From Candidatus Micrarchaeota archaeon CG1_02_47_40 (GTDB taxonomy: Archaea > Micrarchaeota > Micrarchaeia > Anstonellales > CG1-02-47-40), in the NCBI GenBank assembly GCA_001871475.1, contig MNVE01000016.1, positions 133,343 to 197,342 of the forward strand: DNA of 64,000 nt. Direction: 5' to 3'. A program made the translations under genes and the position numbers. The first letter of the stretch is position 1. Each line of letters begins with the position of its first letter. The notes under the pieces were generated by a model. The model did no database searches. It saw only the letters and a program-made list of their open reading frames with translations, and had not been told where the DNA came from. Positions 1 to 64,000 of this stretch are shown piece after piece.

Positions 1-148
1 GCACACCTTCCTCAAACACCACGTCAAAGGCGGAGAGGCGGTCTGTTGAAATCATGAGAAGGTTTGAGCCGTATTCGTATGTGTCGCGCACTTTTCCCTT
101 GCGGAAAAGCTTCAGTGCCAAATCGGTCTTTGTAATAATGCTTGCCAT
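1..148 (-). CDS. purC: SAICAR synthetase (PurC), N-terminal fragment truncated by window edge
   Basis: Reverse-strand translation from ATG at 148: MASIITKTDLALKLFRKGKVRDTYEYGSNLLMISTDRLSAFDVVFEEGV. The KGKVRD.YE and DR(I/L)SAFD motifs are typical of the PurC N-terminus. Confidence 0.55.
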   Translation of the reverse strand, partial: MASIITKTDLALKLFRKGKVRDTYEYGSNLLMISTDRLSAFDVVFEEGV

Positions 149-192
149 ATTTCTCCCCCAAGGTTAAATGAGAATTTGATAATTAATAAATA

Positions 193-1071
193 CTACAGGC
201 AGGCTAAAAAGACACCAACCAGCCCAATTATGAAAGCTATTAGGGAGAGTTTCCTTGCCATTGAAAGGTTGTGGTGCGTGCGGGAGCGAAGCAGGCAGAG
301 TGCGATTCCCAAAACAGCGGTGTCGGCAGCCAGCACGAAAAGCATGGGAATAAGCGTGGGCTTTTTGTCAAATGAGAAGATGAGCAAGGTGGAGAGGATG
401 AACGCAAAATAGAAGAGGGAGGCTATTTTGAGGGAGTTTTCCGTGCCTATCACAAGAGGAAGCGTTTTTGAATTCCTTGCTTTTCTGTCCCCGAAAGCGT
501 CTTCTGCCGATTTTATTATCTCGCGCCCCATCCCCCCAAGGAAAGCTATTAAGGAGAGGGAAACCACTGCCGGGTGGAGTGTTGGAAACACCGCGAGGTT
601 TCCGAAAATGAACGGGATTGCCATTGAGGCTGAAATATACGCATTCCCAAGAAGGGGGAGGTCTTTGAGCCAGTAATTGTACATTATTGAGAGTGCGGCA
701 AAGCCAAGCGCTATTGCAAAGCAGACCGGGTTGAGGAAATATGCAAGAAGGATGCTTAGCGCGTATCCAAAAATTACGGTATAGATGGCCGTTTGTTTTG
801 AGATTTTCCCTCCTACAAGCGGCTTGTCAGTTCTTTTATTGAGCTTATCCGCCTTTATGTCAAGAAAATCATTTAAGGCAAAGGATGCCATTTCATGAAG
901 GAAGGGAACGAGAAGGGAGAGGATGATTACGGGTGAGAAAAGGTATACGCGCCGCAGGACTATGAATTCCGAAATCAATACTGCAAGTGCAAGCATTATT
1001 CCGTGCTCTACGCGGATTAGGCGCAGGAAGGCGTGCAGTTTTTCAGGGAATTTCATATTAAAAGTCACCAA
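193..1071 (-). CDS. UbiA-family prenyltransferase, DGGGP-synthase-like (archaeal lipid biosynthesis)
   Basis: 292 aa polytopic membrane protein with the NDFLDIKADKLNKRTDKPL motif (UbiA NDxxDxxxD) and a second Asp-rich region. Confidence 0.75.
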   Translation of the reverse strand: MVTFNMKFPEKLHAFLRLIRVEHGIMLALAVLISEFIVLRRVYLFSPVIILSLLVPFLHEMASFALNDFLDIKADKLNKRTDKPLVGGKISKQTAIYTVIFGYALSILLAYFLNPVCFAIALGFAALSIMYNYWLKDLPLLGNAYISASMAIPFIFGNLAVFPTLHPAVVSLSLIAFLGGMGREIIKSAEDAFGDRKARNSKTLPLVIGTENSLKIASLFYFAFILSTLLIFSFDKKPTLIPMLFVLAADTAVLGIALCLLRSRTHHNLSMARKLSLIAFIIGLVGVFLACL

Positions 1072-2299
1072 GGGTGGTTTGCGAAAGTGCTTCTTCCTTT
1101 ACTTTTTTCTTTTCAAACTCTATCTTCCCGAACACCCCGTCAAAGCCCGGGGTTATTGAAAGCTCGCCTTTTTGCATCAGTATTACCGCCTCTGCAATCC
1201 TTGTGTGCGTGGCAAGCTTTAAATCCTCTTCCCCTGCATGCAAAACGGCAAATTCGCTGCCGAAATATTTTATCAGGCCCATATACTCCCCATGCACTGC
1301 CGCGGTGAATTCCCCTTTTTTGAGCACTTTTGCGATTATTTCCCGCAGGGGCACCAGTGATTCAAATGGGATGTGATTTTTTGGCACGTAACCCTCTTCC
1401 CTATCTGCCAACTCCTCCACCCTGTGCAATACCCCTATTGTAAGTGGCTTTTTGCATACAGGGCAGATATCCCCATACTTTTTGCTCTGCTTTGGAGTCA
1501 GGAGAATGTCGCAGTTGCGATGCCCGTCAGCGTGGTATTTTCCCTCTTCGGGAAAGAATTCGTACGTGCAGAGGAATTTCTTTTTGTCTTTTTCCTTTAT
1601 CGCCTGTGCGAGTGCGCCGTAAGTGAGTTCTTTCAAATCAAATATGTTCGCCTCCCTTCCGAGCTTTGCAGGGGAGTGCGCATCAGAGTTTGAAATCAGT
1701 GCGTATTTGTCAAGTGCGGAGACGCGCCAGTTCATTTTTGGATCAGAAGAGAGTCCAGTTTCCAGCGCATGTATGTGCATTTCCATATCTTCATAACATT
1801 CTTTTATTGAATCAAAACCCGAGTTTGAGCCGAATACGGAAAACCACGGGGTCCAGACGTGCGCCGGAATCACCATGTTTTTCTGCGAGATTTGCATCAC
1901 TATCTCCACAAGCTCGCTTGCTTCCATGCCGAAAGTCGGCCTTCCGTCAGCAAGAAGATTGCCCCTTTTTGCAAGCTGTTCGTTGATTTGCTTTGCAATC
2001 TCAAATGATGGGCAGAAAAGCACCTGATGCACCTTGCGCAGTTTCCCCCCCTTGTTGAAGATGTTTGAGACTTCTGCAGTAAGCATAAAGTTTACGCCGT
2101 TGTAAGTGTATATGCCATCATGAGAAGGAATGAGCTTTGCCTCAAGCTCATTAAGCCACTGCGGGTGGGTGAAATCCCCTGTGCCAAGAAGGTTTATTCC
2201 CTTTAATTTCGCCCACTCGCTCATTCCCTCTAAATTCATGTCGCGGCTTGTGGCACGGGAGTAATGCGAGTGCACGTGAAGGTCGGCGATGAGTTTCAT
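1058..2299 (-). CDS. PHP-domain metal-dependent phosphoesterase with zinc-finger, endonuclease Q-like
   Basis: N-terminal DLHVHSHYSRATSRD (PHP His motif) and a CPVCKK zinc-ribbon-like segment. The 413 aa size and layout resemble archaeal EndoQ/PHP proteins. Confidence 0.55.
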   Translation of the reverse strand: MKLIADLHVHSHYSRATSRDMNLEGMSEWAKLKGINLLGTGDFTHPQWLNELEAKLIPSHDGIYTYNGVNFMLTAEVSNIFNKGGKLRKVHQVLFCPSFEIAKQINEQLAKRGNLLADGRPTFGMEASELVEIVMQISQKNMVIPAHVWTPWFSVFGSNSGFDSIKECYEDMEMHIHALETGLSSDPKMNWRVSALDKYALISNSDAHSPAKLGREANIFDLKELTYGALAQAIKEKDKKKFLCTYEFFPEEGKYHADGHRNCDILLTPKQSKKYGDICPVCKKPLTIGVLHRVEELADREEGYVPKNHIPFESLVPLREIIAKVLKKGEFTAAVHGEYMGLIKYFGSEFAVLHAGEEDLKLATHTRIAEAVILMQKGELSITPGFDGVFGKIEFEKKKVKEEALSQTTLGDF

Positions 2300-2330
2300 T
2301 GAGAGAAATTAGTGGAAAGAAAGAATAAAA

Positions 2331-2585
2331 CTACTTCCCCTTCCTTCCCTTCTCAATTTTCCCAATCAGCGCCTCAAACTCTTCCCTTGAAACCCTTCCA
2401 TCATCAGCCAGGCACTCTTTTTTCAGATGCTCAAAGAAAAAGTCCTTTTCCGCCTGGCTCAAATCAGATTTTCCAACCTCAACCGCGAGCTTCATCAGCT
2501 CCTCCTGCCCGGCAATGAAATCCGGGGGCGCGTTTATGGAAGCGATTGCGTCAAACTTCTTTTTCAGCTCTTCAATGGAGGACAT
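2331..2585 (-). CDS. small acidic hypothetical protein (84 aa)
   Basis: Only the 3' 84 codons of the 2331..3086 ORF, starting at ATG 2585 (MSSIEELKKKFDAIAS...), look protein-like. The rest overlaps the deoxyhypusine synthase gene on the other strand. Confidence 0.4.
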   Translation of the reverse strand: MSSIEELKKKFDAIASINAPPDFIAGQEELMKLAVEVGKSDLSQAEKDFFFEHLKKECLADDGRVSREEFEALIGKIEKGRKGK

Positions 2586-2721
2586 ATTTAGGGATTGGAA
2601 TGGAAGGTTTATATAAAGTATGCCGCGTTTTGCTTTTGGGGTTTTGCCAAGGGGAATTTGTTTTTTACAAAAATAAATTTCCGAATATGTTTTATACTTT
2701 GCTGATGAAAAATTTCCCAGT

Positions 2722-4035
2722 ATGCAAAACGAAAAATGCGGCACGGACAGGGACCCGAAAAAATTCTGCGACGGGCATTCTGATAATTTAGAGCCCCTTG
2801 AAAGCATTGATTTGGGAAAATGCGCTGATTTTGACCAGATGCTTTCTGCCATGTCAAAAACCGCCTTTGGAGGCAGGAATTTGGGGGAGGCGGCGGAAGT
2901 GCTTTGCGCGATGGCAAAGGATAAGGACTGCCTTGGCGTTGGCACTTTCGCGGGCGCGATGTCTGTGGCAAAAATGGGCGGGCTTCTCTGCGACATGGTG
3001 GATTCGGGAATGCTTGGGGTGGTGGTTAGCACCGGCGCGCTCATGGCGCACGGCTTTGTTGAAGCAGCAGGCATGAAGCACTTCAAATATAGGTTCGGGA
3101 AAATGGATGATGGGGAGCTTTACAAAAAAGGCTATGACAGAGTATATGACACGCTTGAGCTTGAGAAAAATTTGGATGATGCGGAAGTGCTGGTTGCGGA
3201 AGTGCTGGAAGGGTTCAAGTCGCGCCAGCAGCTCTGCTCGTGGAAAATCTGCCACGCGCTTGGAAAGAGGCTCTCTGAAAACTTTTCAGGAAAGGGGATA
3301 CTAAAAAGCACCTATGAGGCAAACATTCCAGTATTCATCCCGGCTTTTACCGATTCGGAGTTTGGGTTGGACTTTGGCATTTACAGAAGAAGGCAGAGAA
3401 TGAAGGGAAAACTGCCGCTTGTATTCAACCCATACCTTGATTTGGAGCTTTATACAAAATACTGCAGGCATGCGAAAAAGCTCGGGCTTTTTACAATAGG
3501 CGGCGGAGTTCCGAGGAACTGGGCGCAGCAGGTGGGACCTTATTTGGATATTATACAGAGCAGGATAGGGGAGGGAGGGGCGCTGAAGAGATTTGATTAT
3601 GCTTTACGCATCTGCCCGGAGCCGGTGCACTGGGGCGGCTTGTCCGGCTGCACTTATTCAGAAGGGGTTTCCTGGGGGAAATTCACCCCTGAAAATGAAG
3701 GGGGAAGATTTGCAGAGGTGCTCGCTGATGCCACAATCGCCTGGCCCATTCTCCTGAAAGGAGTCTTTCAGAGGCTGCAGAAGGAGGGGGTGAAGATTCC
3801 GCTTGAAAAAAACATACAAAAATTCAAGAAGGCGAGCATGGTTGATGATAATTGGGAGCCATCACTGAAAAAGAAAGAAGAAAGGAAAGATGGGGGGAAT
3901 GCAAAGGAAGGAATTAAGGCGGGAGAAGGAAGCGGGCTGAAGGAGAATGTGGAAGTTAAGGTTGATGAGGAGAACGGCAGGCTAAAGGGAGCGGAAGCCA
4001 AAGTGAAGGAGGGAGTTGGGGAAGGAAACGAATAA
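2722..4035 (+). CDS. dys: deoxyhypusine synthase with Lys/Glu-rich C-terminal tail
   Basis: IPVFIPAFTDSEFGLDFGIY, GGGVPRNWAQQV and SEGVSWGKF align with conserved DHS blocks (human HIPVFSPALTDGSLGDM, GGGVVKHH, DEAVSWGKI). Confidence 0.85.
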   Translation: MQNEKCGTDRDPKKFCDGHSDNLEPLESIDLGKCADFDQMLSAMSKTAFGGRNLGEAAEVLCAMAKDKDCLGVGTFAGAMSVAKMGGLLCDMVDSGMLGVVVSTGALMAHGFVEAAGMKHFKYRFGKMDDGELYKKGYDRVYDTLELEKNLDDAEVLVAEVLEGFKSRQQLCSWKICHALGKRLSENFSGKGILKSTYEANIPVFIPAFTDSEFGLDFGIYRRRQRMKGKLPLVFNPYLDLELYTKYCRHAKKLGLFTIGGGVPRNWAQQVGPYLDIIQSRIGEGGALKRFDYALRICPEPVHWGGLSGCTYSEGVSWGKFTPENEGGRFAEVLADATIAWPILLKGVFQRLQKEGVKIPLEKNIQKFKKASMVDDNWEPSLKKKEERKDGGNAKEGIKAGEGSGLKENVEVKVDEENGRLKGAEAKVKEGVGEGNE

Positions 4036-4099
4036 AAGGAGAAAGAATCTGCAGAATTGTTTGGCGAATTTTTGATTTAAGAAAAAAAGGAAATGCAAA

Positions 4100-5182
4100 A
4101 TGGCAAATATTTTTGAGCGCCTTGGGAAGGGAGAAGGAGTATTTACAGATGAGGGAAAGCTGTCCCCCGATTACGTGCCGGTTGATGTGCTGTTTCGCGA
4201 GAGGGAGGTAAGGGAATTTGCTTTTTGCCTGCAGGGGTCTGCAAGAGGGGGAAAGGGGGAGCATTTGATTGCGACGGGACCTCCGGGAACCGGTAAAACT
4301 ACATGCGCAAAGCACGTTTTGGGGCAGCTTTCCGAATACAGCAAGAAAGCCGTGCCGATTTACATAAACTGCTGGGAATTTTCAACGCGCTATGCGATAT
4401 TCGGGGAGATTGCAAACCTTCTTGGGGAGGTTCTGCCGCGAAGGGGGATTGCCTCTGATGAAATGATGGGCAGGATAGTGCAGAATCTGAAAAGGGAGAA
4501 AAAATCGCTTATCGTTGTGCTTGATGAGGCGGACAGGCTGTTTTTGGAAAAGGAAGAGGGGATTTTGTACGATTTTGCGCGCGCGCCTGAAACGAGCAGA
4601 GTGAATGTTGGCATAATTGCCATTGCAAATAATAAGGAGGTATTTGCTAGAATGGATGCGCGCATAAGAAGCTCGCTTTGCGCAAAAATGATTGAATTTT
4701 TTCCGTATTCTCCTGTGCAGCTTAAGGAAATATTGAAAGCGAGGGCGAGAGTTGCATTCTTTCCCAATGCGCTTTCGGATGAGGTGGTTGATTTGTGCGC
4801 GGGAATTGGGGCGAAGAATGGAGGGGATGCGAGAATTGCGCTTTCAGTATTGCGCGGGGCGGGAAAGGAAGCTGAACGGGAAGGGGCAAGAAAAGTAACG
4901 CTTGAGCACGTGAAACGCGCAAAGGAAGGGGTTTTGGGAGGAATTGCAAAGAGGAAATTTCCCCTGCTTGATGGGAATTTACAGAAGGTATTTGAGTTTG
5001 TTGAAAAGAAGGGGGATGTTGATTCTGTAGAGATTTATGCTCATTTTGGTGCAAAGGAGGAAAGCGAAGAGAGAAAGATAAGGAAATGGATTGCCAAATT
5101 GGAGGAGCTGGGATTTCTGGAGGGTAAGGAGTTTGTGGATGGGGAGGGAAGAGGAAGGAGGATAAGAGTGACGGGAAAGTAA
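4100..5182 (+). CDS. cdc6: ORC1/Cdc6 replication initiator
   Basis: DYVPVDVLFREREVREF, Walker [10 protein letters not shown], Walker B IVVLDEADRL, and a C-terminal winged-helix. The 360 aa size is typical. Confidence 0.9.
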   Translation: MANIFERLGKGEGVFTDEGKLSPDYVPVDVLFREREVREFAFCLQGSARGGKGEHLIATGPPGTGKTTCAKHVLGQLSEYSKKAVPIYINCWEFSTRYAIFGEIANLLGEVLPRRGIASDEMMGRIVQNLKREKKSLIVVLDEADRLFLEKEEGILYDFARAPETSRVNVGIIAIANNKEVFARMDARIRSSLCAKMIEFFPYSPVQLKEILKARARVAFFPNALSDEVVDLCAGIGAKNGGDARIALSVLRGAGKEAEREGARKVTLEHVKRAKEGVLGGIAKRKFPLLDGNLQKVFEFVEKKGDVDSVEIYAHFGAKEESEERKIRKWIAKLEELGFLEGKEFVDGEGRGRRIRVTGK

Positions 5183-5183
5183 G

Positions 5184-5489
5184 TCAGAAATATCCAAGCC
5201 ATTTTTCGTATTCCTTGTGCGTTCCTACGAAATAAACCATTTTTGTTTTCTTCTCCTCATCAATCTGCTTGTCCTGACGGACAAGTCTTGACGCTTGCGC
5301 GTCAATTTCATAGCATAGTTTATATTGCCCTATTTCGGAAACGAAAAACGGAGCACCTTTCTTCAGATGCCTTGCGGGAATCGGCTCGCAGTGCTGGAGT
5401 ATTTTGTTCACGACTCTTTTTTTCATTGCCGTGTCAAGCTTTGAGAAATATGCGTCCCATCCCTCGTGGAATTGGATTTGGTATGCCAT
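5184..5489 (-). CDS. RelE/ParE-family toxin-like protein
   Basis: 101 aa with a C-terminal YKLCYEID...VYFVGTHKEY pattern resembling the RelE/ParE YRxxYxID...HRxxxY core. It lies immediately downstream of an RHH protein and contains an in-frame double-hairpin insertion. Confidence 0.5.
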   Translation of the reverse strand: MAYQIQFHEGWDAYFSKLDTAMKKRVVNKILQHCEPIPARHLKKGAPFFVSEIGQYKLCYEIDAQASRLVRQDKQIDEEKKTKMVYFVGTHKEYEKWLGYF

Positions 5490-5502
5490 TGGAAAGCACC
5501 AG

Positions 5503-5784
5503 TCAAAAGGCTTCCGGGTATTTTTTCCTTACTTCATTCAGGGTGAGCGTTCTTTTTCCGCCGCTCTTCAACTCCTCCTGCATCTTTTCCATCTTTGCCA
5601 CTGCAAGCTCATCCAGAATTTCTTCGTTTGATTTTACCACGTGGTAATCTTTCCCAAGCTCAAGGATGCCTGCCCGCACAGCTTCGGCTTTGGTTTTGAA
5701 AAAGCCCGCATCCAGAAGGCGATTTAGTACCTGTTCTACCGAACCCTCAAGATGCACGAATATGCCTGACATTGGAACCACCAT
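5503..5784 (-). CDS. ribbon-helix-helix (CopG-like) antitoxin
   Basis: MSGIFVHLEGSVEQVLNRLLDAG..KTKAEAVRAGILEL is a beta-strand plus two helices typical of RHH. It sits upstream of the RelE-like gene with a 13-nt gap. Confidence 0.5.
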   Translation of the reverse strand: MVVPMSGIFVHLEGSVEQVLNRLLDAGFFKTKAEAVRAGILELGKDYHVVKSNEEILDELAVAKMEKMQEELKSGGKRTLTLNEVRKKYPEAF

Positions 5785-5870
5785 AAGATATATGCATCAA
5801 ATCAATATATAAATATATCGTTTTTATATAGGCAAACCTTTTTATACTTCAAAAATGAAACAAGTGTTTC

Positions 5871-6572
5871 ATGGATGGAACAATCATTTTGAGAATAGAA
5901 CATGCGTTGCGTGAAAAGGACGCAATTGAGAGTATAATGCGCATGGCATTCACCTATCCCCAGACGGAGTTTTCCCTCTCGGAAATGGCGCAGGGGGCAA
6001 ATGTATCAAAGAGCACCGCAAGCAGAGCGCTCCAGCAGCTTGCCCTGGCTGGATTGGTAAAAATAACTGATTTAGGGGTTGTTTGGAGGATATCTGCAAA
6101 CAGGCGCTCCCCCGTTTATATAAGGGAGAAGATAGTTTACAACCTCTCGCTGATTTACCGCTCAAACTTGGTTGATTTTCTGGCTGCGCTCTTCAAATCT
6201 CCGCGCGCGCTTGTGCTTTTTGGAAGCTTTAGGAGGGGCGAGGATGTAAAAGATTCGGATATTGACATTGCAGTGGAGCTTGATTCCTTTGGGGAGACGA
6301 AAACTGCGGAACTTTCAAAAATAGAAGGATTGAGTCAAAAGCAGGTGTCGGATATAGTAAATGTTGAAAAAGTGATTGGAAGGAAGTTTGTGCTTACCGT
6401 ATTTGATAGAAAGAATGTGGATGCCAACCTCTTCAACGGCATAGCAAACGGGATAGTGCTGAATGGTTTTCTTGAGGCGGGGAAAGAAGCGGAAAGGGAA
6501 ATGGCGGAAAAAAGGGAAGGAGTGGAAAAAATAACTCCATTCTCACAGTCGGCAGGCAGGGAATATGGATAA
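5871..6572 (+). CDS. wHTH-fused minimal nucleotidyltransferase (MNT antitoxin-like)
   Basis: LVLFGSFRRGEDVKDSDIDIAVEL is the polymerase-beta NTase GS..D.D motif. An N-terminal HTH-like segment (SKSTASRALQQLALAGLV) precedes it. The gene overlaps the following HEPN gene by 8 nt. Confidence 0.75.
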   Translation: MDGTIILRIEHALREKDAIESIMRMAFTYPQTEFSLSEMAQGANVSKSTASRALQQLALAGLVKITDLGVVWRISANRRSPVYIREKIVYNLSLIYRSNLVDFLAALFKSPRALVLFGSFRRGEDVKDSDIDIAVELDSFGETKTAELSKIEGLSQKQVSDIVNVEKVIGRKFVLTVFDRKNVDANLFNGIANGIVLNGFLEAGKEAEREMAEKREGVEKITPFSQSAGREYG

Positions 6573-6975
6573 AAAAAGAATTGAAGAGCTTGAAAATGCA
6601 GGCGAGTTGCGAAGAAGAAGCCCTGACAAGGCACGGATACGTTCCATGCTGGAAGCGGCAAAGAGAACATCGGAGTATGTGTGCCGGCTTGAAATAAACG
6701 AGGAAAGCGCTGCTGTTGTATTCCGTGAGCTTTATGAATGCTTACGGCAGATTGGTGATGCACTGCTTTGGCGTTCTGGATGGGAGCCGCTAAAGCACAC
6801 AGCAAGCATTGAAGCACTCAAAGAGGAAGTAGGGTATGTGGATTATGAAAAGCTGGACAGGTTAAGGATTATTAGAAATAATGCAAACTATAGGGGATAT
6901 TCAGTAAGCGTGCAAAACGCGCTTGAGATAAAGGAGCTTTGGGAGAAATGGGGAAGAAGGATTGCAGAGAGATAG
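6565..6975 (+). CDS. HEPN-domain protein (toxin partner of MNT)
   Basis: 136 aa helical protein with an R...NNANYRGY-like Rx4-6H-type region, placed directly after the NTase gene. Confidence 0.65.
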   Translation: MDKKRIEELENAGELRRRSPDKARIRSMLEAAKRTSEYVCRLEINEESAAVVFRELYECLRQIGDALLWRSGWEPLKHTASIEALKEEVGYVDYEKLDRLRIIRNNANYRGYSVSVQNALEIKELWEKWGRRIAER

Positions 6976-7149
6976 GAAAGGGATTGGAGAAGGAAGATGG
7001 CAGAGGGGGGTTGGGATTAGGGAGCTTTGGGAGAAATGGGGAAGAAGTATAGAAAAGATGGGTAGGGAAGGGGTTATAAAATATTAAAGCCGAATAATGT
7101 AGGCGGGCGATTAGATGGATTTGCCTGCGCTTATTGCTCGGTTTGGAAG

Positions 7150-10100
7150 GTGGGACTTATGACAAAAAGCATTGAATTGAAGGTCGCAGAAGCCCTCCAG
7201 CAGGATGTTGGAAGAGGTATAGTCAGGATAGACTCTCGCGCACGGGAAGCGCTTGGGGTTTCTACCGGCGATATTGTTGAATTAAAGGGGAAGAGAAGCA
7301 CCGCTGCGATAGTATGGCAGGCGCACCCGCAGGATGAGGGGATGAGCATAGTGCGCATGGACGGGTACCTGCGCCAGAATACCGGAGTCGCTTTACAGGA
7401 CAGGATAATGGTGAAAAAGGCTGAAACCGTTGAAGCGAAAAAAGTGGTGCTTGCGCCAATGCAGCCCATAAAATACTCTCCTGGTTTCGATCAGTTTGTG
7501 CTAAAGAGGTTGATTGGAAGAGCTCTCACAAAAGGGGACATGATATTTGTCGGGGTGTTTGGCACTTCCTTTCCGCTGATTGCGGCGCTTGTGCAGCCCA
7601 GCGGCATGGCAATGATAACGGACAGGACGGAATTGGTGCTAAAGGAAGAGCCGATAAAGAAAACCGGCACCGGCCTGACGCTCTCTTATGAGGATGTGGG
7701 AGGCTTGAAGGAAGAGGTGCGAAAGATAAGGGAGATGGTGGAATTGCCCATGCGCCACCCGGAGCTTTTTGAGAAATTGGGAATAGAGGCGCCAAAGGGA
7801 GTGCTCATATACGGCCCGCCCGGAACGGGAAAAACACTGCTTGCAAAAGCTGTCGCAAGCGAGTCTGAAGCGAATTTTATACACATAGGCGGACCGGAGC
7901 TTGTCAGCAAGTTCGTAGGTGAGAGCGAGGAGAAGCTAAGGCAGCTCTTCAAGGATGCCGAGGAGAACGCGCCCTCAATAATATTCATGGATGAGCTGGA
8001 TGCGATTGCCCCAAAGAGAGAGGAGGTTACGGGTGAAGTGGAAAAGAGGATGGTGAGCCAATTGCTCACTTTAATGGATGGATTGAAAGCGCGCGGGCAG
8101 GTAATAGTTATCGGAGCGACCAACCGCGTGAATTCCATAGACCCGGCGCTGCGCCGCCCGGGACGGTTTGACCGCGAGATAGAGATTGGAGTGCCTGACA
8201 GGAAGAGCAGATTGGAGATTTTACAGATACATACCCGCGGAATGCCCCTTGAGAATGATGTGAATCTTGAGGAGCTTTCCGGAATCACCCACGGCTACAC
8301 CGGCGCTGATATTTCCTCCCTGACAAAGGAGGCGGCAATGAAAACCTTGCGAAGGATACTGCCGCAGATTAATTTGGAGCAGGACACTATACCTCCGGAG
8401 ATACTTGAAAATTTGCGCGTAACAAGAGAAGATTTCTTCAACGCACTGCGCGAAATCCTTCCCTCTGCGCTGCGTGAAGTGTTCCTTGAGAGGCCGAACG
8501 TGCACTGGGGAGACATGGGCGGGATGGAGAAGGTGAAGGAGGAAATGAAGGAGGCGATAGAATTGCCCCTAAAGCGGCCCGAGATTTTCTCGAAGTTTGG
8601 CATCCGCCCGATAAAAGGAATTTTATTAGTTGGCTTGCCTGGCACGGGAAAAACGATGATTGCAAAAGCGGTTGCCACCGAAACAGAAGCGAATTTCATT
8701 TCCATAAAGGGGCCTGAAGTGCTATGCCTTGCGCCGGGCACTCCGATATTCACTGACAATTGCGGACTGCGCGAGATTTCCGAATTTTATGAGAGAATAA
8801 AAGATAAGACAACTGTTGAAAGAGCCACGGATTCGCTGGAAGTAAGAAAACTCAATGAACCGGTATTCACTTTCGGAATAGGAAAGAACGGACAGATTGA
8901 AAAAACGAAAATAGAAAGAATGCATAGAGTATTTGTTCCGAAAAGCTATGAGATTGCGCTCTCAAACGGAACTGCCCTGACCGTTTCTGAAAACCAGCCG
9001 TTTTATGCCTATGCAGACGGAGAAATTAGATGGGTGAAAACATCGGAGCTCAAAGAAGGAAGCTGGATAGCGGTGCCTGCGCAAATTCCCGCGTTTGCGA
9101 AGGAAATGACAATTGCCCCTCCTTCCGACGAGCATCTTAGAATGGTGCAGGAAAATGAGGAATTTGCAGAAATGAGAGTATTCTCTGCAAGGGAAACGGC
9201 TAGACTTCCAAAAAAACTTAGCGAGGATTTGGCTGAATTCTTAGGGTGGTTCGTGGCAGAGGGAAACATCTCAAAGGAAGGAATAAGCATTGCGAACGCA
9301 GATAAAGAGAATAAAGGAAGGATAAAGAAATTGTTTGGACTTTTTGTGCCGGCGGAAAGAATAAGGGAGTATTCGGACAAGACGGTAGTTTATTCTACTC
9401 CGCTTGTGCATTATCTTGAAGGAATATTTGAAATGTTTTTGAGGAGAAAGAAATCGGGGATTATTGGCGTTCCTTCAATAATTTTCAAATCCGACTGTAG
9501 GAGGATTGCGCGCTTCTTAAGGGGAGCTTACCTTGGCGACGGACACCTTGGAAAAACAAAGGTGGAATACGGAACGATGAGCAAAAAACTGGCGCATGGA
9601 ATCACTTATCTGCTTTCAATACTTGGAATAAAATATAGGCGATGGGAAAGAAAAGACAGAATGTGGATGATTACGATATCCGGAAAAAAAGAGATTTCCG
9701 CATTCAAATCAGCAGTGTTCGGAGAAGAAGCTGGCAAAGTAAGAAGATATTACAATGCTCGCTATCACATTCCGGATGTAAGCGCTTTGCTGCGTGAAGC
9801 AAAAAGCGCTCTGAACCTCAAGTATGATAAAGAAATTCCAGAAGGCTTGTTTGAGGGCGTGTTAAGCGGAAGAAAGAGGTGCGGATTGATAAGATTGCAA
9901 AGAATGATGAGTTATTTGGAAAAATATGCAGATGAAAAATTCAGGAAAAGCAGATGCTGCGCCTCGCTGTCTCTTATGTCAAAGGGAACCCTTGCGTGGA
10001 TTAGAGTGGAAAAAAAGACAGCGGGAGGTCAGATGTGGATGTATGATCTTGAAACGGAAAATTCAAGCTTTATCGGAGGAGAGCTTCCGACCGTGCTCCA

Positions 10101-10692
10101 CAACTCAAAATGGGTTGGAGAAAGCGAGAAAGCGGTTAGGGAGATTTTCCGCAAGGCAAGGACTGCCGCTCCCTGCATCATTTTCATAGATGAGATAGAC
10201 GCCGTAGGAAGCTGGAGGGGCGTTGCGGATGATGCAGGAGGCAGGGTGCGCGAGAGCGTCGTGAATACTTTCTTGACTGAAATGGACGGGCTTACCAATC
10301 TGAAAAACGTGGTGGTGATTGCGGCTACAAACAGGCCGGACATACTTGACCCCGGATTGCTTCGCGCAGGCAGGTTTGACAAGATAATAGAGATGACTGT
10401 GCCTGATGAGAAGACGAGGCACGAAATATTCAAGGTGCACACGAAAAAGATGCCCCTTGCAAAGGATGTGGATTTGGAGGAGCTTTCAAAGAAAACCGAG
10501 GAGAATACCGGAGCGGATATAGAAAATATCTGCAGGGAGGCAGGCATGCATGCAATACGCGAAAATCCGGAGGGCGCAAGCGTAGAAATGAAGCACTTCC
10601 TCTCCGCAATGAAGAGCATACGCCCGACAGTAACGAAGGCGCATGTTGAAAGCATGAAGAAGTTCGCAAAGCAGGACGCGATGTTCAGGTAA
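7150..10692 (+). CDS. cdc48: Cdc48/VCP-like AAA+ ATPase interrupted by an intein in the D2 domain
   Basis: N-domain, D1 ([23 protein letters not shown]) and D2 ([15 protein letters not shown] ... IIFIDEIDA) are present. The extein is 721 aa once the 460 aa insertion is removed. Confidence 0.9.
8725..10104 (+). mobile_element. intein with LAGLIDADG-type homing endonuclease inside cdc48 D2
   Basis: The insertion begins with Cys (CLAPGTPIF) right after ISIKGPEVL and ends with VLHN followed by +1 Ser (SKWVGESEK). Internal LGWFVAEGN and [13 protein letters not shown] are LAGLIDADG-like blocks. Confidence 0.8.
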
Positions 10693-10697
10693 ATTTT

Positions 10698-11294
10698 ATG
10701 AAATACGCAACAGCATCATTCATAAGCCTGGAGGAGTTCGTAAACATCGCAGTTTCGGTGGTGGCAATATCGCTTGCACTCACCTTTAACACAGCAGGCG
10801 GGCTTTCCGTAAAGCCGCCTGATTTTGTTTTTTACATGGGAGTGTTTACGCTGACAGTGGGAATCGGATTTGTTCTGCACGAGCTTGCGCACAAATTCAC
10901 CGCAATGCGATATGGCGCATGGGCGCAGTTTAGGGCGTGGCCTGCTGGCTTGCTGCTGATGCTTGGGATGGCGCTGTTTCTCCCAATAATGTTCCTTGCT
11001 CCTGGCGCAGTCTACATTTACTCCCCTTACATAAACAAAAAGCAAAATGGCATAATTTCAGTCGCAGGGCCGCTTACAAACCTTGCGCTTGTGGCGGTGT
11101 TTGGAGTGATATACGCTTTTTCATTTGGAACGGTAAGGGAGATTGCCTCCCTTGGCGCGAGCGTGAACGCTTTCCTTGCATTCTTCAACATGATTCCCAT
11201 CTTTCCTCTTGACGGCTCTAAAGTCTTGGCATGGGATTGGAGGGTGTGGCTGGCAGTAATTGCAGTGGCTTTCCTGCTTTCAGGCGGGTTTTAG
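10698..11294 (+). CDS. site-2-protease-like (M50) membrane zinc metalloprotease
   Basis: Polytopic protein with HELAHK (HExxH) and NMIPIFPLDGSKVL (LDG motif). Confidence 0.7.
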   Translation: MKYATASFISLEEFVNIAVSVVAISLALTFNTAGGLSVKPPDFVFYMGVFTLTVGIGFVLHELAHKFTAMRYGAWAQFRAWPAGLLLMLGMALFLPIMFLAPGAVYIYSPYINKKQNGIISVAGPLTNLALVAVFGVIYAFSFGTVREIASLGASVNAFLAFFNMIPIFPLDGSKVLAWDWRVWLAVIAVAFLLSGGF

Positions 11295-11297
11295 CTT

Positions 11298-11930
11298 ATG
11301 GAAAAATCGGAAGGAGATTTTTCCAGACTTGCCTTAGAGAGCAAGCAGATGGAGGAGTTAAGAGGTGCGGAAGCTGTTTTGAAGGGGAAGAAAGTTGATG
11401 GAGAGAAGGCGCTTTGTAAAATAAGGGGGAAAAAAGGATATAGGAATGCGCTCTTGGATGCTAAGTTGCGGAAAGGAAGAACTAAAAGGGAAGCAAAATT
11501 AATGCAGAAAGCTTCTGAAGCCGGCGTTCCCTGCCCTGCTGTTTTTGGAGTGCGGGAGTTTGAAATTGATTTTTCCTTTATAGAAGGGAGATTGGCAAGC
11601 GAAATGAGGCTGGATGGAAATGCCCTGAAAGAATCTGCCAGACTTCTCTCCCTGCTTCACTCCATAAACATCATTCACGGAGATTATACCCCTGCAAACC
11701 TCATTATTGGAAAGGGAGGCAGGGTAAGCGTAATTGATTTTGGCTTGGGTTTCTTTTCGCATAAATTAGAGGATAAGGCGGTTGACGTATTTACGATGAA
11801 GCAGGCGCTTGAAGGAGGAATGGGGAAGAAATTCGTTGAGGAGTATGAAAAGTTTGGAGAGAAAGGAGTAGTTGAGAGGATGAGAGAGGTGGAGAGCAGA
11901 GCGAGATATCGGGAGAGAAAGGAGAAATGA
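11298..11930 (+). CDS. bud32: Bud32/PRPK-like (KEOPS) atypical Ser/Thr kinase
   Basis: 210 aa with IIHGDYTPANLII and VSVIDFGLG, the catalytic and DFG-like motifs of small RIO/Bud32 kinases. Confidence 0.7.
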   Translation: MEKSEGDFSRLALESKQMEELRGAEAVLKGKKVDGEKALCKIRGKKGYRNALLDAKLRKGRTKREAKLMQKASEAGVPCPAVFGVREFEIDFSFIEGRLASEMRLDGNALKESARLLSLLHSINIIHGDYTPANLIIGKGGRVSVIDFGLGFFSHKLEDKAVDVFTMKQALEGGMGKKFVEEYEKFGEKGVVERMREVESRARYRERKEK

Positions 11931-12042
11931 TGAGGGAAGCTGGGGAGAGATAAGAAAGCTGAAAAGAAGGCAAGGTATCGGGAGAGGGGCAAAGTATTAT
12001 AAAGGAGAAAACATCTAATTATACCACGTATAACAGTAAAAG

Positions 12043-12567
12043 GTGATTTTGATGAATAGAATTTATGCAAGAAAAGTAACTTTGCCCGATGGAAGAAGCG
12101 CAGTTGCCATAAGCGGAAAGAGGGCGCCGGGCTCGCAGAAGGTAAAAAAAGGGGAATTTTTTCACGAGCTTACAAAAAGAGAAAAGGATGAAAAGAACTG
12201 GAACCTGACAGAGAAAGAAGCTGAAACAATCCGCTTTGCGGAAAAAATAGGCAAGAAATACGATTTGAGAATAACCTCTCCTGAAGTCGGAATTTTCCGC
12301 GTGGAGTTTCCTAAAGAAAGCGGAATCAGTAGCCAAAAAATGAATCCAAAGGAGCTTGCAGGTTATCTGAAGCAGTTGGAATTCCTGTTCCTGAAAGCAA
12401 TGGCAAACGAGCGAGGCTATAATCTCAAGGAAGACCCTGACGGGAACAGGTACATTGTATTTGAAGGGGAAAAAGCAATAATGTCCCTGCGCCCCGCCGA
12501 TGTTGAGAAATTCCTGCAAAGAATGGAAATGACGGCACAAGAGAGGAAAAAGGCAGGCATTGAATAG
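12043..12567 (+). CDS. hypothetical protein
   Basis: Protein-like composition and an AAAGGTGA SD before ATG 12052. The opposite-strand ORF is Cys/Phe-rich junk. No recognisable motifs. Confidence 0.5.
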   Translation: MILMNRIYARKVTLPDGRSAVAISGKRAPGSQKVKKGEFFHELTKREKDEKNWNLTEKEAETIRFAEKIGKKYDLRITSPEVGIFRVEFPKESGISSQKMNPKELAGYLKQLEFLFLKAMANERGYNLKEDPDGNRYIVFEGEKAIMSLRPADVEKFLQRMEMTAQERKKAGIE

Positions 12568-12582
12568 TTTGAGGTGGTATAA

Positions 12583-13086
12583 ATGACAGCAAAAATCACG
12601 GTTAAATTTGGCAGGTATGGAGGGACTGGGATAACTTTTCCCGTTCCAGAGTATATTGCGAGGGCGTTTGCGAAAAAAGAGCCCCTTGCGGGGGAGGCGC
12701 TCAAGAGAAGAGAGGATGTGCGCAGATTATTTAGGTGGGTGGAAAAGGGAGAGCCTGAACGGATTGTAATGAGAAAGTATAAACTTCTTGCCGGAATTGA
12801 CAAAACAGAGGAGGTTTCGGTCAGCTTTGAGATTCCGCCGGAAGCAAGACTGCGCGAAGGGCAGGAAGAGCTGACGCTCGGAAAAACAATAAAGAACAGC
12901 GAAATTACGAAGGAAGTCTTTCAAAAAGCAAAGCAGGCGAGAATTAAGGCTTACACCTTGGGCTGGAGCCCGGAGGGAATTAGGTACCATATTGCCAGGG
13001 AAGCACAAGGACCGATTATGGTGCTGACTCTGCAGGAGCTTTCCAATCTCTGCGATGCCCGAAAAAATCAGGGGGAAGCTAACTAA
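12583..13086 (+). CDS. hypothetical protein
   Basis: GAGGTGG SD 6 nt upstream. No recognisable motifs. Confidence 0.5.
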
Positions 13087-13200
13087 AGCTCCCCTACCCT
13101 TCTCTTCATCTTGCGCTTGAGCCTTTTCCTTCTCTTCTTTAGCCATTTCCAGCGCATTCTTCCCTTCTTTTTCCATTTTCGTGGTCTTGCACTCAAAAAA

Positions 13201-13360
13201 TCACACCTTAAGTTAATTTTTGTTTCTTTTGCTTATATATGAATTTTGCATATATATGATATACTTGTTTTTTCCCTTTGAATATACTGCTTAAGTTTTT
13301 TCCCTTCGGATATAAACCTTAAGTTAATACTTGTTTTTTCTCTTTTGCTTATATATGAAT
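13201..13360. repeat. paired direct repeats (~40 bp) with TATA-like boxes in a convergent intergenic region
   Basis: accttaagttaat..ttgtttcttttgcttatatatgaat occurs at 13205-13245 and 13316-13358. Extra cttaagtt and tacttgttttttc fragments lie between them. Confidence 0.6.
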
Positions 13361-13377
13361 ATAAAGGTTTGCAAGCA

Positions 13378-13944
13378 TCAGTTTTTTGAGATTGCGCCAT
13401 AAAGGGGCTTTGAAAGGAACACCTTGTTCGTTTTTCCAACCCGCTCCAGGCTCAAAATGCCCTTCTTTGCAAGGCGGGCTAACGCACGGTGAGCGCGCAG
13501 GCGCGTCATTCCCTCAAGCCTGCTTATTTCCGACTGGTATGCACTTCCCCCGCCTTTTGCAAGAAAGGAGAGTATTTTGCGCTCCTCCTCTGCAAGGAAA
13601 TTCAAGAGCATTTCCGCGGTTATCTCGCTTTCCTTCTCCTTTTGCTCTATGCGCGCGTAAAGAAGGTAGAATACAAATGCCCCTACTGCAACCCCCAAAG
13701 CAGCCATAAGGAGCATCATCTCCATGTGATAATACGCAAGAAAGTCAAACAAGCCGAATGAATAGCCGGGAGGAAGGCGGTAGGTGAATATAATGGAGAA
13801 GGAAAGAAAAAGAAAGGCGGCAATGGTGCTGACTGCAAGCGCAAGCCTCCTGTTTTGGGACATTTGGCGTAATTTAGGCATCTGCAGGGGGTTGATTTCC
13901 GTTTTTGCAGCCATTGTTTCACCAATTGATAAGTATTGTTTCAT
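13378..13944 (-). CDS. membrane-anchored winged-helix transcriptional regulator
   Basis: Two N-terminal TM helices are followed by a wHTH (EISRLEGMTRLRAHRALARLAKKGILSLERVGKTNKVFL). It is divergent from the copper gene cluster. Confidence 0.55.
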   Translation of the reverse strand: MKQYLSIGETMAAKTEINPLQMPKLRQMSQNRRLALAVSTIAAFLFLSFSIIFTYRLPPGYSFGLFDFLAYYHMEMMLLMAALGVAVGAFVFYLLYARIEQKEKESEITAEMLLNFLAEEERKILSFLAKGGGSAYQSEISRLEGMTRLRAHRALARLAKKGILSLERVGKTNKVFLSKPLYGAISKN

Positions 13945-13999
13945 ACAAATGAAATAGTGAAGTTGATGGAATATTTAAAATAAACGGTTGGTGATTTGA

Positions 14000-14629
14000 A
14001 TGGGTATGGATAAGCTTTCGTTGTTTGCAGTCCTGTTTGCGCTTGCGGGAATCGTGATGATTTTCGCGCTTTCAAGCGGAATCGGGGGAAATGAAATAAT
14101 TGACAGTGCCACTGGAGGCAATACGCTTGCGGGAAGCGGGGCGGATGGCACGGGAAGCAATTCTGGCGGCGGAGGGTGCGGCGGAGTGTCTGGCGGCGGA
14201 TGCGGCTCTGCTGTTGGAGTGGGCGGCTGCGGATGCGGCGGCGGTATTGGAGGCAATACTAATGCGGGAGGCAGTGCAGACACTGGAAGCAAAGCCGATG
14301 CAGGAGGAGCTGGAAGCGGTGCGGCAGGAAGCGGCACTGGAACTGGCGCTGGAAGCGGTTCTGTACAGGATGTTTACATAAAGGCGCTTGGCAGTGGAAG
14401 GTATGATAAGGGAGAGGTGCGCGTGAAGGCAGGGGTGCCGGTGCGCTTTCATTTCAGCGCCGAGCAGAATTCAGGATGCGGCAAGCTCGTGGTGATGGAG
14501 GAATTCGGCGTGCGCCTCGTTTCCTACAATGGGGAGGAAACGGTTGCACAATTCACGCCAACGCAGAAAGGCATTTACGAGTATCACTGCGGGATGCACA
14601 TGTTTGTTGGAAGGATGATAGTTGAATAA
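14000..14629 (+). CDS. secreted/membrane-anchored Gly/Cys-rich protein with C-terminal cupredoxin-like copper-binding domain
   Basis: N-terminal TM/signal, a GGGGCGGVSGGGCG low-complexity segment, and a C-terminal VRFHFSAEQN...YEYHCGMHMFVGRM with a His/Cys/His/Met pattern like type-1 Cu sites. Confidence 0.55.
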   Translation: MGMDKLSLFAVLFALAGIVMIFALSSGIGGNEIIDSATGGNTLAGSGADGTGSNSGGGGCGGVSGGGCGSAVGVGGCGCGGGIGGNTNAGGSADTGSKADAGGAGSGAAGSGTGTGAGSGSVQDVYIKALGSGRYDKGEVRVKAGVPVRFHFSAEQNSGCGKLVVMEEFGVRLVSYNGEETVAQFTPTQKGIYEYHCGMHMFVGRMIVE

Positions 14630-14734
14630 TGGAAATGAGGGGAATGGAAAGAATACAAAAAGAGGAGGGGAAGGCATAATTGGAAGAATGATAGTGGAAT
14701 AGGAAAGAATACGATTAGGGGAAACAGTTGAATA

Positions 14735-14953
14735 ATGGAGATGGTTTGCATGGAAAAAATACTGAAAATAAAAGGAATGCACTGCAAAAGCTGCGAAATG
14801 ATAGTTGCGGATGCGGTGAATGGGATAAGAGGGGCGAAAGCCATTTACGTTGACAGTGGGAAAGGGGAGATGAAAGTCAGTGTGGAAAACGAGGGGGTTG
14901 TTGAAAAGATAGCAAAGGCGGTTGCAAAGGAAGGATATTCTTTAGTAAAATAA
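14735..14953 (+). CDS. copZ: heavy-metal-associated (HMA) copper chaperone, CopZ-like
   Basis: 72 aa with GMHCKSCE (MxCxxC). Confidence 0.75.
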   Translation: MEMVCMEKILKIKGMHCKSCEMIVADAVNGIRGAKAIYVDSGKGEMKVSVENEGVVEKIAKAVAKEGYSLVK

Positions 14954-15002
14954 TGAATAAGAAGGGGAAGGCAAATATGATAAATAAAGGAGGGGAAAGC
15001 AA

Positions 15003-15959
15003 ATGGAAAAAATACTGAAAATAAAGGGAATGCACTGCAAAAGCTGCGAAAGGGTGATTGCCGGTGCAGTGAATGAAATTGAAGGAGTGAATGCGGTGTA
15101 TGTAAGCCAGGAAAGGGGGGAGATGAAAGTCGGCATTGCAAAGGATGAGGATGTAGAAAAAATCTCAAAGGCGATTGCAAAGGGAGGGTATGAAATTATT
15201 AGAGAGGGGAAAAAAGAAGAGGAGGGAAAACAGGCAGGAGAAAGCACGCGCAGCCGCGCAAGGGATTTTTTGCTTGGGCTGTTTTCAGGGAGGGAGGGGT
15301 TTGAGATTGAAAACCGCCTTTTTGCATATGCGGCATTTTCAATCGTATCATTGCTGATTGCGCTCGTATTCTTTTACTTCACGGCATTCAACAGAATTCC
15401 GCGCTTCCTTGAAATTTATGCGCCTCTCCTCGTTTTGGCAGCCGCCGGAATACCCACAATCCTTTTTGCGTTCTTTCACGCGCAGGCATTCAGAAGAAGA
15501 GCCTCCTGCATGGGCGGGATGATGGTGGGGATGACTATTGGGATGATGGCAGGGTTTCTTTTGGGGGCGCTTGCAGGCGCGACCAATGGGATGTTTGTAG
15601 GAAGCCTTGTTGGTATGGGAGTAGGAATGCTCGTGGGATTTGAGGCGGGCAGGTGCTGCGGAGTGATGGGCGCCATGGAAGGGCTTATGGGAGGCTTGAT
15701 GGCAGGCACCATGGGCGCGATGCTGTCGGTCATGATGGTAACTGACAACCTTATACTGTTCCTCTACATCCTCTTTGCCTGCTGCCTTGCAATACTTGCA
15801 GGCATGAGTTATATGATAAGAAAGGAGCATGGGAAGATGATGCATGAGCATCTGCAAATCAGCCTTGGCGGGTTCTTTTTGATTTGCCTTGGCGCTCTGC
15901 TCTTCCTTTGCGCGATAATGATTTTCGGACCGAAAGCAGGGATAGTAATTGGTGGTTAA
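15003..15959 (+). CDS. HMA domain fused to Met/Gly-rich polytopic membrane domain
   Basis: N-terminal HMA ([10 protein letters not shown]) paralogous to the upstream gene. The C-terminus has several TM helices rich in Met ([16 protein letters not shown]...[21 protein letters not shown]). Confidence 0.65.
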
Positions 15960-18285
15960 GATGAAAACGATTGAAATTAAACGGAGAGGAAAGTTCTCAA
16001 GGGGGGTTGAAACCCTCAAGGGAAACACCGTGCGAGCAGGCAGGATGAAATATGTATCTACTCTGCTCTCACGGTGTTGGAGTGGAACCCCCCTTATGGG
16101 AATGAAAACCGTTGAGAATACACGAGAAATAAAAAGAACTCAGATTTCAATTTCAGGAATGCACTGCGCAAGCTGTGCGTCGCTTATTTCAAAGGCTCTG
16201 CAGAAAACGCAGGGAGTGAAAAGCGTGAATGTGAATTACGCGGCAGCGAAAGCAAGCGTTGAATTTGACGAGAAAAAAACAGATGAGAAAAAAATAATTG
16301 AGGTAATAAAGTCAAGGGGATATTCTGCTTTGGTGGGAGTTGACCACGAGCATGAGAGCCTGGTAAGGGAAAGGGAGATAATTGAATTGAGAAATTTGCT
16401 CGTATTCGCCGCGGCGCTCTCCTTGCCGGCATTTCTGCTTGGAATGTTCTTAATGGAATTCCCATACCGAAGCCTTCTTCTCTTCTTGCTTGCTACCCCT
16501 GTACAGTTTATTGCCGGAAGGGGGTTTTACCTTGGGGCGTTAAGCGCCCTGAAAAACCGCACAGCAAGCATGGATACGCTGATTGCAATAGGCACCAGCG
16601 CCGCTTACTTTTACAGCATCGCCTTTCTCTTCGGGCTTGTAGAGGAGCAATACTTTGAGACGGCAGCAGTACTTATTACCTTAGTTATTTTAGGAAAATA
16701 TCTAGAGGCGCGCGCCAAAGGCAGGACAAGCCAAGCGATACGAAAACTGATGGGGCTTGCGCCAAAACATGCGATAGTGATACGCGCAGGCAGGGAGATG
16801 AAGGTTCCCATTTCCGAAGTAAGGGTAGGTGACATCGTCTTAGTAAAGCCCGGGGAGAAAATACCTGTGGACGGCATCGTTCTTGAGGGAAAGTCGGCAG
16901 TAGATGAGAGTATGATTACCGGAGAGAGCGTGCCGGCTGACAAGTCAAAGGGGATGAAAGTTGTAGGGGCTTCCATAAACAAAAACGGGGTTTTACGCAT
17001 AAAGGCAATGAAAATAGGAAAAGACACTGTGCTTTCGCAGATAGTGAAACTGGTTGAGGAGGCGCAAGGAAGCAGGGCTGATATACAGCGGTTTGCGGAT
17101 GCGATAAGCGCGGTTTTTGTGCCGGTGGTTGTCGCCATAGCCATCCTTTCCCTGGCAGTCTGGATTATGCTTGGGCAGACCTTCTCCTTTGCCCTTCTGA
17201 CAGCAGTTTCCGTTCTTGTGATAGCCTGCCCCTGCGCACTGGGGCTTGCAACTCCGACTGCGATAATGGTAGGCACCGGGATTGGCGCGCAGAGGGGAAT
17301 TCTCATAAAAAACGCGGAAACGCTTGAGAACATGCACAAGATAAACGCGCTCATATTTGACAAGACAGGAACGATAACCGAGGGGAAGATGAATGTGACC
17401 GATTTTGTCCCTCTTGAAGGCGCGCATGATGCAACTGCGCTTTCTCTTGCGTATTCAGTAGAGGCAAACTCCGAGCACCCGCTTGCGGATGCGATTGTGA
17501 ATTACGCAAAGGGTGAAGGGGCAAAAAAACAGAAAACTTCCTCCTTTAGGGCGGTGCCCGGGCACGGGGTTGAGGCAATGGTGGGAAAAGAGCGCGTGTA
17601 TATAGGAAAGCCAAAAGGCACTCACGCAAAAGGAAAGATTGTTTCCCTCATCGCACGGCTTGAAGGGGAGGGAAAAACCGTGATGGTGCTTGAGAAAAAC
17701 GGAAAGCCGTCAGCCGTAATCGGAGTTGCGGATGTAATAAGAAAAACAAGCAGAGCGGCGGTTGCCGAACTTCAAAAGCTTGGGATATCCTCCTGGATGA
17801 TTACTGGGGATAATAAGAGGACTGCGGCTGCGATTGCACGCCTTGCAGGCATAAAAAACGTCTTTGCGCAGGTCCTCCCAAAAGACAAGGCGGAATATGT
17901 GAAGAAGCTTCAGAAAAAAGGGATGAAGGTTGCAATGGTTGGGGACGGCATAAATGATGCGCCGGCGCTTGCGCAGGCAGACATAGGAATTGCAATGGGA
18001 GGCGGAACCGACGTGGCGATTGAAACCGGCTCCGTAATCATTATGAGAAATGACCCGCTGGACGTTCCGCGCGCAATAAAGCTGGGAAGGGCGACAATAA
18101 ACAAGATAAGGCAGAATATGTTCTGGGCGCTTGTATATAATGTTGTCGGCATACCAATAGCTGCTGGTGTGCTTTATCCTTCCTTTGGGATACTGCTCTC
18201 TCCCATTATTGCGGGAGGCGCGATGGCGCTCTCAAGCGTTTCGGTGGTGGGAAACTCGCTGCTTCTTGGAAGGGAGAAACTGTAG
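15949..18285 (+). CDS. copA: copper-translocating P1B-type ATPase
   Basis: [18 protein letters not shown] ([11 protein letters not shown]), DKTGT, HP (SEHPLA), GDGINDAP. The true start is probably an internal Met near 16090. Confidence 0.9.
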
Positions 18286-18308
18286 TTTTTTTCCTCTTCT
18301 TAGCGCGG

Positions 18309-19010
18309 TTAAGTTGGTTCAACGTCGCTTCTGATTATGAAATAATAAGATTTGTCATCTTCGGTTTCTGACTGTATCTCTATGCGATACCCTTCAATTC
18401 GCACCTTAATGTAGTTTATAATCTCCTTTGCGTTTTCTTCTGCCTTTTTGCCGATGCCGAGCAGAATTATTCCCCTTGGAATGTGAGCATCAATTTGCGT
18501 AACAATGCGCCTACCAGTATGTTCAATACTCTCCTCTGCTTTTATGAACCCGACATATTTGTCAATATTTTTTAGGCTTTCACTTATTCCTTCCTTCAAT
18601 TCGGTTTCATTCGTTGTTTTTTCAAATAATAGCCATAAATACTTGTCAATCAAGCCGTTCTGAGAAAGTTGCGCTACGTGCAACCCTCTCGTTCCGAACT
18701 TATTGCGTATTATCCTTCTGAGGTTGTCTAGCTTCTCGTAATTTTTTTCTTTTTCAAATGCCCGCAATGAAAGACCCATTTCTATCTGCAAGCGGATATC
18801 TGAATCGGAAACGTATTTTCGATACAGCTTCCAAGATGGTTTTTCTCTTTGTTTCCTAACTACTTCAATGGTTTCCTTATCCACTATAAACGCAAGTTCT
18901 CCTCGTTTAAATCGTTCTATAAAGTCTTCAAATTTTTCTTCAAAGTGCTCCATTACCGCTTTTGCCGCACCTTTAACTGTCGATGCGATAGGGTCCGGCT
19001 CTGACACCAT
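18309..19010 (-). CDS. hypothetical protein (ORFan, low-GC islet)
   Basis: 233 aa with no recognisable motifs. Local GC is markedly lower than flanking copA. Confidence 0.45.
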   Translation of the reverse strand: MVSEPDPIASTVKGAAKAVMEHFEEKFEDFIERFKRGELAFIVDKETIEVVRKQREKPSWKLYRKYVSDSDIRLQIEMGLSLRAFEKEKNYEKLDNLRRIIRNKFGTRGLHVAQLSQNGLIDKYLWLLFEKTTNETELKEGISESLKNIDKYVGFIKAEESIEHTGRRIVTQIDAHIPRGIILLGIGKKAEENAKEIINYIKVRIEGYRIEIQSETEDDKSYYFIIRSDVEPT

Positions 19011-19022
19011 ATTTGCACTTCC

Positions 19023-19289
19023 TTAAATTTCTTTGTCGTATTCATCTAAATAAGCAGCTATACTTAACGGGTTGTTATCTAAAATCACCGTGCTTCCAGG
19101 AAAGATTAGCATGTTGGAGAGACTGACGTCTATTCCTACGTATTTGTCCTGTACTCTTTTTCCGCTATTATCAACTACATAACCGTCTTTGGAACCGTAA
19201 CCAAGCCGTTCAAGCAATTTTTGTTTCATAACTTCGGGTATATCCTTAAGTGAAATGTACTCCATTTTTCTCACCCTCTTAAAGAACAT
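19023..19289 (-). CDS. hypothetical small protein (88 aa), co-oriented with 18309..19010
   Basis: 12-nt gap to the downstream ORF on the same low-GC islet. Confidence 0.4.
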   Translation of the reverse strand: MFFKRVRKMEYISLKDIPEVMKQKLLERLGYGSKDGYVVDNSGKRVQDKYVGIDVSLSNMLIFPGSTVILDNNPLSIAAYLDEYDKEI

Positions 19290-19405
19290 AAATAATTGGA
19301 AAATTTAAAAACAGATAGTATTATGTTAGACAAGTATAAAATACTGTTTAGGAAAAATATCGCCAAAATATTGACATTTTCTTCTCTTTTAGCCTTCCTT
19401 CTTTT

Positions 19406-19867
19406 TCACTTCTTCCTTCTTTTCAGCATCTCCTGTATTTCTTTTTTAAACTGGTTTATGTCCCCAAAATCCCTGTAAACTGAAGCAAAGCGCACATACG
19501 CAACAGGGTCAAGCCGGTAGAGTTTTTTTGAAACAATCTCCCCTATGAATGTGCTTTTTACTTCTGTTTTTTCGCGCTTTAGCAAAGTTCGTTCAATTTC
19601 GTCTGTTAGCTTTTCTATTTTCTCAAGAGGGATGGGCCTTTTCTCGCATGCTTTTAATATTCCCCCTTTCAGCTTCCCCCGGTCAAACTTCTCCCTTCTC
19701 CCGTCTTTTTTTATTACGAAAAGCTCCACCATTTCCGCCCTTTCATAAGTGGTGAAGCGCTTTTTGCATTTCAGGCATTCCCTCCTCCTTCTTGTAATCT
19801 GCATCTCATCCGTATCCCGGGAGTCTATCACGGAGGTTTCGTCGTGGAAGCAATACGGGCATCGCAT
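19406..19867 (-). CDS. nrdR: NrdR-like transcriptional repressor (zinc ribbon + ATP-cone)
   Basis: MRCPYCFHDETSVIDSRDTDE...RRRECLKCKKRFTTYE is the NrdR zinc ribbon. It is followed by an ATP-cone (VIKKDGRREKFDRGKL...). 153 aa. Confidence 0.8.
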   Translation of the reverse strand: MRCPYCFHDETSVIDSRDTDEMQITRRRRECLKCKKRFTTYERAEMVELFVIKKDGRREKFDRGKLKGGILKACEKRPIPLEKIEKLTDEIERTLLKREKTEVKSTFIGEIVSKKLYRLDPVAYVRFASVYRDFGDINQFKKEIQEMLKRRKK

Positions 19868-19935
19868 GTGCTAATAAGCCGTCTGAAGGTTTTTTATTCT
19901 TTGGCTGGGCAAGGGAGTGGAAGGAGGTGTGTTAG

Positions 19936-20124
19936 ATGGCTGCACCTGTTGAGGAAGGGAAGGAATACGAGGTTAGCGTGGATGCGCAGGGCTCGCGGGG
20001 GGATGGAATTGCGCATTTGGAGGGGTTCGTGATTTTTGTAAAGGGGGCAAAGGCAGGGGAGAAGGTGAAGGTGAAAATCGCCTCTGTAAAAAGGACGTTT
20101 GCTGTTGGAGAAGTGGTTAAGTAA
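19936..20124 (+). CDS. TRAM-domain small RNA-binding protein
   Basis: 62 aa, EYEVSVDAQGSRGDGIAHLEGFVIFVKGAKAGEKVKVKI, with a GGAGGTG SD. Confidence 0.75.
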   Translation: MAAPVEEGKEYEVSVDAQGSRGDGIAHLEGFVIFVKGAKAGEKVKVKIASVKRTFAVGEVVK

Positions 20125-20176
20125 TCGGGAAAGACTTAGGGGAAATCGTAAAATGAGCTAGAGGAAGGTTTTTCAT

Positions 20177-21934
20177 ATGTGCGGAATAATCGGCTACGTT
20201 GGAAATCAGGATGCTTCCAAGATAATACTGGAAGGGCTGCGCACTCTTGAGTATAGAGGATATGATTCGGCAGGCATTGCTGTTTTAGGGGATGCTGGAA
20301 TAGAAATAAGGAAGGATGAAGGAAGGATAGAAGAGATAGATAAGAAAGTGAAATTCGGGAAGATGGGAGGAAATTTGGGGATAGGGCACACGAGATGGGC
20401 TACTCACGGAGTGCCAAGCAAGGCAAATGCACATCCGCATTCGGATTGCAAGGGGGAAATAGCGCTTATTCATAATGGAGTGATAGAGAATTACAGGAAG
20501 CTGAAAGAAGAACTGCTCAAAAAAGGGCATAAATTCACTTCCGAAACCGATTCGGAGGTGATTGCACACCTCATAGAGGAGGAGAAGGGAAAAACCTTTG
20601 AGGAGAGATTTCTTTCCGCACTGCAAAAATTGGAAGGCTCCTTTGCCATACTTGCAATTGCAAAGGGAGAAAAGAAAATATACGGGGCAAGAAGAAGCTC
20701 GCCGATGATTATTGGGGCGGGAAAAGAAGAGATGTTCATAGCATCCGACATACCCGCAATGCTCAAGCACACAAAGGAGTTCAAGGTTGTGGAGGAGGGG
20801 GAGATGGTTGTGCTTGGGAAGGGGGAATGCAGAATAATTGGAATTGATAATGGGAAGGAGAGGACGCGCAAAAGCTTTACAGTGAATTGGAGCGCGCAAA
20901 GCGCGAAAAAGGATGGGTATAAGCATTTCATGCTAAAGGAGATTAATGAGCAGCCAAAATGCGTGCGGGATGCTTTGGCATCGGATGTTTCTTCTGCGGC
21001 AAAACTTGTTGCTTCTTCGGATGATTTGCAGATGGTTGCATGCGGAAGCTCCTACCATTCTGCGCTTGTGTTTAAGCATTTAGTGCAGGCGGAATGCGGA
21101 AAAAAATGCGAAGTATGCATTGCTTCGGAGTATGCTTATTCTTCAGTAGTTGGCAAAAACACCTGCATTATAGCAATATCGCAGTCAGGGGAAACCGCAG
21201 ATACTATGAGTGCAGTGAGGTTTGCAAAGAAGAAAGGAGCGAGAGTGATAGGGATTACTAATGTGATTTCAAGCTCTCTTGCACGCGAGGCGGATGAATG
21301 CGTTTCCCTGAATGCAGGACCGGAAATTTCCGTGGTTGCCACGAAAACATTCATGGCGCAATTGGCAGTGCTTTACAAACTGGCTTATGAAATTGGCGGA
21401 AAAAAAGACATGATTGAAAAACTAAAGGATGTGTCGCACTCGATAGAGCTTGCCCTTACAAAGCAGGGGGAGATTGAGAAACTGGCGGAAAGTTTGCTCC
21501 AAAAGCAGAGCTTTTTCTACATAGGCAGGGGGCTTTTCTATCCGATTGCGCTTGAGGGCGCACTGAAGCTGAAAGAGATTACTTATTTGCATGCTGAAGG
21601 ATTTGCAGGCGGGGAGCTGAAGCACGGGCCGCTTTCATTGATAGAGAAAGGAGTGCCGGTGATTGCGCTTGCGCCGAATGATGAAACCGTGCACAAGATG
21701 ATTGGGAGCATAAAGGAGTGCAAAGCAAGGGGCGCGCACGTAATAAGCATAAGCGATTCGCAGGAAGTGAAAAAGGAAAGCGATGAATGCGTAATGGTTG
21801 ATGGAGTTGATGCTTCCCTTTTCCCATTCATCTCCATATGCGTTTTGCAGCTTCTTGCGTATTATATGGCTGCTAAGAAGGAGCTTGACCCGGACAAGCC
21901 GAGGAATCTTGCGAAGTCTGTGACGGTGGAGTGA
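20177..21934 (+). CDS. glmS: glutamine--fructose-6-phosphate aminotransferase
   Basis: MCGIIGY N-terminal nucleophile and two SIS domains. 585 aa. Confidence 0.9.
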   Translation: MCGIIGYVGNQDASKIILEGLRTLEYRGYDSAGIAVLGDAGIEIRKDEGRIEEIDKKVKFGKMGGNLGIGHTRWATHGVPSKANAHPHSDCKGEIALIHNGVIENYRKLKEELLKKGHKFTSETDSEVIAHLIEEEKGKTFEERFLSALQKLEGSFAILAIAKGEKKIYGARRSSPMIIGAGKEEMFIASDIPAMLKHTKEFKVVEEGEMVVLGKGECRIIGIDNGKERTRKSFTVNWSAQSAKKDGYKHFMLKEINEQPKCVRDALASDVSSAAKLVASSDDLQMVACGSSYHSALVFKHLVQAECGKKCEVCIASEYAYSSVVGKNTCIIAISQSGETADTMSAVRFAKKKGARVIGITNVISSSLAREADECVSLNAGPEISVVATKTFMAQLAVLYKLAYEIGGKKDMIEKLKDVSHSIELALTKQGEIEKLAESLLQKQSFFYIGRGLFYPIALEGALKLKEITYLHAEGFAGGELKHGPLSLIEKGVPVIALAPNDETVHKMIGSIKECKARGAHVISISDSQEVKKESDECVMVDGVDASLFPFISICVLQLLAYYMAAKKELDPDKPRNLAKSVTVE

Positions 21935-21971
21935 ATGGCTTGCAAATAGCTTTTTATATTGCTTCTCCGTA

Positions 21972-22298
21972 TTGCAAACCATGGTAAGCATAAGAAAAAC
22001 CCTCAAATGCTCCTGCGGCACCTACATGAATTTTACTTTTGAGGCGGATATGCCCATTGAGGATTTGACCGTTTCAGGCAAATGCCCCTCCTGCGGGAAA
22101 ACGGTGCAGATAAGCGTCGTTTCGATGGAAGGGGGAAGCGCTGCAGCAGGAGGAAGCGTACAGATCACTGGCACTGTTTCCGAAGCGCTGACGGAAGAGG
22201 GGAAGGGAACTGAAACGCTTGAGCTTGACAATGCGGATTATGAGAGCGTTTCAAATGAGAATGTGGAAAGCGCGCTGAATGAAATGTTTAATCAGTAG
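21972..22298 (+). CDS. zinc-ribbon hypothetical protein
   Basis: CSCGT...CPSCGK, four Cys in a ribbon arrangement. Confidence 0.45.
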   Translation: MQTMVSIRKTLKCSCGTYMNFTFEADMPIEDLTVSGKCPSCGKTVQISVVSMEGGSAAAGGSVQITGTVSEALTEEGKGTETLELDNADYESVSNENVESALNEMFNQ

Positions 22299-23094
22299 CT
22301 TCTTTCGCATATTTCAGCACTTCTTCAACCGATTTTATTATCTTCCCCGGCTTATACAAACCGCGTGCGCGGGAAGCGGAATGCTTGTCTGTTGAGCCGG
22401 TAAGCACGCAGAATGAGAATATTCCCAATTTATTGGAGGCAAGCATATCCGTATCCAGCCTGTCCCCTACAAAGGCAACCTCCCTTTTCTGAAAATCGTT
22501 CTCATCCAGTATATCTTCTATTAAGAAGGTTTGGGGCTTTCCTATAATTACTTCTGGGCGTTTTCCGCTTGCAGTTGCGGCTGCTTCCACCATTGCGCCT
22601 GCTCCGGGGGCAAAGCCATTCTCAAGCGGAAGAGTGGCATCCGTGTTGGTTGCAATAAAAAGAGCGCCATTTCGTATTGCGCTGGCGGCGTGCGCAAGCT
22701 TTTTGTAATCAAACTTCCTGTCAAGCCCCACAACAACCGCGTCTGCCTCTTCGCCTGTGCATATTCTCACTCCTGCCCCCCTTATCTCCCTTTTCAAGCC
22801 CGCCTCCCCCACAACAAACACTTTCCTTATTTTTTCCTGCACAAGATATTTCGCAGTTCCATAGGCAGAGGTATATATGTGTTTTTTCTTCGCATCTATT
22901 CCCATCGCCGCAAGTTTTTTTCTATACTGCCCCCTGGTCTTTGTGGCGTTGTTTGTAAGAAAGAAAATGCGGCAATTTCTCCTGCCAAGCTCGCAAAGCG
23001 CTTCTGCCGCCCCCCTAATGGGAGTGGAGCCGAGGTATAGCACCCCGTCTAAATCAAATATAAATGATGAAAATGTGCGCATGGCAAGGGACAA
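22288..23094 (-). CDS. HAD-IIA family phosphatase (NagD-like)
   Basis: FIFDLDGVLY (DxD motif I) and GDRLDTD (motif IV). 268 aa. Confidence 0.75.
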   Translation of the reverse strand: MSLAMRTFSSFIFDLDGVLYLGSTPIRGAAEALCELGRRNCRIFFLTNNATKTRGQYRKKLAAMGIDAKKKHIYTSAYGTAKYLVQEKIRKVFVVGEAGLKREIRGAGVRICTGEEADAVVVGLDRKFDYKKLAHAASAIRNGALFIATNTDATLPLENGFAPGAGAMVEAAATASGKRPEVIIGKPQTFLIEDILDENDFQKREVAFVGDRLDTDMLASNKLGIFSFCVLTGSTDKHSASRARGLYKPGKIIKSVEEVLKYAKEATD

Positions 23095-23139
23095 GATTGT
23101 GCTTTAGAGTTTATAAGTTTTCCTGCCCTAACTCTAAAT

Positions 23140-25134
23140 ATGGGATATGAAAATAAACTGATATGCTTCCTGTTTGCACTTTTGCTTTTTGCGGGTGCGG
23201 TTTGGCCGAATTTCATCTACAACAAGACAATAAACGGAACCGGCGCTGATTTTTCAGAAAAATATGATGTTTTTGAAAATCCTGTAGGGGTGGCTGTGAA
23301 GAACGGAACCGTTTACGTGATTGACTCTGACAGGAGCTACCTTTTCACCATGAGCGGAAATGCGATAGCTTACCGCGTTGGCGGGGAAGGAGCAGATATT
23401 TCAAGCCTCTCCTCTCCAAGGGGGTTTGCATTTGACGGGAATGACATAATAATAAGCGACAGCGGAAACAACAAGCTGAAGCGGCTGCGCTATGGCGCTG
23501 TAACAAGCTTCAACGTGCAGCTTGCAACGTCGTTTGATTCTCCGCGCGGCATCTCTTCTTACGGAAACTCCCTTTACATCGCGGACACCTCAAACGACCG
23601 CATTGTTGTTCTGAAAAAGGTGAATGATGCCTACCAGTTTGACTTTGTATTCGGAAGCAGCGGCTCCTCCGACGGGCAGTTCAATGCGCCTGCAAGCGTG
23701 TTCGCATACGATGGCAAGGTGTATGTGGCTGACAAATACAACAACAAGGTGCAGGTTTTCTCTTTAAACGGGACTTTTGAGCGGAGCATAGGCATAGGAA
23801 AGGGAGGAGTAACGCTTCTTTCTCCAAGCGGCGTTTATGTAAGTGATTTTGTATACGTTGCAGACAGCGGAAACAACCGGGTGGCAGTGTTCACAAAAAC
23901 AGGAGAGCCTGTTGAAACATTCGGCGGGCCTGCAGAAGCGGAGCACATGAAACGGTTTTCAAACCCGCAAGGGGTTTGGGTTGATTCGGGAATGCTCTAC
24001 GTTGCCGATTCTTACAAGGCTCGCGTTCAGGTATTCAAGATAAACATGAGCTCAACCAACGCGGAGGTTGAGGAAAAGATTGCCCAATTGAATGTGAAGC
24101 TTGCGGAAATTGCCTCGCTGGCTGCGTTTGCAAAAACAAATCTTGGCATTTCCACCCCTGCCTCGGCGCTTGCAACCTGCATTGACGGAGTTTCTGCAGT
24201 ATATGAGGAAATGGAATTCACGCAGGCGCTCTCAAAAGCACAAGAATGCAACGAAACGGCTGATAATGAGATTGCCGATATGAAGGCGGCAATCGTAACG
24301 GAAATCCAAAAGAGGATAGGGACGGCGCAAAGCCGGCTTGGCGGATTTGCAGATGAAAATCAAGCGCAGAAAAAAGCAGAGGTGCAGGCGCTTCTGAATT
24401 TGGCTTCTTCAAACGTAAGCGCGGGAAATTATGAAACAGCGCTTCTGAAAATAGGCGAGGCAGACAAGAAGATGGATGGGATGGGGCTTCCGGGAGGCAG
24501 CACGGAAGTGGAGGAGGAAGCTCCAACCGGAACGCAGGACGCGCAAATACTCCTTGCAAGCCTCAACGCCTTAAAAGGGCAGATTTCTTTCATAAAAGCT
24601 GAACTTTTCACTTACGGGATGTTTGATGCAGGAATTGAGAACGCACAGCTTGGCATTTCGCGTGCAGAGATATACATCAGCTCCTCGCAGGCGCAGAAGG
24701 CGGAGGCAGAGCTGAACTCCCTTGAGTCAGCGGTTGTATCTGCAAGAAAAAGCCTCAATGACAGAAAGGAAGCGGTTGCTAATGCAAGCGCGAAGATAAA
24801 TGAAACGGAAAAATACCTGCAGCAGTCGGATAGCGGCTTTTTAGTAACGCCCGACACATCAAGCGCGAAGGCGAGATTGGAGGAAGCAAAAGGGAAGCTT
24901 TACGCCGACCCCAAAGGCGCGGAAACGCTTGCGAAAGAAGCGCAGCTTCTTGCAGGGCAGGCGGAGAACGCGCTTACGCAGGTTAAGATAATTGTAGGTA
25001 TTGGAGTGCTGGCAGTGCTTGCCGGCATTGCGGTGTTTGCGCTCCTTGTCTGGTACGTCTTCAAAAAAAGGAAGGCGGCAAGGGGAAGAATCAATTCCGA
25101 GGAAAGAAAGTGGAAACCCGGGCTGAAAAGGTGA
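23140..25134 (+). CDS. surface protein: signal peptide, NHL-repeat beta-propeller, coiled-coil stalk, C-terminal TM anchor
   Basis: Repeated SPRG(F/I)...D..NN(K/R)(L/V) NHL-like units, then a long helical region. C-terminal IVGIGVLAVLAGIAVFALLVWYVFKKRK. Confidence 0.7.
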   Translation: MGYENKLICFLFALLLFAGAVWPNFIYNKTINGTGADFSEKYDVFENPVGVAVKNGTVYVIDSDRSYLFTMSGNAIAYRVGGEGADISSLSSPRGFAFDGNDIIISDSGNNKLKRLRYGAVTSFNVQLATSFDSPRGISSYGNSLYIADTSNDRIVVLKKVNDAYQFDFVFGSSGSSDGQFNAPASVFAYDGKVYVADKYNNKVQVFSLNGTFERSIGIGKGGVTLLSPSGVYVSDFVYVADSGNNRVAVFTKTGEPVETFGGPAEAEHMKRFSNPQGVWVDSGMLYVADSYKARVQVFKINMSSTNAEVEEKIAQLNVKLAEIASLAAFAKTNLGISTPASALATCIDGVSAVYEEMEFTQALSKAQECNETADNEIADMKAAIVTEIQKRIGTAQSRLGGFADENQAQKKAEVQALLNLASSNVSAGNYETALLKIGEADKKMDGMGLPGGSTEVEEEAPTGTQDAQILLASLNALKGQISFIKAELFTYGMFDAGIENAQLGISRAEIYISSSQAQKAEAELNSLESAVVSARKSLNDRKEAVANASAKINETEKYLQQSDSGFLVTPDTSSAKARLEEAKGKLYADPKGAETLAKEAQLLAGQAENALTQVKIIVGIGVLAVLAGIAVFALLVWYVFKKRKAARGRINSEERKWKPGLKR

Positions 25135-25139
25135 GTTAA

Positions 25140-26144
25140 ATGAAAAAAGTGATTATTGCTGTGCTGATTCTGGCATTCGTATTCGTGCTTGCAGGCTGCC
25201 TCTCGCGCGGCTGCACCTCGGACAAGAATTGCAAGGAATGGCAGCTGTGCGACATGGCAAAAAAGGCGTGCGTGCTGCGCGAAGGGTATTGCACTGCGGA
25301 AGCTGACTGCAATGACACGATGAAAACCTGCGATTTGGAAACCCACCTTTGCGATTACAAAAAAGACAAGTGCAGGACGGATGGGGACTGCGAGGCATGG
25401 CAGGCTTGCAGGGAAGGGGACAGCAGCTGCGTTCCGCGCCTGGGATTCTGCAACTCCGATACGATGTGCGATGGGAATTTTGAATACTGCTCCCCGCTAA
25501 AGCACAAATGCTCGCCCAAACCCGGCAACTGCCTTGACCAGTTTGACTGCGAATCCTGGCAGTTCTGCAACACGGAAGAAAAAAAATGCGCGCCCCTCTC
25601 GGGAAAATGCGCACTGGAAATAGACTGCAGAGGATGGCAGACATGCGATACGCAAAATCACACCTGTATATTGAGAGTGGGATTCTGCAATAACGATATT
25701 GACTGCCTTGACTGGCAGCAGTGCGACCAGACGCTCAAAAGATGCGTTGTGCGCCCCACAAACTGCGTTGATGACACTGCGTGCAAGGAATGGCAGGTAT
25801 GCAACCCGCAGACAAACAATTGCCAGGCAAAGAACGATTTCTGCGATGATAATGCGAACTGCGATTCCTGGGAGAACTGCGAGCCGAACACGCATTCGTG
25901 CATTCCAAGGGCGGGGTACTGCTCTGACAATTCCGTTTGCGCCCCCTGGCAGGTGTGCGATGGCACTTCTCATATGTGCGTTTTGCGCGGCGGCTACTGC
26001 GGAAAGAATTCAGATTGCAGCTACAATGAGAGGTGCGAGTTTTCAGCAGGCACAAGCCAGTACAGGTGCGTTTCAGCTGTGTGCGGAGGGGATGCGGACT
26101 GCCCCGGCTCAACCTGCGATATGGAAAGGCATGTGTGTAGATGA
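25140..26144 (+). CDS. cysteine-rich tandem-repeat lipoprotein-like secreted protein (12 x ~26 aa, 4 Cys each)
   Basis: MKKVIIAVLILAFVFVLAGC lipobox-like leader. Repeats follow C-x4-5-DC-x2-WQ-x-C(D/N)-x5-6-C-x5-6. Confidence 0.65.
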   Translation: MKKVIIAVLILAFVFVLAGCLSRGCTSDKNCKEWQLCDMAKKACVLREGYCTAEADCNDTMKTCDLETHLCDYKKDKCRTDGDCEAWQACREGDSSCVPRLGFCNSDTMCDGNFEYCSPLKHKCSPKPGNCLDQFDCESWQFCNTEEKKCAPLSGKCALEIDCRGWQTCDTQNHTCILRVGFCNNDIDCLDWQQCDQTLKRCVVRPTNCVDDTACKEWQVCNPQTNNCQAKNDFCDDNANCDSWENCEPNTHSCIPRAGYCSDNSVCAPWQVCDGTSHMCVLRGGYCGKNSDCSYNERCEFSAGTSQYRCVSAVCGGDADCPGSTCDMERHVCR

Positions 26145-26147
26145 AAA

Positions 26148-27464
26148 TCAGATAGACACAAACTCGCGTAAAAGTTTTTGTCCGTCTGTTGACACGTCAA
26201 AAAAAAGCCAGCGTATTTCAGGAGATGGAACATAATAACGCGCCCTGCCTTCAACTCTAGACAGCCTAATACAATTATATTGGCGAAGAGTCGTTATTGC
26301 GTTTGAGATATTTTGGGGCTTCATTCTCAGTGCTTCGGATATGAGTTTATTCGTCGTTTCTTTTTTGATGATTATTTGCCTTAAAACTTTTATTTCCGTT
26401 TGATTTAATTTTGAAACATACCGCTCCTCGGCAATTCTTCTTAAAGCCCGCCCCATTGGCACAGGAGTAAGTTTAATCGGCTTGTTCTCAACGCTTAGCG
26501 CGGTTATTGCTGTAGTAAGCGACTTAAGTATCGCCCTAACGTTGCCCGAATAAAGCTTGTAAAGCGTTTCGATTGCTTCGTCTGAGTAGGGTTTCTCCGA
26601 GGTCATTTTACCTCCTATTGACAATTCCTTGATTCGCTTGTCTAAGATGCTGCAGATATCCTGAAATGAGAAAGACTCCATGTGTACTGGAGGACCGTAG
26701 AAGATGTCATCAACACGGGGAACTTTTTGGAGCATATCCGAAACGGTCATATCTCCGACGAAAATGAAGTGGACCCCCTCGGTCTGCAAGAAATCCCGTA
26801 TTCCATTAAAGAGCTTGATAATATTTTTTTCATCTTTGTCGTTCAATAATTCAAGATTATTATAGTGAATGGTCATCCCAACATAACCTATTTTTTTGAG
26901 ATTTTCAACGATTTCCTTTAGCGTGTCTTTCATGACGAAACTGTTGAATGCGGGGGCACCGTAAGAGATGCCTTTCTCGCCGCCTACGCTTATTGTTGCG
27001 ACTCCGCCGCTAATTCCTTGGCTTGAGCCGCGATAAGTTCCAAAGTATACATCTAATTTTTCCAAAAATTCTTTGTCGAATTTATTTCGAATGCCCTTAA
27101 TGCGATTTATGCTTGTATAAACTGCTGAGAGGGTGACCTGCATAAAATCTTCCGAATTCCAGTCATGCTGAATCCCTATCTCCGCTATTGTTGTAAAGTG
27201 ATTCTTTTCGAATGCTAATGCCCGTACATAGTTCACGAATGTGGTTTTGCCTACGCCTATATTTCCATTCACAAGTATTCTGCTTTGGGAATTGTTGAGG
27301 ATAATGTTATTGATTTGTTTTATCTCTTTTTCTCTGCCGAAAAAAGTTTGTATGGATAACTCGCCTCCGAATGCCTGAAGAGGGTCTGGCGAGAAAGGAT
27401 TTCCCCTCAACCCGTAATTAGCCCATAAACCGTATTGTTCACATTCGTTAGTGTTTATAGCCAT
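26148..27464 (-). CDS. Arch_ATPase-like (PF01637-type) P-loop NTPase with C-terminal wHTH
   Basis: FFGREKEIKQI signature, Walker A NGNIGVGKTT, Walker B FIFVGD. Located on a low-GC islet. Confidence 0.6.
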   Translation of the reverse strand: MAINTNECEQYGLWANYGLRGNPFSPDPLQAFGGELSIQTFFGREKEIKQINNIILNNSQSRILVNGNIGVGKTTFVNYVRALAFEKNHFTTIAEIGIQHDWNSEDFMQVTLSAVYTSINRIKGIRNKFDKEFLEKLDVYFGTYRGSSQGISGGVATISVGGEKGISYGAPAFNSFVMKDTLKEIVENLKKIGYVGMTIHYNNLELLNDKDEKNIIKLFNGIRDFLQTEGVHFIFVGDMTVSDMLQKVPRVDDIFYGPPVHMESFSFQDICSILDKRIKELSIGGKMTSEKPYSDEAIETLYKLYSGNVRAILKSLTTAITALSVENKPIKLTPVPMGRALRRIAEERYVSKLNQTEIKVLRQIIIKKETTNKLISEALRMKPQNISNAITTLRQYNCIRLSRVEGRARYYVPSPEIRWLFFDVSTDGQKLLREFVSI

Positions 27465-27592
27465 AATTATCGCCTTTTGATATTATAATGGCAAATCTAT
27501 TTAAATCTTTCTTTTAACCATATGTATTGTAAAATAACATTATAATTGGTATAACCGTTTAATAAAATGAAATATGAATGCTCGTAAAAGTT

Positions 27593-28648
27593 TCATTCAG
27601 CAGGATAAGACCCCAGCACACGCAGTGATTCGGATATTCTCCTTATTTTTTTCAGCACCCTCTCCACCTTGGGCTCGCATTCGTGCCCCTCAAAATCAAC
27701 AAAGAAGAGGTATTCCCATTTCCTTCCCTTGTACGGGCGCGACTCCACCTTAAGCAGGTTTATCTTCTCCTTTGCAAACACCCCAAGAGTTTGGTAAAGT
27801 GTGCCTGGCTTGTGAGGCAGGGTGAATAAGAGGGAGGTTTTGTCTTTGCCTGTCTTTTGGCAGGGGCTCCTCCCAACGATTATAAACCTCGTTGTATTGT
27901 CCTCGTAATCGCCTATATTGCGCTTGAGCACTTCAAGACTGAAAAGCTCCGCCGCAAGCTCGCTCCCTATGCTCGCACTCTGCCTGTCCAGCTTCCTGCA
28001 GGCAGAAGCGGTGCTTGCACAATCCTGCGTTAGGAATTTGTTCCTTTCTATGAATTTTGAGCACTGCAAAAGCGCGTTTGGATGCGCGATGATTGTTTTC
28101 ACCCTGCTGTGCGCCACTCCTTTCTTCGCAAGCAGGCAGTGGCGTATGGGCAATACCAGCTCTCCGACAATGTATCCGTTTGCCCTGTACAGATTATCAA
28201 GGGTTTCCCCTACGCTGCCTCCGCTGGAGTTCTCCACAGGGACGATGATTAGGGACACTTCCCCCTCCTCAAAAGAGGCAAAAGCGGAAGAAATCGTCCT
28301 GTGCGAAATAAGCTCTGTATTTTGCCCGAAATAGCTTAATGCCGCTATGTGCGAATACGTGCCCTCGGGCCCCAAATAGCCGACACGCACCTTTTTTTGC
28401 AATCCCCTGCAGGCGGAGATGATTTGAGTGTAGATTGAGGCGACATCCCCCTTGGGCAGGAGTTTTGCCCTTGAGGAAACCTTCCTTATCACTTCCCGCT
28501 CGCGGGATGTTTGGATTACTTCGGTTTTCCCTGCCTCGCTTTTTTTCTTCCCTATCTCCTTTGCTGCTTTTGCGCGCTCATCCAAGAGAGAAACTACCTT
28601 CGCGTCTATTGCGTCTATCTTCTTTCTTTCCTTCTCAAGATTTTCCAT
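27593..28648 (-). CDS. pheA: chorismate mutase / prephenate dehydratase (P-protein) with ACT domain
   Basis: N-terminal CM helix (ERKKIDAIDAKVVSLLDERAKAAKEI), PDT domain (RVGYLGPEGTYSH), C-terminal ACT. Confidence 0.85.
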   Translation of the reverse strand: MENLEKERKKIDAIDAKVVSLLDERAKAAKEIGKKKSEAGKTEVIQTSREREVIRKVSSRAKLLPKGDVASIYTQIISACRGLQKKVRVGYLGPEGTYSHIAALSYFGQNTELISHRTISSAFASFEEGEVSLIIVPVENSSGGSVGETLDNLYRANGYIVGELVLPIRHCLLAKKGVAHSRVKTIIAHPNALLQCSKFIERNKFLTQDCASTASACRKLDRQSASIGSELAAELFSLEVLKRNIGDYEDNTTRFIIVGRSPCQKTGKDKTSLLFTLPHKPGTLYQTLGVFAKEKINLLKVESRPYKGRKWEYLFFVDFEGHECEPKVERVLKKIRRISESLRVLGSYPAE

Positions 28649-29660
28649 GCTTTTGCCCTCTTTTGCCGGCTTTTATTTTCCCTTCTGCCAGCATCCCGTC
28701 CAGTATCACGCAGGCGGCTGCCGCCCCCACTACCGGCGCGGCGCGCAGTGCAATGCAGGCATCATGCCTTCCTTCTATTTTTATTTTCGCATTCTTCTTC
28801 GTTTTCAGGTTCACGGTGTCCTGCTCTATTGCGATTGAGGCAGTGGGTTTTATTTTTACCGTAAATTCTATCGGCATTCCGGTTGAGATGCCCCCCAATA
28901 TTCCGCCTGAATTGTTTGGTCTGGCGCGCACATTCCCCTTCGCATCAAAGTAATACGCGTCGTTGTTTTGGGAGCCGTAATTTTTGGTTGAGCCGAATTC
29001 CACTCCTTTTACCGCAGGTATGCAAAACATCGCATGCGCCAGGAGCGCATCAAGCGCGCCAAAATGCGGTGTGCCTATCCCTGCAGGAACCCCCTCAATT
29101 CTGCAAAAAACCTCTCCGGAAACTGAATCCCCCTTTTCCTTTGCCTCCTGAATAATGAAAGCGAATTCTCTCTTTTCCCTGCTGCCGCCAACTCTTATTA
29201 TTTCCGAGGCGATGCTTATTCCCTTCTCAAAAAGCATTTTCTTTGCAAGCGCGCCTGCGACCATCCATCCCGCAGTAAGCCTTCCTGAAAAAATCCCCCC
29301 TCCCCGATAATCATTAAACCCCTTGTAGCGCACGTGCGCCGTATAATCAGCATGTGAGGGGCGGGGGGTGTCTTTTATTTTCTTATAAGGGGATGAATCA
29401 ACATCCTCATTCCTTATTATCGCGCAGATTGGCGCGCCGCTTGCGCGTCCCTGAAAGATGCCGGAGAGAAATTCCATCCCGTCTTTCTCATTTCTTCCTG
29501 TGGCAAGCCTGCTTGCGCCTGGCCTTCTCTTTTCAAGCTCTTTTTGTATTTCCCCTTCATTTATTTGCACTCCCGGGGGGCAGCCTTCTATGAGCACGCC
29601 TATGCATTTTCCGTGAGACTCCCCGAAAAGGGAGATGCGATAGTTTTTTCCAAGTGGCAT
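28635..29660 (-). CDS. aroC: chorismate synthase
   Basis: FGESHGKCIGVLIEGCPPG, RPGASRL, GGGIFSGR. Overlaps pheA by 14 nt. Confidence 0.9.
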   Translation of the reverse strand: MPLGKNYRISLFGESHGKCIGVLIEGCPPGVQINEGEIQKELEKRRPGASRLATGRNEKDGMEFLSGIFQGRASGAPICAIIRNEDVDSSPYKKIKDTPRPSHADYTAHVRYKGFNDYRGGGIFSGRLTAGWMVAGALAKKMLFEKGISIASEIIRVGGSREKREFAFIIQEAKEKGDSVSGEVFCRIEGVPAGIGTPHFGALDALLAHAMFCIPAVKGVEFGSTKNYGSQNNDAYYFDAKGNVRARPNNSGGILGGISTGMPIEFTVKIKPTASIAIEQDTVNLKTKKNAKIKIEGRHDACIALRAAPVVGAAAACVILDGMLAEGKIKAGKRGQKHGKS

Positions 29661-29750
29661 GGGATAAGTTGCACATATGCTCCTTTTTAATATTTTTTAC
29701 CCTAAAGATAAACATCTCTTGCTTAGTTTGGCAATTCGGAGGTCATTTTA

Positions 29751-30848
29751 ATGTACGAAAAAACTGATGAATTCGGCCCGGAGAAAGTAATTGAAGTGCA
29801 TGATGCAAAATCCGGCTTGCACGCTGTTTGCGTAATAGACAATACCGCAATAGGCATAGGAAAGGGAGGGATACGGCTTGTTCCGGATATTACGATTAAT
29901 GAGGTAGCTGCGCTTGCTCGCGCCATGACCTGGAAGAATGCGCTTGCGGGAATTCCGTTTGGAGGGGCGAAAAGCGGCATAAAGGCAGACCCAAAAACTG
30001 CCGATAAAGAGAAACTGATGAGGGCGTTTGCGAGTGCATTGAAATGCGTGATTCCTTCTCTTTACTGCGCAGGACCTGATATGAACACCACTGAAAGGGA
30101 GATGGGTTTTCTTGCTGATGAATTAGGGGATATGAAAGCCGCTACGGGAAAGCCTGCGAGTATGGGGGGCTTGCCGCACGAGCTTGGCTCAACCGGCTTT
30201 GGGGTGGCGCAGTCAGCATTTGAGGCATTGGCGCACAAGGAAATGGATGTGAATGGGGTGAGGATTGCCATTGAAGGATTTGGGAATGTGGGCACGTTTA
30301 CTATGAAACATTTGTGCGAAAAGGGAGCGAAAGTGATTGCTGTTTCGGATTCACGCGGAGCGGTTTATGATGAGCGCGGGCTTGATTATGATGCACTCCT
30401 GAAGGCAAAGGCGGAAAAAGGGACAGTGACTGCATACGGGAATGGGGCAAAAATTCTTGATTCTGCCTCGCTTTTCTCCCTTCAGTGCGATATGTTAATA
30501 CCTGGAGCTCGCCCGAATGTTATTACTGCTGTAAATGCGCCTTTGGTAAAGGCAAAAATAATAGTGGAGGCGGCAAACATACCGATGAGTGTTGAGGTGG
30601 AAAAATCCCTTTCCTCCCGCGGAATCCTGATGATACCTGATTTTGTGGCAAACGCAGGAGGGGTAATTTCCTCCTATGTGGAGTATATTGGAGGCAGTGA
30701 ATCCGAAATGTTCGCTATGGTGCAGGAGAAAATCACCTCAAACACGCGCCTCGTGCTGGAAAATACGATAAACAACGACACACGGGCTGCCGCGTTGAAA
30801 ATAGCAAAGGAAAGAGTAATTGGTGCAATGAATGAGAAGAAGAGCTAA
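29751..30848 (+). CDS. gdhA: Glu/Leu/Phe/Val-family amino acid dehydrogenase (glutamate dehydrogenase-like)
   Basis: GIGKGGIRLVPD, FGGAKSGIKADP and GFGNVG (Rossmann). Confidence 0.8.
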   Translation: MYEKTDEFGPEKVIEVHDAKSGLHAVCVIDNTAIGIGKGGIRLVPDITINEVAALARAMTWKNALAGIPFGGAKSGIKADPKTADKEKLMRAFASALKCVIPSLYCAGPDMNTTEREMGFLADELGDMKAATGKPASMGGLPHELGSTGFGVAQSAFEALAHKEMDVNGVRIAIEGFGNVGTFTMKHLCEKGAKVIAVSDSRGAVYDERGLDYDALLKAKAEKGTVTAYGNGAKILDSASLFSLQCDMLIPGARPNVITAVNAPLVKAKIIVEAANIPMSVEVEKSLSSRGILMIPDFVANAGGVISSYVEYIGGSESEMFAMVQEKITSNTRLVLENTINNDTRAAALKIAKERVIGAMNEKKS

Positions 30849-30851
30849 TTT

Positions 30852-33791
30852 TTATATGTAGTAATTGCAGCCGTCCTCTTCTCCTCCCCCTCCTGCATTC
30901 AAATCCACTACAATCGTTTTCTCGCATATTGGGGATGCCGGATTTGCTACTCTTGCAGTATAAGTATTTGGCTGGGGATAGACGCAAACATTTTCACCAA
31001 AGCAGGAATTCCCCTCGCACGCGAGCTGATGCGTCGTATCCCCTTCATTCCCGCAGGAGAAATCTATTATTTGAGGCGGGGTGAAAAGGGAGTAGAGCAC
31101 GGACGCATCGCTGAAATCCAGCGATGGCGCCCTTGGGGAGCTTGGCAGGATTATAAAGCACGTTTGCTGTGTGGAGCTTCCCACAAGCACCTGCGTGCTG
31201 TTGAGATTGTTGGTCTCGTCTATTTCATCTATTAAATTCTGCGGGTCGGCTTCCATCTGGAGCGAATTCACTCCTATGAAATTGTCCGAAAGCTGAAAAG
31301 AATCGTAATTGTAAGTGTGCGACTCGTCCCTTGCAAGCCCGCCGGTGTAATTGAGCGTTGCGCCCCATTCCCCTCCCTGCCCGCCGCCGCTTAAGGAAGA
31401 CGCAAGGGCTGTGTTTGCCCCTGCCGGAATGTCCTGGCAGCCGATGTTTGAAACCTCAACTGTCAATGTGAATGTGTCTCCTGAAATGGGCATGATGGGG
31501 GAGTATTCATAACTGCTTATTATCAGCTCCGGTTTGTCTGTCACCTCAAAAGAATCCGAATCAACGTTGTCAAACTCGTTTGACTCGTAAATCGCATTAT
31601 TCACGTCTGCGGTGGCGGTCATCGTGTATGTGCCCTCGCCACCGATTGTGTAACTAAACAAATAATCCGGAGTTCCGCTTCCCGCAATTACCGGCTGGGT
31701 TGTCTGCTGGGAGTAGGAGGAAATCAACCCGGTGGGTTTTGCGACGGTGAATGTGCTCAAGAAAGGCGCATTCGTATCCGCCTCCCCGTCGTTTATCACA
31801 TAAAAGCCCACCTCTATCGTATCCCCAGGACAGATATATGGAGGAACATTCGCTGGAATGACCTGCGGGATGAGGTTCGGCAAATTTCCGGTTGGGGGGA
31901 TTGAAACGAAGCTGCCATCCCAGGCATTGTCATTCTCGTTGCTTTCGGAAACTTCCAGATTGCAGTCGGTAAAAACATTGACTTCGTTTTCACCTGCGGG
32001 AAGCTGGATTGGAAGGGCGAAGACGAGGGCTTGGCTTTCCCCGGACGCAAGCCCGGTTAAGTCCATCTCCTGCGTCTGGACGCTTCCTGATGGGGAAGTC
32101 AGGGTAAGGCGGGTGCAGAAAGTCTCCCCGACGTTTTCAATTCCGTTGTTTTCAACAGTCGCGGTTATCTGGGGACTCTGCCCCACCTCTGGGCTTTCCG
32201 GCAGGAGGACGCTTGTGATGCGCAGGTTTTTGCCCTGCACGAGTTGGCTTACGGTGAATGTTCCGCTCTGCTCGTTGTTGTTTTCATGGATTCCCTCTGC
32301 AATTACTCCGTTTGGCGCTGGAAGGCAGTCAGCCTTTATTCTCCACGTGTGCTCCGTTTCCGGTGCGAAATTAACAGTGTAATCAAAATCAACATCCGCC
32401 TGCGCATTTGGGGCAAGCAAAGAAGCAATTGCGAAAGCAGGGGTTTGCTGAACATCATCTATGTAAAGGCAGGTTTGAAAAGTTCCACTCGTTGCAGCAG
32501 AGCCTTGGTTTTTCACCTGCCCGTCAAAGTGAAGCGTGCTTCCCTGCGCCGGCGCGGTTGTGATGGGACCGGCATTCTGCACTATTAAGTCCGGCTGCTG
32601 GACGGGAGTGACTATCACGTTTTCAATCACAAGAGGCTGTAAGAGGGTTGGCGTTGGGATGTTTCCGCTGCAGACAATCCCGTCCGTTTCAAGCGCAAGG
32701 GAGATGGCGACGGTTCCAATGAATGCATTATTCGGGGCGGTAAGGGTTCCAGTGAATTGCTGGGAAGAGCCTGCATTTATCCAGGAGGAAGGCAAGCCTG
32801 AAAGTGAAAATGAAAAGCCGTTGTTTGCCGAAATGCCGGTAAGCCTTATCTTCCTCGGCTCGCTTGCCTGGCTGTTTATTAGGGTGAAGGTGACTGGAAT
32901 TGATGCGCCCGCATTCATGTTTACGGTTCCGGTCGGATTTGTGATTGCCGCGGTTGCGCCTACTGCCGGGTCGCGGACGTGAAGGGTGATGGAGGGAGTG
33001 TATTGGGTGGTGTGCGGAATCTGGCTTGCCGGCTGGCTTGAGATTGGAGGATTTGAATAAACGTATTTTATGAGTTCGGAAAAGGATTGTTTGTTTGCGT
33101 CTAGCGGTTCGACTATACCCTTGCAGTTGTTTGTTTGAAGTTTTGCTGTGAATTGAGGATTCGAAGGCGCGCTATAATCTTGGGTTGAGAGTGCGTTTTG
33201 AGGAAAGGTATAGATGGTAGGGCTTCCTGAAACCGATATTTCGGTACTTCCGGTGCAGATTATGCCTGCTTTTGCGGCTCCGTCCTGGCGGCTTTGAGCA
33301 TTTATGACGTAATTAACATCTCTGTTTGCATTAGTAAAAACTTGATTCGCAAGCGGGGAAACGAGCGTCTGGGGACCCACTTGGGGAAAAAAACTGTCTG
33401 TTGACTCCTGTATTTCTATGTTCGCTAGATTCGAACCCCATGATGGAGGGAATGATGAGGGCAGCCTGTTTGGTGCAACTACTGAAAAGTCATTTAAGTT
33501 GGCGACTGGCGAGTCGAGAGATTGCACTGCCTGCGCGGATATTTCTCCAGGACAGACATACGCGCCGTTTGGAAGGTCGGCTTGGGAAACCCCCGAAGAG
33601 AGCACTACCTCATCCGTTGAAACCTGAAGGGAGAGGGAATGTGCTATGTCTGCTTCGTAGGTTTCCCACACGTATCCAAGGGAACGCGAAGAGGAAAACA
33701 AAGCCGTTTCAGGTTCTATTGAGGTAGCGGCGTGCAGTGTTGCCGCGAGAAGAACAAACAGAAAAACGCCGTTAATTTTCATCAATCTCAC
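30852..33791 (-). CDS. large secreted surface protein with multiple CARDB-like beta domains
   Basis: Signal peptide MRLMKINGVFLFVLLAATLHAA. Recurrent ...V.NNG/N.G... blocks typical of CARDB. Ser/Thr/Asn-rich. 979 aa. Confidence 0.6.
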   Translation of the reverse strand: MRLMKINGVFLFVLLAATLHAATSIEPETALFSSSRSLGYVWETYEADIAHSLSLQVSTDEVVLSSGVSQADLPNGAYVCPGEISAQAVQSLDSPVANLNDFSVVAPNRLPSSFPPSWGSNLANIEIQESTDSFFPQVGPQTLVSPLANQVFTNANRDVNYVINAQSRQDGAAKAGIICTGSTEISVSGSPTIYTFPQNALSTQDYSAPSNPQFTAKLQTNNCKGIVEPLDANKQSFSELIKYVYSNPPISSQPASQIPHTTQYTPSITLHVRDPAVGATAAITNPTGTVNMNAGASIPVTFTLINSQASEPRKIRLTGISANNGFSFSLSGLPSSWINAGSSQQFTGTLTAPNNAFIGTVAISLALETDGIVCSGNIPTPTLLQPLVIENVIVTPVQQPDLIVQNAGPITTAPAQGSTLHFDGQVKNQGSAATSGTFQTCLYIDDVQQTPAFAIASLLAPNAQADVDFDYTVNFAPETEHTWRIKADCLPAPNGVIAEGIHENNNEQSGTFTVSQLVQGKNLRITSVLLPESPEVGQSPQITATVENNGIENVGETFCTRLTLTSPSGSVQTQEMDLTGLASGESQALVFALPIQLPAGENEVNVFTDCNLEVSESNENDNAWDGSFVSIPPTGNLPNLIPQVIPANVPPYICPGDTIEVGFYVINDGEADTNAPFLSTFTVAKPTGLISSYSQQTTQPVIAGSGTPDYLFSYTIGGEGTYTMTATADVNNAIYESNEFDNVDSDSFEVTDKPELIISSYEYSPIMPISGDTFTLTVEVSNIGCQDIPAGANTALASSLSGGGQGGEWGATLNYTGGLARDESHTYNYDSFQLSDNFIGVNSLQMEADPQNLIDEIDETNNLNSTQVLVGSSTQQTCFIILPSSPRAPSLDFSDASVLYSLFTPPQIIDFSCGNEGDTTHQLACEGNSCFGENVCVYPQPNTYTARVANPASPICEKTIVVDLNAGGGGEEDGCNYYI

Positions 33792-35332
33792 TTCACATTA
33801 AAGGTCACTCCAACCCTGAAAAGGTTTGATGACGGAAGCTCAATTCCATACTCCATGTTTGAAGGGGTTTTTATGTAGTCTGCATTCAAGCTTACTCCGT
33901 ATTTTGAGTTAAGCTCAAGTGAGAGCGATTTGTTTTTGTTATTCGGGTCAAAGCCTGCGAACATCCTTATTTTCTCAAAATGCGGAACCTTCTTTGAAAT
34001 CAGTCCAACCTCGGCAAGACGGGTGGTTTTTCCAAAGCTTTCCTGCAGAGAAAAACTGCCCGCCAATGCGATTGCAGGCACACCGAGTTTGTCTTCGGGC
34101 AGAGAATACCGCGACTGGTATTCCCCTTTGCCCGAAAGCCCATGGGAGCCTGACAGCTGGACGTTTCCAAGCCCTAATGGAAGATTTAGAGCGGAATCCA
34201 GTTTAAGACGAATATCTGCCTTGTTCTCGCGGAGATAATCGTGCCTTGCGACTACCGTGCCTGCAATGACGCCGGGCGCGTCCCAAATGAGGAAGTGGGT
34301 GCCGACGCCAACTCCGAGGCTGGAAAGAAGAGGCTGTGAAACTGTTTTTGAGGCAAAAGTGCCGTCGTCATTTCTTTCCCACTGGCGGCAACTGGAGTCG
34401 CCGAATTTTAGTTCCACGTTAAGGAAATCCTTGCCAGTCAGGTAATATTGCGTGTTCACTTCCTTAAGGAAGGCATTTCGTATCTCTTTTGCATTCGCAA
34501 GCGCCAGAAATTCCGAGCCTGCGTGTTCGGAAAGCATTTCGGATGCCTTTTTGAAATCGCCGGACTGGATGGCACTTATAAAGTCGCTCTGTGTGTGTCC
34601 GTTGGAGAGGAGTTGCCCCCACATCACATCGGAACTGCCAAGACCGCCGAGAAAAGCCGCCATCTGCCCTGAATCCTTCCCGGAAAGTCCGTCTGAGAGA
34701 AGATTCAGGAAAGCAACTCCGGTATTCATTGATGAGAAAGTAACTGTGTAGAAGAATTGTGTCGGCTGGAATTGCGGGCTGATTTGCTGCACAAAATCAG
34801 CTGAAGGGTGGAAAGAGGGAATTTCCGCAAGGGGCGGGGCTTTTATCTTGCGCAAACCGAAGGTTGCGCCTGAAGCTGTAGTCGAATTCAAGTTTTGTTT
34901 TTTTGAGAAGACGCTCCTTAAGGTGTAGGCATTGATAAGTCCGCAGGCATAGCTTGCAATGTCCTTTGTTTCCCTTTTTTCGGAAGAAGCGGTGAATTCT
35001 TCAAATGTTTTGCGGTAAACGCCCAAAAGAGCCGCCGCTTGCAGGGACTTTAGAAAGCCCTCGCTTAACGCCGTTTCCGTGAAGGGCTTTGCCTCTGCGA
35101 TGGTTTTGTAGCCGCTTTTCCCAAAAAGGAAGCGCATTGCCAAGATGGCGCTCTTTTTGTCCTCAAGATTAACCGCTTGCTTCGCGAGAAAAAGAACCGC
35201 ATCGGTGTCTGGGGCTTTTTTCAGCAGTTTGAACAGCCTTTCCGCCTCTTCCTGCTTCCGGCTGGCGATGGCTGAAAAAAACTCATCTGCAACCCCTTGG
35301 GCGTTTATTTGTTTGGGCGGCATAAACATCAC
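33788..35332 (-). CDS. hypothetical protein, helical N-half and beta-rich C-half
   Basis: Translationally coupled (4-nt overlaps) to both neighbouring giant genes. Confidence 0.5.
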   Translation of the reverse strand: MMFMPPKQINAQGVADEFFSAIASRKQEEAERLFKLLKKAPDTDAVLFLAKQAVNLEDKKSAILAMRFLFGKSGYKTIAEAKPFTETALSEGFLKSLQAAALLGVYRKTFEEFTASSEKRETKDIASYACGLINAYTLRSVFSKKQNLNSTTASGATFGLRKIKAPPLAEIPSFHPSADFVQQISPQFQPTQFFYTVTFSSMNTGVAFLNLLSDGLSGKDSGQMAAFLGGLGSSDVMWGQLLSNGHTQSDFISAIQSGDFKKASEMLSEHAGSEFLALANAKEIRNAFLKEVNTQYYLTGKDFLNVELKFGDSSCRQWERNDDGTFASKTVSQPLLSSLGVGVGTHFLIWDAPGVIAGTVVARHDYLRENKADIRLKLDSALNLPLGLGNVQLSGSHGLSGKGEYQSRYSLPEDKLGVPAIALAGSFSLQESFGKTTRLAEVGLISKKVPHFEKIRMFAGFDPNNKNKSLSLELNSKYGVSLNADYIKTPSNMEYGIELPSSNLFRVGVTFNVK

Positions 35333-38300
35333 TCTCCTGAAAACACCGGTACGTAAAGCGCTGGCTTAACTGCATTCAGCGACATGCCGGATGCGAATTC
35401 TTCGTTTTTCTTTGTTCCCCAGACGATTATGCTGTTGTCTTTCTCGTATTTGCCGGCTATAAGCTCTCCTCGGAGGGAGGCGCTCGCCAGCTGGCCTTGT
35501 TGCATAAACTTCAGTTTTGATTCTTCCTCTTTCTGCTCGCCGATTTTCCCTATGTCGGAAGGCAGGATTCCGGAATAGGTGCCAATGGTTACAGGCGGCG
35601 GCGAGCCTTCTTTGCATTCCTTATACACTGCCCTGCCTCCCTTCCATTCACCATAAACCAGCTTTCCCTCCTCGTTGGTCCTTAGGATGACCCCGCCGCT
35701 TTTCCCCTCGGTATCGGTTTTTAGAATGGTTTCTCTTGGAACAGGCGTCAGCATGCCGGCTCTTTCGCCATTCAGGTCGGTCAGATAAACCGGTTCGTCT
35801 GCCTTCTCCTGCGAAAGCACGTAGTAATGCATTTTCGTTCCTTCAGGCACGAATGAGAATCTGTCATTTGCATCCGTTCGATAGGCAAACATTGAGGAAC
35901 CGGTAAAATCTATCTCTCCCTTGACATCATGTTTTGCATCCACTCCGAACTGTTTGACATCAGACGTGGTTTTGACATTGTCGTGCCGCGGAATCTGGAC
36001 TTCGTAAACATTTACGACCTCAATTATCGCTTCCTGCTGCACGGTTTGCGCATTCGGATAAAGAGTGCGGTTGCTTGCTGTCGCAGCTATTTTCACGAAG
36101 CCCTCGTTTTCTGTTGGAATTGGCACTTGCGCAGTTCCATCAGAAGAAAGCTGTGCGGGAATGTTTTCCTTTCCCTCAATGAGATTGTATACGCCGTCTT
36201 TTGCTGCGGAGAAATAGAGGGAATATTTCGCTTCTGTTGAGCTCTTTTTCTCTTCCCCAATAGGCGCGCCGGCATCTGCCGCCAGTGAAGCTTTGAGAGA
36301 TGCGCTATAATCGCTTCCGATAAGCACTTTCCCCTGCGCCTCTATCTCCATCGCCAGCGTTTCAAGAGCCTTCTTCTCAACCGCCCCTCTCTCCGGCGCA
36401 ACCCTGCTTGAAATCTGCCGCAGGGGGTTGGTCAGCTCCTTCAGCTTCGTTATCTCCGCATCATTCAAACCCAGCTCTGCCTTCTTTCCGTCAATAAACT
36501 TCCTGTTGTCATAGCCTCCGTAGAGGATTGGCTGGAGGACGTTAAGCACGCCTTCAGCTTTGTCCCCAAATTCTTCCTTAATATCTCCGACAACCTTCAC
36601 GTGCTGTGCGTCCGTTCCGAACCTTGTTGAGCCCGTGCCTGTTATGGTTACTCCTGCAGCCAGATGCGCAAGCAGTATCGCTGATGGGATTCCGCCGGTA
36701 TTCTCAAGCCCTTTAATTATTGCTGCTTTCTTAACCTCGTCTCCGTTTGCAACTTTATCAATTGCCTGCTCCAAACTTATGTCCTTATATTCATTATACT
36801 TCGCCATCACCTTGTCCGCCATTATCTTTGTATCTGTCAGCTTGTCCCCCCTGTACCGGTTATAGACAAGCCTCTCTTCTTGGCTCCATGCATCCGTTAC
36901 CTTCACCCAAGCGCCTGCCTTGTTGGCTGCCTCCTCTTCGGAGGCGAAGGTTCCAAGCTCCTTCCCGCTGACATCGTAATAATTGCCCGTTGTCCTGTGA
37001 ACGTCCTTGTAAGTGCTCCCAAACTCCGCCGCCTTCCCTTCTCCCATTCTCCCCTGCGCCCTTGCAAGCTCTGCGCAGGCAGAGGTCTGCAGCCCCCTCA
37101 TCATATATTCCATGAAAAGAAGAGTGTTGCTAACTTTGAGTTTGCTGTCTTCCTGCAAAAGCACGTCCTTGTACTGCTCCATTATGCTCTTGTTGGCTTC
37201 GTCTGCCCTGACGAACATCTGCTTTTCTTCATCATAATGGAAGGTAAGGGCAAAGCACCAGTAGAAATAGTAGTAATCCGCACTGCGGGAAAGGTAGGCT
37301 TCCGGATTTTCAAGAATCGCCTTTATGAGAAGCTCTTCCCCTGGCTTTTGGAATATTTCGGCTATGTGCGCAGGCGCATTCATTTTATCAAAGCCGACAG
37401 CAAAAGGATAACCCGAAAGATGAATCTCCGCTGAATCTGCATAAAAACCGTATTTGTCCGCTGGAACAGCCGTGCCGGTGATTTGTGCAGGGGATTCCGC
37501 CTTTGCCGTCGCTTCTTCCTGCGGGATTTCAAGCTCTCTGCCTTTGTTGTTTGTCAGCAATAGGTAGTAAATGCCCCTTTCCTCCCTGCCGGCAGCCGAA
37601 AGCCCGTATTGTGAGAGCCTCTGCAGGGTTGCCAAGTCCGCCTGCCCCCTTCCTTGTTTTGCACCATACTGAAGCTCAACTTTGCTTCTTTTTCCGTCAA
37701 GCACCTCTTGCAGGAGCCTGCGCCCCTCATCGCTCATTTTCAAGTCATTCCCAACAAGTTCGTAGGGGGTTGCCGCAGCCTTTTGAGCTTCCTCTGCAAC
37801 AGGCGGCGTTTTTTCCAAAACAGGCGTTTGACCCGCCTGGAGTTCTGGCTCTTTCTCAAGCTTTCCATAAGCCTTTGCAAATTCCTCGCCCAGCTTGTAA
37901 TCCAGAAATGCCTGCATCCTGCTGTTTATCAGGGCGTCCTGGCTTCTGCCAATCAATGCATTGCCCTCTTTTGAAAGATGATAATTTTTCAGCGCGTCCT
38001 GGACGATTTTCCTTTCATTCTCGCTCACAGGCGCAAGAAATTTCACGTAAGCGAGCTGTATTTCGTTCATCAGCTGATTTTGTTTCTCCTGCGCAAGTCC
38101 ATTGTAGAGAGCTTTGTCGGATTCATTTAGGCGCCCCGCAAAATCCGGCTTTGCGTTCTCGGTCGCGGGAAGCCCAATCAGCGCTTTTGAAAGCTCATCA
38201 TATGCTGTTTGGTAAAACTCCCTCTTATCGTTTATCCCGAAAGCGTTTGCATAGTCGCGCACCCTGTTTGCGGCGTCTGCGTCAAGCTGCGCCCCGTCAG

Positions 38301-39204
38301 GGGCGGTTAAGTAATTGCCAAACCCCCCCGCGTATGAGTAGCTGCCAAGGATGTTTGCTACCGTGCATAGCTCTATCGAGAGATAATATGCGTTCATGCC
38401 TTGCGGAGATTTTGAGAATTCCTGCGCGGCATCCTTGAGCCGGTCAGAAAACAACAGCAGGTATCTTGCAAAAGCCGCCGCTTCCCCCCTGTTGGCTTGG
38501 GGTATGCCGTTCATTCCTTGGGCATGTGCCTGGAAATCCCGAACCGCTTGGACGCCGTGGTGGCTTTTAAGGAATTCCGCGAAAAGCTGCGAATATTCCT
38601 GCCTTCGCTCAAGAAGGGAAAGCGAAGCGGAGCCTATCTTGGGACCTTCTTCCTTTTTTTCTTGCTGTGCCGCTGCTGGCTCTGCCGGCAACTTTCTTTG
38701 TTGGGAAAGAGACTGCTCTAATTGATATCTCATTTGCTGCTCTTGAGTTAGGAAAAGATTTTTTTGGAGTTCGCTTATTTTCTTTTGCTGTCCTTCAGTT
38801 TGGGTTGGCGCCAGAAAGAGGGAGTCTGTGCTTAAGGGAGGGCGTTTTTTCCCTAATCTGACTCCGAGTGGGGTTTTTTGCAGTTCCTCCTTTTGCGGAG
38901 CCTGCGGTGTTTTTTTCTTTTCTTTTGTATCTTTTATTCCGTTAAGAATTCCGAGGAGATGAAGGGTCTGCCCTTCAATCTTTATCGCCTTGTTGAACTG
39001 CCCGTCACGGAGCTGTTCGTTGAGGTCGGATATTATCTCTTTCCCCTTCTCTTGACCTAGAAGCTCCTTGAGGATGCCCTTGGACTCTTCCGTCAGGGAA
39101 TAGCTGTTAATCTGCCACTTGTTCTTTTTCAGGATGCCCTGCTCAACAAATTCTTTGAGCTTTTGCTTGTCAAGCTCCTCTGCACGCTTAACCTTCTGCT
39201 CCAA
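35329..39204 (-). CDS. giant hypothetical protein (1291 aa), largely helical/coiled-coil
   Basis: Long uninterrupted ORF. All plus-strand ORFs in the span are short, Cys/Pro-rich and look like antisense. Confidence 0.55.
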   Translation of the reverse strand: MEQKVKRAEELDKQKLKEFVEQGILKKNKWQINSYSLTEESKGILKELLGQEKGKEIISDLNEQLRDGQFNKAIKIEGQTLHLLGILNGIKDTKEKKKTPQAPQKEELQKTPLGVRLGKKRPPLSTDSLFLAPTQTEGQQKKISELQKNLFLTQEQQMRYQLEQSLSQQRKLPAEPAAAQQEKKEEGPKIGSASLSLLERRQEYSQLFAEFLKSHHGVQAVRDFQAHAQGMNGIPQANRGEAAAFARYLLLFSDRLKDAAQEFSKSPQGMNAYYLSIELCTVANILGSYSYAGGFGNYLTAPDGAQLDADAANRVRDYANAFGINDKREFYQTAYDELSKALIGLPATENAKPDFAGRLNESDKALYNGLAQEKQNQLMNEIQLAYVKFLAPVSENERKIVQDALKNYHLSKEGNALIGRSQDALINSRMQAFLDYKLGEEFAKAYGKLEKEPELQAGQTPVLEKTPPVAEEAQKAAATPYELVGNDLKMSDEGRRLLQEVLDGKRSKVELQYGAKQGRGQADLATLQRLSQYGLSAAGREERGIYYLLLTNNKGRELEIPQEEATAKAESPAQITGTAVPADKYGFYADSAEIHLSGYPFAVGFDKMNAPAHIAEIFQKPGEELLIKAILENPEAYLSRSADYYYFYWCFALTFHYDEEKQMFVRADEANKSIMEQYKDVLLQEDSKLKVSNTLLFMEYMMRGLQTSACAELARAQGRMGEGKAAEFGSTYKDVHRTTGNYYDVSGKELGTFASEEEAANKAGAWVKVTDAWSQEERLVYNRYRGDKLTDTKIMADKVMAKYNEYKDISLEQAIDKVANGDEVKKAAIIKGLENTGGIPSAILLAHLAAGVTITGTGSTRFGTDAQHVKVVGDIKEEFGDKAEGVLNVLQPILYGGYDNRKFIDGKKAELGLNDAEITKLKELTNPLRQISSRVAPERGAVEKKALETLAMEIEAQGKVLIGSDYSASLKASLAADAGAPIGEEKKSSTEAKYSLYFSAAKDGVYNLIEGKENIPAQLSSDGTAQVPIPTENEGFVKIAATASNRTLYPNAQTVQQEAIIEVVNVYEVQIPRHDNVKTTSDVKQFGVDAKHDVKGEIDFTGSSMFAYRTDANDRFSFVPEGTKMHYYVLSQEKADEPVYLTDLNGERAGMLTPVPRETILKTDTEGKSGGVILRTNEEGKLVYGEWKGGRAVYKECKEGSPPPVTIGTYSGILPSDIGKIGEQKEEESKLKFMQQGQLASASLRGELIAGKYEKDNSIIVWGTKKNEEFASGMSLNAVKPALYVPVFSGE

Positions 39205-39256
39205 ATAACCACCAATTCTAACGCATATTCTCTCTTTTTTCCTTTAAAAGCCTTTG

Positions 39257-40408
39257 TTACAGCATTTCAACTCCCGGCAGCTTCTCCCCGGAGAGAAAGG
39301 CAATGAGAGCCTTTCCCGCTGTGGAGATATAGGAGATTTTTGCCTTGCCTATGCCGAATTTATCTATTGCGGAAATAGTGTGCCCCCCTCCGGCAAGGGA
39401 GAAGGAAGTGGAGGCAGCAATTGCTTTCAGAATTTCTCTTGTCCCCGCCTCAAAGGACTTCTCTTCATAAATGCCAACAGGACCATTTATGACAACCGTT
39501 CTCGCGTTTTTTAGTATTCCCTTCCATTCTGCAAGCGTCTTTTTGCCTATATCCCCTATGCTCGCGCTTGCGGGCAGTTTTCCCGCCGGGCATTCTTTTC
39601 TTTTTCCTTTTTCCGCGTACGCAACGTCGATAGGCATTTGTATCTTCTTATTATATTTCACGAGCAGTTCCTTCGCTTTCGGGAGCAGCGCGGTATAGCC
39701 TTTCTCCTTTAGGTATTTCTCTCCTGCGCCTATGCTTGTGCCAGAAGCCAAGAGAAACATACTCCCCAAAACCCCCCCGCATAAGGCATAATCCATCTTT
39801 CCCTCTTTCAGCCAGTGCCCCATCATCGCAAGGGAGTCTTCGGGCTTTGCGCCTCCAAGAATGAATACGCATGGGTGGGAGGGATGCTTTACCTTCCCAA
39901 GAGCTTCCATTTCTTCCTGCATAACTCTTCCTGCAAAAGCAGGCTTGGAAGAAAAACCCACGACAGATGCTTGCGCGCGGTGCGAAACTGAAAAGCCGTC
40001 CATCACAAAAACATCGCAGAGCGGAAGGAGAGAGGTTATCTCCTTTTCATCCTCCAAAAAGCGCACATTTTCCAAGAGGAGTATTTCCCCTTCCCGCAAT
40101 CCGTTAATCGCTTTCTTTGCCCTCTCTCCGCAAACATCATTTATGAATAAGACGGGTTTGCCTATTTCTTTTTCCAAATATCCTGCATGGGCTTTCAGAG
40201 ATACGCAATCCGCATCTCCTTTCCTCCCCTGATGTGCAAGCACTATTACTCTTGCTCCCTTATCAGCCAACTCGCGCAGGGTTTTTGCATGCGCACTTAC
40301 CCTCGGAGACTTCTCTATTTTTCCGGTTTTCTCATCAAACGGGGAGTTTATATCCACTCTGACAAAGGTTCTTTTTCCCCTAAAATCAAAATCAGAAAGG
40401 GTTTTCAT
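39257..40408 (-). CDS. pgk: phosphoglycerate kinase (archaeal type)
   Basis: From ATG 40408: MKTLSDFDFRGKRTFVRVDINSP, with a C-terminal GGGHTISAI. The ORF-track N-terminal extension is unlikely to be real. Confidence 0.85.
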   Translation of the reverse strand: MKTLSDFDFRGKRTFVRVDINSPFDEKTGKIEKSPRVSAHAKTLRELADKGARVIVLAHQGRKGDADCVSLKAHAGYLEKEIGKPVLFINDVCGERAKKAINGLREGEILLLENVRFLEDEKEITSLLPLCDVFVMDGFSVSHRAQASVVGFSSKPAFAGRVMQEEMEALGKVKHPSHPCVFILGGAKPEDSLAMMGHWLKEGKMDYALCGGVLGSMFLLASGTSIGAGEKYLKEKGYTALLPKAKELLVKYNKKIQMPIDVAYAEKGKRKECPAGKLPASASIGDIGKKTLAEWKGILKNARTVVINGPVGIYEEKSFEAGTREILKAIAASTSFSLAGGGHTISAIDKFGIGKAKISYISTAGKALIAFLSGEKLPGVEML

Positions 40409-40451
40409 GGGGGAATAGGGGAGGGAAAAGGATAAATACGTTATCCGTATA

Positions 40452-40715
40452 ATGCTGACGGGGGGATGTTTTATGAGAGGGCAAATATCCGCTGAAGTGC
40501 TGATTCTGCTCGTAGTCATCATAGGGGTAGTCATAATAGTGGCAAGCCAATTGCTGCAAACCGCAGGCACTGCCGCGAATAAAATAGATGAAAAAACGGG
40601 AGAGCTTTTTGAAAAGACCGGTGAAGGGGCATTGGGAGGGGCGCAGGGGGAATACTGCGATGAAACGCTTCACTGCAAGGAGAGCTTGAGCTGCACGGAA
40701 AATATCTGCAGTTGA
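40452..40715 (+). CDS. class III signal peptide (type IV pilin-like) protein
   Basis: MRGQISAEVLILLVVIIGVVIIVA fits the (K/R)G | Q-x-S-x-E-hydrophobic prepilin signal. Confidence 0.55.
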   Translation: MLTGGCFMRGQISAEVLILLVVIIGVVIIVASQLLQTAGTAANKIDEKTGELFEKTGEGALGGAQGEYCDETLHCKESLSCTENICS

Positions 40716-41104
40716 GTGTTATGCAAAAGGGGCAGCTTTCCCTTGAGTTTCTTCTCCTTCTTCTGCTATTTCTTTGCCTTATTTCCATCTCCTTTTTTGC
40801 ATTGACAAAAACAAAGGGATTTGTTGAGGCGGAGCTTGAGAAAAAAGAGATGAAAAAGATGCTTTTGGGAATTTCCTCTGAAGCGGAATTTGTCTGCGCA
40901 CTTGGAGAGGGGAATGTGCAGATTGTAAAGGGGAAATTGAACGGCTTTTCGCTTGAGAAGGAAGGGGAAATTTTAAGAATAATGAAAGGAGATGCTCAAT
41001 TTGAGGAAAAGATGCCCTGCGCATTTTACTTTGAGGAAGGAGAGTATGGAGGAAGCGTGCTTGTTGCATATGAGGATGGAGCCGTGCGAATAAGGAAGAG
41101 TTAA
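40712..41104 (+). CDS. class III signal peptide pilin-like protein (QxSxEF/DUF361-type)
   Basis: MQKGQLSLEFLLLLLLFLCLISISFFAL contains the KGQ-LSLEF motif. Overlaps the previous pilin gene by 4 nt. Confidence 0.6.
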   Translation: MSVMQKGQLSLEFLLLLLLFLCLISISFFALTKTKGFVEAELEKKEMKKMLLGISSEAEFVCALGEGNVQIVKGKLNGFSLEKEGEILRIMKGDAQFEEKMPCAFYFEEGEYGGSVLVAYEDGAVRIRKS

Positions 41105-41130
41105 ATACTCCGTGCTGGCAAAATCCCTCC

Positions 41131-41421
41131 ATGACTATTTACTTAGAGGTAATCACCTCTCCAAACTGCCCGCATTCGCCCCGCGCCGTGAGGCTTGCCC
41201 AAAACGTGCTGAAGGAGATGCATGGGGTTGCGTTTCAGGAGGTCAGCATGATAACCAGCCAGGGGATGCAGATAGCGCAGGCATACGGAGTTAATGCAAC
41301 GCCTGCGATAGTGCTCAATGGAAGAATTTCCTTTGTCGGGGTGCCTGCAAAGAAGGTTTTGCAGAAGATGCTGGATGAGGAGTTAAAGAAGGAAACGGAA
41401 AAAAACAGCTATTTCTTCTGA
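41131..41421 (+). CDS. thioredoxin-fold protein (monothiol CPHS motif)
   Basis: 96 aa with SPNCPHSPRA at the N-terminus of a Trx-like fold. Confidence 0.5.
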   Translation: MTIYLEVITSPNCPHSPRAVRLAQNVLKEMHGVAFQEVSMITSQGMQIAQAYGVNATPAIVLNGRISFVGVPAKKVLQKMLDEELKKETEKNSYFF

Positions 41422-41425
41422 AAGC

Positions 41426-42190
41426 TTATATTTTGCCTTTTGGCAGGCGCGAATCCAAAAATGGGAAGACCTCTTCCCATGCGGGTTTGTTTTTTGTCAG
41501 CATATCAAGCGAATTCCAACTTTTCGCCTGCTGATTGATTTTTTTGCGAATATCGCCCCAGTCTGGAATTTCTTTGCATAATGCCATTTTCTGCCTGACG
41601 ATTTCAGGCTCCAAATTTGCGCCTTTTTGCAGAAGAAAGTGCAAGTCATAAACATCCCGCACCTGATTCCGCTGCCATATTGCACGGATTTTTTCTGCTG
41701 CGATTTCTTCCAATTGCATTATGGGCAGAACATAGGAAAGCATATCGGAATAAATCGGCTTTATAGCCAGTGCCTGCGCTGGCATCAGCAAATCCTTTCT
41801 TAATGAAAGGTCAAAGCGCACGGAGCATTTTGAGCGGCTGCTGCCGTCAAAGAGCACTCCTTCTATTAAGAATCTGCCCGATGCTCCGTCTCCAAACGGA
41901 TTGGGCGCCCTTGCAAGCTCGCAACGGTATCCCTGACTTTCCAGCCATTCGGCAGCTTCGTCAAAAACTTTCAGCCGGTGTTCGTTTTCCACGCGCTCGC
42001 AGAAATCAAGGTCCTCGGAAAACCGTTGCAGCCCGTATGCCTTCTGCAGAGCCGTGCCTCCCTTGAAAACAAGCGAAGTTGTTTTTGATGCGATGAAGAG
42101 AAGCAGGAGATGCTGGAAATAATCCTTCTCCTGCTGATTAAGATTGAAGCCTGTGCGCAGTTTGTATCCCTCAAGCTCTTTTCTGTCCAT
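41426..42190 (-). CDS. AbiEii/AbiGii-family nucleotidyltransferase toxin (module 1)
   Basis: LVFKGGTALQKAYGLQRFSEDLDF hallmark. Paralogous to 46704..47450. Confidence 0.75.
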   Translation of the reverse strand: MDRKELEGYKLRTGFNLNQQEKDYFQHLLLLFIASKTTSLVFKGGTALQKAYGLQRFSEDLDFCERVENEHRLKVFDEAAEWLESQGYRCELARAPNPFGDGASGRFLIEGVLFDGSSRSKCSVRFDLSLRKDLLMPAQALAIKPIYSDMLSYVLPIMQLEEIAAEKIRAIWQRNQVRDVYDLHFLLQKGANLEPEIVRQKMALCKEIPDWGDIRKKINQQAKSWNSLDMLTKNKPAWEEVFPFLDSRLPKGKI

Positions 42191-42824
42191 TAAACCGCCT
42201 CCTAAAGCGAATGAATCTTCTCAATGCGCTTTTATTTTGGTAAAGCCTGACAAAATTCTCAACTGCCCTTAAATTAAACCTGCTCGCTCTCCTGAAATAG
42301 GCTGCCGCCGATTCTGTTTCCTCATCACCAGCCAAATCAGGTCTTGCTATGCAGTCTGCAATCGCTTTCTCCCTTCCTGCAACGAAATATTTTTTACTGC
42401 CTGCTTTTGCGGGATGGAACCCTCCGAATGCCCGCGCAGGAGTGCGATGAAAGGTTATTTCATAATTTGCAAATTTTACAGCTCTTGCGGATGCGGCGGC
42501 GGCAACTTGCACCTGCACGGGTATCTGCGTGCCCGCCCCATGAAGGATGAGCGCGCTCAAAAAAGAGATATATGAAGGTCTGATAATCGCAGTTGCGACA
42601 GCTTCTGCCGATTCGCCCGCAAGCGCGTAAAGCCCGTTTTTTATTCTGCAAAGAACCCCGGAAGAGCAAAGGCGGCTTGCAAGCACATACGGCGAATTCG
42701 TGCCTGCAATAAGCCCAAGCATTTTTGTTGAGTATACTGGATTGTCAAGCTCGCGGAGCTTCTCCACCAATTCAAATCTATTCATGGATGTGCTTTGCAG
42801 GGAAAAGGATATAAATATATGCAT
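42171..42824 (-). CDS. AbiEi-family antitoxin/transcriptional regulator (module 1)
   Basis: Lies upstream of AbiEii and overlaps it by 20 nt. Shares HP(S/T)Y(I/V)SFLSA...HG similarity with 45784..46506. Confidence 0.65.
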   Translation of the reverse strand: MHIFISFSLQSTSMNRFELVEKLRELDNPVYSTKMLGLIAGTNSPYVLASRLCSSGVLCRIKNGLYALAGESAEAVATAIIRPSYISFLSALILHGAGTQIPVQVQVAAAASARAVKFANYEITFHRTPARAFGGFHPAKAGSKKYFVAGREKAIADCIARPDLAGDEETESAAAYFRRASRFNLRAVENFVRLYQNKSALRRFIRFRRRFNGQKRA

Positions 42825-42870
42825 TCTAACTTCAATTTCTTAACAAAAATGTTAAGAAACTGCAAACAAA

Positions 42871-43896
42871 TTAGACTTTCAGGAATCTGCCTTTTTGCGC
42901 TTTTTTATCCCTGCAAAGCAATGCCACTCTGCTTATTGGGTGTTCGTCCGTGTAAAGATAACCCGTTAATTTTGCAAGATTCTGCGCATACTCCCATATC
43001 TCCTGCATGGAAAGCATATCTCCCAATGCCAGCCCGCGCTTTTCCCTTCCCTTTCCCACGTGCATGTAGCTTTTTACCTCTACAAACATCGGGCGCGCGA
43101 TGGCAATTTGCTTTGCATAACCGTCAATGCCCCCCATATTCAAGCTTCTCACTAAAGTCATCCTCAAAACTGTGCGCGTTCCCTCCCGTATTCTCTTTCC
43201 GCCCATAAGCTGAAGAGATTTGCAGTAATTTTCCCAAAGGGAAGGAGTTTGAGGGCGGCAGGTTTGCAAATAAATCTCTTTGTTTGGGGCTGCCATTGAA
43301 ATGTAAAGTTGGGTTGGAAGAGAAGAAAGGGCTTGGAGGGCTTGCGGAGTGGTGCCGTTAGTTACGAGGAATGTGGTTAAGCCTCGTTTATGGAATTCGC
43401 CTATCAACTCTCCAAGATACGGATATAGAGTAGGTTCGCCCGTTAGTGAGAGCGCTATATGCTTTGGGGAGCGGGATTCTTCGCACAGTTTCGCGGTTGT
43501 TTTTTCATTCCCCCCGTAGCCGGAAACTATGTCCTTTTGCGCTTTGAGAAGCCCTTCTGCTATTTCTTGAGGAGAATCCCACTTGAAGCTGGCAGTAGGC
43601 ATCTCTTCAAATTTCTCCTTCGCCTCCGGCATTATCCTCCAGCAGAATTTACAAGCATGGTTGCAGAAAAGAAGAACTGGGGTGCACTGCACGCACCTGT
43701 GCGAGCTTATTCCATAGAATTTGTGCTTGTAGCAGAATTCCCCTCCCCTTAAGCACTCGCGCAGCCACATGCACCTCTTGTTTGCGGAGTGAGTTCCCAC
43801 TATGTGATATCCCTGCGAGCAAAGCTCGCTGAAAACTTCTGGCGGAATGGTTTTTGGGCAGGCGGGTTTTTGTCCCATATAGGAATATTTGCGCAA
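42871..43896 (-). CDS. taw1: tRNA wyosine-derivative biosynthesis radical-SAM enzyme TYW1/Taw1
   Basis: CNHACKFCWR radical-SAM cluster motif with additional N-terminal Cys. 341 aa. Confidence 0.75.
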   Translation of the reverse strand: MRKYSYMGQKPACPKTIPPEVFSELCSQGYHIVGTHSANKRCMWLRECLRGGEFCYKHKFYGISSHRCVQCTPVLLFCNHACKFCWRIMPEAKEKFEEMPTASFKWDSPQEIAEGLLKAQKDIVSGYGGNEKTTAKLCEESRSPKHIALSLTGEPTLYPYLGELIGEFHKRGLTTFLVTNGTTPQALQALSSLPTQLYISMAAPNKEIYLQTCRPQTPSLWENYCKSLQLMGGKRIREGTRTVLRMTLVRSLNMGGIDGYAKQIAIARPMFVEVKSYMHVGKGREKRGLALGDMLSMQEIWEYAQNLAKLTGYLYTDEHPISRVALLCRDKKAQKGRFLKV

Positions 43897-43936
43897 ATCA
43901 ACCTTTTTATGCTGATGGAGGCATAATATCCAGTAC

Positions 43937-45124
43937 TTGATTTTTATGGCAGTCCAAATAGATATAGACAGGAAAACCTGCGAAATTACCTGCGCTCACC
44001 CTGAAAGCGTTTCTTCACTTGTGAATGGGCATTATGGAATTATGAAGAAAGGGGTGATTTACCTCTATCCCGAAGAAGCGCTCTACTTGGCGGATATCCG
44101 GAATGCAAAATGCTACGACAAGGCAGGAAATGTTTTTCACTTCAATGATTTGGCTTCCCTTTTCCCGCAAAAAAAGCTCATGGCAAGGTATTTTACTTTC
44201 AAGGATTGGAGGGACAGGGGATTGATTGCCCGCCCGGCGCATGAATTGCCTGCAGGGGTGAATTTCGGCAGAAACCCCGTAAAAAAATACCCCAAAGGAA
44301 AATTCCAGATGGACCGCTATTCCCTGCACGGGGCGTTTTACGAGGATGATTTGGTATGCATAATAGATGATTCGGCTGTCGCAAAGGATTTGTATGAGCG
44401 CTACTGGCTTGGGCAGTTTGCCTCTTACAAAGCCGAGCAGAGGGGCAATATTGGCAAATTGGATATGTATGAAACGCTGTTTATGGTGAGAAACTGCCGC
44501 CTCTCAATAAGGGGGGCGGATGAGAAGAAATTGATGAGCGAGGCGAAGAAGAGGAGGAAGGACTTCCCAGCCCTTTACGAGGTGTATGAGGACTGGAGGA
44601 TTAGGGGGTTTGTGCTGAAGACGGGTTTTAAGTTTGGCACGCACTTTCGCTTGTACTTTCCTGGGGCTTCCCCCACGAGGAATACGGATGAGTGGATACA
44701 TTCAAAGCATGTAATACATGTGTTCCCGCGCAATAGCAGGCTGCTCATTTCGGAATGGGCGCGTGCAATACGCGTTGCGCATTCGGTGAAGAAAACATTC
44801 ATACTTGCAATTCCGGGAAAAGAGGAGAAGTGGGAGGGGAAATTGGAAGTTGATTTGGATTTTGCGCTTTACCACCGCAAAGGCGGGGATATAGAAAACC
44901 CCAAGGATGGAAAGCCCAAATACCTTATGCTTTCTCTCTCGGAAGAGGAGGAGATTGGGGGAGCGGAGCTTGCAAAGGCGATTGTGAAATGCAAGGAGGT
45001 CGGGCTTGAGCTTCTGCTTGCGATTGCGGATAGGGAAACTTCGGTTACTTATTATTTGATAAAAAGGATTGAACTGCCGGGAAGCAATTATGAGTATTAT
45101 GAGATAGAATGGGTGCAGCCGTAA
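43937..45124 (+). CDS. endA: tRNA-splicing endonuclease (duplicated alpha2-type)
   Basis: C-terminal catalytic unit GFKFGTHFRLY...H...K plus a degenerate N-terminal repeat. Confidence 0.7.
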   Translation: MIFMAVQIDIDRKTCEITCAHPESVSSLVNGHYGIMKKGVIYLYPEEALYLADIRNAKCYDKAGNVFHFNDLASLFPQKKLMARYFTFKDWRDRGLIARPAHELPAGVNFGRNPVKKYPKGKFQMDRYSLHGAFYEDDLVCIIDDSAVAKDLYERYWLGQFASYKAEQRGNIGKLDMYETLFMVRNCRLSIRGADEKKLMSEAKKRRKDFPALYEVYEDWRIRGFVLKTGFKFGTHFRLYFPGASPTRNTDEWIHSKHVIHVFPRNSRLLISEWARAIRVAHSVKKTFILAIPGKEEKWEGKLEVDLDFALYHRKGGDIENPKDGKPKYLMLSLSEEEEIGGAELAKAIVKCKEVGLELLLAIADRETSVTYYLIKRIELPGSNYEYYEIEWVQP

Positions 45125-45420
45125 GGAACCTTTGACGCTTGTGCGTCAAAATTTGAACGCTCCCGCGTTCAACCCTACGGTTTGAGTGTGCTTCGCACAC
45201 ACGCTGTCCTTCGGACACCTATTGACAACTCACGTTGCCAACTGCCCAACAGCTACGCTGTTGGTTTCTCAAACACCGTGCGAGCAGAGTAGATGCAATT
45301 CTCATCCCGACTGCTCTCACGGTGTTCACCCGTTTGAAGACGAAGTCTTCAAATTTTGCCCGATTGACGCTGAAGGCGTCAAGACTTGTCCGAAGGACAA
45401 GCAGAAGGGCAAATGTTTCC
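45125..45420. repeat. array of ~10 short GC-rich hairpins (5-8 bp stems, 3-5 nt loops), many with TTGAC...GTCAA arms
   Basis: Examples: ttgacgcttgtgcgtcaa, ttgaacgctcccgcgttcaa, gtgtgcttcgcacac, caacagctacgctgttg, ttgaagacgaagtcttcaa, ttgacgctgaaggcgtcaa, cttgtccgaaggacaag. Confidence 0.75.
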
Positions 45421-45439
45421 CTTTTTATTAGCCCGCGAT

Positions 45440-45780
45440 TTTCTATTGCATTTTGTCAAAAAAAGTTTCAAAATGCACTACATTTTGGCGAAAATATTTT
45501 CAAAATGCAAATTTTAAGGATTGACCGCCAGTGCCTGTTTTCTTGCAGAACGATTTTTGGCGAATATTGTTCCCGCGCAGAACAATTTCGTGAGGTGTGT
45601 TTGTTCGGAGTTTGAGCTGAAATTCACTCTTTTTGGTCGGATTTCCGAACAGAAATATGCGTTTTTGGCTCTCTCCTTATTTACGAGGATATTTTTCTTT
45701 GCTTTTTTGTTCGAAGTTTGAGCTGGAATTGAGTGTTTTTGGTCGGATTTCCGAACAAAACCGAGGATGAATTCTTCTTT
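45440..45780. repeat. complex direct-repeat block A (copy of block at 47566..47800)
   Basis: Box ttggcgaaaa..tttcaaaatgc is followed by two tandem ~75-bp units gttcggagtttgagctg(g)aatt...ttttgg.cggatttccgaac...gtttttggctctctccttatttacgagg. Each unit has a ttcgga/tccgaa inverted pair. Confidence 0.7.
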
Positions 45781-45783
45781 TAA

Positions 45784-46506
45784 ATGAGCGTTGAAGTTAT
45801 CAAAAATGATAACTTTAAATACTTTTTGGAAGAATATATTATCATGAATGATACGGAATGGCTCAAGAAACATCCCACAATAAGGCTGGCGGATATAGAG
45901 AGAAGATGCAAAAGCCATAACTACGCCAAGCTCTTTGCGCACAGAATGCAAAAAAAAGGGATTTTGCATAAAGCAGCAAGAGGAATTTATTCCGCTTCTG
46001 AAGAAGTATTTGCAGTCGCATCAAACATTCATTATCCGAGCTATGTTTCTTTTTTGTCCGCTTCCTATTTATACGGCTTTACCGAAACGATACCCCGCAT
46101 AGTTTCCATTGCAGCGGCAAAAAAATACAGCAAAATAGAGTTCAAAGGGTATACGATAGAATTCGTTCGGATGAAGGAGCTCTGGGGTTATAAAAACGAG
46201 AACGGGGTGTTTTTGGCAGAGCCTGAAAAACTGCTGATAGACGCATTCCTAAAGCCAAAAAGCATGGGGAATTTTGAGGAAATCGAAAGGCTCTTTGGAG
46301 GCTCTTTGGAGATAAATGCTGAAAAACTCAAAACCTACCTAAAAAAAACCAATTCAGACAGAGTATACAGGTGCGTCGGGTATATGCTGGAAAAGCACAG
46401 AAAAATAGACATATCGCGCCTTATGCGCATTGATAGGAACTATTATGAGCTGAATCCGTTTGAAAGCGGCGCGGGTATAAACAGAAAATGGAGGCTTAAG
46501 GTATGA
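45784..46506 (+). CDS. AbiEi-family antitoxin/regulator (module 2)
   Basis: HYPSYVSFLSASYLYGFTE...LID similarity to 42171..42824. The likely start is an internal Met near 45844. Confidence 0.65.
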   Translation: MSVEVIKNDNFKYFLEEYIIMNDTEWLKKHPTIRLADIERRCKSHNYAKLFAHRMQKKGILHKAARGIYSASEEVFAVASNIHYPSYVSFLSASYLYGFTETIPRIVSIAAAKKYSKIEFKGYTIEFVRMKELWGYKNENGVFLAEPEKLLIDAFLKPKSMGNFEEIERLFGGSLEINAEKLKTYLKKTNSDRVYRCVGYMLEKHRKIDISRLMRIDRNYYELNPFESGAGINRKWRLKV

Positions 46507-46520
46507 AAAATCGCATTGCG

Positions 46521-46700
46521 ATTGGAGACGATGGATATGGTTGTATTGTTTAGTCTCCAAAACATGACGCTGCAGTGTCATGCAGATTTTTCAGTTGACG
46601 CCAGGGGCATCAAGACTTGCTCAACAGAGCAAGCAGAAATTGACCGGAGGTTTGACGGCGAAGCCGTCAAATTTTGACACCTCCGGTGTCAAAGGTCAAT
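46521..46700. repeat. second hairpin array between AbiEi-2 and AbiEii-2
   Basis: ttggagac-N24-gtctccaa, catgacgctgcagtgtcatg, ttgacgccaggggcatcaa, cttgctcaacagagcaag, ttgacggcgaagccgtcaa nested within ccggaggt...acctccgg, ttgacacctccggtgtcaa. Confidence 0.7.
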
Positions 46701-46703
46701 AAG

Positions 46704-47450
46704 ATGAACACAAAAGAGCTTGGGGAGTATGCCCGTCTGCGGGGCTTGAACTTAGGGCAGGCTGAAAAGGATTATTACCAAAATATACTCCTTTTTCTGC
46801 TCTACGGCAGTGTCTCAAAAGAACTTGTCTTCAAGGGAGGAACAGCCCTCTCAAAATGTTATGGATTAAACAGATTTTCAGAGGATCTTGATTTTACAGT
46901 TCTGGAGGAAAGGGATTTCATTATTATTCTGGAAAAGGGGCTTGGGGAATTTGGCATTCTTCACATGGTAAAGGAGGAGAAAACGGCTGCCCAAAGCAAA
47001 AAATACAGGCTTAAGGTGCAGGGCCCTCTTTACAGAGGGCTTGAGAGAACGCTCTGCTCAATAACGCTTGATTTCAGCTTTAGGGAGAAGGTGCTTTCCC
47101 CTCCGCTTATCAAAACCATCGGGCATCATATGGATATAATACCGGTTTTTGACGTTTATGTTATGAGCCAGAACGAGATATTGGCGGAGAAGATAAGGGC
47201 GCTTCTTGCAAGAAAATCCGCAAGGGATTTGTATGACATTGTTTTTTTATTAAGAAACGGGGCGGTTGTTGATGAGAAAATGATAAGGCAGAAGCTTGCG
47301 CTGTGCGGAATGGAATTTGACAGAAAAACATTCATTTCAAGATGCGGTTTGCTTGAGGGGATATGGGAAAGCGAGCTTAAATCGCTTGTGAAGAATGTCC
47401 CTTCCTTTAAGGAGTATGTTGGAATGGTGAAGGGGAAGGTTGAGAGATAG
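46704..47450 (+). CDS. AbiEii-family nucleotidyltransferase toxin (module 2)
   Basis: MNTKELGEYARLRGLNLGQAEKDYYQ...LVFKGGTALSKCYGLNRFSEDLDF aligns along its length with 41426..42190 (MDRKELEGYKLRTGFNLNQQEKDYFQ...). The ORF-track TTG start at 46674 is rejected. Confidence 0.75.
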   Translation: MNTKELGEYARLRGLNLGQAEKDYYQNILLFLLYGSVSKELVFKGGTALSKCYGLNRFSEDLDFTVLEERDFIIILEKGLGEFGILHMVKEEKTAAQSKKYRLKVQGPLYRGLERTLCSITLDFSFREKVLSPPLIKTIGHHMDIIPVFDVYVMSQNEILAEKIRALLARKSARDLYDIVFLLRNGAVVDEKMIRQKLALCGMEFDRKTFISRCGLLEGIWESELKSLVKNVPSFKEYVGMVKGKVER

Positions 47451-47565
47451 AGAAGAGGGGGATTGAGGGAGAGAGGCGGGTAAGGGGTATCGTTGGGACA
47501 GTAGTGAAGGAGGGAATGAAAGAATAGAGATTGATGAGAAGAATTGGCGCAGGGAGATAAGGATT

Positions 47566-47800
47566 TGGCGAAAAAAGTTTCAAAATGCGCATTTTTTCAG
47601 GATTTGATCGGAGTTTGAGCCAATTTTAAGTGTTTTTGGGGGGGATTTCCGAACGAAAATAGGCGTTTTTGGCTCTCTCCTTATTTACGAGGGGAGTTTT
47701 CTTTGCTTTTTTGTTCGGAGTTTGAGCTGGAATTAGAGGGGATTTTGGACGGAAGTCCGAACGAATTATGCTGGAGGGGCTTATTTTGCCGAATTTTAGG
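47566..47800. repeat. complex direct-repeat block B (copy of block at 45440..45780)
   Basis: tttggcgaaaaaagtttcaaaatgcgc, then two units containing tcggagtttgagc...gatttccgaacgaaaataggcgtttttggctctctccttatttacgagg and ttttctttgcttttttgttcggagtttgagctggaatt. Confidence 0.7.
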
Positions 47801-47896
47801 GGAAATTGGCGCGGGGGGCAAGGAAGGAGGAGGGAGTGAAGCTGATTTTGAAGTTTGAGGAGAGGGGAAAAGAAGCGGGCGTAAGGAAAATGGTTT

Positions 47897-50800
47897 TCAG
47901 AAGGAACGGGTGATTTTCCCATATATGAAGTAATCGTTCTTCTTTGTCGGTTCGTATATCCATTCATCAACAACACCAAATCCGAAGTAGCCTGGCTTTC
48001 CGACGATGCTGCCGATTACTCCAAATTCGCCCTGGGCGGTTGCAGAGCGGATTTGCTCGTATTGGGAAAGACCGAGTCCAAGGCATGCCCTAAACTGTCC
48101 AAAGTATTTTTCACCTTTGAAGCCGCCAGTATAAAGCGGCGCACCTTCATCTTCGCCGTATCCTGCCTGCTTCGTGAAATTGAGCATGTAATTGTAAGTC
48201 CTGCCTGCGTGGGTAAAAGTTACCTTCCAAAGGTCTGAATCCACATAAACCCCATTAACCATAATCGGACCCCAGGCAACCCCCCCCTCTGTGGCAATGC
48301 CTCCTTTGCCTATTGGGGAGTTCGGCGGGAGTTTTTCCGCAAAAAGAAGCAGTTTGAAGTTGTCAAGCTTCCAGATGGCGCCCACACCAAGGTTTGTATT
48401 TTTCAGTTTTTCATCCTCCCCAAGGTCAAAACTGGCGACTACAGAGAAATTATCTTTCAAATCAATCATCGTTGAAACGATGTTCCTTTTCTTTCCGCCT
48501 TCAACTCCGGGTGTTTGGGAAAATGAGAGCATCATGCCCGGCGTTCCATCCTCGCTCCTTATTTTCATTGTGAAATCGCGTATGCTGCCTCCTGCAAGCT
48601 GATTGAGAAGGGAGTAATTATCAGCCCCCATGAATGATGATTTCATCGCTTCAGAAACTGTGTAGAGCGCGGCTTTCTTTTCTACCTCAGTTGAGGCAGG
48701 AGTGTTTAAAACTTCCTGATATGCGCCATATGCACTCTTCAGGGCAGTTAAGTCAAGGTTTTGGGGCACGAAAAGCGAGTATGCGCTGTTCTGCGACGGG
48801 TCTGACCAATTTGCCATAACTTCCATGTCTGCAGTTCCAAGCTTGGTTTGGAGATTTGTGGTGTAGCGGTTGTAGCCCTCTTCGTACTTTCTGTATTGAC
48901 TGCGCATTGTCGTTGCGAGATATTTTCCTTCAAATCCTCCAACGAAAGAGTCAAGCTTTTGCCCTTCGCCCGTCTGGGTTTCATCAACGCGCCATGACCC
49001 AAATCCATATCCTCTTGCAAGAAGCCCTGTCTCTCCTTTCTGGCGGGTGTATTCGCCGCTTTGATATCCTATATTCGCCCCTCCAAAGTGCGAATTGCCA
49101 TTATGATCGCTTAGCGCGATTGTAGCGGCAAGTATGCGCTCGTTTTCAAACTCCTTTCTCGCGGAAGTTGATGCTATTCCTATCTGGTTTTGCGCGCCCT
49201 GCGCGAGTTCGCCCTCAACCTTGCTTATGGTTTCCATGTCGCCATAATTTTGCTGAAAAATGTTTCCGGTGCCTGTGCCGGTAAGGTTGCTAAGCTTGTT
49301 CTCGTTTAGAGTATACCAGCCTATTTTCACTTCGTATTTTTCGCCTGATGCCTGCACGGCTTCGGCGCGCTCCCTTTGAACGGTTTGCGCATTGATTCCG
49401 GCAAACTTGATGCTTTTCCCAAGCGCATCGCTTCCAAGCGCAGCATAGAAGCCAGTATGAGTGCCTGCAACATTCTCCTGCCCTAAAGGAACATCATAAA
49501 TTCTCTGCTGGATGCCTACGCTTCCCTGAAACGCGCCTTCATCATATGAGCCAATGCGGGAGAATATGTTTCCTACCTTTTCAATGGAATCCTGTGATGT
49601 AGTATAAAGCGCTTTTCTGACATCGTCTGTCAAAATGAGTTCAACCCAAGTCGTGCCTGCCATGCGCCAATAGACGTGCAAATCATCCATGTAATTGCTT
49701 GTTTCGCTTGTTTGGGCTTGCGAGCCGGTGCTGTGCCAGTCATAATGCATAAGCAGGGAGGATTGGGCATACGGCGAGCTGTTGAGCTGTGCCACAACAT
49801 TTTCGTTGACTGCCTTGTATGACTGGGATTCCTGCTGTGTTGCCTGTAAATTGTATTGAAGATTTCTGATGAGCGCGCCGCCTATGAGCGGCAGTTTGCT
49901 ATTTTGTATTTCAGCGTATGCCTGCTGATTTGTTGAATCTGTGCCTGCATTTTCAGAGGTGGTTGAGATTACGCCTCCGCTTGCGTTTGAGAGGGGGTTT
50001 ATGGAGTTCCAAACTCCTTCTCCAGTTATTCCTTTGTGTTGTGCATTATCAAACGTGTTGCCTCCTGCAAGCGTGCCGTCTAATGAACCGACTCCGCCCA
50101 TTCTCGGAAAACCCCTTCCAAGCGCCCCCTCAAGAGACTCGTCAAGGGCGCGCTGTGCGAACGTTATGTCTGTGTAGTACTCCCTTTCAAGCCCTCTTAA
50201 GAAGAGCCTTGCAAATCCATCCCGCGTCCATTGCCTGTTCTTGAAAGAGTAAAGCTCCCTGCGGCTCTCCTCAAGCTGATAGGGCATCGAGCTTTGGAAT
50301 GTCTGCCCGATTGTGGTTATTGGGTATGGCTCGTCAAATGGTCCGAATAAATGCCTTCCGAATTGGTCGCGCAAAAACCCGAAAACGTTGTCATAAGGCG
50401 AAATCAGATATTCATTAATTCCGGTTATTGCCGATGGCTTTATGTAAATAATTCCCTTGTCGCTGACACCTATCTGTTCATTGGTGAAATTCGCGACAAA
50501 ATTATCCGTATTCAGGTCGTATTGCGCCATGCTTGAGAAAAAGGCGCCAAGCTTTGCTTTCTTTTCCTCTTGGGTGCCCGGATATCCGTAAACGGTCATT
50601 GCATACTCTGCGGTTGAATTGAGTATTTGCAGCCTTGTGGAGTAATCAACCACTGAAATGTCCGGGAATATTTTTTTAAGCAATTTCTCCTGCCCCATAA
50701 GCTCGTGCATTACGGCATTTGATTTTCCCTTATTGGCAGAAAATAGGTCGCGCAGGGGATTTGCACCGTAAATTGAGTTTGAGATTTCATTTATGCCCGT

Positions 50801-52210
50801 ATCTATAGAGAAGGCCGCATTTGCCATGCTGACACTTCCTGTTGCATTCTGTTCGGGATTTTGGAGTATGCCCCAAATCTGGTTCTGGTTTTGGCTAAGC
50901 CAGTCAAGCCCCTGCGTTATGTGCGTAATGCCGCTCATGTCTGCGCCGCCAACATTCATGCCTGCAAGAAGCTGTTGTTTGTAATCAAGAAGCCTGCCAA
51001 GGATTGGGATGAGCTGCATATTAAAAACGTTTTGCGAAAGGCCGTTTGCAGAGCCAAAAAGATTATTCAGATTTGTATATTCCGTCCTGAAAGCCGCTAG
51101 ATATTGCACTGCAGATTCATAGGCAGGCGTCGCATTCAGGTTTAACTGGGAGATTGGCAGTTCTTTGTTGTTTATCAGGCTTATTCCCTTTAGGATTGTT
51201 TCCATATTGTATACTGAACGCCTGTAAAGATACGCCGCTTCCGGTCCGTTTAAGTTGAATACTTGGTCGGGCAGGACGTTCACTGCTGCAAAGCCGGAAA
51301 CCAGCTCATCTGCCGCCGAGGAATTTTTCTGCCTTGCCCTTTCAAGGTTTCCCTTTATCGCGCCTTCTTCAAGAAGTGCGTTTGCAAGTGATTTATACTG
51401 CTCAAGAATGCCTGCATTCTTTCTGATGCCTTGCGTGTTTATGCCGTGTGCAGTTAGGGTTTTGTCGTAGGCGGACATGTCCGGACCATAAACTGCCTTT
51501 ATTGCAAATTCTGCTGCGGCAGGGATTATCAGAAATTTTCCAGCAGCATCCTTCTTTTCAACATCGTCCAGTTTTCCAATCATTTTTTTTATTGCTTCCT
51601 CGTCGCCCATATAATTGAAAATGTATTCCCTTGTGGCATAATCAACTGCGTTTATAAGTGAAACGCATTTTGCGGCATCCCTTGAGAATGCCTGCAGGGA
51701 TTGCCCAATAATTATATTGCTGTTTTTGAGAAGCTCCAATTCCGTTGCGTCATCCCTAATATTGCTGTGTTTGTCGTCCCATTGCTTGCAGAGGGAGTCA
51801 AAACTCTGCAAGTCGTCCCAGTTTGAATAGTTGATTATCTGCATTGTCAGGTTGAAAAAATCTTTCTTAAGCCCAAGCGTATGAAGCGTCTGGTCAAATT
51901 CATTTTTACCTTCTGTTGGGGTGTATTGTGTGTCGTTGTAGACTTTTTTTGGAGTTGAAACGAGAATATCGCTTTTTGGCAGTTGTGTTGGTGGTTCCCC
52001 GGCTTTCTGTAGAAGATTTTCAAGATTTCGCATATATGCAAGCGCCTTGGCTTGCTCATTTGATTTGTATGCACTTTGAAGATTTCTCAATTCCGCCAAA
52101 AGAGAGGGATATCGCTCGGTGCCTTTAAAGGCATCTACCCTCGTTTGAAACTCCTCTATTTGCCTTGGTTCGATGGAAAGTTGCAGGCTGCCCATAATTA
52201 ACACTCTCAC
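47897..52210 (-). CDS. giant hypothetical protein (1437 aa), Gly/aromatic-rich beta-like C-terminus ending in Phe
   Basis: Last gene of a 4-gene operon. The C-terminal ...GYFGFGVVDEWIYEPTKKNDYFIYGKITRSF has alternating aromatic/hydrophobic residues. Confidence 0.6.
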   Translation of the reverse strand: MRVLIMGSLQLSIEPRQIEEFQTRVDAFKGTERYPSLLAELRNLQSAYKSNEQAKALAYMRNLENLLQKAGEPPTQLPKSDILVSTPKKVYNDTQYTPTEGKNEFDQTLHTLGLKKDFFNLTMQIINYSNWDDLQSFDSLCKQWDDKHSNIRDDATELELLKNSNIIIGQSLQAFSRDAAKCVSLINAVDYATREYIFNYMGDEEAIKKMIGKLDDVEKKDAAGKFLIIPAAAEFAIKAVYGPDMSAYDKTLTAHGINTQGIRKNAGILEQYKSLANALLEEGAIKGNLERARQKNSSAADELVSGFAAVNVLPDQVFNLNGPEAAYLYRRSVYNMETILKGISLINNKELPISQLNLNATPAYESAVQYLAAFRTEYTNLNNLFGSANGLSQNVFNMQLIPILGRLLDYKQQLLAGMNVGGADMSGITHITQGLDWLSQNQNQIWGILQNPEQNATGSVSMANAAFSIDTGINEISNSIYGANPLRDLFSANKGKSNAVMHELMGQEKLLKKIFPDISVVDYSTRLQILNSTAEYAMTVYGYPGTQEEKKAKLGAFFSSMAQYDLNTDNFVANFTNEQIGVSDKGIIYIKPSAITGINEYLISPYDNVFGFLRDQFGRHLFGPFDEPYPITTIGQTFQSSMPYQLEESRRELYSFKNRQWTRDGFARLFLRGLEREYYTDITFAQRALDESLEGALGRGFPRMGGVGSLDGTLAGGNTFDNAQHKGITGEGVWNSINPLSNASGGVISTTSENAGTDSTNQQAYAEIQNSKLPLIGGALIRNLQYNLQATQQESQSYKAVNENVVAQLNSSPYAQSSLLMHYDWHSTGSQAQTSETSNYMDDLHVYWRMAGTTWVELILTDDVRKALYTTSQDSIEKVGNIFSRIGSYDEGAFQGSVGIQQRIYDVPLGQENVAGTHTGFYAALGSDALGKSIKFAGINAQTVQRERAEAVQASGEKYEVKIGWYTLNENKLSNLTGTGTGNIFQQNYGDMETISKVEGELAQGAQNQIGIASTSARKEFENERILAATIALSDHNGNSHFGGANIGYQSGEYTRQKGETGLLARGYGFGSWRVDETQTGEGQKLDSFVGGFEGKYLATTMRSQYRKYEEGYNRYTTNLQTKLGTADMEVMANWSDPSQNSAYSLFVPQNLDLTALKSAYGAYQEVLNTPASTEVEKKAALYTVSEAMKSSFMGADNYSLLNQLAGGSIRDFTMKIRSEDGTPGMMLSFSQTPGVEGGKKRNIVSTMIDLKDNFSVVASFDLGEDEKLKNTNLGVGAIWKLDNFKLLLFAEKLPPNSPIGKGGIATEGGVAWGPIMVNGVYVDSDLWKVTFTHAGRTYNYMLNFTKQAGYGEDEGAPLYTGGFKGEKYFGQFRACLGLGLSQYEQIRSATAQGEFGVIGSIVGKPGYFGFGVVDEWIYEPTKKNDYFIYGKITRSF

Positions 52211-54324
52211 TTAAGCGTTTGGAGATAGAGTATCCTGTTGCTATCGGTTGTAAAGGTATTGAGATCGGTTGCGATTTGAATGAACTCATTTTCGTTGCGA
52301 CTTAATCCGCTAAGTTTAGTTTCAAGCTCGGGAGATATTGAAAGATTCAGTGTGTTCTTCACGAAACCAACCAAATCCGCGCTGCTTTTCACTTCCTCCG
52401 CCTTAATCGGCGCTTGGGCTGGCGTTTCCTCCACCTGCGCTTTTACTGACACTGATTCAGGCAACTCTTCTACCTCCGAATTTTCTTCAGCACTTGTGCC
52501 CGACACGCTAACCTCAAACTCCAGCAGTCCGGCGTCTTTGTAGGCTTCGCTGGCTTTCACTATCTTGTAGGCTTCTTTCAGGCGTTCAGATGAAGACTCA
52601 AGTTCAATAAGTTCGACATACTTGCTTTTAATTGCCTCAAAAAATTCCTTATTTTCAAGCATATGCCGAATCATCTCGGGATTTATCTTCTGGTATTCTT
52701 CACTGCCCATATTGCAGGCTGTAAGGAAATTCTTTAGAGTTTCGGCGTTTTTATCTATCTCTTCTTTCTTCCCTGACTGGAAGTTCTCTTTCAGGTTCCC
52801 TGCACGGTCATTTGCAATTTGACTGATAACATTCCTTAAAGTCACTTTATTGCCGTCTGCGTTCTTGAAAAGAGTGTCGTCTATGTTTCCGGCGCTTATC
52901 CTGCCTGCCTCCTCTTTTGCGTTTGCAAGAAGCTTCTCTTTGTTTTTTGCGTCCTGGCTGATGAGGCTTTTCAGAGTTGTCTCAAGGGTTGCATCAGTTA
53001 TTTCGTATTTGCCGGTTCCCTTCCCATTTTTCTTTATTTCCTTGGCAATTCCGGCAAACTCGGCGCACGCAAGATAGAGTTTCTTATCGTCTTTGTTCGT
53101 CACGTTCGCAAGCCCTGCAAGGTATGCCGACTGCGCCTCGGTTGAGGGCTCAACGAAGAGGGTGTTGTTAGTGCGGTAAGTAATGAGGATTTGGAGAAGC
53201 TCGGAGGAAGCAAATGAGCGCTCGGGTGCGCTGTTGAGAGCGGAGACTGTTGTTTTTCTTCCATTGATGTATAGAGCCGGCTCCTGCAAGCTGATTGCGC
53301 TTGCGATTGCGTTTTTTGCTTGGCTGACGATGGCGTTGATGGTGGAGATGATTGCTTCCCCATTTGGTATGGGTGCTTCGGATTGCACTTCAGTGACATC
53401 AGGCTTTTTCTCAACCGGCTCGTAGTTTCCCTTTATTCCGGTTAATATGTCTGTCCACTTGTCTTTCCATTTCTGCGTTGTCGCAAGAGAGTTCAGGAGC
53501 TCGCTTTGAACGCCCCCATCCTTGTCAAACATCTTCTCAAGCATCGCATCTGCGGTTTCCGCCTTCAGCCCGTCAGCTATTGTTTTTGCCTTCGGATATC
53601 CCTTTGCGGTGAAAAGCGCGAAAAGCTCCCTGAAAAGAAGGGTTTGTTTTTCATCAAGCAGAGTGTTTGCATCCTTTTTTTGCAGATAGCCGACAAACTC
53701 GCTTCTCTTGTGCTTTGTCCTGTCTATAAGCCCGTTCTCAAACATCCATCTTAAAGCAAAGAACGCGCCTTCCTTCATCATCTTCTGCTTCAGGTCGGCT
53801 CCGGTTATGTCCTTGCCCTCTGCCGAGTAGGTGCTGCTGTCTTTTATCTTTTCTTCGGTCGCGGTGTTGAAGAAAGGAATATTGCCAAGAAGGACTTTTT
53901 TGTCGGCTTCTGAAATCAGCTTATTGTATATTGGGCTGAAAACGCCGTCTATGTGAGTGTATGAGAGCGTTTTGGCGGCTGCCGGTGTTGCCGCGTTTTC
54001 AGTTGCAGTAATTCTGTTCAAATCCGCAATGAAATCGTCTACTTTAGAATAATTCTTGTCAGTGCCAGTAAATCCGAAATGGGAAAGATACATGCGCTTC
54101 AAAGAGTTGCCGGAAGTGCGGCAGATATTCCAAGTTGAGTCTATTTTTTGAGTTTTAATGTAATCTAAAGCTTCAACTGCTGTTTCAGCTGCGTTTGTTT
54201 TATTCGGTGGGTTTTCTTTGAGGCAAGTTATTATGCTGTTGCGAAATTTTGCGAGTTCCTTCTCCTGCTCTTGGGAAACCACAGTTTTTTTCAACTGCAA
54301 CTCAAATAAAAACACCATGTTCAT
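52207..54324 (-). CDS. hypothetical helical Lys/Glu-rich protein (705 aa)
   Basis: 4-nt overlap with the downstream giant gene. No motif recognised. Confidence 0.55.
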   Translation of the reverse strand: MNMVFLFELQLKKTVVSQEQEKELAKFRNSIITCLKENPPNKTNAAETAVEALDYIKTQKIDSTWNICRTSGNSLKRMYLSHFGFTGTDKNYSKVDDFIADLNRITATENAATPAAAKTLSYTHIDGVFSPIYNKLISEADKKVLLGNIPFFNTATEEKIKDSSTYSAEGKDITGADLKQKMMKEGAFFALRWMFENGLIDRTKHKRSEFVGYLQKKDANTLLDEKQTLLFRELFALFTAKGYPKAKTIADGLKAETADAMLEKMFDKDGGVQSELLNSLATTQKWKDKWTDILTGIKGNYEPVEKKPDVTEVQSEAPIPNGEAIISTINAIVSQAKNAIASAISLQEPALYINGRKTTVSALNSAPERSFASSELLQILITYRTNNTLFVEPSTEAQSAYLAGLANVTNKDDKKLYLACAEFAGIAKEIKKNGKGTGKYEITDATLETTLKSLISQDAKNKEKLLANAKEEAGRISAGNIDDTLFKNADGNKVTLRNVISQIANDRAGNLKENFQSGKKEEIDKNAETLKNFLTACNMGSEEYQKINPEMIRHMLENKEFFEAIKSKYVELIELESSSERLKEAYKIVKASEAYKDAGLLEFEVSVSGTSAEENSEVEELPESVSVKAQVEETPAQAPIKAEEVKSSADLVGFVKNTLNLSISPELETKLSGLSRNENEFIQIATDLNTFTTDSNRILYLQTLK

Positions 54325-54337
54325 CAGCCTCCTTAAA

Positions 54338-56410
54338 TCATTTTAAAGTTTCTTCTATCGCGGCGTCAAAATCATCTTTATTCTTTATGGAATTTTTCTT
54401 CTTTTTTAACTCCTCTGCCAAAGCTTCTCTTAAGTCGTTTATGCTGTTGTTGGGGTGCCTTTTTTGCAGTGTGCCGTCAAACTCGCCTTTTTCCACGTCT
54501 GAAAGGGCGGCATCAAAGCTGAAGGTCGTGTCCTGCGCTGCCGGTTGCAGGAATTTTTTCAGCTCCTCTCCAAGAATTTTTTGTTTTGTGGAGTCGGTTA
54601 TCTCTTCAAACCGTAAATTCAAGCTGTCTTTTAGGGCTTGCATCTTCGTGCTGTCGCCTCCGAGTATTTCGTATGGGGTGGTAATAATTTTCACCGTGCC
54701 CCCAGGGGCTTTTTCCCAGTTGATAGGTGTATTTCCTATTTGAACTATCCAGTCTTTGGTGACAGATTTTTTGGCTTCGTTTAGTGCTTCATCCTGTTTT
54801 TTCTGCTTTTCCAGCTGCTGCTTCGTTTGTTCTTCCTGCGCTTTTTGTGCCGCTTCGTTCGCTTCGTGCTTTTGGGCGGATTTTTGCGCAGTAGAATTAA
54901 AGTAGAATTTTCTTGGGAGGACCGATTCTGCGGCAAAGGCGGGTTGGCGCGCCCAAAGTTTCGCGTCTGCCAGCAATGGCTTTGCCACACGAATGGCCCC
55001 TTCACCGATAACGCCTCCAAGGTAAGCAGGTGAGTATGCCGCCCCTATCCCGATATTTGCCAGCTTTGTTTGCCCCGCCATATGCTCCACCCTATGTTCA
55101 TCTACCCACTTAAGTGGAGAAACTCCTTTTGGTTTCCATTTTCTAAGCCGGACTCCCAAGCCCTTGATTTTCTTAGTGCTGGTTGCTATTGCTTTTCCAG
55201 CTCCCTCGTTGAGGAGTTGTGATGCTGTTTTTTCTCCGATTTCACTGCCTGCGTTTCCAATTACATTTTTTCCTGCGCCCATGGCGATGTCATACTCGTC
55301 AACAACCTTCAGCGATACTCCATTTTCCCCGAATTCCAGAGATAATTTAGCATTCGGATTGCGGCGCAATTTGCGAGAAACCTCCAAAGCAACGGTTTCC
55401 ATATCCTTTACGAAAGAATTGTAAACCTCCCTAAGCTCGGGATTACTGAAAAGAGTTTTTCCTTTTCCCTCTAAAAGAACCGTCGCGCCTCCGGCAGTTA
55501 CTTCCCTTCCTGTTTTGGTGGAAACGTCAATGGCTGTCTTTTCTACTGCTTGGTTGAACTCATCCACATGCTGTTTTAGGAACTTCGCAGTTGCGTCCTC
55601 AATTTCCTCCCGAGTTATGGCTCCTCCTTTGTTTTTTATCAGCGCAAACAAATCTTCTGCAGTCGCATTCTTGACGTAATCAATAGGATTTGTGTTCTTT
55701 AGGATGTATTTAGGTGCGTTTAGCGCAAAATCGCTGTAAGCTTGGGAGAGCGCCCTCCTTGCCGCTTGGGAGGTTATGGCATCCGCCATCATCTTCTCGG
55801 CTTGTTTGGCGCTTAACTCACCTGCGGCTTTCACGGCTTCGGCTTCCGTTGCCGTTTGGATAAGCTTCGTTTCAGCAACGCTTTTTGTGACTGGGTTGCC
55901 GGCTGCCAGTTTTACTGCGAGATCGGCACTTTTTATAGCATTACTCTCACTTCTTTCCAAAACTGCGCGCTTGACAAGCTCCTTGCTTGGCGGCATAAAT
56001 CCCTCCTCCAGTGCCACCTGCGCAAGCGGTTTTACTGCTCGTTCTGCGACTTGCCTTCCAAGTTTTTTTTCTGCTTCTTTGGCGGTGTCTTCAATCATCT
56101 TCTTGGCTACCTTTACAGCTATTGGGCGCAGCGCCATTGCCTCCGCCTTGAGCATAATCCCGACAGGAGGGTATAACAGTGCGGCATCACCTACAAGAGA
56201 GATTGCAAAAGCACTTGCCATGATTCCTGCCGCCCCCCACTGTCCGCGTGCGGTGTAACATATTCCGTCTTTGAATGCTATGGCTGTGCCGGTTATGGGG
56301 AGCCACTCAAGCGCCTTCTCGGTCTGTGTTTTCCCCTTTTCAGGGTTTATCCAACTTCCAGTAATCAGCTTATCCCAATTACTCGGCTTTTCTTGTTGAG
56401 TTTGAGTCAT
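54338..56410 (-). CDS. hypothetical protein (690 aa) with N-terminal hydrophobic hairpin and Ala/Lys/Glu-rich helical body
   Basis: GAAGIMASAFAISLVGDAALLYPPVGIM hydrophobic segment near the N-terminus. Start coupled to the stop of the upstream 161-aa gene (shared nt 56410). Confidence 0.55.
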   Translation of the reverse strand: MTQTQQEKPSNWDKLITGSWINPEKGKTQTEKALEWLPITGTAIAFKDGICYTARGQWGAAGIMASAFAISLVGDAALLYPPVGIMLKAEAMALRPIAVKVAKKMIEDTAKEAEKKLGRQVAERAVKPLAQVALEEGFMPPSKELVKRAVLERSESNAIKSADLAVKLAAGNPVTKSVAETKLIQTATEAEAVKAAGELSAKQAEKMMADAITSQAARRALSQAYSDFALNAPKYILKNTNPIDYVKNATAEDLFALIKNKGGAITREEIEDATAKFLKQHVDEFNQAVEKTAIDVSTKTGREVTAGGATVLLEGKGKTLFSNPELREVYNSFVKDMETVALEVSRKLRRNPNAKLSLEFGENGVSLKVVDEYDIAMGAGKNVIGNAGSEIGEKTASQLLNEGAGKAIATSTKKIKGLGVRLRKWKPKGVSPLKWVDEHRVEHMAGQTKLANIGIGAAYSPAYLGGVIGEGAIRVAKPLLADAKLWARQPAFAAESVLPRKFYFNSTAQKSAQKHEANEAAQKAQEEQTKQQLEKQKKQDEALNEAKKSVTKDWIVQIGNTPINWEKAPGGTVKIITTPYEILGGDSTKMQALKDSLNLRFEEITDSTKQKILGEELKKFLQPAAQDTTFSFDAALSDVEKGEFDGTLQKRHPNNSINDLREALAEELKKKKNSIKNKDDFDAAIEETLK

Positions 56411-56895
56411 TATTCCACCCCTCTAGCATAGCTTACAAAACTCTCTGCAGCTTCTTTTCCCCTATGTTCATTAAGCCAATTTTGAATGTGTGTAAAATTT
56501 GCCTTGTATTCTTTATTTCCGTCTATTTCCATTTTGAATTTCGGGGATTTTTCATACATGGCATAAACAAGGACAGAATAAACTGTGGCTACGTTTGCTG
56601 ATTCAGCAAGAAGCGCATTTTTCTCCTCCTCGCTCTTTGCAGATGAATAGCGGTTTTGGAGGTCGCGCACATAATTTATTGCAAGCGCATTTGAGAACCA
56701 ATCAGAATACTTCATTATTTTCAGTATTTCTTCCGGGTTTGTTATTTCCTTTGACTTATCAAACAGTATTTTCTTCCCCTCAAGAGTAACAGCTTCAATG
56801 AACTGCGCCTTCTTATCCAATTTCAGCTTCGGGACTATTCCCTTTAATGAAACTTTCACCATGTTTTTTTGAGGTTTATCCGCCAAGTAAATCAC
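56410..56895 (-). CDS. hypothetical protein (161 aa), first gene of giant-protein operon
   Basis: A GAGGTGATT SD precedes ATG 56895, with a TATA-like box ~35 nt further upstream. Confidence 0.5.
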   Translation of the reverse strand: MIYLADKPQKNMVKVSLKGIVPKLKLDKKAQFIEAVTLEGKKILFDKSKEITNPEEILKIMKYSDWFSNALAINYVRDLQNRYSSAKSEEEKNALLAESANVATVYSVLVYAMYEKSPKFKMEIDGNKEYKANFTHIQNWLNEHRGKEAAESFVSYARGVE

Positions 56896-56927
56896 CTCTC
56901 GTTTGTATGAAGAAAATAGGATTATTC

Positions 56928-56940
56928 TTATTTATAAATC
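56928..56940 (-). promoter_or_regulatory. TATA-box-like element (TTTATAAATA in gene orientation) for the 56895..47897 operon
   Basis: Minus-sense sequence ggaTTTATAAATAag lies ~35-45 nt upstream of ATG 56895. Confidence 0.4.
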
Positions 56941-56969
56941 CATATGTAGTATTTTGGGGGAGATAATGG

Positions 56970-57503
56970 TTATTCCGCCTCCTTTAACGCCTTTCCCACT
57001 TCCTTCCCAAACGCATACGCCGACTTTGGCCCGTTTGCAGTGATTATTCTCCCGTCCCTCTCCACATCGCGGGAAGTAAAAAGCGCGCCTGCCTCTTTTA
57101 GCATGGAAATGGTTTTCTCATCTGCAAAACCAGTTACATTTCTGTTTTTTGCCAAATTCGCAGCAGCAAGTATTCGTGGGGCTATGCATATCGCTCCAAT
57201 CGCCAGCCCGCTCTTATAACTCTCCTGCGCAAGCTCAATCAATCCTTTATTCTGTGCAAAGCCAAACTCTTCAAAGCCCCCTCCCCCAACGAAAATTATG
57301 GCGGAATAATCGGAAACTTTTACCTCGTCGCTACTCAAATTCACCTCTATCTCCCTTCCAAGCGCCCCTACTGCGTTCCCTTTTTTCGTGCTTGCAACTT
57401 CAGAAACAAAGCCTTCTTCATCCAGCGCCCGCACAGTCTCAAAGAGCTCCTCATCTCTGAAATTGCGCGGAGCGATTATGAAAAGAACCTTTTTTTCCTG
57501 CAT
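56970..57503 (-). CDS. DJ-1/PfpI-family intracellular protease/glyoxalase
   Basis: LAIGAICIAPRILA (nucleophile Cys elbow) and IFVGGGG. Confidence 0.8.
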   Translation of the reverse strand: MQEKKVLFIIAPRNFRDEELFETVRALDEEGFVSEVASTKKGNAVGALGREIEVNLSSDEVKVSDYSAIIFVGGGGFEEFGFAQNKGLIELAQESYKSGLAIGAICIAPRILAAANLAKNRNVTGFADEKTISMLKEAGALFTSRDVERDGRIITANGPKSAYAFGKEVGKALKEAE

Positions 57504-57607
57504 GAAAACACCTCATTCTTTTGGATGCGTTAGCTTCGCCAAGACACAAATGTTTCGTTTTGTTAGAACATTTAGAGCTAAAATGTTCTAGTATATTAGA
57601 ACAGTTC

Positions 57608-59362
57608 TTACTCCTCTTCCTTGTAGTTGTAATACTCTCCTTTCTCTTTTTGCTTTCGGTCCATCACCGAATCCGGCTTGTTTATTCTCGGCCTTCCCGT
57701 ATCCTTATCCCTTCTCATTGTAACATTCATGGAGCGCAGGAAGGAGTTCATTCCCTCTTTTTTCTTCTTGGGTGCGGGTGCGTGCCCGCGCACGGAAGAT
57801 TCGCCCTCAAATACCATTAAGCGGGAAGAGATGGAATCAAGCAGGACAACGTCGTGGTCTATTACGAATGCGCTGGAAGAGGAGTTTTCCACCAGACTGC
57901 GCAGCAAATGGGAGAAATGCAGGCGCTGCTCCACATCCAAAAAAGCAGAAGGCTCGTCCAGAAGGTATAAATCCGCCTCTTGGGAGAGGCAGAATGTAAT
58001 GGCAACCCTTTGCAGCTCCCCTCCTGAAAGATGCACAATCTTCCTTTCAAGCAGTGGGGCAATCCCTAACCTTCTCTTTGCCTCCTCAAAAAATGCCGAG
58101 TTCAGCTTGCGCGAGGAGAAGAATTCCCCTACTGTGTCATTCCCGCCTGCCTTTATGTACTGTGGCTTGTAGGAGAGGGTGATTTTTGGAAGGGATGCAC
58201 CATTATCAGCTTTCTCCACTCCTGCGAGCATTTTCACAAACAGCGTTTTTCCTATTGCATTTTTTCCAGCAATGCCTATTATTTCCCCTTCCCTTATCTC
58301 CCCTTCTTCAGAGGAGAATGAGAAGCCTGGAAATTTTTTGGAGAAGGCAGGATAGGAAAGCTTTGTTCGGCTTTTCCTCTCCCCTTCGGAGGTTTGCGAG
58401 AAGTTTATTTCAGTTTCCCTAAAGCGCAGATTCTCATCCTTTAAGTATCCCTGCAAATACTCGTTTATGCCGCTTCGCGCATTCTTTGCCCCTGAAACAA
58501 CCCCGTATGCGTTCTCCTCCCCGAAAAATACATACACGTAATCCGAGAGGTAATCAAGCACTGCCAAATCGTGCTCCACCACCATCACCTGCTTTTTTTC
58601 AGACAGTTCCTTTAGCGCAAGCGCGCAAGCCAATCTTTGCTCTATATCTAGGTAGGAGGCAGGCTCGTCAAAGTAATACACGTCCGCATCGCGCAGGCAG
58701 GCGGCGGCGATTGCGACTCTCTGCAGCTCCCCGCCTGAAAGGGTGGAAACGTCCTTTTCAAGCACTTCGGAGAGGGAAAATTTCTTTACCGCTTCCTCAA
58801 AAGCGCCCCTCTCATCCACTTTTTTCAGGAGCGGTTTCACCTTTCCCTTTATTGTATCGGGTATTTTATCCACATTCTGGGGCTTGTAGGAAATGCTTTT
58901 TGAAGGGGAGGAGAGGAAGTTTTTGAGGGCGATGCCAAGAGAAGAAGGAAGAAGGGTTTTTCCTTTCTCCTTATAATTTCCGAAATTAGGCGTAATGCTT
59001 CCCGAAAGTATTTTCAGCGCGGTTGATTTTCCTATCCCATTTTTGCCTATCAGTCCCGTTACTCCCTTTTGCGGAAGGGGCAAGTTGTACAGGCGGAAGG
59101 AATTTACTCCATACTGGTGAAGAAGCGTGCCGGTTTCCTGCGCAAGGTTGATTATTTTTATGCATTTGACAGGGCATTTTTTTGGGCAGATTCCGCAGCC
59201 CGTGCAGAGGATTTCGGAAATGACTGGGAAGCCGTCCTCCCCTACTTTAATGGTTTCATCGCCCATCTTCACGCCTGGGCAGACGTTCATGCACACGTAG
59301 CCGCATTTCTTGTTCGTGCAGAGGGAGCGGTCTATTATTGCGATGCGTTTTGTTTTTTTCAT
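57608..59362 (-). CDS. abcE1: ABCE1/RLI ribosome-recycling ABC ATPase
   Basis: From ATG 59362: MKKTKRIAIIDRSLC, two 4Fe-4S motifs (CTNKKCGYVCMNVCP, CTGCGICPKKCP), two ABC cassettes (LSGGELQRV x2). Confidence 0.9.
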   Translation of the reverse strand: MKKTKRIAIIDRSLCTNKKCGYVCMNVCPGVKMGDETIKVGEDGFPVISEILCTGCGICPKKCPVKCIKIINLAQETGTLLHQYGVNSFRLYNLPLPQKGVTGLIGKNGIGKSTALKILSGSITPNFGNYKEKGKTLLPSSLGIALKNFLSSPSKSISYKPQNVDKIPDTIKGKVKPLLKKVDERGAFEEAVKKFSLSEVLEKDVSTLSGGELQRVAIAAACLRDADVYYFDEPASYLDIEQRLACALALKELSEKKQVMVVEHDLAVLDYLSDYVYVFFGEENAYGVVSGAKNARSGINEYLQGYLKDENLRFRETEINFSQTSEGERKSRTKLSYPAFSKKFPGFSFSSEEGEIREGEIIGIAGKNAIGKTLFVKMLAGVEKADNGASLPKITLSYKPQYIKAGGNDTVGEFFSSRKLNSAFFEEAKRRLGIAPLLERKIVHLSGGELQRVAITFCLSQEADLYLLDEPSAFLDVEQRLHFSHLLRSLVENSSSSAFVIDHDVVLLDSISSRLMVFEGESSVRGHAPAPKKKKEGMNSFLRSMNVTMRRDKDTGRPRINKPDSVMDRKQKEKGEYYNYKEEE

Positions 59363-59430
59363 GGGAAAAACCCTTTGAGGTAAGGTATTCGCGTTTTTGT
59401 TTAAATAGTTAAGCGGGGGGGAATTTTGCG

Positions 59431-59536
59431 GAGGTTTAGTTAACATTTTTGTGAAAATTGTTAAGTCAGGTTAACAGTTTTTTGGATTTTGTTAAGTTGA
59501 GTTAATAGTTTTTGGGATTTTGTTAAGTTAAAGCGC
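59431..59536. repeat. ~3.5 tandem copies of a ~31-bp unit (TTTTGTTAAGTT..GTTAAyAGTTTTT)
   Basis: gaggtttagttaacatttttgt / gaaaattgttaagtcaggttaacagttttttg / gattttgttaagttgagttaatagtttttg / ggattttgttaagttaaagcgc. Confidence 0.55.
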
Positions 59537-59695
59537 TATTCTCCTCAAAACGACCTTTTTGTCCCTTCCTTCGTCCAAAATTTCAACCGAAACGTATTCG
59601 CCCTGCTTCCAGCCCAAAATCTTTGCCTCCTGCGATAAAAAGACGGCGATTCCCTCTCCTACTTTTGAAAGCTTCTTGACGCTTTTTTGAGCCAT
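59528..59695 (-). CDS. small swapped-hairpin (AbrB/SpoVT-like) DNA-binding protein candidate
   Basis: From ATG 59695: MAQKSVKKLSKVGEGIAVFLSQEAKILGWKQGEYVSVEILDEGRDKKVVLRRIAL, a beta-rich fold resembling AbrB/MazE. Confidence 0.4.
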   Translation of the reverse strand: MAQKSVKKLSKVGEGIAVFLSQEAKILGWKQGEYVSVEILDEGRDKKVVLRRIAL

Positions 59696-59715
59696 GAATA
59701 AGGGATTATAGATTA

Positions 59716-60360
59716 TTGAATTTAAACAAGCTATATAATTTATATAGGTTATGTATAAACAATAAAGCAAGAGGTGGGGGAATGAGAGGGATTTTTATTT
59801 TATTGGTGATGGGCGTTCTTCTGCTGGCGACTTTTGGTTGCGTTCAAGTAGATACAAAACACGACATAAAGACAGATGGTACGGATTACACCGTTCTCAA
59901 AATTTACAAAACTGGACTACTGATGGCAGGCATCAACTGTGAATCATTCAAATCTATGGCAAGAAGTTATTCTGCAAATTTGACTCAAGAACAACTAGAT
60001 AAGATAGAAAATATGCCTTGTAGAGAAACAGATTCAGCAATCTTCTTAGAAGGCAGCATATCGCTTAATGAAAATGACAACCTGAAAGAGACAGAAAGAA
60101 ACGGTAAGACTTATTTCAGATTTGAAGAGGAGGCCAACCCCGTTATGGAAACTACTGTCAAAATGCCGAGCAAAGTTATATCGCATAATGGGCAGGTTGT
60201 AGATGATTATACTGTGATTTTCCTGCGTGGAGATGTTGGTTTGTTTGATACTGGAAAAAAAATCCGATATGTAGAAGCCGAAAAACCGTCAAATTCATGC
60301 TGTTTGCCATTAATCATAATCGGTTTTGCATCTACGTTTGTTTTTCTAAGGAAAAATTAA
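59716..60360 (+). CDS. secreted/lipoprotein-like hypothetical protein
   Basis: Signal peptide MRGIFILLVMGVLLLATFGC and a C-terminal hydrophobic anchor. Confidence 0.5.
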   Translation: MNLNKLYNLYRLCINNKARGGGMRGIFILLVMGVLLLATFGCVQVDTKHDIKTDGTDYTVLKIYKTGLLMAGINCESFKSMARSYSANLTQEQLDKIENMPCRETDSAIFLEGSISLNENDNLKETERNGKTYFRFEEEANPVMETTVKMPSKVISHNGQVVDDYTVIFLRGDVGLFDTGKKIRYVEAEKPSNSCCLPLIIIGFASTFVFLRKN

Positions 60361-60389
60361 ACTGTTCGTAAGCAAAAGAGGTGGTTTAA

Positions 60390-60656
60390 ATGAATGGCGT
60401 TTTGTTTGTTTTAGCGTTTATTGCACTGCTTGGTTGCAGTGGACTTTTTTCCACGCCGAAATATCTATCTGAAAATGCAACTGTTTCTAAGTCAGAAGCC
60501 TTGCATTATTGCAAATCAAAGGTAGAGGAATGCACGGATGTGCCGACACTTGTCACGGCTTACAAGTCAGGTTGTGACATAACATATCAAAATACTGGAG
60601 AAAATGCTGGTACAAAAAAACTAATAGGGTATGCCAACTCTTTGTGCAAAGAATAA
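60390..60656 (+). CDS. small secreted hypothetical protein (4 Cys)
   Basis: Signal peptide MNGVLFVLAFIALLGCSG. Confidence 0.45.
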   Translation: MNGVLFVLAFIALLGCSGLFSTPKYLSENATVSKSEALHYCKSKVEECTDVPTLVTAYKSGCDITYQNTGENAGTKKLIGYANSLCKE

Positions 60657-60661
60657 GATAT

Positions 60662-61864
60662 TCAATACAAAAACCCCGCCAGATAAAGCGGAATCCTCCT
60701 CTCCTCAAATGTTATGCCCTCCTCAAAAATAAAGTCCGGGTTCTGCCTGAAATTCTTTGAGCTTCCGCCTATCTCAATTTTCTTCCCGCCAAAGAGGAAA
60801 TCCGGGGTTTTCTCCCCTCTTTTTCCCTTCAGGTAGCAGGTCTTTTCAGCATGGGAAACGAAAAATTCCTCGCGCAGCGAGCCTGCGTCGGGAGAAACCG
60901 ACAGTGAGGAGCAGATGAAGTGCCGCAGGGGCGGCGCAAGGTAAAGCTTCGGCTCCTTTCTTGCCGCTGCCTTGCCGCAGGGAAGGACTCGTAAAACCAC
61001 GCCGATTTTCACAAGGCAGTCTATGGCGCTTATTACCGAAGGTTTTGAAAGTGAAACCTTTGAGGCAAGGGAGGAATAGCTTGCCTCTCCTGGAGGGGAA
61101 AGGGCGATTCGCTGAATGAGTTTGTAAAGCTCCTGCTCCGTCGCAACCTCAATCCCGCGCAAGTAAGCCATGTCCATCCTTATGGTCTTGTCAAGGGCGC
61201 TTTCAACCGCCTTATAGAAAAACTGCTCGTCGGAAGAAGGATAAAGCAATCCTCCCAATCTGCAATATTCCGCAAAAAAAGCCGCCGTGGAACTTGTTTT
61301 TTCTATAATCTCTTTTCTCTTTTGAAAATCGAACAATTCCGCTTGAGGTATTGCTTCGTGCGGCATTCCTTTTTTTATTGCAAGATATTCGCGGAAGGAA
61401 AGGGGGTTGAGCTTGTAAATGAGCGCCCTGCGCGAGAGGTCCGCCCCTCCACGTATCTCAAGCGCGGATGAGCCTGAAAAGAAAACCCTGGCAAGCCCTT
61501 CATCATACGCGGTTTTGAGGCTTTCTTTCCATTCCTTTTTGTAATGTATTTCATCTATGAAGAGATTTTTGTAGCCCCGCTCGGAGCAGAATCTTATAAG
61601 CTCGTATAAATCCTCTCCTGCAAGGTAATGCGCGTCTGCAGAGAGGTATAGGGGATTTTGCGCCTTTCCGGCAAGCTGTAAGAGAAGCACTGTCTTTCCT
61701 ATCCCCCGAAGCCCGCATACTCCGCAGAAGAAGCCTTCAGGCACCCTGGCAAGAGTATTGTAAAGGTATCGTTTGTGTGGGTATTTCACAGCTTCGTTTA
61801 TCAGGTTGCGGCTGTTAATCAGCACTCTTGAGAAAAGAGCTTCGTCCATGCTTTTCTTTTGCAA
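60662..61864 (-). CDS. AAA+ ATPase of the AAA_14/DUF4143 family
   Basis: GLRGIGKTVLLL Walker A, LFIDEIHY Walker B, C-terminal DUF4143-like region. 400 aa. Confidence 0.7.
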   Translation of the reverse strand: MQKKSMDEALFSRVLINSRNLINEAVKYPHKRYLYNTLARVPEGFFCGVCGLRGIGKTVLLLQLAGKAQNPLYLSADAHYLAGEDLYELIRFCSERGYKNLFIDEIHYKKEWKESLKTAYDEGLARVFFSGSSALEIRGGADLSRRALIYKLNPLSFREYLAIKKGMPHEAIPQAELFDFQKRKEIIEKTSSTAAFFAEYCRLGGLLYPSSDEQFFYKAVESALDKTIRMDMAYLRGIEVATEQELYKLIQRIALSPPGEASYSSLASKVSLSKPSVISAIDCLVKIGVVLRVLPCGKAAARKEPKLYLAPPLRHFICSSLSVSPDAGSLREEFFVSHAEKTCYLKGKRGEKTPDFLFGGKKIEIGGSSKNFRQNPDFIFEEGITFEERRIPLYLAGFLY

Positions 61865-61887
61865 GCGAGAGTATTTAAATGTTGCGT

Positions 61888-62020
61888 TTTGTAAAGCAGA
61901 CTTAACAAAATGTCAGCATATTGTAAAGCAGAATTGACAAAATGAAGGAAAGGAGTGCTGATTGTAAAGTAGAGCTTACAAAATGCAGGCTTATTGTAAA
62001 GCAGGCTTGACAAATTGCAT
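61888..62020. repeat. 4 tandem copies of a 33-41 bp unit TTGTAAAGCAGnnTTGACAAAATG
   Basis: ttgtaaagcagacttaacaaaatg / ttgtaaagcagaattgacaaaatg / ttgtaaagtagagcttacaaaatg / ttgtaaagcaggcttgacaaattg. Confidence 0.65.
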
Positions 62021-63057
62021 TACCGTATCTTGAACCTTAGAATTGCCGCCAGCCCGCTAAAGCCGGCTAATTTCTCGCCAGGAGGGGTTTCCTCGGAGAA
62101 GATGTGCAATTTTGCGCCTGCCTTTTCCGCCCCCTCAACTATTTTTTCAACATCCTTTCTTTTGCGCAAAACGGAATCCAACACAAGTAAATCGGAAATG
62201 GCAGAGTATTCTATTGCTTTTTTAACATCCTCAACGCCCCAGGCTGCCAGCCCCTTCTCCCTTGCAACGTATTCGGTGAATTTTTCTATTAACTGCGACT
62301 GCAGTTCTATCTCGTTTTCCTGCGCAATTTTTGCAACTGTTCCTCTTGCCAGCAGTTCGGAAATGCCGCTTCTCTCCGCATAGGAAACGGAATCAAATGT
62401 TATGCGTTTCAGCAGTTGCGGCGCCTTCATGGAAATAAACTTTTTTATATTATCTTTTGTAAATCCCGGCCCTGCGATGATTATTTTCTCTGCTTTTGCC
62501 TTTTCCAGCAATGCCATGATATTTCCATAATACTCGCTTTGTTTTTGGGAAAATTTTTCATCCCTTTTGGAAGCCCTGCTTTCTATTTCCACGCCCCAGG
62601 AGATGCCTATTCCGGTAAGGGTTGCAAAAAGCGCCTTCTCATCATCAAGCACAAGCATTTCCACTTTGGGCTTTTTTGACTCGCGCACCGCTTTCTTTAA
62701 TCTCTCTATTTGGTAATTCTTCCACTCCTTTTTTATTGAGAAGGGAAAGCCCGTCTCCACATCAATTGTGTGGTATTGCCCCCTCTGCACGTATTCTTCA
62801 GGGGTGCCGGAGATGATTTTTCCGGTAATGCGCAGTCTGTTTAATTCCTGCGAGAACTCTATTTTCTCCGCTTCAAGCTCTATATCTACCATTACCTTCT
62901 GCCCTGCGTCGTTCTCCGAGGGCTTCCAGCGCCTCCATGTCTTTGAGAGGATATGGTCGGGGCTAACAAGGACTCGCTCTATATGGTAGAGGTCTTCTGT
63001 GTTTTCGGGAATGAGTTTCAGTATCCCTTCCCTGAGGTTGGTTTTCAGTATTTTCAT
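62020..63057 (-). CDS. pelA: Pelota/Dom34 ribosome-rescue factor
   Basis: 345 aa with an N-terminal beta-barrel domain and an eRF1-like central/C-terminal domain (...LAGFSGLAAILRF). Confidence 0.85.
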   Translation of the reverse strand: MKILKTNLREGILKLIPENTEDLYHIERVLVSPDHILSKTWRRWKPSENDAGQKVMVDIELEAEKIEFSQELNRLRITGKIISGTPEEYVQRGQYHTIDVETGFPFSIKKEWKNYQIERLKKAVRESKKPKVEMLVLDDEKALFATLTGIGISWGVEIESRASKRDEKFSQKQSEYYGNIMALLEKAKAEKIIIAGPGFTKDNIKKFISMKAPQLLKRITFDSVSYAERSGISELLARGTVAKIAQENEIELQSQLIEKFTEYVAREKGLAAWGVEDVKKAIEYSAISDLLVLDSVLRKRKDVEKIVEGAEKAGAKLHIFSEETPPGEKLAGFSGLAAILRFKIR

Positions 63058-63494
63058 AGGAATTGCACTTTGAGTCTTTTTTCTATTTCACTGAAGAATT
63101 TTTCCGCAGTTTCTATCGCGCTTTTTGCCTCATATTCTGAAATTGAGCCTGCCTTCTCATAAACTGAAATGTGCCGCTTCTTCCTCATCTGCTCGAAAAG
63201 CCTTGTTTCGTTTGGAAGTTTTGCGCCTAATTTTACCTCTGCGTATTCCACTGCCGTTTTGTGCGGCTCATCCCCTTTTGCGGCGTAACCCTCCGCAAAC
63301 ATGAGCGCCCTTGTTGATTGCAGCATTGCATTGTATGCGACTGAAAAAGCCCAGTCGCAGTCCTCTGAAAGCAGCTTCTTGGCGGTTTTTATGTCCCTTT
63401 TGGCAGCAGTTAGGCATTCCTGTGCCTGCTGTAAATCTGGCTTTATCTGCCTTGCCTTGTTCTCACGAAGCAAATCGCTTAAATTCATCCTCAT
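63054..63494 (-). CDS. HEPN-domain protein (module 2)
   Basis: 146 aa helical protein. Overlaps the upstream NTase by 32 nt and Pelota by 4 nt. Confidence 0.6.
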   Translation of the reverse strand: MRMNLSDLLRENKARQIKPDLQQAQECLTAAKRDIKTAKKLLSEDCDWAFSVAYNAMLQSTRALMFAEGYAAKGDEPHKTAVEYAEVKLGAKLPNETRLFEQMRKKRHISVYEKAGSISEYEAKSAIETAEKFFSEIEKRLKVQFL

Positions 63495-64000
63495 CGCCTA
63501 TCAGCATTATTTTTTTATCTGCAAGCACCCTGCGCAAAAAACCCTCCTTCTTTCTCCGGAGGAATTCCGCCGATGGGTAGATGGAGTAGTTTATTTCCCT
63601 AGCTGTTTTTCTTTCTATCTTTTGCACGAGGCGGCTTATTTCATCCATTTTCGCATCGCCTATAATCATTAAATCTATGTCGCTTTTCGCCCCCTCGTCG
63701 CCTCTTGCTGCCGAGCCGTATATAAACGCAAAATGCGCACCGCCGATTTTTGCAAACTCATCCACAAGCTGGCTTCCAAGCCCTTCCGTTTTGAGAATTA
63801 TGCGTCTTAATTCCTCATAAAGCGGGTTCTGCCTGTTTGCGGAGTAATAAATGAGGTTGCCTTCCCTTCTGGTTACTAAAAAGCCTCCTTCCTGGAGATT
63901 TTTCAGTTCTGCCCAAACCTCATTAGTCTGCGCAGAGAGCGCCCTTGCAAGAGAGCGCGCGTAAAAACTGCCGTGCGGATTCGTAAAGAAAACAGATAGG
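63463..64000 (-). CDS. wHTH-fused minimal nucleotidyltransferase (module 2), 5'-truncated by window edge
   Basis: HFAFIYGSAARGDEGAKSDIDLMI NTase motif. The reading frame continues without a stop to nt 64000 and encodes an HTH-like segment (LVTRREGNLIYYSANRQNPLYEEL). Confidence 0.65.
   Translation of the reverse strand, partial: LSVFFTNPHGSFYARSLARALSAQTNEVWAELKNLQEGGFLVTRREGNLIYYSANRQNPLYEELRRIILKTEGLGSQLVDEFAKIGGAHFAFIYGSAARGDEGAKSDIDLMIIGDAKMDEISRLVQKIERKTAREINYSIYPSAEFLRRKKEGFLRRVLADKKIMLIGDEDEFKRFAS

Follow-up and report, generated by a model that had tools for sequence, protein, structure and literature searches.

What can a four-gene cluster encode when its largest product is predicted to end in a tail resembling an outer membrane pore, in a phylum whose cultivated members have no outer membrane, and when that protein carries no export signal? 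The cluster lies on the minus strand of “Candidatus Micrarchaeota archaeon CG1_02_47_40” (DPANN), a tiny symbiont, and comprises four codirectional, closely packed ORFs at 47897 to 56895 of a 64-kb stretch of DNA, the whole of which is termed the window. The original prediction, made from the sequence, described these genes as an operon of ORFans and a candidate cell surface, attachment, or toxin delivery apparatus, possibly originating from a mobile element.

Organization of the cluster

The four minus-strand ORFs are present as predicted (161, 690, 705, and 1437 aa); with alternative starts, genes A, B, C, and D encode 158/161, 690, 703/705, and 1432/1437 aa, respectively.

56929..56938, minus strand: TATA-like box TTTATAAATA, ~40 nt upstream of the gene A start, read in the sequence
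56892..56898, minus strand: Shine-Dalgarno-like GAGGTGA, 5 nt before TTG 56886, read in the sequence
56410..56895, minus strand: gene A, 161 aa from GTG (NCBI OIO20768.1)
54338..56410, minus strand: gene B, 690 aa (NCBI OIO20767.1)
52207..54324, minus strand: gene C, 703 to 705 aa (NCBI OIO20766.1)
47897..52210, minus strand: gene D, giant protein, 1432 to 1437 aa, 159 kDa (NCBI OIO20765.1)

The most likely start of gene A is TTG 56886, giving a 158-aa product; this form is found in Logan/ENA/JGI (P0018), and the codon has a 5-nt spacing from GAGGTGA. The NCBI form is 150 aa. Gene C is called as 703 aa (ATG 54318). Gene D is 1432 aa in NCBI (ATG 52195) and 1378 aa in Logan, but its long form is favored, since family relatives align right from the N terminus; the ORF allows no further upstream extension. 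Genes A and B overlap by 1 nt at 56410 (TAATG), the B/C spacer of 13 to 19 nt contains AAGGAGG, and C and D either overlap (GTGA, 52207-52210) or are separated by 12 nt, depending on the start chosen. The tight coupling originally described was recovered. The TATA-like box and GAGGTGA described ahead of the first gene were also found; TTTATAAATA occurs once in 64 kb (0.17 matches expected; at least one match in 17 of 100 shuffles) and is probably the promoter of the cluster. On the basis of the TATA box, the Shine-Dalgarno sequences, and the overlapping or nearly abutting genes, the cluster is judged to be one transcription unit of a Micrarchaeota (DPANN) chromosome. It adjoins a repeat-flanked AbiEi/AbiEii toxin-antitoxin pair.

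The ORFs show no mark of pseudogenes. Neither frameshifts nor internal stops were found in the four frames, and the codon log-likelihood exceeded 0 in the annotated frame only for all four genes (0.20 to 0.41 bits per codon, compared with 0.35 to 0.49 for housekeeping genes of the window). Independent samples yielded identical copies of the cluster genes.

As originally described, none of the proteins has a recognizable domain: Pfam, NCBIfam, PHROGs, and PADLOC gave no match for any of the four, and PDB sequences gave none for B, C, and D. No assignment to an S-layer or phage tail family was found. Protein A is basic (pI 9.0) and Lys/Glu-rich, and protein C is acidic (pI 5.4) and Lys/Glu/Thr/Asn-rich; neither has a hydrophobic segment or a family match. 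Protein B (B690; pI 9.1) is Ala/Lys/Glu-rich (A, 13.6%; K, 11.4%; E, 8.8%), is probably helical, and holds the sole membrane-compatible segment among the four proteins.

56147..56302, minus strand: B690 residues 37 to 88, hydrophobic Gly/Ala-rich segment LPITGTAIAF ... AGIMASAFAISLVGDAALLYPPVGIMLKA

The segment consists of a hydrophobic stretch at residues 61 to 87 (Kyte-Doolittle window maximum of 1.8 at residues 61 to 79) with a short apolar stretch, residues 37 to 47, ahead of it. The hydrophobicity and composition originally described for this protein were observed, and the proposed N-terminal hairpin topology is inferred.

When 5.8 billion proteins were searched with a word filter, B690 had no relative beyond its own 90%-identity cluster, and within that search the ORFan label holds. 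No homologues of A and C were found in curated libraries and relatives' contigs (for C, also PDB sequences). For D, the label is too strong.

The giant protein and its family

HMMER, run exhaustively against 1.84 billion representatives, detected six distant relatives of D (25 to 37% identity), and in this set the family amounts to seven clusters at 50% identity. Conservation of D extends over >1,100 residues at 25 to 33% identity in at least four other lineages, a sign of long-term purifying selection. Named relatives are all Micrarchaeota, Micrarchaeia, or “uncultured archaeon,” and, judged by these named members, the family is restricted to Micrarchaeota. Wherever the gene context is available (the window and four relatives), the giant gene closes a same-strand, close-spaced cluster of Pfam-less proteins. 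The relatives' partner proteins have no detectable homology to A, B, or C and are nonhomologous between lineages, although one (locus L002) has a weaker hydrophobic segment at a position similar to that of B690. By these comparisons, D is the conserved core and the sole conserved member of the cluster. The relatives sit in chromosomal archaeal contexts, and three of their loci are syntenic (YdjM, the cluster, and then a zinc ribbon, DUF35/thiolase/HMG-CoA synthase, and aIF5B).

It is very unlikely that the cluster arrived with the AbiE modules as cargo of a mobile element, virus, or defense-toxin island and encodes virion, tail, or toxin delivery proteins. The adjoining AbiE pair, the departure of the CG1_02_47_40 cluster from the synteny common to the three relatives, and the absence of known families are consistent with such an origin, but codon usage and the GC content of each of the three codon positions are host-like, matching those of housekeeping genes, and no integrase, transposase, or tRNA was found at the cluster borders. 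No match was obtained with PHROGs, PADLOC, 50,697 phage records (tblastn), or IMG/VR scans; BFVD structures gave TM-scores of ≤0.2, except for phage-borne porins, and the query-normalized score was 0.20 at most throughout; and D homologues occupy conserved chromosomal neighborhoods. These results argue against the mobile-element origin originally suggested, and nothing specific supports the proposal of toxin delivery: no toxin, Rhs, or PADLOC profile matched the cluster.

Protein D has a pI of 5.2, few Cys residues, and no enrichment of N-glycosylation sequons (∼1 per 100 residues). Its predicted architecture is as follows.

50111..52210, minus strand: D residues 1 to 700, all-alpha, predicted successive helical bundles; family motifs EFAIxAxYG and IYPDxS
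49187..50110, minus strand: D residues 701 to 1008, Gly/Ser/Thr/Asn-rich linker, then a low-confidence beta region
47900..49186, minus strand: D residues 1009 to 1437, 23 long antiparallel strands predicted, with a helical insert between
48596..48787, minus strand: D residues 1142 to 1205, helical insert between strand blocks, with conserved LxSAxxxY...MNxIFxxAD
47900..47932, minus strand: D residues 1427 to 1437, YFIYGKITRSF, last strand, with C-terminal Phe

The most conserved family motif, LHVYWRMAGTTWVE..DDVRK, spans residues 845 to 867. The AF2 model, built on a six-sequence alignment (pLDDT, 63.6 overall and 52.5 in the N-terminal half; pTM, 0.50), predicts a two-module protein in which an N-terminal rod of alpha-helical bundles (∼700 residues) is joined to a C-terminal beta module. 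After the low-complexity linker, the C-terminal 430 to 620 residues are predicted to fold as an extended antiparallel beta-meander, modeled as a porin-like barrel, and residues 1009 to 1437 are accordingly described as a predicted porin-like beta-barrel or beta-meander. In the last 230 residues, 10-residue blocks mostly have pLDDT values of 72 to 87, with three blocks at 58 to 70.

Several observations bear on the beta module. First, its periodicity is visible in the family sequences themselves: apolar residues make up 66% of one strand face and charged residues 10%, against 35% and 24% on the opposite face, a difference that holds family-wide. Second, the top structural matches are all membrane barrels. 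Third, the YFIYGKITRSF terminus and alternating hydrophobicity of the original prediction are both present, the alternation is conserved throughout the family, and the terminal Phe is kept in five of six complete C termini. The beta-signal of BAM substrates consists of a terminal aromatic residue and hydrophobic residues at −3, −5, −7, and −9; in the D family, three members have Arg, Gln, or Lys at position −3, and position −7 is occupied by Gly or Leu. Deletions are ∼5-fold more common in predicted loops than in strands; a circular-shift test of indel placement, which is not independent of the model, was not significant (0.19).

It is extremely improbable that the cluster is an artifact, whether of nonfunctional or decaying ORFs or of AlphaFold hallucinating a barrel or sheet from Gly/Tyr/Phe-rich sequence. 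The shallow alignment, moderate pLDDT, and lack of homologues of A, B, and C would fit, but the four uninterrupted ORFs (up to 1437 codons) with their frame-specific coding signal, the identical copies from independent samples, the conservation of D across lineages, and the sequence-borne periodicity do not.

No Sec-type signal peptide or transmembrane helix was detected in the D family members checked (Kyte-Doolittle), nor was there a hydrophobic stretch in the first 60 residues of D and P0007 to P0010. The cell surface location originally inferred is not borne out by a Sec-type signal peptide in any of the four proteins, and a membrane-compatible segment is confined to B690. The size (159 kDa), acidity, and few Cys residues of D fit generic criteria for S-layer proteins (bioRxiv 10.1101/2021.04.28.441871), but the view that D is a structural protein of the S-layer, or one associated with it, is nearly refuted already. 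No archaeal S-layer model, including the TIGR01564/TIGR01567 type, was matched by D in NCBIfam, and the signal peptide is missing; the known Micrarchaeota S-layer protein has both, and 38 of 49 genomes encode homologues of it (bioRxiv 10.1101/2021.04.28.441871), compared with seven clusters among 1.84 billion representatives for the D family.

Possible roles of the cluster

Cultivated Micrarchaeota have one membrane and an S-layer, with no outer membrane (PMC8975820; bioRxiv 10.1101/2021.04.28.441871; PMC11329633), and an older two-membrane reading of ARMAN cells (PMC4243693) has since been revised. Our best explanation, offered tentatively, is that the cluster encodes an envelope-associated or host interface channel complex. 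D and one to three rapidly evolving helical partners, rich in Lys and Glu, would be produced together and would assemble, where symbiont and host meet, into a channel or attachment complex associated with the envelope, with the hydrophobic segment of B690 as a membrane anchor. The barrel would be a conduit, apolar outside and polar inside, in a lipid or S-layer environment, located in the archaeon's own envelope or in a host membrane. Spacing and host specificity would come from the helical rod and the variable partners, a role that would account for their having diverged beyond recognition between lineages; nonhomologous partners are as expected of rapidly evolving interface proteins. As a Sec/Tat signal is absent, export of D would have to be nonclassical. 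The operon anatomy, the native codon usage and intact frames, the conservation of D as the last gene, the beta-meander model with one apolar strand face, the skew of deletions toward loops, and the hydrophobic segment of B690 speak for such a complex. Against a channel stand the lack of a signal peptide or transmembrane helix in the D family members checked, the single-membrane envelope of cultivated relatives, the six-sequence model, the nonsignificant circular-shift test, and the unenriched sequons; furthermore, no partner is conserved, so that any fixed “apparatus” is putative.

An intracellular structural or scaffold complex is a possible, if doubtful, alternative. All four proteins would then be cytoplasmic and would form a large lineage-specific assembly, e.g., a cytoskeleton-like rod or internal tube, in which the beta region of D would serve for oligomerization as a soluble barrel or sheet. 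An internal tubular structure has been reported in ARMAN cells. A cytoplasmic location would account for the missing signal peptides, and the low-confidence N-terminal model of D resembles the helical-bundle strings of talin and alpha-catenin rods. The Lys/Glu-rich helical partners, few Cys residues, unenriched sequons, and conserved chromosomal context among housekeeping genes are also compatible with a scaffold. However, a soluble single-layer sheet would not usually have a conserved, strongly apolar face over >20 strands, membrane barrels account for every top structural match, and the extremely fast divergence of the partners is more typical of interface proteins than of a core cytoskeleton.

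It is distinctly unlikely that the D beta-meander forms an open hydrophobic groove, as in VPS13, ATG2, TamB, and AsmA, and carries host lipids to a host-dependent symbiont. Among DPANN archaea, Nanoarchaeum has been documented to depend on host lipids (PMC6349945), and the giant size, missing signal peptide, and many amphipathic antiparallel strands with an apolar face would suit this role. Nevertheless, D has no Pfam match to Chorein_N, VPS13, AsmA, or TamB families, half of it is helical, unlike repeating-beta-groove proteins, and there is no TamB-like or Lpt-bridge-like open groove among the matches listed, where LptD appears as a barrel.

The channel reading has a more specific form, which we consider rather improbable: that the D family represents a porin-type membrane beta-barrel formed by a single chain, the first one native to Archaea. 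The protein would be synthesized without a Sec signal, a long helical rod would bear the barrel, and insertion would be into the symbiont envelope or straight into the host membrane. If so, the D family and its fast-evolving partners would be the conduit by which a micrarchaeon taps its host; the way in which DPANN archaea establish conduits to their hosts is recognized as unexplained (bioRxiv 10.1101/2023.10.27.564410; PMC11329633). Of the original interpretation, the cluster, its coupling, the lack of known domains, and the conserved alternation are retained, and mobile origin and toxin delivery are not.

Comparison with known systems

Among bacterial barrels, OmpM (diderm Firmicutes) and SlpA (Deinococcus) are outer membrane tether porins with a trimeric coiled-coil stalk, whereas the helical part of D is predicted, in a low-confidence model, to form bundles. 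D lacks an SLH domain (no Pfam match), a signal peptide, and sequence similarity to them, and the host envelope differs: its archaeon has no peptidoglycan, and cultivated relatives have no outer membrane. Maltoporin, ScrY, MtrB, OprC, and other TonB-dependent transporters share 5 to 8% sequence identity with D, which has no match to Pfam porin or TonB-dependent receptor families. Unlike D, classical porins and large outer membrane barrels carry a Sec signal; they also require an outer membrane and BAM machinery not known in this organism, and the barrel in D is fused to a 1,000-residue N-terminal extension. Type V autotransporters combine a Sec signal with a 12-strand barrel and, in most cases, a passenger that is beta-helical, in contrast to the signal-less D with its >20 predicted strands, helical N-terminal part, and lack of a PF03797 match (Pfam, E ≤ 1). 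The eukaryotic 19-strand barrels VDAC, Tom40, and Sam50 need TOM and SAM and have no sequence similarity to D, and their PoxGxxHyxHy motif is unmatched by the last strand of the D family (alignment read by eye).

The Micrarchaeota S-layer protein SLP_Mh has phylum, large size, acidity, and few Cys residues in common with D; it occurs widely in the phylum and carries S-layer domains and an N-terminal signal/transmembrane segment (bioRxiv 10.1101/2021.04.28.441871), whereas D is rare and has neither of these features. The bridge-like lipid transfer proteins VPS13, ATG2, TamB, and AsmA differ from D in that D has no matches to their families, is half alpha-helical, and has closed barrels as its top structural matches. 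They resemble it in being giant, signal-less (in eukaryotes), and built on a long amphipathic beta-meander with an apolar face, a fold with which the predicted beta-meander of D is compatible.

Gene models and surroundings of the A–D cluster

Four minus-strand ORFs of this DPANN archaeon from Crystal Geyser groundwater lie exactly where the original prediction had placed them and correspond to deposited hypothetical proteins, although small corrections to the start codons of A, C, and D were needed.

47897-56895, minus strand: cluster of genes A to D
Gene A (A161), minus strand: start most likely TTG 56886, 5 nt past GAGGTGA, giving 158 aa; OIO20768
Gene B (B690), minus strand: OIO20767
Gene C (C705), minus strand: start most likely ATG 54318, giving 703 aa; OIO20766
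Gene D (giant protein), minus strand: start GTG 52210 (1437 aa) or ATG 52195 (1432 aa); OIO20765
56929-56938: box TTTATAAATA, the sole match within 64 kb

The Logan, ENA, and JGI calls give the same form of gene A, and a 1378-aa form of gene D appears unlikely because its relatives align from the N terminus. The proposed tight coupling holds at all three junctions: A and B overlap in TAATG, B and C are separated by 13 to 19 nt containing AAGGAGG, and C and D either overlap in GTGA or leave a 12-nt gap. The TTTATAAATA box sits in the 75-nt spacer after a DJ-1/PfpI gene, and the cluster therefore probably has its own promoter. In a scan for sigma-70 promoters and intrinsic terminators, models that are not applicable to archaea, counts did not exceed those of shuffled sequences.

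Codon log-likelihood is positive in the annotated frames only, and GC content at the three codon positions equals that of housekeeping genes. A to D are real genes of native composition, and this frame-specific coding signal lends no support to their being pseudogenes. Independent samples yielded identical copies of all four, including A to C. On the sequence evidence, A to D form a cluster that is native and co-transcribed and that ends in the gene for a giant protein restricted to Micrarchaeota.

Composition and propensity profiles match the proteins as originally described: A, B, and C are Lys/Glu/Ala-rich and helix-prone, while D is helix-prone over residues 1 to 700 and then becomes Gly/Asn/Ser/Thr/Tyr-rich and strand-prone. 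Nothing above noise was found for the four genes in Pfam, PHROGs, NCBIfam, or PADLOC. B, C, and D have no PDB sequence matches in single-sequence searches or in a family profile search, the “Chelona toxin” and RNR matches (E ∼0.13) being noise.

Several other features of the window were recorded.

7150-10692, plus strand: Cdc48/VCP-type AAA+ ATPase with CDC48_N, two AAA domains, and a LAGLIDADG_3 match at residues 786-854
30852-39204, minus strand: second tight Pfam-less cluster, directly downstream of phosphoglycerate kinase
41426-42824, minus strand: second AbiEi/AbiEii pair
45452-45760 and 47564-47734: direct repeats (101 nt at 90% identity plus shorter units of 32 to 55 nt)
45784-46506 and 46674-47450: AbiEi and AbiEii
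59387-59531: four ∼31-nt units, three in tandem, of the form GTTAAC..TTTT..TTTGTTAAG

The LAGLIDADG_3 match hints that an intein carrying a homing endonuclease lies within the Cdc48/VCP-type protein, in its second ATPase domain. The direct repeats do flank a toxin-antitoxin neighbor, as had been noted, and this AbiEi/AbiEii pair is located between the A–D cluster and a tRNA-splicing endonuclease gene. The array of ∼31-nt units overlaps and precedes (upstream) the ABCE1 (RLI) start region, and one of its arms is complementary to 42826-42855. The second cluster, with start/stop overlaps at 35329-35332 and 33788-33791, encodes X1291 (1291 aa, Lys/Glu-rich, without a signal), X514 (514 aa, with a beta-rich C terminus), and X979 (979 aa, with a signal peptide and four CARDB domains). 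This cluster resembles A–D in style and may represent another surface or interface module; neither blastp nor hhalign detected paralogy among A to D or between them and these three proteins.

The giant-protein family and its genomic settings

When 1.84 billion cluster representatives were scanned exhaustively with HMMER, using D residues 238 to 1437, six relatives emerged, two of them fragments; the relatives align with D across nearly its full length.

Relatives of D other than the two fragments, and the clusters that their genes close (lengths in gene order)
P0007: 1450 aa; E 2e-111; 33% identity to D; cluster of 552 + 1450 aa
P0008: 1599 aa; cluster of 1365 + 1506 + 1599 aa
P0009: 1289 aa; cluster of 601 + 91 + 1289 aa
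P0010: 1373 aa; cluster of 303 + 496 + 1373 aa

Named members are labeled “Candidatus Micrarchaeia archaeon,” “Candidatus Micrarchaeota archaeon,” or “uncultured archaeon,” and D is therefore not the ORFan that had been claimed but restricted by taxon. Conserved islands (EFAIxAxYG, NPxxD, IYPDxS, LHVYWRxxGTTWVE..DDVRK, LLRGYGFxSW, FTHAG, and the last strand) run through the family, and five of six complete C termini end in Phe. Judged from these sequences, D is a taxonomically restricted protein under long-term purifying selection; conservation and coding signal together contradict an artefact. Word-indexed searches of 5.8 billion proteins with D, B690, and the family profile each returned the query alone, but this index clearly misses relatives that exhaustive HMMER detects. 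A scan of GTDB species representatives found one contig only, already among the known relatives, and a scan of JGI metagenomes found nothing.

The giant gene is the last of a same-strand Pfam-less cluster in every relative with context, with internal gaps of mostly 10 to 43 nt (a single gap of 80 nt occurs on contig L003). The partners, i.e., the Pfam-less proteins encoded ahead of it, are alike in composition only: blastp, tblastn, and hhalign detected no homology of the relatives' partners to A161, B690, or C705 or to one another, and no homologues of A, B, or C occur anywhere on the relatives' contigs. In the 552-aa partner, residues 79-103 form a weak hydrophobic stretch, at a position comparable to that of the one in B690. 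A161 SNALAINYVRDLQNRY (residues 67-82, window 56650-56697) resembles P0007 NRANAIDYVRDLQHYT (residues 92-107, contig L002 3663-3710). The motif AI[ND]YVRDLQ, common to A161 and the P0007 N terminus, is not significant (E 0.08 to 0.25 in very small databases), and gene A might, as a hint from this match, derive from a split-off N-terminal piece of a giant protein.

Three relatives share a neighborhood, with YdjM upstream and a double zinc ribbon protein, DUF35/thiolase/HMG-CoA synthase, dCTP deaminase, and aIF5B downstream. This is an archaeal housekeeping neighborhood and not a mobile element. In all three the double zinc ribbon protein (∼110 aa) follows the giant gene; the protein is 62% identical between two relatives (genes at L003 6442-6771 and L004 8513-8866), and no copy was found in the window. 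Two IMG/VR scans and tblastn against phage records gave no hits, and in Foldseek searches of viral structures query-normalized TM-scores were ≤0.2 throughout, the only compact alignments being to porins and short uncharacterized proteins borne on phage contigs. The suggested mobile-element origin, and viral or defense cargo likewise, is thus contradicted by native composition, the relatives' synteny, and all viral searches.

Predicted fold of the C-terminal third

AlphaFold2, run on D residues 780 to 1437 with a six-sequence alignment, gave a mean pLDDT of 63.6 and a pTM of 0.50; over the last ∼230 residues, pLDDT in 10-residue blocks was mostly 72 to 87, with three blocks at 58 to 70. The model predicts ∼32 long antiparallel strands of 8 to 16 residues each, which a putative helical insert (residues 1142-1205) interrupts. 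Among the structural matches listed are ScrY (13.6), MtrB (13.4, 306 residues aligned), and OprC (12.2), together with general porins, TonB-dependent receptors, FimD, VDAC, Tom40, BamA, TamA, LptD, NalP, and Deinococcus SlpA.

Beta periodicity is also readable in the family sequences themselves. In the 23 strands of D residues 1009 to 1437, apolar residues make up 66% of one face and charged residues 10%, against 35% and 24%, respectively, on the other, an asymmetry kept across the family. Deletions are ∼5 times commoner in predicted loops than in strands, a ratio for which a circular-shift test was nonsignificant and whose alignment was also model input. D has an N-terminal half that is helical and a C-terminal third that is amphipathic and beta-rich, and the latter is predicted to fold like a porin-type barrel. 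The same evidence, short of coordinates, would fit an open beta-groove as well as a barrel, but we consider it improbable that D is a lipid-transfer protein of that kind.

Candidate roles and comparison with known systems

We tentatively propose, as a possibility only, that the products of A to D assemble into a channel complex at the envelope or host interface. B690, whose residues 37 to 88 are the only membrane-compatible segment among the four, would anchor this complex in the membrane, and specificity and spacing would come from the variable partners and the rod. The chief obstacle is that export signals are wholly absent: none of the four proteins has an N-terminal hydrophobic signal. The second is that cultivated Micrarchaeota have a single membrane and an S-layer (PMC8975820; bioRxiv 10.1101/2021.04.28.441871; PMC11329633), an older two-membrane reading of ARMAN cells (PMC4243693) having since been revised. 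A cytoplasmic scaffold, which we regard as only slightly less likely than the channel complex, would account for the missing signals but leaves the extensive conserved apolar face unexplained. An S-layer protein is contradicted, as S-layer domains and signal are lacking and a different, widespread protein is already known to form the S-layer in this phylum.

DPANN genomes are rich in large hypothetical proteins, and the operon alone would therefore not surprise a specialist. What would be surprising, if true, is that a monoderm archaeon has a conserved porin-like barrel that lacks an export signal. Large single-chain transmembrane beta-barrels count as a hallmark of the outer membranes of bacteria and of organelles derived from them, and no archaeal family of them is described in the literature searched. 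The D family is unannotated and confined to a single phylum of Archaea; should the prediction hold, it joins a porin-like barrel to a 1,000-residue helical extension without an export signal. The prediction of the barrel is of moderate confidence; if it is right, the features combined here are described neither together nor in Archaea in the literature searched. It would raise new questions on barrel biogenesis without BAM and provide a specific candidate molecule for the channels and contacts, so far unexplained, that link DPANN symbionts to their hosts. Should the barrel prove to be soluble, or an open groove, D and its relatives still define a conserved module, specific to Micrarchaeota, of variable partners and a giant protein.

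Features that define the known barrel systems set D apart from each of those compared here: it has no signal peptide, SLH domain, or autotransporter domain and no sequence similarity to them. D is therefore best described as porin-like by prediction and not as an outer-membrane protein. Autotransporters resemble the predicted D in outline (a passenger and a C-terminal barrel ending in Phe). Mitochondrial barrels are closest in targeting logic, having no N-terminal signal and carrying targeting information in the last strand, and the OmpM/SlpA tether porins are closest in architecture, their large barrel coming after a helical stalk, as is predicted for D.
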